A DNA stretch of 64,000 bases from Phoronis australis (Eukaryota > Animalia > Phoronida). A program made the position numbers and the translations under genes. Shown piece after piece: positions 1 through 64,000 of this stretch. How positions within the stretch are numbered: position 1 is the first letter of the stretch; the number at the start of each line of letters is the position of its first letter. The stretch spans positions 844,414 through 908,413 of the forward strand of contig NMRA01000125.1 in assembly GCA_002633005.1 (NCBI GenBank), read 5' to 3'. The notes below the pieces were generated by a model that was given only the letters and a program-made list of their open reading frames with translations, had not been told where the DNA came from and made no database searches.

Positions 1-3000
1 CGATACTTTATTTTTCAAACCCAGCGCACATTTGTTTTATGCGGAGTCCTGTGAGAACTTAACTGTATACACCCATCCGCCCCGACATATAAGTTCATCT
101 TTTTATCTTCCAACAGCTAATACGTTGCATTAATAGCTAAACTAAACACGATTTCTGTCCTTCGAATATTGCCACATTGCATTACTTGAGAGAAGGCTCC
201 GCAAATTGGCTTAGAACAGCGGGTCACTATGTATGATGGCAAGAAGCAAAAAGTTTTTCGCGAAACGCGTATTTAGACGTTCAGCTGCTGAAAAACACAA
301 TTGGTGCATCACACGTATTGCCGTCACGATACATGTAGTTGCGTTGACGTGTACGTTTCCCACACTTGGTACAAAAAAATGCAACTGAACATGAAAGACG
401 GCGTATCGTGCTGGGTTCAGGTTCACGCACTCCAGGTTTTAGAAATGCTAAAATGTGCTATTGTTCTGCAAGACTTCTGCACCGTACCCAGTCGGACCAA
501 AATGATGTCACACTACACTGGAAAACACGTGTCCCGACAATATTAAAAAGTGGGGGTGGTAGATTATTTTTAGATCAGCGTCACGGCTGTAGTGAAAAGG
601 AGTGCTCTGACTTCGTCAGTTGAAGTTGTTTCGAGTTCTGGTCACTGATCATTAAAGAGTCGTCGTGGTATACATTGACACTTGTTTTTATCCGGTGAAT
701 TAAACCTACGTTGTTGATATCGGAAACGATATTTATTTCGTACTCTTAACTATGCCGGGTTAGTTCATGTGCACGGGGTCCGAGGGTCATTTGCTAGCAC
801 GGGTCGTTTTGTCCAAATATCTATGGACATTTCTCCTATTCCTCTGACGTACATGTAGGTGCAGCTGAATGAGTTGCTTTGGCATATCACCATCCTCACA
901 AATTTCCATTGTCTTATCCCAATACGAGAGAGATTTCCAACAATCCTGCATGCACGCATGTTAGGGGGCGCCGCAAAAGGTCGCCAAAATGTAAAAACTT
1001 AGCTCGGTGAAGATTCAAAGCTTTCAGAAATGGTCGCTATGGTTACATATCGGGTGCAGGGCTAGCGAGAGCGGTTCATTGCCATACACACAAAAAAAAC
1101 ATCCATGGGGAACTGAAGCCAATTCGACCGCAATAAGTAGAGTATCTCCGCGTCATACAAGCAAGCCTTCTCCGATGTAACTGTACATGTAAATGCACGT
1201 TTGATAATTTGAGCTGGAAGCTGTTTAAAAACTAACTATTCTTCAGTTAATGATTAAAGGGATTTTATCGATTTTAGGGACGAAAAGCTCATTTTGGGGG
1301 TTATTATTGAATAAGATAGAATTCCTGAAGTTATTAGATTTGACCAGCGCTATAAAACAACACTGGTTGTGTTTTTATGATTTTGTCGTATATTGTTGCC
1401 AATATCTGTGAGACGTTTTTTGAAATCGAAGCCTGTGACTGAACAAGTTAAACACGCTTACAATACTGTGCTATTTATCGCCGTATTGCTCTCGGCCCGC
1501 GCGAGCCCGAGCGTTCTGAAAGAGGGTTCCAGGATTGATTTCTATCTCAGAGAGACTAATTACAGAAAATCATTGTTGCCAATAACGCCACTTATTTAAT
1601 ATCGAATGAAATATTGACATTGGGAACTCAATAACTGGTTTGTAGTGATTCCCAGAAATCGGAAAAAAGATAAAAAACAAGAATGAGTTTGCAGCTGCTG
1701 CAATACAAAACAAGAATCGTTCATTGTCATGGTTTGACATGACCATGTTGTTCGTGAGAAAGATACATGTAGGTACAGTTAGGCGTAGGACTGGCGGAGC
1801 GGGGGATGATTAAGTTGGAGACGAAGTGTAACAAACTGGTTTTTTCACAGCACAGCTTCCGTGATTTTGTCAGTACATTCCTGGTAATGGAAACTGTCCA
1901 GCTACGTGCAGAAGTGCCCAAGAAGCAGTGGCAAATTTAGGGGGGGGGGGGGCAAGGGGCCATGCCCCCATTAAAATTCGTCCAGGTTCCATTCGGAAGT
2001 TCGGGGTTTCGGGGTACGAATGTTTCAAAATCCTGGCTAATATTCCGCCCTGACCCCCACCAACTCAAAACCCTGGATCCACCCTTCGAAAAAACTAGTT
2101 GAGGCTGGTCCGCCTCTCGGTGGACTTCAATGAAGCCAAAAAACGTACAGTTTTGAAAACAAAACACAAGTATACTGTTTTGCCTATTTTGAAAATACAA
2201 ATAACAACAAAATCACTAGTTGTCGAGCGTGCAGCTTTACACCAGGTCAGTGTGCATACTGTCCGTGCTAGTTTCTAATCTCAATGTAAGAACTATAGAC
2301 ATTATGTAATCAATAGACGAAAACTGGGATTTTCATTTTTGTTTGTTTTTTATACTGGAGGATAAAGGTCCATTTAATACCATATCGTATTTTCGTTTTA
2401 CCTCTCCAGTTTCGACCTATAACATTTAATCATCATGGGCGTAGTTTGTGTTACATAATATCTGGTTCTTGATTTTTGTGGAGATGATTCATTACGGGAA
2501 ATTTATTGAATTCAAGTTTAAAGGACTTCGTATGTCAGAAAGAGAGATTTTTCTGAGGGGATGCGTTCGCCCCCAAGCTGAAAAAATTAGGCCGGGTTCC
2601 CGACCCGTGTCCGCCCACGCCTACCATTCCACTCCTGAATACCAACCCTTAAGTATTGGCCAATAAAATCTCGACTACCACAATTTCATTTTCAATTTTA
2701 GATTGAATGTTCAAATTTCAACTGGAAACCTGCCCACGGATGGTCAGTTGCAATTCTTCAAACGTGTTAAGGATGATAACTCGCAACTGCATGGCTCTCG
2801 AACAATATATGTATCTGTGGACGCGTGTGGTCCTTAGTTTCCGCGCGTGCACCTGGTGCCCCAGAAAACTTAGAACTAATGTAAGTAATGAAAACAAACT
2901 AAGTGCTGAAGATAAAAATCTTTTTGATTACTGGAATTTATACCACCAAACCAAGTTTTAAATCGACAAAAGACCACACGCATCGCCGAAATGCGCCAGA

Positions 3001-3562
3001 AAGGATCCCCCATGTAGTTAATTGAGTTTGATCTTTTTTGTTTGCTTGATTGCGTTACACGACTCGTTTGACGTCACCGTTGAGGCCTTCACGGGACAGT
3101 CACCAGATGGCGTGACCCTTGGGCTCGAGTCGAGCCGCCGCCGGTGTTGGCTTACGAAGTAACTAATGCTGCATGAGACACCAAATTATTTAACTTGAAA
3201 TTTCACATCATCCAACACCTAAGCAAAAGTGTAACAGGCAAAGGTAGGATATCGATAAAATGGCCCGTGTACACTTTTTGTGTTAGTGAATGGTGTATAT
3301 TAGCATATTGGATCATTCGCCATCTTCAAATATATGATCGTTTAACCCATGAAAACAAACAGTTCGCGCTATGACGAAGAACTAGTTTACATTTATTTGT
3401 TATTTTGATTAACTTATTAAACTTAACTATTGACAGTCTCGGTAAAAATAATTGCGACGACACAGAAAACACTCTTACCTTCAGGTAAAAAATAAAACCA
3501 ATTGGATGTTTAAACAGTCAAATAGGTAACTGACAATGACCTGACCGCTTCCATCCAGCAAC

Positions 3563-3564
<2 letters not shown>

Positions 3565-3629
<65 letters not shown>

Positions 3630-3640
3630 TATATATATAT
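3565..3640. repeat. (AT)n microsatellite
   Basis: Directly visible; one interruption. Confidence 0.98.
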
Positions 3641-4029
3641 GCCATCAATGCATTAAATAAATAGAATTATCGAGAAAATCGCAACAAGTTAGTGGATTCC
3701 GGCTTTTGTTTTTACCAAAGAACGCCAGCTTCTATTAATAGTAGTGAACGTACTAAGTGAATCAACGTATCCGGAACGGATGCGCAGACTTGACCTCTTT
3801 ATAGTGAAGAGACAAATCTCAGTCATGGGTCAACCAATGTTCGTCCGCTCACAGTCAGTGAAAAGCAAAAACCCTAAAACGCCGGGTACCCAATCGACGT
3901 ATCGCCAATTCTTAGAACGGTCTACCGGCGATCACTTTGTTTACGGACTCCACCAAGCTAGAGGTTACCAACAAACTTAAGTTTGTCAGTCATTTTCACT
4001 AAGGAGGTCCTATCATGCTGCATGCGAAA

Positions 4030-4286
4030 CATGCGCGCACCGGGGGAGGGGGCTCAGGGCCCCCCCGCCCCAATTTGGCGACATAGACGAAAAGCTCCGC
4101 CTCAGAGAAATGAAAACTCCGAAATAAAGTAGAAAAGGAAAAAAGTCCACTAAAATGCAGGAACTATCAAAAGGCGATGAATGCAAAATCCATAGCTCTG
4201 AACGCACCCCGTGAATCTTGGTAAAAGGTCCACATTCTCAAAAATTCGAGCCCCCCACTCAATTTTTAAGGCTGGGTGCGCGCATG
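4030..4286. mobile_element. Dispersed MITE-like family A (catgcgcgcac...gtgcgcgcatg); other copies 21809-22048 (inverted) and 28917-29108
   Basis: Shared core aaaaggtcca(c/t)attctcaaaaattcgagccccc in all copies; inverted termini. Confidence 0.7.
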
Positions 4287-7200
4287 TGAAATGACGATCA
4301 TTTTTGCCACTACTGAATCAGGCAAAATGATAAATAATGCACTCCAATGCAGTACGTGTAGATCAGTTGCCGAACACAACTAGTTGAAAGAGATTGTTAG
4401 AGTAGATTGTTAGCCAAACTCGCCGAAACATCACAAAATTCCACGTTTGGTCATCTTTGCAAACTGAAGTTTGAAAGTTTTTGCCGACGGTAGACCTACT
4501 TTAATGTCTTGCTAATGGCAGCCCATTCTCAAAAACTTCTTTTGAACCTCTGATAAACCCCCAGTCCAGCAACTGTCTATCATTATTGACATGCTGTCTG
4601 ATGGATCTGAGTAGCAACGAGAAACCACGGAGGGCCATTGTTTAACTAATCTGACATTCGACATTTAGTGATGATCGGTGACTTATGTGAACGAGTACGC
4701 TGTTTCCGGTTGGAATGATACAAATCAACTGCCAAAGTATACATACTCAGGCGAACATGCCACAAAGATGAGACCCATGGTTGTTGTACTTTGTTCTTGA
4801 AAGCACGATCCAATAGGAATGATAACTACTGAACACTTGACAAGTAAATAGCTATACACTATTTTGTATCGTTTAATTCGTGGTTCAAAGAATTATAACA
4901 ACGATGTCGAGTAACTACCCACTGAAATAGTGTGGTAGAGCTAAATACCCTATTAGATTGGACGATGTGTCTTAACCACACAGCCTTGTCGCTCAATACA
5001 CAATCAGTTATAAGGCGTGAACAATATCCTGAAAAGATCACTGGTGGTATCCCGGGGAAGATTAGGCCTAATTGTTATTAAAAACGACAATCGGCACGCG
5101 TCTCAATTGTCCTGAAGCAGACGGTTTTCTGGACTATTTGCGGTTGCGGTCACACAAAATTGTAATGAATAGTTATCATGGTGTCGAATCGTTATGTAAG
5201 CGGAAGTCATTAGCTTTTTTGAGACGGTGAATCGGAAGCCATGGTAGTTCTTTGTAATTATTAAGTCATCACCTCGGGGGGACCACACATTCGTAGCCAC
5301 CGCAGGCGCCTCCAGCCCAACCCATTTTCGTCAGGTACGCTTGAATAGAGCATTGTCCGAAGAACGATCAGAGGTGTCTTCGAGAAAAAAAAACTAATAA
5401 ACAATGGTATCCCTCAATTGAGCACTCCCAAGACGTATGCATAGCACACGGTACCCAGATTTAAAAATTTAAAAATAAATTTCCGCAAGCCACACTCCAC
5501 GGCGAAATAAACATAAAACGCAAGGTACATGTAACACCTACTTAAAGGCATACCTGTATATTAACATATGGAACAGCTGATCGTTAAAATATAATATCAC
5601 CTGCAGGAGTAGATTCGCCTCCACAGACGATGAACCAAAAAGTTGCAAACGGTGGTCTACGTCTAAACCAGAGGGTACACGGCTATATTTTTGACGGGGA
5701 AGCACCTTAAAATTTAGGACACGGTACCCGTTTAGAGAATTTACTACGGAAGAAAGGGGATCCATTTGTAGGTTCCATAAAAAATCTTCCAAATTTTGTC
5801 AAGCAATTTGTTCATACCACCCTTTTGAAGCGGTCATTCCACAAACCTAACCCCTTTGATAGGGTTTAGTTGGACTTAACAAAACAGTACAAGAACAGTT
5901 GTACATGACGTCTTTGGAGCACCACTCTTAGGGCCGGCGAAAAACGATCGCCTCCGTCCACTGAGCTTTTGGACTCAAATATCGCATTGAAGCCAAGTAG
6001 CACTATTTGAACACACGGCAAGGGAAATCATTGGGAGAATTTCAAGAAGCGACTACCATAAATAACACTTGTCAAAGCTGTTGAATCTATTTGAGCAATA
6101 TTTGGTTTCTTAGCAAAGTCAGGTTACTTTGCAATTGAAATATTGCACAAGACGTCAAAGTTGTGTCAGCAAACGAAACTGGAATACTTGTGGCTAGTTT
6201 GACGTCATGTAGCGTTATGGTACATCAACAGCACTTAACACGAGGAAATTGCGAAAATTGCTTAGTGAGAGATTATGATGTAACCCAACGAGAAAATGTT
6301 CCTTTTTAGATTGTCAAGTCTCCATACAGAATTAATATAAATCGATTAAAACATTTGGTGAAATCGGTGACGTCACCTTGGGTACTTATAATTTTGCAAT
6401 GAATCGTTCTGAAGAGCGAGTATATGGTGCCAATAGGTAAGCATGAGAGTCGAAAGATGTCAAAAACCGTTGCAGTGGTGGATTCAGGGGACTAAAGGGG
6501 CCATGCCCACTCCTCCTAACATTCTTGAAGTCCACTTAAAATTGACATTTTTGATTCCGTTAATTTAGGAATTACACTGTTCTCGTTCAGTTTACACGTT
6601 AACATGTTCTTCAACATAAGTCAAATAAACGCTTTTGGCATGATGACTTCGCGTCCATATTTAGCTATTGACTCAACACCTTGATCAAAGTTATGCAAAT
6701 ATCCTAGGAAGGACCAAGCACGACTGTGGCCTAACTTAAAAGAATAACTTCTACCGGTATGGATTAGACAACATATTTGTAACGAGAAATAATAAGTTCT
6801 ACACTGTGACCAAGCAAGGTAGCAAAATCGTCATTCTAATCACGTGGTGCATGCCACGGCGGAATATGCAAAGATAAATAAAACTCATCTTTCGCAGAGT
6901 GTAACTGAAACAAATTCAAATGAACCACATGCTGTTGAAAAATCTGAATTATTCTGATGAAGTCGACTGTGCAAACATTTGAGAGCGAGATTATGTGAAA
7001 TCTCACCGTGACATAGGCCTACATGTACGTTCTTCCGAAGCAGCAGAAAAGCATACCAGAGCGCTACCTATTGCCAAATTCGGTGTAGCATATGTGTACT
7101 CGGTAGCAATGCGATCGGCACTAGGTTACTAAAGAACATATGCAAGAACATTGGCATTACGATGTGAATCACTAGCTTCACGGAATTCCTCGTCTTTACA

Positions 7201-7481
7201 CCTACAATTTGACATGTTGCTCAACAAGAGAACGAAAAATCTGTGTGGGATTGCAGCATTTATTTCCATGAGTAGCTCTCAAGAAACAACAATGGTAAGT
7301 CACATGTCACTCTTGCCCATTTGAAAGTCAACTGGTTTACAAGAAACACGATCAGGTCTCAGTCATAGCATCATTTTTTACAGCACAGTAATTTTCAAGG
7401 AACCCAAAGGCTTCATATTTCATTCAAGGGAAGAAATAAAAAATCCATCAAAAACTGCACCGGTCTTCATTGGGTAATCCA

Positions 7482-10400
7482 TTATTCGTAGTGAAGGCGT
7501 AGCTTACACTTAGATTTATAGCAAGGCCACCGACACACAGGACAACAATGATTGTCTCGTATGATCCATCCCATTATGCAATTCTCGTGAAAGTTGTGAC
7601 CACATGGCAAGCCACACAGCACATTCCCATGGCGATAACTATCCAAGCAAATCACACACTCTTCAGCTGGCAGCATTCCATCTGGTAAGGTGCCACCTAA
7701 GGATGATCGACGTCCATTGCTCAGTTGCTCAGCATTTGAAGCTGAACAACACTGGTTACATGCTCCTTTCATTTCTATATCCCTGTCTGTATTATTAGTG
7801 GCTTTGTTCTCACACATACATCTATAATCACTGTCCATTACGTACTCTATACAGTCCTTTTCAGTACCATTATTGTGACTGCCAGATGTCGCATTACAAT
7901 GCTGGCACACCAGCAATGAGCCAGCGTTATTACTACTACAAGAGGCCAACGTTCCAGTATCAGAGCCTTCTGAATCCGACCGCTTTCCATCTTCCTCACC
8001 AGATATCCCTGTATGTTCCGTATAAATCCATATAGGCAAATTTTTGACGTAGTCATTGGATATTATTGGCTGGAGCCACAAGTTAGGCACGGCCAGGCGT
8101 TCAATCAATAATTCCATCCCTTCTTCTAAGTCTTGAGCATGTGCGGGTCGGGTCAGCGAGTTCACCGGATGAAACAGGTAATTGGCCAAGTAACTATTGG
8201 CTGAAAATGACCACCAGTCGCTGCTGGTATTTGCAATGTCAGAGTCTGAACGAAACAGGCGACGACATAAGAAGTACCCGAGAAGTAAATACAACCCAAG
8301 AGAAGATGACACAAGTAATGGCTTGGAGAAATAAAATGTCACGTCTTGACGTGTATAGCCTGCCACATCCGTACAGCTAATAATCCGGATGAATTTGTGG
8401 GCATAGAACAAGAAGGAACTCATTTGGGGAATGTGAAACAGTCCGATAATTGGTAACCATAGCAGCATGAACAAGCAGTTGTATTTGATAAATCTCCAGA
8501 TCAGACCGGTTAAATTTTGTAGGAACCCACCACCATCTGTGATGAGACCCATAACACAAACGCAATTTGTTAAAAACATGCCGAGTTTAAAAAGATCATT
8601 TATATCAGGCGTCATTGTTCGCAAAAATAAATCAAAGCTAAAATAATTTAGAACTTCACCTCTTCGCTTTCCATATGGCACCGTGCGTTCTGGTGTTATA
8701 ATGATGTAGGAAGGTTTTATCACACTTTTCTGCAGGGACCTGAGCATTTTCTTTCCTTGATGAGTCCGGATATCCACCTTTCCAAATTTCACCCTCCCGG
8801 TGAATCGAACACTCAACACCGACAAAAACATGGGCGGTAACAGCAGTTTTGACAACAATATCACATGAATTGGCCAATTGAGGGCGCTTGCAGCACTTGT
8901 TTGGTTATTCTCATTAAATTTCATCCAATCCTCCACAAACTCTTGATGAGAACCAATTGCGTGTATCCTTGAGGCTAAGTGGAAGTTGACCCAGTCAAAT
9001 ACAGCCTGGTTACTCCTCAACCCTGAGTAGGTAAGTAACTTAACTTGGTCTTTGGTCTGCCAGTGGCCCTGGGGGATAGCCAGCATCAGCCGAGAGGAAT
9101 GCCAAGATTTCTTTGCACAAAATCTGCAAAACAAATTCAAGTCACAGTGTTTGTGTCCTAAAATTCAGCATGAAGCGAGTTCCTAACAGTGCTAAATGAA
9201 TCTCGTGTGTCTCATAAAAGTACAGTACGAATGTTCCTATGATGAGGTCAGCAGCAGCTGCACTGACTCCCAAGGTTGCAAGAGGCTGCTAGACCAGGAT
9301 AGAGTTTTGTTGACGCAAAACTCTCACTAAGGAAGCTAGTGTGATTGCATGCTTTAAGTGCAACACATGACGATATCTCACAGTCTTGCAAGTTCTTGCT
9401 TTTCTTGCACAGAAGTCTGGAAACAAGGTCTATGCAACACATGACTGACAATGTGGTCTGGCAACTGGTCCGAATCAAAATGAAAGAAACAAAACCAGTG
9501 ACGTCATTCGTTTTCTGACAGCATGAAAACAGTGTGCACTTTACACATAGTCTTAAATTACTGAGAAGAGGGTTTGTTTGTTTGTTTATTGCAGGAAGAC
9601 AAAACAGTAGAGGCGGAACATCAAACAACCAATATTCACATCCAAGATGTGTGAAACCGCAATGTGTGGCAATTCTTCACGTATCAGCACACAATGATAT
9701 GGCCGGCAAGTGAAATTCTATCTTGTCAAAACTTTTCACATACAAAATTCAAGACAATTTTAATCTATTTCTGACATGTTCGGTATTGCGTAGATGTCAC
9801 AAAACAACATTTGGTAAAGCTGCCACTACTTATAGGAATGGAAATCAGCCTTTGAAGACAGTTTTGGAAAAGTGCCCAAATAGGTATTAGTGTAAGCTCT
9901 GTCTTCATATCATGTTTTTACGAATTACCAGTGGGACATAAACCAGTGCAGCTGCAGGCTGCCAATCTTCCTATTTTACAGTCCTCATGGATTTTCTCAT
10001 GATCAGCCTCATTTTCTCCATTGTTCTTTCCTCATCCACTACTGTATGTTCAGTTCTTACTACATGTAACTCAAACCTCAGTGTTTTCATTTGAGTTACA
10101 TTTTTTTTCTCATGAATGGCGTTCTTTTCTCCCGAACAATTATTATTTCATGGGACTTCTATGATTTTGTGTAGACGTGGACGCTGCTTTATTCGTGAAC
10201 AAAACTGACATCAACTAAAATTTAGAAAGGTGTCACTTTAACAATACAGTGAATCGTTATTAAAAGTGTTTAAAATGAGTAGGAGAATGGCAACGCCAGA
10301 TTTCGCTCAATGGTATAATCACGAGTGTGGATTGAGTCCCACCTCAAAATGAATCTATATTATTAATGGCATCAATATAAGCCATCTGAAAGTAGCAATG

Positions 10401-12910
10401 AAAGTAGCAATGAAAGTAGAAATGACATGAGGCGTAAAACATTATGTGGAAGAACAGCGTTTTGACTAAATATGGAAACTGTGGTATGTTGAAGCAGCAA
10501 ATTTTAAACTTAAACTTTCCAACTTAGAGGTAGCGAATTTGCCTATTGAAGTACTTTATGAACTCAAAAGTGTATAATGTTATAGTATGTAATTACGAAT
10601 ATCCAGTCCCTGCATTAAAATCAAAAACAAAAACAAAATGTTTTCACCAAGTCATGGACCAGAACAAGTTTTCAAAGATAGCAATGCATGGGGGTTTAAT
10701 ATTCATGATTTGCCACACTGGCAATTGGAACAAGGTTTATTAAGTCTTCAGTAACCCGCACATTTACCTGTAGTCATTAGAGCAATCAAAAACACCAACA
10801 TGAATTCCAAAGGGTGCAAGTTTTTGCACCAGCTCCTTCCATTTGGAGTCCGACAGCACAGCACCACCTGGTGGATGTACAACATGAACTAGCCAAACGC
10901 TGTCCTTGTTGTCCTCGACCCGTTCATAGAAATGTGCTCCACATGTGAAGGTAGTTGGCTGTACCTGTGTAGCGTTTTCCACTTCACTGATTGAGTTAAG
11001 TTCACCTTCTGTTGTTTCACCTGAAATAATCCAGAGGAACGCAAATGCATCATAAGTCGATATTCTCTGTCTCCGTCACAACAATACTAGAACATCGTAT
11101 GATTTCTGCCAACATACATCAATCCATTAAGAAAAAAAATCTGTGACCTAAGAATGCTTATTAATGGTTGAAATCAAAAGCTGATCAACAGTCACCCCCC
11201 AGGGCTACATGCCCCATTAGAAGGGAGTGTGACACTGTCACTATAATACAGCAGTAAAAGTCACTAACAAGGGTCCTACATTTTGACAACCAGTTTTCTT
11301 CACTGAATATCAGGCATCAAGCTGGTTCTCAAAATCCAGAAACCATGTTTTTGCCAACATATGTTAATGACAGACACTCACCGTCACCATTGGCATTTTT
11401 AAATGGTCATTTAAAAATGAACCAACCATAAAGTAGTATGCCAGAAGTTATCAGACAAAATATCATTACCCTTTCAAGATCGATATATTATTGGCTGGGA
11501 AACGGAAATAAATACTATTTTTTTAACAGTCAACTTTCATAAAAGCCTGCATATAACTCCTTTCTCAATTCACAAATATCCTGCAGCAAAAATAGTTGAG
11601 CAATTCTCTTGTTATTTTGTTTCGTTTAATTTTGTGCCATGACATTAGTGGCATCATCTAACTTTGGGTATCAGCCATCTAGCATACTATAACGCACTTG
11701 ATGTCAACTTCCTCCTTCTTCAGACTGAAAATGATCTGAGCTTGTGTAGAATTAACAGCAAGTTCAAGGCTAAAGACCAGGTTACAAGTTGGTTTAACAA
11801 GGCTGGTACAAGTTGGTTTAACAAGGCTGGTACAAGTTGGTTTAACAAGGCTGGTACAAGTTGGTTTAACAAGGCTGGTACAAGTTGGTTTAACAAGGCT
11901 GGTACAAGTTGGTTTAACAAGGCTGGTCAGTAAGATTTAAGTGTAGCCTCAAGCAGTCATGAACCACCAATTTTTCCCAGGCTCTAACAGAGCAAACTGT
12001 CAAGGCCAGATATATAACATGACAAGAAGCCCAAGTCAACAATTATTATTTTTTTAGCAAAGCCGGGTTTATAGTGCATCCTTTAACTACTTTTGAAAAC
12101 GGTACTGTCTACTGAAGTGGTACTTAACATCTCTAAAGTGCAGATTGTGAACACTGAATCATGACTGGCATGTTCTTATCAAAGGTTGTAAAATCAAAGG
12201 TCATGAGTTCAAAAGCTGATTTAATACACCCCAAGTGTGACTCAACATTCACTAGCTAGGGATTAATGTACGAAGGTCCCACTTTTAACATCAGTGGGAG
12301 AAGAAAGCAGTATGGTGACATGTATGAGATAAGGATAATACGCACACATGCATTAACAACTCGGTTTAACTACAGTGTAGGTGGGGGATCAAAGAATGAT
12401 GGTCCCTCAGTCTAACATCAGAATAGACTTTGGCACTGTGGTGACATCTATGGGATTAAGGTAACATGATTAGATGCAGCATTCATAATGGGCAATTCCA
12501 TTTGCACAAGACAGCATCTGTGACAAGGAATTCTGGGTTATTTTGTGTGATTACTTTTGACATGTACTGTAACGAAATTTGTCAGTTGCACGTCACGACG
12601 AAAAATAATTGATCGTAATTCCACTGCAAAATTTCACATAAAGACGACAAAGTGCAGTATGAATCTAATCAAATAGACTGTTACCAGAATCATCAACTAG
12701 AGTCGACAGCTCCGATTTCTCCACAACTCCAGCATAGCTCACTCCCCTTTGATCCAGCAGTGACTTTAACTTCTTTACGCTCAAAGAGAACGGGTCAAGG
12801 AGTTGTTTCGACCAATAGCCATTCTCGTACCACGCCACAGTTTCCAAAAAGCGGGAGAGAAAGAACAAAACAACTCCGTATAAAATGAGTAAAACAAGCT
12901 TCAACCACAT
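7482..12910 (-). CDS. RNF103: E3 ubiquitin ligase RNF103; complement(join(7482..9123,10768..11020,12685..12910)), 706 aa
   Basis: N-terminus MWLKLVLLILY...LLDPFSLSVKKLKSLLDQRGVSY, then HFYERVEDNKDSVWLV, several TM segments, GMELLIERLAVPNLWLQP and a C-terminal RING-H2 (CVIC...CGHNFHENC...CPVC). GT-AG junctions with compatible phases: G|gt at 12685, ag|GT at 11020, AG|gt at 10768, ag|A at 9123; 2121 nt in total. Confidence 0.95.
11784..11927. repeat. Minisatellite, 6 perfect 24-bp units (ACAAGTTGGTTTAACAAGGCTGGT) in RNF103 intron 1
   Basis: Directly visible; 144 bp. Confidence 0.97.
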
Positions 12911-14223
12911 CCTATGTTAGAATAAACTCAAGAGGCGACCTCCATCAAACGCACAGGAATCCGCAGACTTTCTCGGCGACTTGAAAGTTCACTTCGGTTT
13001 CACAATAAGGCCACGTCAGCAGCTCACAAAATCAAGTTGCAAAGCTCAAGTGACAATTACACAATCGAAGAAGATGCAGAGTCTGCAATGACAAAACTGC
13101 TTTCACTGCTTTAAGTAATCCAGTGATGGAATCAACCGAACATTATCCATTAAAGGAATCGTGAGAAAATTCTGCGAACAGACGTCAGACATTTAAAAAT
13201 GGCGACGGTCATGTGACCATAACAAAGGGAGCATTCGTTTACCCAATTTGTTCATGCGAGGAGAACAGAATATGCAATACTATCTCAGATAATAATAATG
13301 AGAAAGTGGTGCCGAAATTTTGCGAAATAACGTCTGCAAAACAGAATTACCGACATGTTACTTACTGGCCTTCTACAGGCCCATTGCAGCAGGCACTGTG
13401 GATTATATCACTGCAAGGGGCCAACAGAGGCGATGGTCATTGCCTAGCCTCGACCACGCTGTTCGAGGATTCCAATAGTGTTTCAATGTTTTTTTTTGTT
13501 AGCTATGACAGTTTTCACTGAAACTGCTTTACTTTCATAGCATTCTTTTCTAATGCTTTGGTAAGCGAAACACCTCGCCGACATATGGTGTTCTGATGTT
13601 TCATCTTCCACCCATAATTTCGGGCAACAAGAGACCTGACTCGACCTCAGTGTTGTCGCGGCTATTTATATTAGCGTATCCTCAGATTCAATTGAAGATT
13701 CAAGAAGCTTTATTTAACGTCGTTCGGAGAACAGATTAACATTAGCCAGTTGGGCTATTACTACGACAGCTATTTGTATTAGCGTATGCTCAGGCCACTG
13801 TTCTGGGGGTGTATCTGATTATGACACAACATTACAATTTCTTTCATTTCACGCTGCAGGCCACGTACGTGCACATAACACTTTTCAATACAATTTCTAC
13901 TAGGTAAGAAGTATCCACAAACTCGTAGCCGCCAGCATGCCCTGAACGTTAGGTGTACTAAGTAAAAACATGACCTTGAAAGATACGTTATTCAACTTAT
14001 AAGACACGGACATGATCGAGGCATAGCAAACAGCGCGATGTATATCAATGCCCCGACACCCCCACGAGGCATAGTCGCTAATCACGCCATGTAAACACTA
14101 AAGCTGGTGATAACGAGACATGCAGGTCAAAGTGTCACAGTAATCATACGTTGAAATTCAGTTTTACCGGGTCGACTCGTAGGGTGCGTAACAGTTGAGA
14201 CGTGACTTGACATTTCCGGCGGT
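12911..14223. promoter_or_regulatory. Divergent promoter region RNF103/DyP
   Basis: 1.3 kb between divergent ATGs; YY1-like AAAATGGCG ~13196-13204; ETS-like TTCCGG ~14214 just before the DyP ATG. Confidence 0.5.
13418..13446. mobile_element. Solo TIR end of the same family as 60571-61523
   Basis: gggccaacagaggcgatggtcattgccta matches the right terminus ending at 61523. Confidence 0.7.
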
Positions 14224-17200
14224 ATGGCTTTTCGTTACACAGCTAGGCTCTTTCGAGGTGCGAGGAGATTGCACGGTATGTCGATGTATTCTGAGCTAAA
14301 ATATCTTTGAACAATGTCTCAACTTAATAACGGGTTTCTCCCGGCTAACGACCGAGTGGGCTTACAGAATAGACGGACTGACCTATATCTTGTTATACAA
14401 AATTCACAACAACGCATTGCCATTGGGCAGAGTGAGGCTGGCCGCTGATTTTTTTCCGAAAATGAACCGATGATGGTGCATACATGCATATGCACCATCA
14501 TCGCATCAATCAATGAAATGCTTAGTCACTGAGACACGCAGCACTGGTGTCCATGATAAGTAGACCTATATACTGACGCATAAATTTGTCCCGACGTTTC
14601 GAGTGTCGAACTTCATGGAAACGTTCCAAGTTTGTTAGTTACTAGTAGGCGCATGTGCAACTGATGAAGTTTTCTTCTGAGCCGAATGAGCGTGCCACAC
14701 TCACCGGCGTTTACGGAGCAATAATAATCTAGGACCAACATCAGTACGTTATCACTCCTTGGTTCTAACTTGTTGCCCTTTCACTAGAGAACAACTATCC
14801 GAGATTATATATGCTCACTCAAGCCTTAATTTCTTTGCCGTGCTTTTTACCATTTACCGGCACCTCTGTTATTTGCCGTCTTGCTTTGAAAAATGGGTTG
14901 TCCACCGTATTTGTTCAGCTTACAACCTTTTCTTGAGTCAACATTATGCAGTATTAGAGCTATGGGTTTTCTTGTTGGCCGGATACTGCCATAGTCATTT
15001 TAGTGTAACTGGTGCCCGTTCCAACAAAATTGACTTAGCTAAGACAAATCTTAAATTTTAGTAAATTTTTAGATAAAACTTAAATTTGTCTCGAGACTGT
15101 TTTTAGAAAGAGATCTTAAGTTTGAATTAAGTTTTTGATAAAACTGTCATCTTCATTTTAACTATTTGACCGGATGTGGAAGTTTCAAAGAATGGAAGAG
15201 AAGACAAATCTTAGACTTAAGTCAAAAATGAACTTAAGTCAGCTTCTTGGAACGGGCCCCTGGTCCCCAGGTCCCAGCCACATTGGCAGTGTTGACGAGT
15301 GTAGACCAACTGCAGTCTCCCTCTTGTTCATAAACCCGTTTGGAAACAGCCTCTACATGTATATTATCTTGCTGCAGATGCTCTGCGGGTCTACAGATGT
15401 ACATAACAGCCTATTATTTCCAATGACTGCCTGCAGTGAAATAACGATACGAATGGACGCTATTGAGGGCGCATATCAACAAGTGAATACGACATTTGAT
15501 GCCATGTTTTGTGACAATAGGTCTACCTTGAAAACGGAATGAAAAGACGATGGCACGGTAAAGACGATTCGTGAATTGTCATTCGGCGCCGCCGCAGAGC
15601 TTCCGAAATAGTATCAATAATCATTCTCTTCTTAAGAGATTGATGCTAATTTTGAGGTCATTGTTAGCAATCGCATAGGGCGTCGTATGCGATTGAAAAT
15701 AGTGAATTCCTCAGTATTAAATTGTAACATTGCATATTGTGTGATTGTGAATTCGAATATTCAGCAGACTGCCGATAAGGGTCTCATTTTATTATCTGAG
15801 CAGATATATTCATATTGTAGCTGTTTATCTGCACCAGGGCTACTACATGTCGGACTACCGAGACAGTGGGTGCCGGGACATGCTGCTATGATGGGTGTTT
15901 TTATTTTCTACTCCCACGTTCCATTTAGTTCCGATTTAATATCCCGTGAACATTAGGACTACAAAAATGCACAAAACCGCATGTCCTCACTTGCATTCTC
16001 TTACAATTACCCCGGTTCAAAAGTTTTTTGAGGTACCTCTGTTAAGGCTAATTTTTAACGATTATTGTAGGGAATGCAAGGACGCGTGGCTTTGGGTGTA
16101 TTTCGTATAATCTGGATCAAAAATCTTGATTCATTTTGGTGTATAGAATACAAAAAAATTCGGTTAAATTTCAATTTAGCATGGAAATTTCAGACTCCGT
16201 GTTGATCCTGTTCCGACTTTATTTGACATGTGATAAATTTTCGGTTCCGCTGCCGCGGTATATTTTCAATCCTGTTAAATTTTAGTCACGACGTGACTAG
16301 TTATGGGTCCTGTGCCTGGTTGCATGAAACAGTCCCAAATTGTGACTCGGCTAAGTTCCCTACTCTTGTGCGTGTTTTTGTCGTTCTTTATTCACAGACG
16401 GGTCCTTTCACTATGACTTTATCGCTGTTACATGTATAAGCTTCTCTTTGACAAGTTACATTTTCTAATTATATAACTAAAATCTGAGCCCTCGGTTTCA
16501 TGAAAATAAATAGGGACTTGGTCTTCAGATTTGCATCAAAGCCAAAATTGACTTAATAATGAAATTAAGGCAGCATAAGTAAGGACAATGAGTGTTTTCA
16601 CTAGTCTACAAATACACTGTAGATTTACGGAAATTAGTCCTTGTTTGGGACTGTTTTATGCAACCAGGCATTGGCGTGACCAATTCTGGTTTTGAGCTTT
16701 TTTTGATTTCAGAGATTTTAATTCTTGAATAGAAAATGTCCTGGGATTTTTCCGCTTCGGCTTTCCATAGTCTCAGACCTATTATGTGCAGTGGTGGCCA
16801 AGGTGTCCTCTAGCCTATCAACTCTTTATACACAACTGATCAGACCTGGCAATACCAACGAATGTCGGTAGCCTGGGACTTGGATAAAATTTACTATCGA
16901 TATGCAAACCGCATGTACATGTAAACATGCAAGTAGCCCGCTGCGTACAGTGAATGGAAACTAGTTTCACTTCGCTGCTCTGCAGACATGATCGAATAAT
17001 TATGCAGTATTTTAGTTACCTTTCACACCGATTGCCGGTTGTAAAAATAGTACAGGCATCTGCGTTCCCAAGTGACACTACTCATGCCGTACACTACATT
17101 TAGCCTGCTGGTCGCTGATGACAGTCGGATCCCGCCATCTGGTGGCTGGCATGCCGAGCCTGGGTTCTCTTTACTTACCCAACCCAACGTGTGCTTCTGG

Positions 17201-20200
17201 AGTTGGTGGAGTAACAATACGATTATAATTTCTAATTTCTTCAAAAACAAGTTTATGCAGCAATTTCCTAACCGATGAACTCTCACGATTTATATTTTCA
17301 TAGGATTGCCTTTGTAAGATCGTTAAATTTCCCAGCGGATGAACTCTCACGATTCATTTCATACGTTTTCCTGTGTAAGATCGCTAAATTTCCCGCAAAA
17401 AATCTGAAAATACACGTCGGTATACCTGGAAGGAAATCTGATGATCTCTTCAGTGGTCTAAGAAATGGTAAATGTTCTTTGAAGGCAAAGTCCGGGAATT
17501 TTTAATATTGTGGGATGTGCCAGGATTTACAGTGACGTACCGGATGTCTGAATTTATTTTTTGGAAACCAATTAGTCGAAATTCGAACATTCCTGAAACC
17601 GAAAGGGGAGGTCACAATCGATCTCGATTGTTGTATATGCTTTCATTACCCATAATGCCTTGTTTCAGCCGGCATTATTAGTGTCAAATCTAACGCAGTC
17701 TCTCATTGGCTCATTCGGCATGTCACACAAACTCAAAAACAAGTAATGGACATCTAACTCGACAACCCCACCTTCGTTTTTGAAGCGGGAATGTTCCGTA
17801 CAAAAAGCGATCTTTTGATTTAGACTATTTACTGCTGTGAAATTGGTCTCAAATTGTATCTTATACGTTGTCTTTATCGGTGTCTAAGCTCGGTATTTGT
17901 GATATTAACTTGTTTTCAAGGTGCGGGACGAAGTATAAGCACGAAAACACCCGAAGCGCGCTTCGCCGCCTTTCGCCCTCTTCTCGTCGGAGGAATAGCT
18001 GCAGGTTACCTTGGTTACAAACTCTTCACTGAAGAGGTGCCTCCCATCGTCAGCCAGGTTCATGCCGCAGAAGCTGCTTCGCCTCAGCCTTCAGTAAGTT
18101 GCTTGCCATCATGATAACACTTGAGTCAGTGCTTGATTTGGCGACCTGCAGGTCGCCAATATGACTTCAGATTGTGTTTGGCGACCTGGAAAAAATTTCA
18201 AGTCGCCACGAACCACTGCAAGTATCATTGTCAGACAATTATTCCCTCTAAATTCGTTTCAAAGTTGTAATTCACTTTCAAAGTTTAATTTACTACCAGT
18301 TTTCTTAGATTCATTACTTTTGATTCACAATTGTTCCGTTTATTTCGTGAAATCAGCGCATTTGTCACCACGTTTAAATTACAAAGGGAGTAGTAAACAG
18401 ACGGAAGTCGGAATTGTTCGGCAAATGTCGGACAAGATCGACGATATTCGCCAACAACCCCTGCAGTCTTCTGCGTGCTATGTTGACTACCCGTCGATGG
18501 GAGGAATTGAGTTAGAGAATTAAGGTGATTTAGGCATATACGGGGGAAATTGGAAAAGCGCAAGAGAATGGGCGGCGGACAACCGTAGGCCGCGTTTTTG
18601 GTCGACGACCTGTTACGCTGGATAGGAATCCTCGCCTGAGGTCTTCACTTTTGATGACCTCAGCAAAATGCAACTTGGCTTTAGCTAAGCGTCGAGCGCC
18701 GTAAGTGTAGGTTTCTCCCTAAGAAATTCGATGAACTCGGTGTGTAAAATGTTAGTGTTACCAATCTACTCGTTTTAAGTGCACTTAGTTTGGATCTTGG
18801 TGAGGAGAGACATGTTTGCACACTACGGGCTTGCTGTAACGCGGTTCGGCTAGCCTACATTACATACGTTGTGCCATTTTCGCGTGATCACTTCGTGTAA
18901 CCCTCTTGTGAATTCACGGGACGCCAGATTCCATGTGGGACAGGTCCCAACTAGACAAGAGATTCCTATCCGTGTATGCCCTAACTGACTAATAATCAAA
19001 TGGCGCTATGCCGAAATTTCTGCAATGAAGATGTGCTTCTTTGTTTTATCGATTCCAAAAAAACACTTTAAAAGCTATTGGTAACATGATTTTCAGTTTG
19101 CTGGTGAGTACAAACACTGTTTCTATCACAATCATTCCAATGAGCTCATTTATCACTCAAACAACTCACAGGTGATCTCTGGCACAAAGGATCACGCCTT
19201 GTACCTAACCATCTACCTTAAGCCAACCGCGGACGTGAAAGCTTGTGTGAAAGTCCTGGCAAACCTGCAGAAGTCGGTGAGCTCTCTCTTCGACCCGAGC
19301 ACCCCTCCCGATGATGACGACGAAGTTTTGGCCGGTGTCGGGTTTGGTCCCAACACCTGGTCACAGGTAGGTCTTGGAACAACCAATTTATTTAAACTTT
19401 TACACAAACCCGCCTCAGTCGTCAAAGGTAACTTTTGATTNCGTTTCAAAGTTGGTATTCACTTTCAAAGTTTGAGTTACTACCAGTTTTCTTAGATTCA
19501 TTACCTTTGATTCACAATTGTTCCGTTTATTTCGTGAAATCAGCGCATTTGTCACCACGTTTAAATTACAATAGGGAATAGTAAACAGACGGAAGTCGGA
19601 ATTGTTCGGCAAATGTCAGACAAAATCGACGAAATTCGCCAACGACCCCTGCAGTCTTCTGTGTTGACTACCCGTCGATGGGAGGAATTGAGTTAGAGAA
19701 TTAAGGTGATTTAGGCATATACGGGGGAAATTGGAGAAGCGCAAGAGATTGGGCGGCGGACAGCCGTGGGCCGTTTTTTTGGTCGACGACCTGTTACGCT
19801 GGATAGGAATCCTGCCTGAGGTCTTCACTTTTGATGAGCTCAGCAAAATGCAACTTGGCTTTAGCTAAGCGTCGAGCGCCGTAAGTGTAGGTTTCTCCCA
19901 AAGAAATTCGACGAACTCAGTGTGTAAAATGTTTAGTGTTACCAATCTACTCGCTTTAAGTGCACTTAGCTTGGATCTTGGTGAGGAGAGACATGTTTGC
20001 ACACTACGGGCTTGCTGTAACGCGGTTCGGCTAGCCTAAATTACATACGTTGTACCATTTTCGCGTGATCACTTCGTGTAACCCTCTTGTGAATTCACGG
20101 GACGCCAGATTCCATGTGGGACAGGTCCCAACTAGACAAGAGATTCCTATCCGTGTATGCCCTAACTGACTAATAATCAAATGGCGCTATGCCGAAATTT

Positions 20201-23200
20201 CTGCAATGAAGATGTGCTTCTTTGTTTTATCGATTCCAAAAAAACACTTTAAAAGCTATTGGTAACATGATTTTCAGTTTGCTGGTGAGTACAAACACTG
20301 TTTCTATCACAATCATTCCAATGAGCTCATTTATCACTCAAACAACTCACAGGTGATCTCTGGCACAAAGGATCACGCCTTGTACCTAACCATCTACCTT
20401 AAGCCAACCGCGGACGTGAAAGCTTGTGTGAAAGTCCTGGCAAACCTGCAGAAGTCGGTGAGCTCTCTCTTCGACCCGAGCACCCCTCCCGATGATGACG
20501 ACGAAGTTTTGGCCGGTGTCGGGTTTGGTCCCAACACCTGGTCACAGGTAGGTCTTGGAACAACCAATTTATTTAAACTTTTACACAAACCCGCCTCAGT
20601 CGTCAAAGGTAACTTTTGATTTAGGTCCTGGCACAGCAACACGTCCATATTGCGGTATTTACCCACAATGCTAAAACATCTATCAAGCAATTTTCTACCC
20701 TCATTTTCGCGCCATTGGAGTTTCGTATGTTAATTATTGGTGCCTAGCTTTTTTCAAACTTTTCTAGACTGCTTATAACGGTATTCGTTGTTCCAATAAC
20801 AGAGACGCTTTACTCCTGTGCTGCCGGCTGCAACTTCGACTGCAGGAAGTTGGATAAACTTGAGAATATCCGTGGATGCGATATTTTCCCACGACGGTGA
20901 TTACTAGAATTAGTTAAACGTTTTTAAAACGAGTCCAATGTAACTATGCGTGTTCTTGCCTCCAGGTGAAAAGAGATTTCTATCGGGGCCGTCCTATGCT
21001 CAGCCTTGAGCTCATTTCTGGACTTGTAGTGCGTACATGTGGTGTCAAAACCAGCTGGGTAGTTACACGGTCGTTACGCTTCATACACGGAACATAGCCG
21101 GCCTGAAAGAACTCAACAGGCTGTTGTGACAAAATAAGTTGAGAGCAAAATTTCAACGGTAAATGGAAGTACTATAAAACAAACGTTCTTTGACAAAATG
21201 TAGGTTTGCAGCGAGCTGCCTTAAGTAGTGTTGACTGCGCACCTTAAAGTTATGGAGGACCTGGAAAAACTGTCCGATTTTGGCCAACTTCGGAACATCA
21301 TATCTCAGAAATGGCTGATAGATTTACTTGAAACTTTCAAAAATTATACTGTAGTTTGCCTTGGCGGCAGATTTTCTTGTCCACAAACAGTAAATAAGCT
21401 ATTTTGATCGGAAGAATTGCTTTCAATCTACCTACGTGAATACCAGACAGGAATTTGAGTCGCCAATTGGAAAGAACGCAACTGGAGCTGGTCAAAAACA
21501 CCACTAGTCGTTTATTCAATATGATTGTTTTTAAAATATTGGACTTCAATGAAAAAACGTTAAAGTTGTAGAAAACGAAAACGATATGGCATTTGAGAAA
21601 TTTAACTGTAACGACGTTTTTAAGATATTACTTTGAACATCATGTTATTGATTCTGTTGTTTTGCTCAGTTATCAATGTGCATTTTGCCAAAGACATAGT
21701 CACGTGACCCAATTAATGGCATATTGGTAGAAAGCCAAAAGTCAAGTATGACAGACTTTCTGTTTTCAAAAAATAGATACTTTTACTGTATTAAAATTTA
21801 TAGTTTTTCATAAGCGCACCGGCCAAGCCTAAAAAATGGGGGCTCGAATTTTTGAGAAAGTGGACCTTTTACTAAGATTAACAGAGTAGAGCTATGAATT
21901 GTGCATTCGCGGAATTTTGGTAGTTCCTGACTTTAGCGGACTTTTGTATCGTTTTCTGCTTTTTTCGGAGGTTTTGTTTCTCTGAGGCCGACTTTCTCCC
22001 CCCTTCGCCAATGGGGAGGGGGCTCGAGAGCCCCTGATTGCGGGCATGTTTTTAGCTATTAGGTTAAATGCAATTCTATGCCTTACATAACATTATTGAA
22101 CAGGGCTGCAAGCACCGTTATGCCGTGGTACTGAGTAAAGCTGTCCCTTGCCCTCACAGAACGTACGGCCGCACTTAAAATGATAAAGATGATCTCGTAT
22201 TGTTCGTCCTACATTCTCCCCGCATTGCCAAACCAAACTTTCAACAGAAGAGTTTTTGAAAGTATTGATTTGCTTTTATAACTATATACCACGTGTATTT
22301 CACGTGGATAATGTGCCGATATGATACAGTATGTCCTTCAAACACTACATGGTCGAATAATGGGTAATCACAGCCTAATGTGGCCAGGCTGCGCTGTTCT
22401 TATGTTGAATTTGATTCAACACCAGAACAGATGGTCAAAAAAACAAGAAAACTGCTATCCACAAGCTGCACGAGGTCTTCTGCTCCAATTAGGCCCCCTA
22501 CTGTGTGCAGCGATACCAACAGGGGACAGACCTACACGTATGAATTATTAGCTAAATATGTGTCTCACACTTGAGATTTGAGTCTTCGTTAGCCGTGCTA
22601 TTCACTTTCCAAGAAGTTTTGCCTACGTCATAGACCTGAGACTCGTGTAGAATTCTCATTCTCTATGTCTAAGCCTTTTTCACCAATTGTGAAGTGAGAA
22701 CGTAAGATCAAGTACTTGTCTTGAGCAGTAAGTCATTCCTCAGAAGCGGACCACAGAGCAAGGAAACCTTAACGGTGCATATGTTCGACCGTAAATTGTT
22801 CTAAAAATTCCGTTTCTCAACACTACTGCGTGTGCGTATACGCACTTGTTTTAAAATGCACAAACCACATGTAAGTTTTTAAGATTTATTCTTTCCTTGA
22901 AGCAGAGTGCGTGCATCTTGGAAGTGGTAGAATTTGCATTTATTTTTGCAAATACAGGCACTTGCCCCACAGTGCTGAAGTCGTGACTCCTCTGCTCTTT
23001 CCATTGCTGTTCAAGTACGCGAAACTTTTGACAGGTTGTTGGTAAAAAGACCCTGAAGAACTACACCTATCCCCACCGCAAGGGTGCACTTGGGGACATG
23101 CCGAGCACTGGCGGAGATTTGTTTGTGCACGCCAAGTGCCATAAGAAAAGCAAACTGTTCGAGCTGACGCAAAAACTAATGAAAGAGTTGCCAGCCGGAA

Positions 23201-25377
23201 GTGTAGACCGATTCGAGGATGTCTACGGCTGGGTGTACCAGGAGGGTCGTGACTTGTCCGGCTTTATTGATGGTAGGTAGTTTCTTCTTATATATATCGG
23301 GCTTAAACTGGCTTGAAGTTGCCTGGGGTTCTTTATTCAATTCCCCGTTTGGGCCTCTAAAAGTAGAATTCCCAGGGTGTTCTGTTCCAAGCCACCCCTC
23401 AGTTAGTTGACAACCCCATTAAAAGTAAAAGCCTCGCCCGGTAAAGTGATGTAGGACCTTATCGACCAGTCGGTGCAAATATGTATATGCACATCCAACT
23501 GTGGGATATAACACAGTGAGAGTACGGTATATATTTTTATGAAAGTAGAAAGCCTGCAGAACTTGTTTTTTTTTTGAATTTTAACAAATTCTGCAATCAC
23601 TGTCGAGGAAACATGTCTTTTAATAAGTGAAGCAAACCAAGAAAGGAACATCCATAACAAAATAATCGTATCAATGACATGGCCATGTGGTCGTAAATTT
23701 TATATGATAGTTCAAAAACCCTGGTACAGTTTTCTAAAATATCATTTATTTATTGCAACTTTTGATTTATTCATAAAAATCATAAAAGTCCTATTTTCAT
23801 ATCTCCTGTTCCAGAAGCGGAACATTTTAAAAACATTTCGTATTATGGTTTGTTGTAGAAGGGTATATGAAATCCTAAGTATGTGAAAGTTTCATATGGT
23901 TCCGATGAGTAATTTCTGAGCTATGATGTTGCGAAGTTAGCCTTATTTGGACATTTTTCCTACATAAGCTGAAGTTTGGTGCAGTTGACTGAATTTTCAT
24001 GTTACATGTATAACGTGGTCAGGCTACTGTGTTCACATGTTGAAATTGTTCCAGTTGCCTAGGTGTCAGTGCTGTGCATCTACGTTTAAACCCGCTTGAA
24101 AAGTGTTCCATTGCTTTTAGGGGTTACACTGTCTTTCGTGTTGGTTTAAAACAGCGGTTTAACTTGAAAACCAGAGTAAATAACATCCGTGGCATAAGTG
24201 TGGGATTCATGTCGTTAAGTGGAGACTGGGTGCGAAATCCATCGTTGTTTCATCGTTGATGCGCCATTAGAAGTGGTGAGATTACTCCCAATGTTTATCT
24301 TGATTTCACAATTTAGGTACCGAGAACCCAGCGGACGAGGAACTGCGCTATAACGTTGCCGTGGAGAAAGAAACTGGTGGAAGTTATGTGGTAAGCCTGC
24401 TAAAATAGACATTAACATGTTGATCTTTGAGTTAAGAAACGACAAGATTTCCTCTAGCAATGTGCTACATCCGGGACAACATGATGGAGGACACTTTCCT
24501 TACCAGAGACTCTCGAGTGCAAAAATGATCAATTGCATGGTTTAAGTTTTCAGGCCACGCGACTAGTCTTGAGTCAAATGTCGAGGTTGGTGGCATGGGA
24601 TCCAAGAGTTTTCAAAAGATTATGATGGTTTGAATTGAGAGGGAACCTGTTTGGAATGTTTGTCATCAGATCAATTGGCGTTTTCTTTAGATCACGCAGA
24701 AATGGATACATGATTTCAACGTCATCAACAAGACACCAACCAAACAACTGGAGCAGTTTGTTGGAAGATCTAAAGAAGACAGCGTGGAACTGAGACGGAA
24801 AGCTGCGTCGGCGCATGTGGCCCGCATGACCGGAGGTAAGTTAAAGTTTCCTGATGCCATTCTAAGTGAGAGACAACCGTTTCACAATGTCAGTATGCGA
24901 ACCCTCATTTATCGTAGGGCACTTAGCTTCAATTATTAGTGCCCTGGACCTTGTATTCAACTACAAAAGTGTAAAAATCAAGTTTCCCGCATAATGTGTG
25001 CGTTTACTTGATTGAGCGAATGCTGACAGCATCACCATCGCCGACTCACTATTGAACCGTATTTGCAACCACTTCAACACTTTCCACTGCTTTCTCTTCA
25101 TATCGACTTTTCTATTATCCATACAGGTACCAATTTCGTGCAGAAGAAAGCGTTTCAAATCGTCCGCCAATCCCAGCCGTACGGCACGGTTAACGGGGAA
25201 GCGGGTCTGTTCTTCATCGGATACGCTGCGTCTCCGGAGAACTTCGAATTCATGCTCGATCGCATGGTAGGTGCTGGCGGTGACGGCCACAACGATGACA
25301 TCATGAAACTCACGGTTTGCGTGAAAGGAACCTATTGGTACTTTCCCAGCCTTCAGCAGTTGAGAAGTATGGCGTAG
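14224..25377 (+). CDS. DyP-type (dye-decolourising, YfeX-like) haem peroxidase with predicted mitochondrial presequence; join(14224..14275,17921..18093,19172..19366 [or identical 20353..20547],23035..23272,24317..24390,24691..24835,25127..25377), 375 aa
   Basis: Spliced product carries the DyP hallmarks: MPSTGGDLFVH, GRDLSGFIDG|TENP (GXXDG, catalytic Asp codon 23269-71), GGSYVITQKW.HD, SAHVAR (proximal His 24814-16), IVRQSQPYG (distal Arg 25165-67), GLFFIGYA, MLDRMVG, GTYWYFPS. All six introns are GT-AG and phase-compatible (1128 nt). Exon 1 is the least certain; exons 3-7 are strong. Confidence 0.9.
15012..15259. mobile_element. MITE, PIF/Harbinger-like
   Basis: TIR gtgcccgttccaacaaaattgacttag / cttaagtcagcttcttggaacgggccc, 3-bp CTG duplication on both sides. 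Confidence 0.7.
16313..16670. mobile_element. MITE, PIF/Harbinger-like
   Basis: 27-bp TIR tgcctggttgcatgaaacagtcccaaa / tttgggactgttttatgcaaccaggca (1 mismatch); flanks ctg/ttg. Confidence 0.7.
18127..18218. mobile_element. Short CAGTG...CACTG element with an internal perfect palindrome
   Basis: ttggcgacctgcaggtcgccaa palindrome plus repeated tggcgac/gtcgcca; no TSD found. Confidence 0.45.
18255..20621. repeat. ~1.18-kb tandem duplication (18255-19440 / 19442-20621) around a single N
   Basis: Near-identical copies with scattered SNPs and indels in the first half. Confidence 0.92.
20353..20547 (+). CDS. Second, identical copy of DyP exon 3 (inside a tandem duplication, probably haplotype artefact)
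   Basis: Same translation and splice sites as 19172..19366; copies are separated by a single N at 19441. Confidence 0.6.
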
Positions 25378-25818
25378 AGAGTTGGGAAATTAGCAATGCA
25401 CATGGCCAGGATGTCCCCAGACAGGGTTAATTATATGAAAATTTTTATGGATGTTAATTGTTCTAATCATTTGTATATCGTTTTCATTATTGGCTGCAGC
25501 ATTTGTTATGAAAACTTCTCATTACTTTGTTATCGTAACAAATTCGTTGTTTCTAGGCATACTAATCCAGAGAAATGTGGTCCAGCGTATTATGTACAGT
25601 GTTGTCCCAAGTACATGTGCTCCAGCGTAGTGTGTACAGTGTAGTCCCAAGTAGGTACAATGTCCAATGTCTGGTATCACTAGTCCATGTGCAAACGGCT
25701 TACGTGCAGTGCTGTTTAAGTCCAACTTCACGAAACGTAATATCGTTATATTCTATAACATTGAATGTGTTGCGCACCTTTCTGTCCTCTGTATTGTGTT
25801 TAATAGACAACGTTCCAA

Positions 25819-25824
25819 AATAAA
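25819..25824 (+). terminator. Candidate polyadenylation signal of the DyP gene
   Basis: AATAAA ~440 nt after the stop, followed by a T/GT-rich stretch. Confidence 0.5.
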
Positions 25825-27314
25825 GGGAACTTTTGAATAAGTTTCCGCGTTGTTCCTAACTTGGAGTCCTACATACAATGCTCTCTCTCCGTTTACAACA
25901 ATGCACCATGTCATGCACCATCAGTCCTGTAGTCCATCGAATACGCTCTTGATGAACGCCAATAAGGAAACTGTAATTTAAATTGCCTATACTCATCCCG
26001 AACATCTCCGATATTTTCGTATACTCAAATATCCCCTCGGAGTTGAACGTTATCTCCTCATGTGCTGATTAAATTGTCAAACCTTTCCTTGGTGAATGAT
26101 TGAAGGTACAGTATGAGTGAACTAGCTCGTATACGAACAGATAATTTTCATCTTCGAGAGGAATGAATACGGGGCTGCAGAAATATCCGAAGTGTTCCGG
26201 ATGTCCCATGGAGTTACTCCTAAACGACCCATTTTTGCTGATGGGCCCAGACCACCTAAACTTTCCATAGACTGTAAAAATTGGCAAGTCACGTGTCATG
26301 CTTTGAGTGAAGGTTCACATCCCTAGCAACTTTATGATTGGTCAATTTTCGACTAGTCTAGTATGGTGTAGCCTGAAGTTAAGTTGTCGCGGTCACGGGT
26401 CCAGCAGCAGCTAACATGTCAAAACACACATAAGAAGAACAATAACAATGTTTTACTCGAGACCAAAGTTGTAACATGCACACAATTCGATATTTTACAC
26501 ACTGCTGTGTTAAAGGAAACAGTCATGCTCGCTGTATGAGATAGATATATAAACGAAAATCAACAGGCGAGGGTCATTCTAGATTTTTTCTGTCGCCATT
26601 GGGGGCGTGTGAAAACAAATTTCTCACAAATTCTCACCGTCTCCCGAATCCCCCGTTGATTGTACAAGAACGCATACAACTGAATTAACTTGAGGTTGTT
26701 TGTTACATGTATATGCTTTAACGCCACAACACAATAATTATTGGGTCATAGTCCGGGGCGGGGGGGGGGNGGTTGGCAATCCCACCGCCGATTCTGGCAA
26801 AACCGAAAGAAAAAAAACTTGGCGTCGGAGCATCTAGTGAGAAAATACGGTGAAATTGGTAACGGGGGCGAAGTTGGTAGCGACCGGGGTAGGGGTGAAA
26901 TTCTTCCACTGCTCTTGGGCAGTACTATTCTATAGGCGGACGAAAAGCCAAGAGCAGATACGTTCGAGTGGAAACATTACACGTTTCGACCCTGGCCAGA
27001 TAAGTTGTGTCCTTATAGATGTATCTCCTCCGCTCCGCTCTTCTGTTCTAATAATCTCTTTGAGTAGCTAGTATTGAAACTCTGTATTGTTTAACACCGG
27101 ACTTTCGACCATAGCCAGCTCATACAAACGGTGTATAACGCATACTGATTATCCACGGTACTACGATCAATACATGGAGTCGACAAAATCAAGAACTTAA
27201 TCTGCTGCAACGATGCTGCAAAACCAATAGGATGTGCCCAGATATAACTTTCCATAACTATCATATCAATGTTGACTTTACTAAGTTCAGCTGCGCTCAC
27301 GTGCTCATTCAATA

Positions 27315-27853
27315 CTAGTCAACTTTATGTTCGTCAAGTTTGTTTATGTCTGTTTGCATTTTGGCGCGCAAAGCGAATGCCTGCCTGCCAATCTCCATAT
27401 TCGTCTGCGAAAAGTCAATAACGTCACCGCCGTCAATGTCCTCCTCAAACACTTCAGCAGTGAGGACACTAGAGAGATCTTTTTCTCCAACTCCCTGTTT
27501 GTCCACAGCATTTGCTATTGAACCATTTATGTTATATTGAGAATAAAATATGCCTATAATATCACCGCGTTTCACTTTAATTCTATCCGCCGTGTTGAGT
27601 TCCACGTATTGAGTCTGAAGCGCGTGAGCAGGTGGAAGTTCATTTTCACCCACAAGCTTGAAACCATAGGTTTGCTCACCGGTTTTCCTCCACACGCTTA
27701 CGTTGGCGCAGACTTTTGTATCGCGTGGAAAGTACTCCCATGCTATGACTTCGCCATCTGTCGGAAATGTCCATTCCAACATCAATCTCAGCCAATTGTT
27801 TCCTAAATTGGGCAGAAACTCCGGCGCCCTCCCGACGTAGATTGTCTTCATTT
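27315..27853 (-). CDS. Terminal exon of an uncharacterised protein (beta-rich globular domain)
   Basis: Protein-like ORF of ~178 codons after acceptor gtgttttag|AA at 27853; motif pattern FPTDGEVIAWEYF...VSVWR...FKLVGENEL...IKVKRGDIIGIFY; stop at 27315. Confidence 0.75.
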
Positions 27854-28556
27854 CTAAAACACATAAATGAACACGTCGCATTACATAACTTTGGATTACT
27901 GGTAACATTTGCCATCTAATACATCGACATTTATGTCAACACGACACACGAGGAGTGTAAGCTTTATGCAAAGTGCAAGTTTTTGGTTTTGTAACTTTTT
28001 CAAACAGCGCACACGGATTTCATTGAACCGACTTCGAGCGTGAAGTGCATGCTCGGTATGATTTATCACTAACAGCAGCGCCAATAGGGGGTGCACATAT
28101 CGCATAATTTGTAATTCCTGAGCATGATCCACTCGCAAATGAAAAGCAAAATGGTACATCGCCGTGGCTGTCATACCCTGTGTCCTCATCTGTTGTAGCC
28201 GGTTTTGAAATTAATCTGAGTGTGATGACTATGAAGCATGTGACATGTCGTAAGATTAAATCTGCTGTAAATGGAAGGCAAGGTTGGGTACTCCGTGTAT
28301 TATAGTCTAGGGTGCCAGCGAACACATTCGAAGGAGGGTATTTACCCCCAATACACTTAAACTGTGAATATGTGCATGAAATTCCCCGAATGAGTAAAAT
28401 CGAGGCGCGATTTTTAAAATATCAAGTGAATGAGATCTGATTTAGCCTTTACAAATTTACTGTTGAAAAGTATTTTTAAATATGAAGAAAGCCGTACCGC
28501 ACACAAAGAGGATTGTCCTGTGAAACTCAGTTAGATGTATGCAAAACATACTTTGT

Positions 28557-28667
28557 CATGGGCGGCACACCATAGGGGGCTAGGGGGGGTATAGCCCCCC
28601 AATTTTTTCAGTGCAAAACATGGTCTATAGGCGGTGCACCACATGGGGACTGAGGGCGCCGCCCATG
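28557..28667. mobile_element. Dispersed MITE-like family B (catgggcggc...gccgcccatg); related copies ~35140-35196, 42524-42599, 46127-46193, 46399-46474
   Basis: Shared gggct...tatagccccccacttatttcagtgc core and inverted termini. Confidence 0.65.
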
Positions 28668-30915
28668 TTTGTAAGGTGCGGGGCATGGGCTTGCTCGTAT
28701 ACAATAGTAAACTTGTCAAGAGTTTCGTGTGATGAAAGAACTTTTCGTTAAAATATGACTTACAAAAATAGTTTTGGGGTTCAAATCGAGACTCGCAGTA
28801 TTAATGTAGGGCAGCTACTATGCGCATGTCCGCCGTTTCTGCAATGAGGAGCCCCTTGTGATCGCTTCAGTGTTGGTTGGCCTGTGACAGGGGCAAGTGT
28901 AATCGTGACGATATAGTATGCGCGCACCCGTGGAGGGAGGGGACGGGCGTTGGGGGCTCTAACGAGCCTCCATCCACTAAAAAGTCAGGAACTGCCAAAA
29001 TTCGGCGAATGCACAGTTCATAGTTCTGAACGTACCCCTTAAATCTCAGTAAAAGGTCCATATTCTCAAAAATTCGAGCCCCCCATTTTTAGCCTGGGTG
29101 TGCGCATTTACAGGGAGTCCTGAGCCGAACCGTCTCAACGGCAGATGGACTGTGGGGTTTGACAGAACACCCCCACATCTGTGTCCAGGCATTGTCCATC
29201 TAAAATAATACTGTTTGACCTACTGATGGAAATAAGCATTACCAAGGAGTAAAAAGTATAATTCTGACCATTCGCCACGTAAGATTCACATCTTTCTGAG
29301 ACGGATGTAAAATTTATAGCTTTCATTTACGTTTGATCAGTCACATATATCACTTACCACCACCGATTGTTTTTCAGAAAGAAACAATGCTTTCAATTCA
29401 AATGCAAAGGCGATGGTAATAAAGAACAGATTCAAGTTCATAACTCCATACAAATCTCACACTACCCTTCCAAGCCAGTTGGAACAGAGCCATCGATATC
29501 CTGCGACTACTTAACCCCAGTTACAAACGTGCAATTACTGGAAAAACGATTTTCAAGTAAAGACTACCAAAGACCCTTAATCATCGCGAAGTTCAAGTGC
29601 CGACCTGGATCAACTGCAGCCATCTACATGTACAGTGGGTGGCACTGAGCAGTTAGGTTGCGGCCGCGGCCAATTTGCAGTGCCAAAAAAACTAAATTCT
29701 TAGAACAGGTCAGGCTTGGGGCAGTTTTTAGATAGGCGTTGCATGCAGGCTCAGGGAGCCTGGTTTATTTGCATTTTTGAACTTGTTAGGAATGAGGAAA
29801 GACCACTTGCTTGGCTGTAGTTGCATTCTTCTTCAAGATGACGCCCCCTGTTGGATTTGTTCGCTGCATGGTAGCGACTGAGAGAAATGGGCTGCGATTT
29901 TAGGCAGGCCTCAAACAAGTCACATTTGCAAAAAATAGTTGGTTGACTTTACCTTTGAACCACATTTCTGGATTCTGGAAGAAATTTGTTTTCAGAATCT
30001 ATTGTTGGTTTATGTCGCCCATCGGCAGAGGAGTGACGGTTTTGGCCGGGGTGAAAAGTGACATTTTTTGTGTTTTCTTTTCCCCATTTTAACCTACCTT
30101 GCTTTTCGGTAGGAGTGAAAGGACCAAAAGTACAAGACGGAATAAAGTTTCCGTGCTCATCTGTAGGGCTTGTGATGTGAAATGACTCAAAACTGTCATG
30201 TCGGTTTTCGACAGAATGGAGAAAGGGACAACTGATTCCATCGATATAGGCGGATTTAGGGTGGGGCCAGGAGGCCCCCCCTTGGCTCCCACAAAAAATA
30301 AAACAGCAAGAGCGTGAGAAAATATTGAGTTAATAATTAATCCCGGTAATTAACATGCGGCTGAGGGGTGACTTAGTGTACATACAGACCGCCGGCTACA
30401 GACCGTCGGCGCAATCGTTTTCCCATTTTTTTTTACTCCGATTGTTTTAGTAGTACGTCCACATCCTCAGAACTCAGAAATTCCACCCCCCCCCCATCTT
30501 TTAGGCTAGGTGCGCGCATGCAATCGTGCTTTTCGCGTTTGCCCGAGACAGAATGTTGGGCCCCTTTATGACATCCTAGATCCGCTATTGATTGTCGTGT
30601 GTTATGCTGAGCAAAACCCAGTGATAACTATTCTGTGCCCTCCGTGTGTACGCAACTGGGGTTTGCTGGCAAAACCGTCTCGTCACCGATTCGGATAACC
30701 TGAAACTAAGTGCCAAACAACGTGCCGTGAAAATCCACGGTATTTTGTGAGTCTGACTGAAAATAGCTCGGCAAATGGACAGTTTACGAAACGAGAAGAG
30801 GAAGAAACAAGCGGACGGAAGTAGTCTCTTGGCATTACTGTTGATGTCCGATAGTACGAGACACTGTTGTGCTTTTTCGTCTGATAATCGGACCGAATCT
30901 AAGTAAGATAATTAA

Positions 30916-31205
30916 TGTGACGGGACGTTCGTAACTACGCTTATTGTTATTCTTATTTAGTTGCAAATGTTCAGTTATTCTTATGCTAATGTCTTTGTTG
31001 CGTCTCTGTTCGCCTTTGTTACGGGGGCATGTGGGCGCGACTGTATGTGTCGGGCACTTCGCTAGCGACAGGCTTAGGAGAAGGGTGTTTCCTTCTTTTG
31101 CTTTCATGGAAAGTTGATCGTTATCATGTGCAAATTGAACTGAAACGAATGCCTGATGAGAGAAAATACATATTCTGAAGTCCAGTGGAGACTTACTCTG
31201 TTACA
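30916..31205 (+). repeat. 5' LTR (290 bp)
   Basis: tgtgacggg...ctgttaca, direct repeat of 33923-34212. Confidence 0.95.
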
Positions 31206-31207
31206 TT

Positions 31208-31220
31208 TGGCGCCCAACGT
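31208..31220 (+). promoter_or_regulatory. Primer-binding site, tRNA-Lys(CUU)-type
   Basis: TGGCGCCCAACGT 2 nt after the 5' LTR equals the first 13 nt of the known Lys1,2 PBS. Confidence 0.85.
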
Positions 31221-31674
31221 AAATCGAACAAACCAGAACTTTTCTCTGACGACGTCTGTAAAATTATGACCGTGCTACGGCCTTGCATGGAAAGTTGAAC
31301 TGCTTGCTGACTTTACAAGACTTATGTCGCGACTCGGGTAAGAATTTTCTGGAAAGGACAATGTCTTAATTTGCTACTGTGGTCACAAGTTCGTGGTGGT
31401 GTCTGGAACGGATCCTCGTGCTCGCCAAGAACGGAACTTTCTGGACTATGTGTTTGACGACGCCCTATCCTGCAGGAAACTGGACTCAGTTGCATTTTGT
31501 GTCACTGAAAATGTTTTGTGTTACTGTTGTTTGACATAAGTTCACTTGATGTGCCGGGTATTGAGAGTTCTTTAATTTCTTAAGCTAGTGTATTTTCATG
31601 CTGTAGGTCGAGTTATCTCACATTATTGGGGTGATTCTAAGTTTGTTCATGTTCCGTATATTTCATCCTTTGTC

Positions 31675-32619
31675 ATGGATTCGCTGTGTGACAAATGTGT
31701 GATTGTTGGTGACGTACCAGAGTGTGAGGATGGTGAGTTGTTGAATTTTCTGCCCGCTGAAATTCGCAATGGCGTTAAGCATGCTTGGCGAGTTAACTTA
31801 TCCTTTTATATCGTCTTTGATTCTGAAAAAATGGTTAACAAGTGTGTTAATTTTGTACGTAAGAACCATTTCAAGGATTTCAAATTGAAAATTTCAAAAG
31901 CTACTGTTACTGATGAGTCATTTCTCCGTGAATGTGCCGGTAAAAGTGATGAAAATATGTCATCGTTGATTTCATTGATAGGGGAGCTGTCTCCTGTTCA
32001 AAAGAAAATTGTGTCATCTGTTGTTGGGTCCGACGACCCTAGCAGTGTTGAGAGTAAACATGCGTCTTCAAGTGTGAACTCATGGGGTAATGTTTTTCAT
32101 AGTGACCTTGTTCGCTTACCCGCATTTTCAGGTAGTGAGAGCTCGGGTGTTTCCTTTCAGCAGTGGTTAGGCGAAGTTCAGTGTTTGCAGGTTACGTTGC
32201 AAAACGATGGTTTTCTGAAACAAGCTATCAGACGCTCATTGAGGGGCAGTGCGGCTGAATTGCTTGAATGTGATTTGTCTGTAAACGAATTGCTTAGTAA
32301 GTTAAAGTCTAGATACGGTGATGTGTTACCTGTTGGAAAAATTGTTGAAAAATTCTACAGTTCTAGACAGGATAAAAATGAAAGCGTTACCCAATGGGCT
32401 GGGCGCTTAGAGAAATTAGTAGTTCAAATGAAAATGTCTGAATCATGTCCCATTCCGAAAGAGGCGCTGCCATCTGTGCTAAAATCACATTTTGTGTCTG
32501 GTTTGCTGTCAAATGACGTCAGACTTGGTCTAAAGCATTTTGTGGAACACAATAGTGAAGAATCATTTGACGAGCTACTGATTTACGCCCGTCGTTTAGA
32601 CATTGAGTTCAGCAGAAAA
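31675..32619 (+). CDS. Gag (PNMA-like capsid), truncated by gap
   Basis: LPAFSG...SFQQWLGEV...KQAIRRSLRGSAAELL...LSKLKSRYG...FYSSRQDKNESVTQWAGRLEKL (major homology region-like); first ATG at 31675. Confidence 0.85.
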
Positions 32620-33577
32620 NNNNNNNNNNNNNNNNNNNNNNNNNNNNNNNNNNNNNNNNNNNNNNNNNNNNNNNNNNNNNNNNNNNNNNNNNNNNNNNNN
32701 NNNNNNNNNNNNNNNNNNNNNNNNNNNNNNNNNNNNNNNNNNNNNNNNNNNNNNNNNNNNNNNNNNNNNNNNNNNNNNNNNNNNNNNNNNNNNNNNNNNN
32801 NNNNNNNNNNNNNNNNNNNNNNNNNNNNNNNNNNNNNNNNNNNNNNNNNNNNNNNNNNNNNNNNNNNNNNNNNNNNNNNNNNNNNNNNNNNNNNNNNNNN
32901 NNNNNNNNNNNNNNNNNNNNNNNNNNNNNNNNNNNNNNNNNNNNNNNNNNNNNNNNNNNNNNNNNNNNNNNNNNNNNNNNNNNNNNNNNNNNNNNNNNNN
33001 NNNNNNNNNNNNNNNNNNNNNNNNNNNNNNNNNNNNNNNNNNNNNNNNNNNNNNNNNNNNNNNNNNNNNNNNNNNNNNNNNNNNNNNNNNNNNNNNNNNN
33101 NNNNNNNNNNNNNNNNNNNNNNNNNNNNNNNNNNNNNNNNNNNNNNNNNNNNNNNNNNNNNNNNNNNNNNNNNNNNNNNNNNNNNNNNNNNNNNNNNNNN
33201 NNNNNNNNNNNNNNNNNNNNNNNNNNNNNNNNNNNNNNNNNNNNNNNNNNNNNNNNNNNNNNNNNNNNNNNNNNNNNNNNNNNNNNNNNNNNNNNNNNNN
33301 NNNNNNNNNNNNNNNNNNNNNNNNNNNNNNNNNNNNNNNNNNNNNNNNNNNNNNNNNNNNNNNNNNNNNNNNNNNNNNNNNNNNNNNNNNNNNNNNNNNN
33401 NNNNNNNNNNNNNNNNNNNNNNNNNNNNNNNNNNNNNNNNNNNNNNNNNNNNNNNNNNNNNNNNNNNNNNNNNNNNNNNNNNNNNNNNNNNNNNNNNNNN
33501 NNNNNNNNNNNNNNNNNNNNNNNNNNNNNNNNNNNNNNNNNNNNNNNNNNNNNNNNNNNNNNNNNNNNNNNNNNNNN
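32620..33577. other. Assembly gap (958 N)
   Basis: N run. Confidence 1.
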
Positions 33578-33745
33578 AGTATCATAGGGAGGAATAAAAT
33601 TCAGAATGCATTTGGTTCAGTTCCTTATCACATTGTCTCTCGGAGAAATAATGTGTATTCTGTGCGGGCGGCAGATGGTGCCGGACCGATTAAAACTGTA
33701 AATAGGTCGGAGATCTTGGATGGTAGGGACTTGGTAGGTCTGTAG
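33578..33745 (+). CDS. C-terminal end of Pol (integrase GPY/F-like tail)
   Basis: GRNKIQNAFGSVPYHIV...VYSVR..DG.G..KTVNRSEIL resembles the Gypsy integrase C-terminal module; lies between the gap and the PPT. Confidence 0.75.
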   Translation, partial: SIIGRNKIQNAFGSVPYHIVSRRNNVYSVRAADGAGPIKTVNRSEILDGRDLVGL

Positions 33746-33922
33746 TATTTTGAGTTTTGCTGCTGTTGCGAGCGCGCCAGGCGTTGCCGTGCTGAAAGTG
33801 GAATGTGCGTTGTGATGTCTGTAGCCAGTACGAGGAGACTGAATGATTTCCATTTCACTGCGCTTTGTTTTCATATTGTATGTTAATGATGTCGGGACGA
33901 CATTTTTTGTTAGGGGGGAGAA

Positions 33923-34212
33923 TGTGACGGGACGTTCGTAACTACGCTTATTGTTATTCTTATTTAGTTGCAAATGTTCAGTTATTCTTATGCTAATGTC
34001 TTTGTTGCGTCTCTGTTCGCCTTTGTTACGGGGGCATGTGGGCGCGACTGTATGTGTCGGGCACTTCGCTAGCGACAGGCTTAGGAGAAGGGTGTTTCCT
34101 TCTTTTGCTTTCATGGAAAGTTGATCGTTATCATGTGCAAATTGAACTGAAACGAATGCCTGATGAGAGAAAATACATATTCTGAAGTCCAGTGGAGACT
34201 TACTCTGTTACA
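33923..34212 (+). repeat. 3' LTR (290 bp)
   Basis: Preceded by the PPT, followed by the TTAA TSD. Confidence 0.95.
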
Positions 34213-34495
34213 TTAATACAAGCTATAGCGTGTGACCTTACTTTGTAAATGACCTCATGCGACTACTTCACCAGTTGCATTGGTACAGCACTCCGACACG
34301 TGAGGAGTAGTCTTGATCACCTCCTCAGTTCACAAAAAATCGTTTGCTTTGTGCATTGTTACATTATAGTCTGGGAACGACATGTATATCACACGATTTC
34401 AATTCGTTCGTGTAAATCTTCAACGATGGATATTGATTTGTAATGCAAAATCAGGGATGAATGTCTGTTGTGCGGTAAACACTTTTTGTGCGACA

Positions 34496-34570
34496 TTCCC
34501 TCGGGGGTCGTTCCCTCGGGGGTCGTTCCCTCGGGAGTCGTTCCCTCGGGAGTTCTTCCCTCGGAGGTTG
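34496..34570. repeat. Five 15-bp units (TTCCCTCGGGRGTCG, degenerating 3')
   Basis: Directly visible. Confidence 0.9.
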
Positions 34571-35705
34571 ACAAGTTTCCAGCCACCTACCCGCAGCATC
34601 GCGATCGACGCGAAATGTCGACGGTGGTTGCTCTGTTGGACACATTTTGTGAGACCCAACATTTACTCGCCAGCGGATCTCACTTGGATGATGCATGCGG
34701 ACGTGGCGCTCAGTTTGGTGATTTTTTAATGACCAGTTTACTAGCAGGAAAGCGGTGCCTTTCCTTATTAAAGTCCAAAAACATTCACTTTTTGTATTGT
34801 GAATGTTCAATAGGGGTCCATTTTCCAGCAAAATTCTGTTTAAAAGAATTCAGTACAAAGTTTTTTTTTCAATTTCATTCAATAAGCAAACATTATATAG
34901 AATTTCAGACCCGACAAAAAGAATTATGTCTTAAGAAAGAATGAAAATGATGTTTTCATAGAATCCAAATGTTCAAGTCCCTCATAATCGTGTTAGAAAG
35001 GCACGGTTTTGTTTTGTTTGATGACTCTGAAAGAGTGGGTACCCTAATTTTCATTGCGTTCCACGCACGTGACGAAAAATACGCTCTCCCGTGAGTTATC
35101 CTTCGGACTTGATAGATTTTGCAACTATATTTGTGAGGTGACCCAGGGGCTGGAGGGCTATAGCCCCCCACTTATTTCAGTGCTGCGCCGCCCCTAGAAT
35201 ATGTTGGTGATGAGACGCCTCCTCAAATTTGGGTGAACACAGAACTTAGTACATGCAGTACTCAACTATCTCACAACATCTGACTTTATCATTAGGGCGT
35301 AATTATAAACACCACGTTTAACTTGTAATTTGAAGAGACACGTGTGCGAGCACTTATAAATTAAGCCCGCTCGTCTTTAATTTCAATAATTCATCTTGTT
35401 GACTTTAAAATAAGCGAGCGAACTGTTTGATATCGACACGGGGATCAGTTTCACGGGTGCAGATGCTTCAGTATAACACCGAGCAAATGTCCATCATTGC
35501 GGTAGCCGGCATACTTGTGGTCAGATCGGGGTCTATCATTTTACGCAAATTAATTTAATACGAAAACAAACGCCGGAAATCCCACTCAGTCCAGGTGGCA
35601 GTAAACACGTGCAATACACGTTTATACATTGATACTTCTATCCCTGGGCCTATTTTCCTGTTTATTCCCCGACGTAGGGTCGTTGTTTATTTATCCACTA
35701 ATCGG

Positions 35706-35860
35706 CAGTACTGCAGTGGGGCATAGGCGCACGTAGGCGCAGCCAACAACTTTTGGCATTTGAACGTAGCGCCTACGCACCGAAAGTTACGTTCAGTGCT
35801 GAAGGTGATACGGTAGGCTTTGGGCGCCTACTTACCTTTAATTTTACCATTACAGCACTG
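35706..35860. mobile_element. hAT-type MITE
   Basis: TIR cagtactgcagtgg / ccattacagcactg; exact 8-bp TSD ctaatcgg (35698-35705, 35861-35868). Confidence 0.85.
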
Positions 35861-37498
35861 CTAATCGGACCTCCATAAGAAACATTACGCTGATTGCCGT
35901 CTGAACAAGTCGCGTGGGGGCAATGCTAGACAATGCAGTAACAACATCGCACGTTATGTTGGACCCTAGAAAAATCTCCATATTTGGCAAACTTTGTCGC
36001 ATCACGTATCAGAAATGGTGGGTGATCGGATTCATTTTGGAACGTTCATATGCTATGCTTTATGCAACTGTTCTCCAGATAGTGTAAGGAGTTAAAAATG
36101 TTCCACTTTTACGAGGTACTAAACAGTAGGACTTCTACGATATGATTTCGTAGAGTTCCATAACACAAACGATATAATAGCTTGCAAAATCGTAACAGCG
36201 TTTTGAGATTTCATGCTAAAAATTTACATCAAAGGAAATTTGGTCATGTCGTTAATACATGTACCGTCGTTTTGCTATAAAAGCAGTTTTCTATTTTCGC
36301 TAAATTTTACTCGAAAGAAATGGACATGTGGCCAAATTAAAGACAGGTTGGCATTTGGCAAAAATTAATTCTACAGGCTTTCTACGTTCTCGAAATAGAT
36401 ATTTTATTTAGTTAAAATCTAGTTTTTATAGGTATTATAGGCTAAATACACGTACATGTTGATAAGGGTCTATATAACCTCTATGGCCGTGTGGTTCAAT
36501 TACTTCAAAAATGCAAAGCGGAAGTCGTCGAATAATCAGTTTTGAACTATAGACCGGTAACCAAGTGCACCAGTAATGAAAAACACACCAAAAAGAATAA
36601 ACAGCAGGTTTACAACATTCTGATGAAAACGTACATGTTTGAGGCATGGAAGTATCGCACTTGAAAAATGAATATTACAAACGTAAGCAGTTATAGTTGA
36701 CGTGTGATTAGATTCAAAGAGGGAGATTGTGTTAACAGAAAATACACTTCTATTAATAACCTTTCACAGACGGCGAAAATCGACGCGTGTGCATGTAGTC
36801 GAGGAACATAAAATGTGTGGCGTACAGGGTATGAGTGCCTCCTATCCAGAAACCCGGTAAAATGTCTGTTTTAGATAGATGCTACATATTTACTCTTTCT
36901 AGATTATAAAATTTCAGCTGTTCATGAACTTATATCTATATAACGCTATATATGCCTGAGCCTATGCTCTGCTCGAGGATACCCCCCCCCCCTCTTCATC
37001 CATCCTCAGTTCGTCTACAGAAACCAACACTGCTAAGGCCACCAAAATCGTTAATTACTGTTTATTTCCATATGTATTTTGCTGCCTCATTAGACAAAAT
37101 ACGAAACGTAACTCCATTGAACAAAATATCAGACTCTACAAAATTTGGCTATTGGTAAATTAAGAATATGTAAACAGTCAATGTTTTGATAACTGGCATG
37201 TAGTGCTTTTCAAGACTGCGGCGTCATGTGATCACTGTGTTCTTGGTGGTTGAACAGAACCGTTCAGTACGTTAGAAAGTCTCGTTACGGCATCGGGAGC
37301 CTTGATTTACTATCCACGTTCTATTTGCGGGCTAATCAACTGCGGGAGCTTGTTGACGAATGTCAATAGTGGAATGCAGGCCGAGTTGAAATTCGCAACC
37401 CTGGCCTATGAAAACCTAGTATACACAAGTCAGTCATAGAATACTTATGTTTATTACTATACAATCCACATAACAATATTTTTTTAAAGAAGTTACAC

Positions 37499-39295
37499 TA
37501 TAGACTCTATTCACGCGGCGGCCATTAAAATCCAAAGCGAGGCTCACTGCGATAAACAAAGCGAAAGTAGACATTGCGTGAGTTAAATAGCCGGTCTTTC
37601 GAGTCCAACCTGGATACTGAATTTTAATGATGTGTCGACAATTAAACACAGAGACGCAGAAAATTACATTAGAGAACAAGTTAAGACGCCAAAGAGTTGT
37701 CTGACGAAAGGGTTTAATTTTTTTTCGGAAAACTAGGTTCGAAACATGAAAAGTAAATATGACCAAATTGCAGCAATCGTGGTGTTAAGGATTAGGTATT
37801 ATGGTGAATGCAGGGTTACGTTTTTTCTTGTAAATAAAATACTTTCTACGCGGACCAGGTCATCTGCTCGTATTGTTGACGAGTTGCAGACATATTCGAC
37901 AGTGGTGGCTGTCATGTGCAATTAGTCACATCTGGTTTAATTTGTTGATCAAGAATATTAACATCAAGCATATAGGATGATCCTATGCACTCACTGGGAC
38001 TAACAGTTGATTTGTCATTGATCTGAAAGAATAGTTGATGTTATTAAATACATTTTTTATTAAAATAATAAACCAGACTCGTAATTGAAAATAAAAATGA
38101 TTTGACCATCAATTCTGCTTTCATGGTTGTAATAATTCTTACGTCTATTTTATGTGTTAGATTTCAAATATCAATCTGGACCAAGTTGAATTTTAAATTA
38201 AAACACCTAATTCGTTCGTCCAAAACATAACCTCGTTTTAGAACTCAATTTCAGTTAACTGGACAATGCAATCATAGTTATCATGTTTCTTCAGGAACCT
38301 CGTTCATCCGAGGGGAAAGGTGCCAGTGCCTACTGAGAGGCGATTTTTTCGCCGAGTGAGGGCGGGAACAATCTACCTCCCGATCACCATCAATAGCACC
38401 CCCGCCATGTTGCAAGCTCTCATAGGCTCTGTCTCAATTTAAAGTAGCCTTTTGTGCTTTTAAAAATTGTCACCTGTGTGGTTACAAATGACGTGAACTC
38501 AGAGAGATTTTTCACTAGGGGAATTTTTATACCTCGTGGGGGGAATTTCGCTTGATATTTCAATATTTTTGAGAGGGGAATAGGACCGATATTGGGCCCC
38601 AGATTTGAGGGATTGAGGGCCCTGTTCTTTTTGGAAAGAAGAATTATAATGTTTCAACCCTTAGCAGGGGCGGATCCAGGATTTTGAGTTTGGGGGGCAG
38701 GGCACAGGAATAAGCAGCATTTCGGCAGGTGCGCGCGCCCAGCCTAAAATCTGGGGATGCAGGGGTCTTGAGTTCTTGGGTTTGCAGACCTGTTGACTAA
38801 AAAAAAATGGTAAACGGGGTAGTCATTCAGCGCCTATGCGTTGTTTATTCACCCCCCAAGACCCCCTGGTTGCGCTCGTGTGCTAGTCAGCAATTCGCAC
38901 CCGAACTCAAAAATGGGATTTGATACAATTTTAGGGGGGCACCCCCTCCCCCAAATCCGTAGTCATGAAAATACAGCCTGGCATTCTCCGGTCGTTACTA
39001 CATGATGCTTGACAACTGACCAAGATACGCGACAACATATGATCTACTCATTTCGAAAACATTTATTTTACACGGACATATTTTGCTTCGTCGCGGCGTA
39101 TGGCAACGACCCAACGCTTCCGAATCTCACGTCTTTAGAGATTGTAAAGCAAACAGTTGCGTGTCAGTATTTTTTCTAGCCGTTCGCGGAACAACACGGA
39201 CGGAAACACAGACTCTTATGCCGATAAGCTAACAGAGCTATCGTAGCGAGCCTCGTTTTGGAACGCGCCTCCTATCGGCGTGAATAGGGTCTATA
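37499..39295. mobile_element. Putative ~1.8-kb non-autonomous DNA element with a nested short repeat (~38664-38965)
   Basis: Inverted ends tatagactctattcacgc / gcgtgaatagggtctata (17/18). Confidence 0.5.
38664..38965. mobile_element. Dispersed MITE-like family C (cagg..cggat(c/t)(c/t)agg end); related ends ~1927-2085 (inverted), 30247-30590, 42006-42134, 44205-44346
   Basis: Recurrent ggcggatccagg/ggcggatttagg terminus followed by G-runs. Confidence 0.5.
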
Positions 39296-40184
39296 CATGT
39301 ATAGTGGAGATCAACTGATTTTCACAACTATACAAGGACGAATATCCTAACTATGGGCCGCTGATGGATACAGAATGTCCAGAGGGGGCCCCAAAATTAC
39401 ATCCCGGCAATTCTGTTTTGTTCATCCCCACAGGGAAAGGGCGGCCCTAAGACCCCTACACTGTAAGTATGCCAACGTGGTGCACGTCACGATCAATTCG
39501 AAGAATAATCTGCCTCCATTGAATAGACAATGCTTCAGATGTGGCAAGGTAGACAAGACATCTCGAGCTCCCATATCACAAAGTTACCAAACATGATGGC
39601 GCGATATGTGTCCGCCCGGTACAATTGTCTCCTGAACAAAGTGAGATTTTTTTGTGCAGATGCTCAAACTATCGCATCAAAAAGTATGGCAGCAATTGGA
39701 AATTATTGGAGCATACTACGTGTGCGTATTATCAAGCAGGCTACCAACTCTACAAGAACTATATTGATTCGCTATTCTATCTACATGTGTAGACTTCGGT
39801 GTACTTACCAATACAATTGTCAATATGTTCATCGCGCTTATTTTTATCAGTAGTCATTCGCACTGAGACGTCTTCTTATCGAGACTGGGCAGTATGCGTA
39901 GAAAGCACGATACTACATTTACAGTCAAAGGATAGAGAGTGAATCACATCCACGTACGCGCCTCTTAATTCCGGCTACGGACTAGCGACGCGCTTATGGA
40001 AACTTGTCCCCCTGCCTAGGTGCGTTTGGTCACCGCGATAACACGGGTGAGAAACAACATGACAGCCGGTCCTCTAAACAGGACCTCCGGGGATCAAATG
40101 GGACCGCCGCACCAGAAAATGGGACTGACGCACCTAAAAACAAGTAGAGCATTTTCGGCGCTGTTTTGGAACTGAAGCCGCCGG

Positions 40185-40252
40185 GTCGTGCATGTGCAGG
40201 CCTGAAGGTCGTGCATGTGTGGTCTGAAGGCAGTGCATGTGCCGGTGTGAAG
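40185..40252. repeat. Three ~22-bp units (gtcgtgcatgtg...tgaag)
   Basis: Directly visible, imperfect. Confidence 0.75.
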
Positions 40253-41193
40253 ATTTTTACCGCGGATTTGGTGTCTGTGAGGGGCTGGGATTTATCTGGA
40301 ATTTAGAGGCGCTGCCATAAAATTGTTTCCACCCTGTATGTTGTCAAATGCGATGAAAATCAGATTATCAGTCTCTGAGGACGAAAAGATGAAAGTTTGT
40401 CCTTTTTAACCTATGCGGGCAGCACGTCCCAGTACGGGTTCACGACCGCATACTACATCTATGGTTACGCAATCATGACCTAGGCATCGGGTATTACATA
40501 GGGTTCGTGCATGTGGGTCGCGTGCAGTTGGAGAGTGCACTCTGGCTGTAGTCGCAGCATTTCGACTCTGTCGTTACTCAGAGATTTGGCGGCTGCAACA
40601 CGACTATTGCCACCTAGCGTTGTCCACAAAAAGTCAACAATGGCACTCGTAACATTTACGCTCTACAAGACGACATGGATTTTTGGTATGCTTGGGTAAT
40701 AAATAAAGCATTGGTTCCGATTAATAGGCGAGTACTCATATTTTTAGAATATTTTAGTAGTATTTTTGGAAACCCTGCATACATGTACATGTATAGGTGG
40801 GTGCCACATTTGCAAAAGGACTCGGTCTGCGATCGAGCCTGGGAAATATAGGGACAACCGAGTGGTGGGCACTGGCAGTGACGGCCACTCACTGCAGCCT
40901 AGCTTCCCTCAAATGTCGCAATTCTGGTCATAAACACAACGTATCAAATGTTACATTCTCAAAAATATTTGTATAGCTACACGTAGGCTCTATTAAACAC
41001 ATGGGTTATTCACGTAAACGTGATTTTACGCTTATCATGATGCGCCCTGGAGTGAAACTTGAAAAAACGCATTTTGCCGCTTCCTAACTTAATGCAGAGC
41101 CCGCATGAGTGACCGACAAGGTTGCGGCTGCAATCGTCTCTACACTAAAAAAAACTCCCTTCAGCATTAACTTTCACTACAACGTGTTCCTAC

Positions 41194-41302
41194 CGTGTGT
41201 CAGTTTATCTTGGGGTTCATCAGTCTGCGAATCCTCGCTGCTGATGCCAACTTCGTTTATCAATTCCCTGTTGTCTAAGGACACGCGTTGGCAGTCAGAT
41301 TC
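41194..41302 (-). CDS. Candidate internal exon (ESDCQRVSLDNRELINEVGISSEDSQTDEPQDKLTH), probably spliced to the 27853 exon
   Basis: Polypyrimidine tract + ag| at 41302, G|gtagg at 41194, 109 nt open. Its phase-1 end (G) joins AA at 27853 to make GAA in frame. The linkage is inferred from phase only. Confidence 0.5.
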
Positions 41303-44300
41303 CTTCAAAAACAAATACAAATAAACGTCACGCGTTGGCAGTTAACTCATCCCTCAAAAGCCAATGAAAACCAACCTAATAGCAAGCGTTTGGAAACTAA
41401 ATACACGTAACAAAAGTGAATCGATCCAAACCTAAACATACACCTGTATAACGTGGAGAACTTAATGAGCAAGTGTGCGCGGACGAGCGTTGCACAAAAA
41501 TATGGAAATTTCATTTGCTAAAAAAGCAGACGTTCATTTCAGTACGTTAGTATTTCAGACGCCAACAGACTACATTATACCGAAAGCGACTTAATGTATT
41601 CAGATGCTTTCCATTCATCACACTTATTTCGGCAATAAGTGGTCCAAAAATATGCATTTCAAAAACGAGCCTCTGTGTAATACAAATCCATTACTGCAAT
41701 TAGCTATGTAATTTGTGAAACAAGTTACAGAAGCCCTCCTGGTTTGTCGTGGATGAACGGGAAACGAAGATAATCGGCTAAATATACTCGGCCACCAGCC
41801 AACAGATTGCTGTTCTATAATTAGGATGGTGGACGTGTCCGGTCATTTTTGTTTGTTTACTTTCATTCGTCCACTGTTTAGCAATACGATGAGTAAGGGA
41901 AAAGATTAAATTTCGTATCAAAAACTATCAGAGTGAACAACCCGTAACTCAAAACGCAGCATTAATTAGATTCGGATCAAACGACGATGAAGAAAATTTG
42001 TGACACAGGCGGATTTAGGTTGTCGTAAGGGGACCCAATCACAATATTTGAAGGCCAAAAGTATCTGCGTGAGATTTAAGAATGGCACGCTGGTGGTCAT
42101 ACTTTGGTCTTACCCTTCACCCTAGATACGCCTGTGAAGCAATTCACATTACACATGGTTCACCACCTTACAGTCTCATATTAAGTACATACGTACATGC
42201 ACATGTAGTTCAAAATTTTCAACTGAAGAATTCAACTGTGTTTTGACGCAAAGTATCGTTTACTTTTCACAACAAGTTAAGTAGCCTCAACTGGAGTTTT
42301 GTAGAGCTCAGGGATGTCCATATGATACAATTATTCCATAAAGTACATGTGAAGGCAATCGAAAATTTTGCCTCTCACACATCGTTATGTGCATATTTGA
42401 ACGAAATTACTGTAATTATAATGACTGCCGCAAAAGTAATCTTACTGGCCCTGATTTACAAGTGTACATGCATATTCAATCGCAGAGTTTTCTCAAACAC
42501 ACGCTGGTTAGCAAAGTATACAGCATGTGCGGCGCACCCTATGGGGGGGGGCTGAGGAGCTACAGGCCACCCACTTATTTCAGTTCTGCTCCGCCCATAC
42601 AGCGCGGGATAACCATGACAAGGCGATATTTGATGGACAGCTTGTTCCTGGTGAGCGGCACATAAACGATATTACCAAAAATCGTGACCTAATTATGAAA
42701 GAGGCACTGGATTCAGTCGCAAAGTTGACAGGGGTCCTTTGCAGACGCTCCGGGGAGTGTACTCTATCCATAACAACGGACAGAGAAAAAGAGGCACAGC
42801 CACTCAAAATTCAAGCCAACGTGAAGCTTGGGCAACCAAGGAATGGGTATCCGAGGCAATGCGAAATGATGAAAACCCCTACTCGATACTAATCACCGAC
42901 CCTCTTTTTCATCGCCATCTCTTCCCGTGACCCTGCCGAAGATGCCAGTCTTACCGATATCACACAAGGTCAGAGCACCGACCAGAAAAATCTGCTAACC
43001 CGATACAATTGCGCCAAATCACCGGTACAAGTCATGTGCCCATCTGTAATGGCACTTGAAGTAAAATACCAATCTGAGTTGGCAGCACCTCTCTATAACT
43101 ACGCCTTCTAGGGAACCCCACCCTCTCTCCCCGACCTGTTACTCAGCATTATGAAAACTTATTTTCGAAACCGCGAATTGACAGTTCACACACATGTAGT
43201 CATCGATTAGCACACATACAACTGCAATTATTCAAGTTTATGCATGTTGTGCACCAATACTGGTGCTAGTCGCAACGATGAAGAGCACACGAATTCTCAA
43301 ACCGCTCAACTTGCGAAGAAATTAACAACGCCCTTGTTCAGTCGTGAAGTACGTTGGAGTTCAGCAGCATACACCAACAGCCGACAATACTTCGAGTTTT
43401 CCTAGTCGAACACGTTCACCTCCGCCGAGTTCCGATGCAGAACCCCACATAACCTCCTGAATTCAATATGTTATACAATGATTCCGAATTTCCATATTTA
43501 ATGAGACACAAATCGCAGTGTATGCAAATATACGTTACCATGACCTCATCCAACGTCACTGAAGGAGTCGCGGACAGCGCTTCCACTGGTGGAGAAATAC
43601 GTTATCAATATTTTTTCAACCTAGTAATCTGAACAGCAATATCCCCGCCTTTCGCTTCCATATGGATTCTAATTGGTGAAGGCAAATACTAATGGCTAAG
43701 TGATTAGCTAGCGTCTTTAGCAGAAGGTTCTGGAATTCACGCCAACACTCCTAAACGCTTCAAATCGTCTGTGTACTTGCATACAACGTGCAGACGGTCG
43801 CGAGTAGACTGATTTTTTGTGAGTGCAGACTTTTTAAGTGGAGGCAAGCTGACTGACAGGATTCTCTTAACATATTTTTTAGATAATTTGATGACTCAGT
43901 CCTCGTGATCGACTTACACAAACATGTTCATCACTCGTGCAACATTAATCGACCGAGAACAATAGATTTGCTTACGGATTAATGCAACGACTCGACCAGA
44001 ATGCAGTCTCTTTTCAGGGTTTTATTTGGAAATATTCACGCGATGTATTAAGGAAAAATAAAATTTGGTTCAATACTTTTCTGTCGATATCACTACTTCA
44101 CGGTAAGTAAAACAGTTTGAAATTCTAACCAAATAAACGAATGAAGTGTAACGGAAGTTGATATCGCGTTCTAATACACAGATCTCCCTCCTAGGAGAAA
44201 CCTGCAGGAGCGGATCCAGTATATTTTTAAAAGGGGAGGGGTCGAATCAAGGATTTTTCAAAAAGGGAGGCCCGAATCAACAATTTGATAATTATAGATT

Positions 44301-44346
44301 TGATATCACTAAAATCCGCCCGCGCGAGGGGTAAAAAGGAGGCCCG

Positions 44347-44748
44347 NNNNNNNNNNNNNNNNNNNNNNNNNNNNNNNNNNNNNNNNNNNNNNNNNNNNNN
44401 NNNNNNNNNNNNNNNNNNNNNNNNNNNNNNNNNNNNNNNNNNNNNNNNNNNNNNNNNNNNNNNNNNNNNNNNNNNNNNNNNNNNNNNNNNNNNNNNNNNN
44501 NNNNNNNNNNNNNNNNNNNNNNNNNNNNNNNNNNNNNNNNNNNNNNNNNNNNNNNNNNNNNNNNNNNNNNNNNNNNNNNNNNNNNNNNNNNNNNNNNNNN
44601 NNNNNNNNNNNNNNNNNNNNNNNNNNNNNNNNNNNNNNNNNNNNNNNNNNNNNNNNNNNNNNNNNNNNNNNNNNNNNNNNNNNNNNNNNNNNNNNNNNNN
44701 NNNNNNNNNNNNNNNNNNNNNNNNNNNNNNNNNNNNNNNNNNNNNNNN
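44347..44748. other. Assembly gap (402 N)
   Basis: N run. Confidence 1.
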
Positions 44749-44751
44749 GCT

Positions 44752-44821
<70 letters not shown>

Positions 44822-45068
44822 GTGTGGTGACGGTGATGGTGATGGTGATGATGATGATGATGACGATGATGGTGTGGTGACGGTGATGATGAAGGCGATG
44901 ACGATGATGATGTGGCGATGGTGATGGTGAAGATAATCGTGGTGGTAATTGTGGGTGATGATGGTGAGTGACGACAACCATGATTCTGATGATGGAGGTG
45001 ATGATGACGATGGTGATGACGACGATAATGATTAAAGTGACGATGGTCATGATGACGATGATGATGGT
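44749..45068. repeat. (GCT)n(GAT)n and degenerate GAT/GGT low-complexity tract next to a gap
   Basis: Directly visible. Confidence 0.95.
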
Positions 45069-48000
45069 GGAATGTACAAAATGCGTCAGTACCTGTATGT
45101 TCTGCAATGGTTTCCACAGTCTCAGTGACAAACACAGTTACCCTAGCGATCTACATGTATTTATATCCACGGACAGCACACTGATCTCATAATCGAACAT
45201 GTGCACAAGCACATGTACAACCTACATGTATCAATTCATATCCACCTCTCAAACACAAGTCGCCCAAGCTTGTCTACGAACAATAGGGTTAATTCACAAA
45301 ACGCTTATTCATTTGCGCTTCCGGTAGATTTTCGTTATCGTAAACAGCAGATCACATTTTAATTACGGATAACACTCGGGGATGCTATGTAAAAATACTG
45401 AAACAATACAGGTAAGACCTCACGTGTTTGAATGTGGAGATAGGTTGTATCAAAAAGACCACGAATGTATTGTACCGCAATGACGTCTAAAGTAATCTCG
45501 TGTCAGCAAAATTTAATTTGGTTTATGTGTACCTGTCAATTCAACATTATATTGTAGCTGAAATTACATTATCGGTTTAAATCAATCCAACCATAGTTTC
45601 ACTGAACAATTTCACAACAATTACATTGGCCAAACACTGAATGGTTGTAGACTGCAGCTGTTTTGCACAAGGGAAATTCACTACGTGTATTGGAACAGGT
45701 TGTGCGTGCACTGCAGCCACATTGCAGGGAAACGTCCGGAGGAAAGTACGAAAGGATAGGCCCAATGTAAATTTAGTCTATAAATGTTACCTAACAGAGA
45801 CTAGGCGGTTCCGCGATCCTGGATCATAAAAATGACATCGAGTAACTTTGCAACAAGGACAAGATTGATCAACTCATCGCAATAGTTTTCTTTTAACATT
45901 AATTCCATTTTGATGTCCCGTGAGTAACTTCACAACATTGGTTCTGTACTCACTAAGTTTGTCGTGAAATGCTCAGTACCGATCAGCTTCACCTATTTTG
46001 TAACTCTTCTAATAAGAAGTGAAAGCATCAGTCAGGGACTTGACTGCCGGTACAGGTATTTTCGACTTGCACGAAACCGACTGCGCGCAGGTTGGTGGGA
46101 TCAGGTTCATATTGTAAAGAATAATACATGGGCGGCGCACCTTAAGGGGGCTGAGGATATAGCAGTGAAAGTTTCAGTGCTGTGCCGCCTATGGTTACAT
46201 ATAGGCAGCGCACCATAAGGGGTTGAGGGTTATCATAGCTCGATCCACACTTATTGCAGTCAGTGCCCATGTAATATAGCTACCAATATCGATGAGCATG
46301 ATCAGGCACGAGAATTTCGCGACGTGTCTCATATTTCCCAAAGTGTTGTGCTTTCTTAAATTTCATATTTGTGTCTACGAATTTCCGTCCAGACATATCA
46401 TGGGCGCCATAGGGGGCTGGGAGGGCGTGGGCTATGCCCCCCCCACTTATTTCAGTGCCGCTGCGCCGCCAATGCTTATTACAAAATGTACAATATCCGC
46501 AGCGTTTTGTATTAATAGCAGGTACGGGTGCAGCAATGTCGCGATTTAACTCAGCTGCATACAGGTCGACCTATGAACGCTGGGCCGACTTGATCTTCTG
46601 AGCAGCGCCAGCCTATATATATAGAGACATGCGTCATCAGCTGAACCTGGTTGCTTTAGAAGCCGGTGGAGTGCAACAATTAACGACATCACATTACTGA
46701 TCAGTGCCCAAGCACGTTGCCATGGTTGGTGACCGAATGCACCAGATGACGTGCAACAATCAGGAATCGAGCATACTCGAAAAAAAAATTATCTCGAAAT
46801 TATTTTTGACATTTTCCATTGACCCTTAGCACACAATCGAGACACTGCGTTTAGTTTCCAGTGCTCGATACGGTTAATGATAATGGGTGTTTAGACCACG
46901 TGCGCACTTGATGACCCCTACAATGAGATTCCGCGGGCTACAAACCCGAGTAAAGAATTAAGATTTCGAGTTGACTCAAACATCTACGGTGTTATAACAC
47001 TGGGGTAATCATGTGCAAGCCATGGTTACACAGTCATCTAACTAAACGTGAACTCGAGACCAGAATAATAGACACTTAGTTTGAGTCCGCACATAAGTAG
47101 AACTGAAAAGGTAAACATAATTTCTAGTACAATTAAACTTAGACCCCGGCCGACGAGCCCTGAGATGTCTTCATAAAAAGTGACTCAGGACTTTAGAAAT
47201 TTGAGCTGACACTCCACACAACACTTTCAGAAAAATAATAAAATCTCACTGTAGGAAAATACAAAGTCTCTGCTCGTTATCGAGCTTATTCGAATGAATT
47301 ATTCCAAAGGTTGTAATGTATAAATAATAACACGGTTGAATCTGTCTTTAGTAACTGTGTGGCGGCGTACATGTAAGACCACACTTCTGCCTTAGTCAAT
47401 TTTCACCAGACTCCTGAGCTGTTGCGTGAAGTGAGTTTCTTGCGAGAAAAGTGAGACCGTACGAGAGATCGCCACGCATTAACAGCGAAGCACATGGGAT
47501 TGATCTACTAGATCAAGTTTACTCGCGAGTGTCTTGCGACCACGGAACGTAGGCCTACCTCAGATTTGCAACGCAGTCATGCAAGTTTTTTAAACACTAC
47601 AGCCCATACATGGACATTCAAGTTCATATGAGAGCATACAACACTCCTTGTCGGCATAAAATGAGCAGGAACAATTACACATTACCCCATTAATCACAAC
47701 ACTGTGTATAGCCACTTGGTCGGCGTAATGGCAGTCATTCCAAGACTGCGCATAAACTTATAATTTTCTCATTGAAATATAAACATGTATATGCCATACG
47801 GTATAGCCTTGACTTGTAAGTTTCTTTATAACCATGTTTGAACTTCGAAATGCTAACGAGAAGACCAGACTTAAAAATGGGAATGAGGGACGATAAAGGG
47901 AAAGGGCAGGAAGGCCGAAAACAAGAGGACAGGGGAGATTATATGGGAAAAACGGGGTTGTGACGTACTTGTATCTCTTACTTCACTTTACGGGTGTTAC

Positions 48001-49020
48001 CTGAGCTGTATGTTGGCACTTGCTGTCCTTTGTAAATAATTATCCTGATGATGTCTAATGAATAGACGGAACGCTGATTGAACATGAACTTTTTTATTTG
48101 TGCGGCGATCGTCCATTTTTTAATGGAAAGAGTTATTAAGTGCCACTGTTTTGTTGCGTGTCTAACGTTAGCCGTCACCACTGCCCTTTAAACATGTACG
48201 CTTTCACGAATAACAACAAATCAAATTTCAGTTAAAAGTAACTTTTCTCCACTGAGAAAATGTGGATTAATCGTTATTCGACGCAGTTGCTCAGCGGTAT
48301 AGTGAACGATACTTCTCACTAAGTTGATGCTCACTGCAGTTTTAATGGCCGCATACTAATAAATCACTAGGCTGAATCGAAGATGTCACATGTACTTTTA
48401 CAACCCGGTCGTCCTTACACTGCTCGTCCTTTCCTCACTTCGATTTTTCTGGTGTGGCGTTTTCATCGTCCTAGCTTCACGTCATATTGGACGATGAAGC
48501 CTCATGATCACTGTATAAAACAATTTTGCGCTGAAGGAATCGATACACCCACCTACAGTGAAATGCGCAGTATTCACTTTTTATACTACGCCAACAGCAC
48601 GTGTCGTTATTCCTTATTGAAAGTAAGTTGAATTGTCCATAGCAATGCACTATTAGGGTTTCTCGTAGCCTTGTTCTTTTGTGTTCGTATTGTCTATTGT
48701 TTAATGAATGCAGTGAAGGTGTAACATAATTTTTTGATATTTTTCTGTGTTGGCCTCGGATTTTCATGTGCCGGGTTATTTTATTAACCCTTTTTACAAC
48801 GTTTGTGTTTTACTGAATGTGTTTTTTTTAGTTTTACAGGAGGCCTTTCTCAAAAGATCTATCAACTTATCCACCATCTGAAGCCCAGCTCAGAAATCTA
48901 AGTCACGTTCAATTTGACGCCAGCTGGAGAGCAGAGCAAAACCAAACTACGATTATTCCAGCAAGACTTGAAAAAGCTTAGCGTAATACACCCTTACGGC
49001 CAAGTCGTGATCTTAGGCAC

Positions 49021-49027
49021 ACACTCA

Positions 49028-49062
<35 letters not shown>
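49021..49062. repeat. (CT)n(CA)n microsatellite
   Basis: Directly visible. Confidence 0.9.
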
Positions 49063-49063
<1 letters not shown>

Positions 49064-52000
49064 GCAGCAGAACACATCAATCACCTTATCGTGGTTTCAG
49101 CAAGACTTCTTACCTGAACATTCACGTGTTTACCGGGCCAAATTAGTCCGTGAACGTCTCCCTCCCACACACTTTGCTCCTGGAACGGTTTAACTTCAAG
49201 ATTGATCACCTAGACTCTTCACCGCGATCAGATTCCGTCATTGTTTCACATTAGATTCCAGTTAAAACACAGACTGGACTCGGCTGCATTTCATTAATGC
49301 GGGATCAGCTGCTTCGTGTGACGTCACGTCTTGGAGAAAATCTATTAATGAGCTAACAACCGGGCGGACGGTAAACTCAGGCATAACAGGATGGCTGAGA
49401 TGTTAACAGTTTTATCGACCCGTCCATCGTCATTTCTAATGTACAACAGGCTTTGGGGTACTAGGGTGAGGCTATTTTTTCAAATTTGATGAGTATTTGA
49501 CGAAAAATAGTTTACACAATTGAACTGCTGGATAAAGACTGCAAACAGAAAAAAAAAAAAAATGTTAACTCCACTCGGCAGTAGAGTTCAACAATTAGGT
49601 AAAACTATAGGCCTCCACAATAAGAAACAGTGCAAACATTTAATATGCATTTCATTTCGTCCTAAGCGCAGATATTAATTTCCTGCCTCAAGGAAAAAAT
49701 ATATTAGCTGCGCTTTGCACGTCTTGTACTTGAAATCAATAAAACAAAAAGGTCACAAAGGAAGTGATCTGGGAATCGAAAGACCAAGCTCGTAGCTGGG
49801 GTTTCCGTGCGCCTGCACTTCGCGAGACTACTAGTCAGTCAGCGCGCCATGCGGCAATTAAGTGCTGAATACAACCCGGCGTATCTCGTGTGTCCGGCGA
49901 GCTATACACTATATAGTGACGCGGACTGGCCATCCGGCTTTTCACAGAATAAATCGCAACCAAGCCATACATGTCTCGTTGTTGAAATAGGCCCATGAGC
50001 TGACTTCAAACACACATGCATTTTGGGGTAGAATGCTGATAAGCCAAGCAAAGTGCTTCTATTGTGGTAGTGAAACAATTAAGGGAAGGCTCTAGAGTTC
50101 CGCTCGAGATACATACTCATTGTCTGACGGAAATATTCACTGAGCTGTTTAACAGTGGCAATATTGTTTATGCTGTAAGGGGCTTTGCGAATGCAGAACG
50201 GAGATAACTTAGATGACAATTTGTTTGGGGTGAAGGAAGCCAGACTACCGGGGTAAAAAAATATGTTTACAGAAAGTATTCTAGAATTAGTATTTGGCGT
50301 TCACCAGTGGTAAAAATTTTAATTATCTTTACCACCACGAGGAAACCAATGCATTCTCCGCTTTGATATCATGCGGTATTGACGTAAACGTCATTGATTA
50401 GGCCTCGCGCGCCGGTACATTTACCTCAGTGGCTCAGATGCCATGAGCGAGTCCAGCAAGTTAAGTTGGACGCCGGCATGACAATGACCGAAAGCAAAGA
50501 CAGGCACTGTGCGACACCTTCCCAAAACTTACTGAAAAGGGAATGTAGGCGCCACGTTGTCCGCTTATTTTTTAGCTAGGTAGATACGTCCCACTGAAGA
50601 AAATACTAAATCTCAGGCTCTAGGTGCCTTTCATCATAGCACATTGACGTAAGACTTGAAGTTCGATTTGTAGGCTTTAGAAAATATTGTTACTGCAGTA
50701 CGTATTACATCTGTACATTTATGTATACAAACACTGAGTACTGGTGGATGTCATCTTCAAAGCGCCGCACAGTCAGTTTACCGAAGTCTCGAGGAGATAC
50801 GCCGCCCGCGCACAAAGGCAATAATATGCGCATACATGTGCTGGTAACTTGCTCGATCGCGGGTTCTGATGGCTCACCATTGAACTAATCAACCTATTTG
50901 TTTCCATAGAGGGGGCAAAACTTTCCTCTGAATCAAGTCCGTAGTAATTAGCTTCGACATGTTTTTGAACTCAACGGAGAAAATTCATGCATAACTATAC
51001 ACTCAGTGTAGTTTTTTACTTACTAACGTTGTAACCTAAAAGCCCGAGTGTATTCCTAAAGTCGCGTCACCAGAGGGCAGTCGAATCCGGCCACACCGCC
51101 AGTATAGTCGGTATCGCATCGAACTGACCACCCGTTCAGTTTTTACACAACAAGCTTTCCCCATAACAAATTTTGAAGTACTCTTAAGATTCTTCCGGTG
51201 GAAATTTCAACTAATTTTGCCATAATCACAACTTTGAATACAGTTAGTCTTCAAGCGTGCCGATCAAAGCTGTTATTATTGTACGGGAGTCATTTCTCGC
51301 ATCCTGTCACAAGTGGGGACATGTGTCTTGATATCATTGCGACGATTTCATGAAAACGTGAGGATTTATTGGACAACTGTGTGCCTTCCCACGTGGATAT
51401 AATTTACCTCTCTGCTATAAACATGAATGTTTCGTTGTTGATGCAGCGCTTCCGTAATCACCGACTATTTACCATCGGATGCTGCACTGCCACAAATTTG
51501 TACATGTTAATGTGCCAAATTCTATGGGTTCTGAGTGGGGCTTGAATCGCACCACATAATACATGTACGTCTGTGTTTTTATTATCAATGCAACTACATT
51601 ATTCTCCCCGGCAGATGCACATGTTCATCGTATTCTATGACCTGTCTGTCACACACTGACTGTCAGTCTTCTACAAACTACATGTAGACGTGACGTGACA
51701 GTACAAGTCACCTGTGATTTCTGAAACTCCGTCAATCATTTTGAAAAGCAAATTATTTCATAGTATAATATGCCAGGTAATAGATTAGTATTTTATTGAC
51801 CAACGTGCACAAAACTGTTCAACTGCTTCAGCTCCATACTTGAATGAGACCACCATGGAAACAGGTTTCTAGCGTTATGGTGATTTCCCGTTTTATTCAT
51901 GTGGTTGTGTGTCGCACCCGCTCTACATGCGTTTAACAGAATATAGCGAATTAAACCAAAATTGAATGTAAGCACTGACCTATAAGATCCCGGCACTCGG

Positions 52001-53886
52001 ATTTCAAATGCAGTCAGTTCACGCGTGTCCGTGAGACCCACGTTGGTGTCGTCCTCTACCTGGCCCACGTCCGTGAACATATGTTGCACACCTGGCAGAC
52101 CAATTAGGAGGAACAAATTTTGATTTGAATTCAACCCAGCTTAAGACACAAGCTATCTACCTTAAGAAGGACATCTTGTGATCTTGGATTAACCTAATAC
52201 TTACATGTACATGTAAAGCAATAAGCGACAGTGCCATCGTTGAAAACCTTTTTTACTTCATTGGTGTGGAACTTTCATTTGCTTTTCAACTATAAGGTGT
52301 TAGCGTCCCTAATTACACATGGTGAAATCATGGACGGATTAGAGTTGATTGGATTGATTACTTCAAAGGGAACACTTTCCGCCGCCAACTAGATTTACTC
52401 CAAGCAATCACAATGGTCTACATTAACTATGGCATTTTTCAACACCAGAAATTGGGTCAAACAGAGGTCAGTTCTGTGTTCCCACTCACACCACTAAAGA
52501 GTTGCACATCGTATATTTCAAATGATATAACGCTCTGCATATTAAGAGAAAAAAAAACAAGCAAGAAATATATTTTTGGAGATAGCACAGTTTGCAGCTG
52601 AAAGAAGATACCCACGCCCAGCTCTAGAAAAATAAACTCTGAGTGGTGTAGACAAGAGCAGGAACTCACTGAGTGACACAACAACACATTGTAGTTACTC
52701 CCGTATTATTGTCAGGTTGGTACACCTCTTATACGCCAAAGGTAGATATCTGTGGATCATTTGTACAATGTCAGATTTTAGCCAAACCATCTAATACACA
52801 AAAGATAAAGAAAAAAGTCCATGATGAAATTCATATTATCATATTAAGTTTAGGTCTCCATACATTCGGACATGCTTTGAAGAGCACCACCAGCTGTGTT
52901 AAGAAAACAAACCAAGAGAACAAGGCTACAAAACAACATCTCATCTTCTCAGTATAGAATGCCAATTAGATGCCAAGCATACAAGATATATCAAGGTGCA
53001 GATGGGTTGAAGTATTGTGCTTGTTGTTGAGCTAGAGTTACTGGGCTGCATAAAGGTTGAAAGACAATGGAACTCAAGACAGCCTGCCAGAGTTGGGTTT
53101 TGATTAATGGCAAAATATGAATGTGGATGCCATCATTCGCCAAAATAGTGAACACAGGTGGCAATTGTATTTGACATTGAAGCCATTCTGATAACATTCC
53201 TTAGTTTTGGCCTCAGCAAAACCCAATGCAGAGCCTATCATTTACGATAAACCCAGCGTATACTATGTGCCTGCATACAATGGAAGGTTAATTTCTATAC
53301 AGCTCATTTCACATATCATTTCTTCAAAATGGCCGGTGTTGAGAGGCTGAGACTAAGCGTCACACTTGGCAAATAATAATTTCATTGAACACGGGATGTA
53401 ACACTTGACACAGACATCGCAATTAACTTCATCAAAATTGGGGAAGCTTAAATACTACCAAAGTGTACAACTACTGCAAGAACTTGGAATCTCACCAGTG
53501 AACAATATATTTCACTAAAAATTAGGTTGTCTCACCCGATGTGTGACCACTCTATCTCATTCCCAAAGTTACAAGGGCAACTTATGTGAAATCACACAAC
53601 ATCATGCTAATAAAGGCGAGATCTCACAAGGGTTTCACTAGCAACCATGTCACCTTACTGACAAACTCTAACAAACTGACCACCATTGAAAGTGATTGGA
53701 CCACAATACGGGAATGTTGCATCAGGACAATTTTCTCACTAGAAGTGTCTTGAGCATGACCAGCACTGAATGACCCATGTGAGTGCATAGACAAGACGGG
53801 CGCAGACTGGCATCACTGGTATGTGAGAAGCCTCACCGTGGCCAATGCCAGAATGAAGGTCAGCTAAACACAACATTCCTATGTTA

Positions 53887-56800
53887 CTATTTTTCTAGTT
53901 CTGATGTCTTTCCAACTTCATCACTCTTCTCGATAATGCTTAAATTTTTTGCGGCCTCAAACATTTCCAGCAACTGTTCCGTGCCAGTGACCTCCAGCTT
54001 AGGGGCTTTGAAACGTTCAAAATCGGGAAACTCAATAAGGTTCAACGAGGTGTCCTTATTCGTGAATGGGGTCCAGGTCCCTTGAATACTGGGTGTCTCT
54101 GTTCGCCAGTACTTGCGTAGTCTCACAGTTTTAACTCCTGACTGTGTGCGTAAAAGCTCAACCCATTTACAAATGTCCTCCATGTTATAATTGCGACACT
54201 GCACAGCGTGAGTATTGCCATTCACTGCAAAAGAAAAAAACATACCGGTAGTCCATGATCACAAGCCAAACAAAACTATGAAAAATACTATAGTTTGGGA
54301 CACAATGTCAGTTCAGACTGGTATCATAGCAGAGACTACACAGATCCAATCAATTCTGGCTTATTACTTGTCATAGAAATGAATTTGAGTAACTTAGACT
54401 GGCTCTCCCAACAAGAGCACTCATTGGTTTCTTGATCACAATAATTTTCTTTTGCTTCCAATTTCATGGTGATGTCAGCTGGGTAATGACAGAAGTTATA
54501 ATCTCAGTGTCTGTGTATACGGCTATTGTGTTTAGTACATGCACAGCACTGACATGACACTTACACGTATCACACTAGTCAATGTCTGTGTATACTGCGT
54601 TGATGGTTAGTTCACAGTATTAAATAGACAGCACTGACATGACACTATAGCACTAGTCAGTGTCTGTGTATACTGCACTGATGGTTATTTCATAGTGAAT
54701 GCACAGCACTGACATGACACTATCACACTATTCAGTGTCTGTGTATACTGCACTGGTGGATATTTCATAGTAAATGCACAGCACTTCACGTGACACCAAT
54801 CACACCAGTCAACTCAAGTGACTATCCAAATAAGGAAGTCAACACAGGAACTTTCAACTCACATGAAGCAGACAGGAGACGGGAACAATGCTACATGGTA
54901 GACAAGAGGAATTCTAAATTGAACTTCTTTAAAAATAACTCCTTAAGGAAGTGCTGGGATATGCAATACGGGTTTCTAAAGGAGTACCGGAACATTTTTC
55001 TGAAAGAATCCCAAGGGCACTTTTTGGATGCAGTCAGTTTGGAAAAATGAAAATCCCTGGCACCAGAACTTTCCGGAACCAGTGTGGTGCTTTAATTCTT
55101 ATTGAAATGGCATATTAACTTTTTTAGTTCATTCACTATCAATATCATGCAGCCCTATTTATTATCAAAACATAACATAACTTACAATAGTCACCAACGA
55201 GCCGAGGGTCTCGGTGGCGCCGGGGTTGAAGATAAACTGCAATACCAGGGTTCCGTCTGGCAAAGTCCAGCAATTCATTTTCGATGAAATCTCTGGAAAT
55301 AGAATATTCAGGGTATTTATTAAACAGAATTGAAGAAGTTACCCACAGTTCCTGTGGCGATTTTACCGAAGCAAAAGACGTGATGTGCAGCTTTCTCATC
55401 AGTGCTATCTGTTGCCAAGAGCATATAAAAGAAGCGATTGCAGACGTCCACATATTGCAGACGTCCACATATTGCAGACGTCCACATATTGCAGACGTCC
55501 ACATATTGCCAATATGAATAAATATAACAAGCGAAAGCATGGGTACCAGCTGATCGCAAGATGAACTATTCATGGAGACTAATGCACCCATAACTTATAG
55601 AGCAGTGGTGAGAAAGTGTACTTATGTTTGATTTTTTGGCTCAAAAGAAAGGGGAAAACGCCATGCAAGTCAGTAAAACAGACATAGTGACTATTTTATT
55701 GTAGGTTGAAAAACATAAAAGTTAGCAATGCACTCGGAAACCATTGTTTGTTTGTAAACAGTGAAGTCTTGTACTAAGGCGTAATGAATGGTTTGTAAAC
55801 ATTACGTTGTCCCCATGTAAGATCATGTAGAAACAGACAATAAAGAGTGCACAAATTCTCTCATAACAAAACACGAATGACATGAGACAAAACATAGGGG
55901 ATAACTGCTGTGAAGCCAAGTAAGTAAGAAGTGTGGCAGCGACAGGTCTGAAGAATTATATTATGTGATGGAAGCCAGAAGGAGAGAAATTTAACAAATG
56001 GACTGACGTCACCCAGGCTATTAAGTCGATGGATTGACGTCACCAAGGCCGGCCAAAAGCCAGTACGAAACTGGCCAGTCTCCTTCCGCATCTGTAAAAA
56101 GGTGGCCCGCGAGGAAAAAAGAACACTTCAAATCTAAATAAAGGGGTGGTGCATTACCTGGTGCCGAAATGGGCGCAACGAATGTCTGAAGTGGGGCAAG
56201 AGAGACGGAATTTGTGTGAACTATCCGGCAAAGGCCAACAAAAACAACGTTGGTTCCTGGTATTTACATCTGCTCATTTNCTTTTTGGATGCAAAGTCAG
56301 TTTTGAAAAATGAAAATCCCTGGCATCAGAACTTTCCGGGACCAGTGTGGTGCTTTAATTCTTATTGAACTGGCATATTAACTCTTTTAAGTTCATTCAC
56401 TATCAATATCATGCAGCCCTATTTATCATCAAAACATAACATAACTTACAATAGTCACCAACGAGCCGAGGGTCTCGGTGGCGCCGGGGTTGAAGATAAA
56501 CTGCAATACCAGGGTTCCGTCTGGCAAAGTCCAGCAATTCATTTTCGATGAAATCTCTGGAAATAGAGTATTTAGGGTATTTATTAAACAGAATTGAAGA
56601 AGTTACTCACAGTTCCTGGGGCGATTATACTGAAGCAAGAGACGTGATGTGCAGCTTTCTCATCAGTGCTATCTATTATCATGAGCATATAAAAGAAGCG
56701 ATTGCAGACGTCCACATATTGCAGACGTCCACATATTGCAGACGTCCACATATTGCCAATATGAATAAATATAACAAGCAAAAGCATGGGTACCAGCTGA

Positions 56801-59800
56801 TCGCAAGATGAACTATTCATGAAGACTAATGCACCCATAACTTATAGAGCAGTGGAGAGAAAGTGTGTACTTATGTTTGATTTTTTGGCTCAAAAGAAAG
56901 GGGAAAACGCCATGCAAGTCAGTAAAACAGACATAGTGACTATTTTATTGTAGGTTGTAAAACATAAAAGTTAGCAAGGCACTCGGAAACCATTGTTTGT
57001 TTGTAAACAGTGAAGTCTTGTACTAAGGCGTAATGAATGGTTTGTAAACATTACGTTGTCCCCATGTAAGATCATGTAGAAACAGACAATAAAGAGTGCA
57101 CAAATTCTCTCATAACAAAACACGAATGACATGAGACAAAACATAGGGGATAACTGCTGTGAAGCCAAGTAAGTAAGAAGTGTGGCAGCGACAGGTCTGA
57201 AGAATTATATTATGTGATGGAAGCCAGAAGGAGAGAAATTTAACAAATGGACCGACGTCACCCAGGCTATTAAGTCGATGGATTGACGTCACCAAGGCCG
57301 GCCAAAAGCCAGTACGAAACTGGCCAGTCTCCTTCCGCATCTGTAAAAAGGTGGCCCGCGAGGAAAAAAGAACACTTCAAATCTAAATAAAGGGGTGGTG
57401 CATTACCTGGTGCCGAAATGGGCGCAACGAATGTCTGAAGTGGGGCAAGAGAGACGGAATTTGTGTGAACTATCCGGCAAAGGCCAACAAAAACAACGTT
57501 GGTTCCTGGTATTTACATCTGCTCATTTCGAAGCCTGTGCTCAGGAACTAAAATTTAAAAAAAAATCTGCCTGTATCAATTTTAGTCAAGGTTTTCCATA
57601 CATTTTTGAAAAGCTGCACAAGGGCATGTAAAGTCAGGGTTGAACAAAGTTCGAAATGACATGATTTGACAAGCAATGAGTAAAAAAAATCCCACCTCAT
57701 TTTTGCTCTTAGGATTTTTTAGAAAAAGTGAGCTAAAAAATACCACAACAGCAACTGGATTTTCAGAAACACAAAAGACCAGAACCAATTAAGGGTTTTT
57801 GTGCTATTCTATAATAAAAATTCCTAAATTCCTCTCAGGCTCTTCAGTGCAAGCACTCAAATGTGATAATCAAGATTTAAGCAGTTCTGGGCACTAATAA
57901 CCAACAAGGCAAACGTTAAAGAAAAGATTAGTTTCAAAAATCATTTTTATAGAAAGTCAACACGTAATCCTTGTCAAGGCCTAATTTTACTATCAATTTT
58001 TCTGACTACAAAATAATACATCTTGCTTAGACAGATCACATTTTACAGTCTACTGCCAAGACCTCAATTTAGAAGCTGACAACTAGGTATTTTCAAGATT
58101 GTGCCAATTTATCCTTCTACACTGCCCGACTCTGTACTGTATTGTACTAGTACACCTGCTACGAAGAATTTGTTAAAACAGCAATACACCTGCCTTCCAC
58201 CATGTAGTATTAGCTCTGTAATGTAGTGTCATCTTTTGGAGAACTTTAGTACTTCGTCTGTCTGTTCTGACTCCAGTAATATAAGTGTGTTATATTTCGT
58301 CGGCTTGTGAAATCTATCAGATCAATACATAGTGAAAAATTTAATTGACAGCACCTAAAGTAAATGTAGTTAGTCTCCAAATGTTTGTTTCATAGTCATA
58401 TTCTTTGGTAGTGATTCTGGACGTGGAGGGGGCCTCCAAAAACTGATACTTTGTTATAACTAGAGATCAGGCTTTACAAGTTAGTAATTTATGTGCTGAG
58501 CATGTGCTCTGCCAAAACAAACTATCAGTGCATTGCAAACCCTGCAAGGAACAACATGAGGACATTTTTATTGCTCAGGATGTGGTAAAAATGCAAAAAT
58601 TCTTTGACAAAAACACAGGTTTGTAGTCGCTTCAACCAAGTTCTCAAGTGTTTTGAAGAGGCTTAGTTTGGACTATGATTCTAAAATCAGGGCTCTACAT
58701 AACGAGCTGTTTTGAATAGGTCTAGTCTGGACTATGATTCTGAAGCAGGGCTCAACATAATGAGCTGCAGATAGTGGTTAAAATATGAAATTGAGAATGT
58801 GAGCTGAAATTTTGGGCCAACTCGCATTTTGTCGCATGTGTTTAACTTGAACATTCCATTCCTGCCAGACGAGTCACATAACAGCATTTTTTTAGTCAAA
58901 CAGGAAAATGCAGATGCCGCAACATTGAAAATAATTTGTCCACAACAGTATTTTCTTTTTTGGTTGCAAGTTGAAATTCCAAAAAATTGCAACCTGGAAT
59001 TCTGGCTTCGTTGAAAATGACAAGCTGGTAATTTTAATTCAGTCGAGAATTGTGAAGGACCTGTGACCTGGCAATATGAATGAAGCACTGAGAAATAAAA
59101 TATCATTTGGGAGAGCCAAGCAAAGGTCAAAGCAAAAGGCACTCTGGCAATTGACCTTGCTGCAAAGCTGCAAAATTACTAAATATGCAGCTTTGCACTG
59201 GTGTGGGTAAAAAAACGACCAAATAAAATGTGACACAAAATTAGTGTCTTTAAGAACTACTCTTTTCCTTGAGTGAACTAAATTATTTACCGGTGTTGGA
59301 AATTGGCATTCTACTGGTATTCTGCAGCTAAAATTGTGGTGCAATCTTTTGCATCAGCCTTCGAAGCCATGAAATATGTCACCTATTGGCCAGTTTCTTT
59401 TTTCTCCAATTCTTCAATCAACTGTTCTTCTCTTCCACCAGGTTCCATACATGTCACAACAAATTATCAGAACTGGTTTCATTCCTTTACAAGTTCTCAG
59501 TATTTAAATACCAGCAAACTGAAATTCAGAACAAATTTTGATACAGCAAAGCTGTCATCTCTGGAAAAATGTTACAAGCGTACACCTTTCTTTGTTACAA
59601 AAGGCAGATAATTATGCAAGAAAGTGACGTCCATTAGAACGTTTTTCGCTGCAACGCCTGAATAGGGCAAAGTGAGTGTCGGTTGACTACGAAATTTTGC
59701 ATGCATCCCCGTCGGTCGTTAGCTCTAGACATTGATAGGTTTCACGACAAGGTGATGAGCAGAACTGCACAGGCTGAGTGAAATTTGGGGTCTAACGGAG

Positions 59801-62710
59801 CACAACACACAGTGGTACCTTGCTGTGTTTTGGAAATAGTGATCATAGAGCTAGTTGGCTGGTTTTGTGGTAGGCAACACGTAGGCCCTCGGTTCGCCGG
59901 TTAGGGGCTACAATACTTCCCATCGCTTTCTGTACGAATTTCGTCCCGTGTATTTTAAACGGGCAGTAGGCCAAATCTGGTCACCGATTAAGAGTTTTCA
60001 CCTCGTCAAAAATACATTCCCCACCTAAAACTATATCATTTAAAAAAGCACTTAATTTCTTCAGTGGTTCTTTCTACTTCTACACATACCTTTGATAAAG
60101 CTTAGCTATGAGAATTAAGGTGACTTTGGCAAAGAATTCCAACTCCACTTTTTTGGTTACGGTTAAACTTTTTCACCATTCGCCCGATAACCAGGAAGTA
60201 CGAGTGAAGCGCGTGACGGTGGTGCATGACACTTGCAAAATAGCATGGGAAGGTATCAGATTTGTGTCCCTTGGATGTTTTATTTGTCAACATGCGTTAT
60301 TTCAAGTAACTTCCTCAAAATGGCACCTGGTAAGAGAATCTTGAGCAAACTGCGACAGATTTTCATCGATTAGTTCAAATTATCTTAACTGAATCATCCC
60401 TAGACTTATGTTACGGTATGTGTTAGTTATTACTCCATGTGCATACACATACATGTTTCATTTGATTTTATTTCCTGTATTTTGAAATTCGTAACTTTTT
60501 ATGTGGATGTATTTGCTTAGTTTTGTGGCAATTGTTGTATTCCTACAGTACTCACTGGCTAGGCTTCCAGTAGGCAATGACCATCGCCTCTGTTGGCCCG
60601 ACCAGCGGCGATGCAGCTCCTATAGGCGCTCCATATGCTGGAAGCTTTTCGGCAAAGTATGCCTCGCACCGACTAAAGAATCAAAGTCACATTGTTATAA
60701 ATATCTTTTGAGCATAGAGGAACACCTTAGGAGGTTGTCGATGTGTTTAATTCCTTCCAACTCGAACAAATCCTCCCGTCATCAATTTTTTTCTTCGAGC
60801 AGTCTCTATTTCAGTTCCCAAAATCGTGAACTCACCATTTTCACTCGGCACACGCCAAGAGATATGACCTCATTCTTTTAACCAGGCCGAAGGTCAGAAG
60901 TTGCGGTCCTACCGGCGAACTTTAAAAGCTGAAGTCCCCGCCCTCTGCGTACGTGCTGCTGGGAACCAGCCGTGCATTTGCCATGTTGTTAAACATTAAA
61001 ATGTCAAATATGTACACAAAGACTATTAAATGTCATATCAACAGCATTTATTTTTATCAAATAAAAACAATAATTCATTGAAATATGATCAGTTTTAAGT
61101 AACGCCAATTAAAGACAAGTAGTAGTGGCATTTTGGAAACAAAACTTTGACTGACAAGACTGCAATGGGTCACCTTTGGCCTACTTAAAGATTGAGGTCA
61201 TGAAGTCAAATCACCTAGCGAGCGCGGTAAAAATTGGAGCGTGCGCAGTATAAAAATGGTGAGTTCACGATTTTGGGAACTGAACGAGTGACTGCTCGAA
61301 CAAAAAGTTCGATAACGGAAGTATTTGTTCGCGTTGGAAGGAATTAAACACATCCACAACCTCCTAAGGTGTCCCTCTATGCGCAAAAGGTATTTATAAC
61401 AACATGACTTTCATGCTTTAGCCAGTGCGAGGTATAATTCGCCGAAAAGCTTCCGGCGTATGGAGCGCCTACAGGAGCTGCATCAACTCTGGTCGGGCCA
61501 ACAGAGGCGATGGTCATTGCCTAGGCTTCCAGAAGTACTCACAAACTGTTAAAACACAGCTACTCAAGCTCGAATAAAACCCAATCGAGCTGCTCATCCC
61601 TGATTGCCAGATTGCATGCTGAAAAACTGCCACCAGCCTCCCACCAGCAGTATAATTTAAGAAACATAAGGGTGACCATAAAACTAGCAAATCACAAGAC
61701 ACCACAATGACAGTTGGCAAGTCTTACAACCTCTGCCTCTGGCTTAGCCAGCCAGCTAGCTGTATGAAGACTGTCGTCAAAATACAGCTAGGTCCCACTG
61801 CGTGTATTTCTTCCGTAGACCCAGAAATTGCACACAGCCAGGGTAGTTCTGCTCGTCACCGTGCCGTGAAACTTGTATCAACATGTAAAGCTAAAGACCG
61901 GACGGTGTGCATGCAAAATCTGGGAGTCAACCGATACTCACCTTGCCCGTTACAGCCGTTTAAGTGAAAAAAACAATGCAATAAACTTCATTTTCTTGCA
62001 TAACTCTCTGCCTTTTCTAACAATGAAAAGTATTTCGTCGTTTTGAAAACAGTACGCTCGTGTCACGCGCACGCGCCATTTCCTAAATTTTTGCGACACT
62101 TCTCAGGAGACAATGATAGCTTGGAAGCAAAATTAATTTCTTCTGAAATTCGATTTTTCGGTACCAAAATTCTAAAAACTTTTAATGAGGTGAAACCAGT
62201 TCTGATAATTTGTTGTGACGTGTACGCAACCTCGTAAAAGAACAACAGTTGATTGAAGAATCGGCGAAAAAAGAAACTGGCCAATAGGTGACGCAAAATT
62301 TGATGGCGCCGAAAGCGGTCGCTACCTAAAGATCGCTCCACACCTTTAGCAGCAGAATAACAGTAGAACGCCACTTTTGCCAACACCGTTAAATAATTTA
62401 AATTACTCAAGGAAGACTGTAGTTTTTAATGACGCTAATTTTGTGTCAGATTTTATCTTACCACTTTTTTACCCGCATCGGAGCAAAGCTGTATATTAAT
62501 TATATACAGCTTTGTACCAAGGCTACCTCTGGCTCTGTTGTGTCGCGCGCGCAGCAGAAGAGATGCCGAGTTAAAATACCTCATTCCTCTGCTACTGCCA
62601 TGTTCTTTGCAAAACTTGAATGTCAATCTTTGCAGCTGACAAACGTATCGGCCGACTCCATTATGAAGTACCGAGGTAACCAAACCGCTAGGAATACTCC
62701 GACCCGACAT
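53887..62710 (-). CDS. MRPL43: Mitochondrial ribosomal protein L43; complement(join(53887..54224,55186..55292 [or 56450..56556],62580..62710)), 191 aa
   Basis: SVLHNGVGRYVCQLQRLTFKFCKEHGSSRGMR|DFIENELLDFARRNPGIAVYLQPRRHRDPRLVGDY|LNG...TETPSIQGTWTPFTN is the recognisable mL43 pattern; GT-AG junctions in phase (131+107+338 nt). Confidence 0.95.
54504..54812. repeat. ~4 imperfect ~75-bp tandem units (cagtgtctgtgtatactgc...cagcactgacatgacact) in MRPL43 intron 2
   Basis: Repeated gtctgtgtatac and cagcactgacatgacact blocks. Confidence 0.85.
55020..57528. repeat. ~1.25-kb tandem duplication (55020-56279 / 56281-57528) around a single N
   Basis: Near-identical copies; the internal 17-bp VNTR (ATTGCAGACGTCCACAT) has 4 units at 55437-55504 and 3 units at 56701-56751. 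Confidence 0.92.
56450..56556 (-). CDS. MRPL43: Duplicate copy of MRPL43 exon 2 (likely haplotype artefact)
   Basis: Same 107-nt exon as 55186..55292, in a duplicated block after the single N at 56280. Confidence 0.6.
59151..62525. mobile_element. Old non-autonomous foldback DNA element with ~700-bp imperfect TIRs (~59151-59865 / ~61745-62525) in MRPL43 intron 1
   Basis: Collinear reverse-complement similarity, e.g. gtcacctattggccagtttctttttt vs aaaaaagaaactggccaataggtgac, and gtcacaacaaattatcagaactggtttca vs tgaaaccagttctgataatttgttgtgac; degenerate 9-bp flanks actctggca (59141-49) / cctctggct (62526-34). Confidence 0.75.
60571..61523. mobile_element. 953-bp non-autonomous DNA transposon, ~330-bp TIRs, 9-bp TSD, nested in the previous element
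   Basis: Termini TAGGCAATGACCATCGCCTCTGTTGGCCC / GGGCCAACAGAGGCGATGGTCATTGCCTA; exact TSD ggcttccag at 60562-70 and 61524-32. Confidence 0.85.
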
Positions 62711-63053
62711 GCCGAAAGTCTAAGTTACATAAGTAGACAGTAATGATTTTATTTGTAGCATATCTTTCAGTATAGCATACCAATTTCTCCTTTTGTCTTG
62801 TTGAAAAGTTCTCAAAAAGCAAAACAAAATTAAACACTTTGACGTTTCATGAAGAATTTCTAAAATCAATAAATTTCCCATGTAAGTAAAACTGTCAATT
62901 GATAGTTTTATGAAAGTTTCTGTTTCCTCTTGCGCGAAATTCAATTTTTGGTCTAACTGCGCAAGTATGGTGGTCAACATCAACTTCCGTATTTTCTGCT
63001 CTGCATATGATTTCCCCGTCACCTGGTCACAGAGAATCGCAAAGTCGTGATTC
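62711..63053. promoter_or_regulatory. Putative bidirectional promoter MRPL43/CHMP7
   Basis: Only 343 bp between divergent start codons. Confidence 0.7.
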
Positions 63054-63343
63054 ATGAGTAGTATGGCAACTAAAGACGAGAAAGAAGAAGACTGTGCCAT
63101 TGAACTTCCGGAAGTTTGGAAAGATGATCAGCGGATGGATGTTCTGTTTTCGCCATTCCGAGACAACAGAGAAATCAATCCAAATTCATGGGACACGAAA
63201 CACAAGTTCTGGTCTAAAATGATAACCCAGCTTTGTCGCGAAAGTAAAACGCTGATATTTGATCCAAAGTCTTTGCATCGGAAATTCAAACGTAAAGGCA
63301 AAACGCCAGTGTGTCTCGTCCAAGTGCTGTCTGAAATGCACAG
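63054..63343 (+). CDS. CHMP7: Charged multivesicular body protein 7 (ESCRT-III related), first coding exon; gene continues beyond the window
   Basis: WKDDQRMDVLFSPFRDNREINPNSWDTKHKFW...FKRKGKTPVCLVQVL matches the CHMP7 N-terminal winged-helix region; donor AG|gtact at 63343. Confidence 0.9.
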
Positions 63344-64000
63344 GTACTTCTTGTAGTAGCAGTGTGTCAATGTTCCGGCCCGCATTGGAATCCAGCCCAA
63401 ATCGGAATATTCAACTCCTCTACTTAGCAGTAGAGACAGTGATGCTCCCATATTCCCTTCATACGCTGGAAGTTTGTATTTCAATTAAGCCCCACATTGG
63501 TTAAACCATCAAACTCGTGTTGCCAGTATGAGTTTTTAAATGAGTACCTTTTGCACATGGAGTGATACCTCAGGACGCCGTCGGGCCATTAATTCTTTCC
63601 AACTCAAACAAATACTCCCATAATCAAACTTTTTAGCAGTCCTTCGTTCAGTTGCCCTAATCGCCAGCTGGCAATTTTTACATTGCTCGTGCCAGGAGAT
63701 AGGAAGAAAAACTTCTGGCGTATGAAGGGCCTATGGGAGCGCCACCGTCTCTACTGTTAAGTAGAGGTGGTGGCAGTGTCTACTGTTGTAGCTGCCTTAG
63801 TGATTAGTTTATGTGCTGTCTCCTCTAGTGAGTCATGTTAGAGGCTGTGTCATTGCCTAAAAGCATCCATAAAGGTGCGCTTTATAAAAACTTATCATTA
63901 GTAATCGGGCCTAATTTTTCCTTATGAATACCCAGTTTTAATAGAGGTTATTCTTGAACTTGGGAGAGACTGATAATTCATTAGTGCTTGAGACCAGGCT

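What the first reader, a model, noticed from the sequence alone, without database searches (positions are those of the whole stretch)
14224..25377. Intact, intron-rich bacterial-type DyP peroxidase in an animal genome
Seen: seven in-phase exons rebuild a 375-aa protein with every DyP catalytic motif (GFIDG Asp, SAHVAR His, IVRQS Arg), on the same scaffold as the animal genes RNF103, MRPL43 and CHMP7, so it is not bacterial contamination. Known: DyPs are characterised mainly in bacteria and fungi and are not part of the vertebrate or Drosophila peroxidase set; the motifs resemble the short YfeX/DyPB class. Inference: an old horizontally acquired (or widely lost ancestral) peroxidase domesticated in this lineage. 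One intron splits the last Gly codon of GXXDG, which suggests long residence.
Basis: partly seen in the sequence, partly recalled or inferred. Interest (0 to 1): 0.85.

Follow-up and report, generated by a model that had tools for sequence, protein, structure and literature searches.

The report
Invertebrate DyP peroxidase, likely mitochondrial
This is a real, spliced and expressed gene for a haem peroxidase of a type already known to be widespread in invertebrate animals, so it is not a recent bacterial import; what seems unreported is that it and most of its relatives carry a leader predicted to send the enzyme into the space between the two mitochondrial membranes, where it would likely remove hydrogen peroxide.

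Summary
The gene is real. Seven GT-AG exons give a 375-aa DyP with Asp219, His286 and Arg306, and all six joints are read in three stranded RNA runs plus one transcript contig. A second copy of exon 3 looks like a haplotype-overlap assembly artefact. It is not lineage-specific. Relatives (mostly 50-66% identical, down to about 40%) occur from sponge and placozoan to molluscs, flatworms and hemichordates, share four intron positions, and form one clade inside a eukaryote clade apart from bacteria. This is DyP subclass P1 (Yoshida and Sugano 2022), and a tapeworm member has been assayed. The new lead is the N-terminus: an Arg-rich, acid-poor start, then a hydrophobic stretch, then V-x-A|A. That pattern is found in 86 of 100 full-length proteins against 31 of 2,386 control windows, and protist relatives show it too. 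It fits a two-part presequence for the mitochondrial intermembrane space. A published mussel 2-D spot (30.4 kDa, pI 6.0) fits the clipped form, not the precursor. Location is untested, and the Naegleria relative is absent from a published mitochondrial list. Verdict: new member of a known kind, with a testable unreported feature.

The parts
14168..14223 (+). 5' UTR; transcripts start at about 14168-14176
   Evidence: contig begins 14168; 15 molecules end at 14176 in run X4
14224..14275 (+). Exon 1 coding: aa 1-17, Arg-rich start of the predicted mitochondrial presequence
   Evidence: joint to 17921 in three RNA runs
17921..18093 (+). Exon 2: aa 18-75; rest of the presequence, uncharged hydrophobic stretch (aa 37-50), V64-H-A66|A67 predicted cleavage site, Q73 where the DyP fold begins
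   Evidence: RNA joints
18252..19440 (+). First copy of a 1.19-kb, 97% identical duplicate ending at a single N (19441); holds a second exon 3 (19172-19366). Likely two haplotypes laid end to end by the assembler
   Evidence: same pattern at N 56280; mRNA holds one exon 3
20353..20547 (+). Exon 3: aa 76-140, N-terminal ferredoxin-like half
23035..23272 (+). Exon 4: aa 141-219, ends in GFID with the distal Asp219; intron 4 splits Gly220
   Evidence: same intron in loci L082 and L094
24317..24390 (+). Exon 5: aa 220-244
24691..24835 (+). Exon 6: aa 245-292, proximal His286 and Arg289
   Evidence: Pfam Dyp_perox_C E 2.7e-6
25127..25377 (+). Exon 7 coding: aa 293-375 and stop; distal Arg306, Asp349/Asp350
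   Evidence: Pfam Dyp_perox_C E 4.8e-13
25378..25837 (+). 3' UTR to about 25825-25837
   Evidence: contig ends 25837; molecules begin at 25825 in X4

Best explanation
This gene encodes an expressed class P (subclass P1) DyP haem peroxidase of a family shared across invertebrate phyla, likely inherited from early animals and predicted to work in the mitochondrial intermembrane space, where it would likely remove hydrogen peroxide. Shown: gene structure, splicing, catalytic residues, family membership, shared introns, one animal clade inside a eukaryote clade. Inferred steps: (1) the Arg-rich, acid-poor first ~35 residues draw the precursor through TOM and TIM23; (2) the uncharged hydrophobic stretch at aa 37-50 stops transfer in the inner membrane; (3) the inner membrane peptidase cuts after V64-H-A66 and frees a 309-aa, ~34-kDa soluble enzyme; (4) haem is bound by His286, and Asp219 with Arg306 split H2O2 to form compound I, which is reduced in two one-electron steps (the established DyP cycle). 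The natural electron donor is not known. Reduced cytochrome c or quinol is my first guess, by analogy with yeast cytochrome c peroxidase (recalled); catalase-like turnover, as reported for the tapeworm enzyme, would need no donor. Odds: identity as an intact P1 DyP 0.97; vertical descent within animals 0.9; mitochondrial 0.75; soluble or anchored in the intermembrane space 0.6.
For: Gene and RNA. Family: 107 hits with exon 7 and 532 with a profile, 120 listed. Named ones are a sponge, Trichoplax, flatworms, an acanthocephalan, molluscs, annelids, Lingula, bryozoans, a nemertean, Priapulus and hemichordates. Asp, His and Arg are kept in 131, 136 and 136 of 139 aligned rows. A model of the 61%-identical P0003 matches V. 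cholerae DyP (E 1e-30, TM 0.91 by target length) and leaves residues 1-61 unfolded. Introns at four positions are shared with other genomes. Tree: 22 animal rows 100/100, 44 eukaryote-type rows 100/99. Presequence: 86 of 100 full-length proteins pass a 'basic, acid-free start, then hydrophobic stretch from residue 18 or later' test against 31 of 2,386 internal windows; counted back from the conserved Gln, V at -9 in 47, A at -7 in 68, A at -6 in 76 of 100. 16 of 20 protist-side proteins have an extension of 50 aa or more, several ending V/I/F-x-A|E-E, close to the Imp1 motif [I/V][H/D/F/M]N|[D/E] with a hydrophobic -3 residue (PMC8835746). 27 of 28 bacterial-type rows have 8 residues or fewer before the domain. 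Mytilus protein P0026 computes to 42.1 kDa, pI 8.86 whole and 33.9 kDa, pI 6.03 clipped; a mussel gill 2-D spot named dyp-type peroxidase ran at 30.4 kDa, pI 6.00 (PMC5302490). The window protein has no in-frame Met between 1 and 162, and no other first exon was listed, so no cytosolic form is evident. EmDyp binds haem and has peroxidase and catalase activity.
Against: No localisation experiment was found for any member, and no dedicated predictor (TargetP, MitoFates) was available; my test's thresholds were set after seeing the sequences, and the 100 proteins are related, so they are not independent. The presequence-bearing Naegleria protein (XP_002676075) is not in the published table of 946 mitochondrial and 78 peroxisomal proteins. 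The Echinococcus authors read a predicted N-terminal helix as a secretion signal and found a splice form without it. The mussel spot rests on 2 peptides matched to a Trichoplax sequence; it shows N-terminal loss but not where: cuts anywhere from residue 35 on give pI 5.8-6.3, and 30.4 kDa is below the 33.9 computed. A Dreissena spot ran at 27.0 kDa, pI 5.7, smaller still. The hydrophobic stretch is modest (Kyte-Doolittle 1.43 over 17 residues) and Gly/Ala-rich, so it might pass on into the matrix. The site has Ala, not Asn, at -1 and Ala, not an acid, at +1, so it departs from the yeast Imp1 motif. 39 of 139 proteins were set aside as partial or short-leadered, including schistosome paralogs with a shorter leader. 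EmDyp did not decolorise RB19.
Confidence: 0.6

Rival explanations
1. Same enzyme and ancestry, but imported into the mitochondrial matrix, or kept anchored in the inner or outer membrane by the hydrophobic stretch, so it guards another compartment.
For: The first 30 residues look like a matrix presequence (7 K/R, 1 acid, hydrophobic moment 0.85). The hydrophobic stretch is modest and Gly/Ala-rich. The site departs from the Imp1 motif.
Against: The hydrophobic stretch and the V-x-A|A motif behind it are kept across phyla. A Mytilus form cut only at residues 20-30 computes to 39-40 kDa, pI 6.5-8.3, unlike the spot at 30.4 kDa, pI 6.0.
Confidence: 0.15
2. The leader is a secretion signal or signal anchor, and the enzyme is extracellular or in the ER/lysosome for defence against outside peroxide, as proposed for the tapeworm long form.
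For: bioRxiv 10.1101/2022.11.07.515413 reads the N-terminal helix so. V-x-A|A also fits signal peptidase I (recalled). Some paralogs (P0090, P0095, P0140, P0144) start directly with a hydrophobic run.
Against: In the main family the hydrophobic run starts near residue 30-40, behind a long Arg/Ser/Ala-rich, acid-free stretch, unlike an ER signal. The tapeworm claim rests on a predicted helix only.
Confidence: 0.1
3. It is in the intermembrane space, but its main job is haem synthesis or porphyrin control: a peroxide-driven porphyrinogen oxidase beside the last steps of the pathway.
For: E. coli YfeX, among the closest solved relatives (5gt2, E 2.4e-53), oxidises copro- and protoporphyrinogen (PMC3215433). 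The late haem steps face the intermembrane space (recalled).
Against: That paper treats the activity as a general peroxidase effect seen on overexpression. emdyp rises with oxygen and in host liver, which fits peroxide defence. Whether these animals lack the usual oxidase was not tested.
Confidence: 0.1
4. A bacterial gene taken up by this animal's own lineage and then domesticated (the first reader's lead option; also proposed for Schistosoma, from lower eukaryotes, in PMC4420034).
For: Absent from tunicates and vertebrates per PMC9719856. The closest solved structures are bacterial. The animal part of the tree does not resolve phyla.
Against: Best prokaryote loci are 29-32% identical over the domain (51 loci) against 50-66% for most animals. 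Four introns are shared. Animals form one clade whose neighbours are protists, and animals plus bacteria as one side is rejected, AU p = 0.007 (the grouping was written after seeing the tree). A single transfer from a protist into the animal stem is not excluded: no named choanoflagellate or fungal member turned up.
Confidence: 0.04
5. Contamination, pseudogene, or a gene with a real tandem exon 3.
For: Exon 3 is present twice and in frame.
Against: Six spliced joints in three runs; no joint between the two exon-3 copies, and one copy in the transcript contig; the same single-N duplicate pattern recurs at 56280.
Confidence: 0.01

Closest known systems
DyP subclass P1 (Yoshida and Sugano 2022, PMC9719856; parts 1-3 of 4 read)
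   Same: Class P DyP of Metazoa (Placozoa, Cnidaria, flatworms, molluscs, annelids, brachiopods, rotifers, nematodes, hemichordates, cephalochordates) with Amoebozoa, Excavata and Sar; same active-site residues; my tree recovers the same make-up.
   Different: The paper cut out the DyP domain, called P1 'unexplored' and, in the parts read, says nothing on an N-terminal leader or location.
EmDyp of Echinococcus multilocularis (bioRxiv 10.1101/2022.11.07.515413; whole text read, figures and supplements not held)
   Same: Animal DyP with all conserved residues; binds haem; peroxidase (DAB, luminol) and catalase activity; long form has an N-terminal helix.
   Different: 434/461 aa with two 5' splice forms, the helix read as a secretion signal without a test. 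The window gene shows one 5' form only. EmDyp itself was not in my alignments; the cestode Rodentolepis protein was.
Bacterial class P DyPs: V. cholerae DyP (5de0), K. pneumoniae KpDyP (6fks), E. coli YfeX (5gt2)
   Same: Fold (TM 0.88-0.91 by target) and Asp/His/Arg, which align with positions 143/215/232.
   Different: About 30% identical, ~300 aa, no leader, no introns.
Dictyostelium DyPA (PMC8230527; passages read)
   Same: Eukaryotic class P DyP with a solved structure (7o9j, E 5e-53).
   Different: Subclass P4, intronless, no leader, cytoplasmic by EYFP fusion.
Yeast cytochrome c peroxidase Ccp1 (recalled, not tested)
   Same: Works like: a haem peroxidase sent to the intermembrane space by a two-part presequence.
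   Different: Unrelated fold (peroxidase-catalase superfamily). That the DyP uses cytochrome c is a guess.

Membership tests
DyP-type peroxidase (PF04261/PF20628, TIGR01413) | Profile match | tested here: met
   Exons 6 and 7 pass the Dyp_perox_C cut-off; full-length homologs P0003 and P0005 pass TIGR01413 at 158 and 157 bits, cut-off 100.5. The spliced protein itself was not scanned against Pfam.
DyP-type peroxidase (PF04261/PF20628, TIGR01413) | GXXDG with distal Asp; distal Arg; proximal His with nearby Arg and acid | tested here: met
   Asp219, Arg306, His286, Arg289, Asp349/350; aligned to solved DyPs through a family profile
DyP-type peroxidase (PF04261/PF20628, TIGR01413) | Two ferredoxin-like folds | tested here: met
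   On homolog P0003 (61% identical): domain pLDDT above 90, Foldseek E 1e-30 to 5de0
DyP-type peroxidase (PF04261/PF20628, TIGR01413) | Haem binding and peroxidase or dye-decolorising activity | not testable with these tools
   Reported for EmDyp: DAB and luminol yes, RB19 no
Class P, subclass P1 | ~300-aa domain, and a place in the Metazoa plus protist clade apart from bacterial class P | tested here: met
   Domain aa 73-375; animal clade 100/100 within a 44-row clade with Naegleria, Willaertia and Echinamoeba, 100/99. The paper's own sequence set was not used.
Intermembrane-space protein with a two-part presequence | Basic, acid-poor, amphipathic start followed by a hydrophobic stop-transfer stretch | tested here: met
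   7 K/R, 1 D/E in the first 30; hydrophobic window from residue 32; 86 of 100 vs 31 of 2,386 controls. Home-made test.
Intermembrane-space protein with a two-part presequence | Inner membrane peptidase site | tested here: inconclusive
   V-H-A|A-E has the hydrophobic -3 residue but not the Asn and +1 acid of the yeast Imp1 motif; protist members have +1 Glu
Intermembrane-space protein with a two-part presequence | Found in mitochondria by experiment | tested here: inconclusive
   Only published tables could be checked. Naegleria member absent from a 946-protein list; Acanthamoeba main tables too large to read; mussel 2-D spot fits a clipped form.
Class I DyP (EfeB, Tat-exported) | TIGR01412 score and twin-arginine signal | tested here: not met
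   16-21 bits against a cut-off of 428 on three homologs

The most novel reading that the evidence does not exclude
Subclass P1 DyPs are an overlooked mitochondrial intermembrane-space haem peroxidase, already mitochondrial in early eukaryotes (animals, amoebozoans and heteroloboseans share the two-part leader), kept as a near-universal gene in marine and freshwater invertebrates and parasitic flatworms, and lost in vertebrates and tunicates. It would be the animal counterpart of yeast cytochrome c peroxidase built on an unrelated fold, and the 'secreted' tapeworm form would be a misread mitochondrial one.
Probability: 0.5. Interest if true: 0.65.

Novelty: new member of a known kind. Interest (0 to 1): 0.42.

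Why it matters
As 'a DyP in an animal' it matters little: that is in print (2015, 2022) and in routine NCBI annotation. The leader matters more. If the location holds, many invertebrates have a mitochondrial peroxide sink that mammals, flies and yeast would not have revealed. That bears on how oysters, mussels and worms cope with hypoxia and reoxygenation, gives a natural job to an 'unexplored' DyP subclass, and changes how the flatworm enzyme proposed as a drug target should be read. It can be tested with one GFP fusion and one import assay.

Tried and rejected
No whole genome is held for this window, so paralogs, a haem-pathway inventory and a cytochrome c peroxidase gene in this animal could not be checked. 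Paper searches for a mitochondrial DyP: 'DyP, peroxidase, mitochondrial targeting, invertebrate' 0 papers; 'dye-decolorizing peroxidase, mitochondria, intermembrane space' 4 listed, none on point by title and abstract start; 'dyp, peroxidase, mitochondrial proteome' 3 unrelated; 'YfeX, mitochondria, proteom' 14 listed and 'YfeX, mitochondri, peroxidase, oyster' 3 listed, no localisation seen. The library lacks most subscription papers. Published mitochondrial proteomes: Naegleria negative for the leader-bearing protein; PMC8321541 supplement no hit; Andalucia text names cytochrome c peroxidase but no DyP; Acanthamoeba 4 readable supplements had no 'peroxidase' entry at all and six larger tables could not be read, so uninformative; Medusozoa text no mention. 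The sequencing-run search listed no RNA holder by index; the raw-read runs added by species label carried the evidence. Earlier scan findings: none on this gene or family. CHMP7 not confirmed by Pfam. A real tandem exon 3 was rejected. Three intron junctions in metagenome loci were unresolved or one codon off (L086, L093, L094) and were not counted as shared. No complex prediction with cytochrome c was run: an enzyme-substrate pair is a poor case for that tool.


Full report
Observation. The three motifs lie in frame on the + strand at 23260, 24808 and 25159. Seven exons (14224-14275, 17921-18093, 20353-20547, 23035-23272, 24317-24390, 24691-24835, 25127-25377) with six GT..AG introns give 1,128 nt and 375 aa; coding GC is 0.53 against 0.37-0.44 in the introns. 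Intron 4 splits Gly220, the last Gly of GXXDG. Of five exons scanned singly, two pass the Pfam Dyp_perox_C cut-off and one gives a weak Dyp_perox_N hit. Three stranded raw-read RNA runs of one study (18-19% of each read) show all six joints with 20-195 reads each, and a 1,650-nt contig of a second study covers all seven exons in order. The transcript runs from about 14170 to about 25830.

Exon 3 occurs twice, letter for letter, in a 1.19-kb block that is repeated at 97% identity on either side of a single N. The same pattern, 1.26 kb at 96% around another single N, doubles the MRPL43-like exon at 55020-57528. Reads go from exon 2 to either copy and from either copy to exon 4; none is listed that joins the two copies, and the contig has one exon 3. 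I read this as two haplotypes laid end to end; long DNA reads were not available.

Surroundings. The RING gene on the - strand lies nearest to eukaryotic RING clusters, one of them named RNF103. The exon at 55148-55594 hits the Pfam family that holds MRPL43. The CHMP7 call was not confirmed. No whole genome is held. The organism is an unnamed animal; its closest named DyP is from a bryozoan at 67% over the domain, without firm support.

Family. Exon 7 found 107 longer proteins and a 38-sequence profile found 532, of which 120 were listed. Named hits come from a sponge, Trichoplax, flatworms, an acanthocephalan, molluscs, annelids, a brachiopod, bryozoans, a nemertean, a priapulid and hemichordates, many annotated 'dye-decolorizing peroxidase YfeX-like'. 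Most are 50-66% identical to the window protein, the most distant about 40%. No listed name was an arthropod, echinoderm or vertebrate, but absence was not tested. The 51 prokaryote loci found are 29-32% identical over the domain (one partial match 37%). Asp219, His286 and Arg306 are kept in 131, 136 and 136 of 139 rows, partial sequences included. A model of homolog P0003 has a confident domain, an unfolded first 61 residues, and matches V. cholerae, Klebsiella and E. coli class P DyPs.

Age. I placed introns in 22 of the 43 metagenome loci (left out were 20 loci matched in one long piece and one bacterial-looking locus). Four window introns recur at the same base: after nt 420 in 2 loci, nt 658 (the GXXDG intron) in 2, nt 732 in 3, nt 877 in 9. 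These loci are unnamed, taken as animal from identity and introns, and several are near-copies, so they stand for about six genes. They also hold introns the window lacks (nt 496, 696, 781, 971). A 141-row quick tree and an 81-row careful tree (rows picked by hand from those groups, plus new hits) agree. The 22 animal rows are one clade (100/100). They sit in a 44-row clade (100/99) with Naegleria, Willaertia, Echinamoeba and unnamed transcriptome proteins, apart from 28 bacterial-type rows, of which 9 are named and 19 are my label. Forcing animals onto the bacterial side costs 50 log units, AU p = 0.007. The gene is therefore older than any single phylum. Whether it came down from the last eukaryotic ancestor or entered the animal stem from a protist is open: no named choanoflagellate turned up.

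What is known. Yoshida and Sugano 2022 (PMC9719856; parts 1-3 of 4 read) define subclass P1 as mainly metazoan, with Amoebozoa, Excavata and Sar, absent from tunicates and vertebrates, and unexplored. Zamocky 2015 (PMC4420034; passages) noted the Schistosoma genes and proposed transfer from lower eukaryotes. Ulrich and Brehm (bioRxiv 10.1101/2022.11.07.515413; whole text; figures and supplements not held) showed haem binding, peroxidase and catalase activity for the tapeworm enzyme, no RB19 decolorising, and induction in host liver. So the headline is known.

The lead. The first 72 residues are not part of the fold. They hold 7 K/R and 1 acid in the first 30, an uncharged hydrophobic run at 37-50, and V64-H-A66|A67-E just before the conserved Gln73. 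Of 139 proteins, 100 had a Met start and an extension of 50 aa or more (median 81); 39 partial or short-leadered ones were set aside. 86 of the 100 pass a simple two-part test, against 31 of 2,386 internal windows of the same proteins. The thresholds were chosen after seeing the sequences and the proteins are kin. On the protist side 16 of 20 have such an extension, 13 of those 16 with a basic, acid-poor start, several ending V/I/F-x-A|E-E. 27 of 28 bacterial-type rows have 8 residues or fewer (the exception is my start-codon choice). This anatomy is that of proteins sorted to the intermembrane space and cut by the inner membrane peptidase, whose substrates share a hydrophobic -3 residue at a set distance from a membrane segment (PMC8835746; passages); the match to the yeast Imp1 motif is partial. 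One outside datum fits processing: a mussel gill spot named dyp-type peroxidase at 30.4 kDa, pI 6.00 (PMC5302490; table rows; 2 peptides), against 42.1 kDa, pI 8.86 for the Mytilus precursor and 33.9 kDa, pI 6.03 for the clipped form. It does not show where the cut is or in which compartment. A Dreissena spot ran at 27.0 kDa, pI 5.7 (PMC11036304; one passage). One datum is against: the Naegleria leader-bearing protein is missing from a 946-protein mitochondrial list (PMC8134430; passages and supplement search), while its leaderless paralog, ending in SRL, is on the second sheet, which I take to be the peroxisomal one. Five paper searches showed no report of a mitochondrial DyP; subscription papers and several large supplements were out of reach.

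Mechanism. Most likely: import through TOM and TIM23, arrest at the hydrophobic run, release of a ~34-kDa enzyme into the intermembrane space, haem on His286, compound I formed with Asp219 and Arg306, and removal of H2O2 using a local donor or by catalase-like turnover. The chemistry follows from the family; the location and donor are inferred. Rivals are a matrix or anchored location (0.15), secretion (0.1), a porphyrinogen-oxidase role as shown for E. coli YfeX (PMC3215433; passages; 0.1), a lineage-specific gain (0.04) and artefact (0.01). Dictyostelium DyPA, which has no leader and is cytoplasmic (PMC8230527; passages), belongs to another subclass.

Verdict. Observation confirmed; interpretation partly supported. 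A new member of the known subclass P1, interest 0.42. The boldest reading left open, an ancient intermembrane-space peroxidase of invertebrates and protists, has probability about 0.5 and would deserve about 0.65.

Noticed in passing
window 55020-56279 and 56281-57528: A second 1.26-kb, 96% duplicate around a single N doubles an MRPL43-like exon; same likely haplotype-overlap artefact as at 19441.
   Followed up: partly
window 30914-34214: Two identical 294-nt direct repeats (30914-31207, 33921-34214) flank a PNMA/Gag-like frame (31576-32598, Pfam E 1.6e-5) and a gap: looks like a young LTR retrotransposon.
   Followed up: no
window 13000-14224: RNA on the opposite strand at 13000-13273 suggests the RNF103-like gene starts head to head with the DyP gene, about 0.9 kb apart.
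   Followed up: no
window 27318-27935 (-): A 206-aa open frame with no Pfam hit.
   Followed up: no
window 20544-20963: A minor GT..AG joint from exon 3 to about 20963, 3 reads in one run only: a cryptic exon.
   Followed up: no
P0174, P0180, P0185, P0198, P0199, P0215: A clade (100/100) of long-leader eukaryote-type DyPs that keep the His but have lost the GXXDG motif as such: possibly changed chemistry or haem-binding only.
   Followed up: no
P0168/P0291 (Naegleria gruberi XP_002669769): A leaderless DyP ending in SRL, a peroxisomal-type signal, listed on the second sheet of the Naegleria proteome table: protist DyPs may serve more than one organelle.
   Followed up: partly
P0090, P0095-P0097, P0140, P0144: Schistosome and unnamed paralogs have a short leader that starts hydrophobic, like a secretion signal: re-targeting after duplication.
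   Followed up: no
P0098, P0099, P0139, L063, L065: A second mollusc-type paralog clade, several with a longer Cys-containing linker between leader and domain.
   Followed up: no
P0142: A 917-aa unnamed protein with an animal-type DyP domain in its first 355 residues and about 560 further residues not examined.
   Followed up: no
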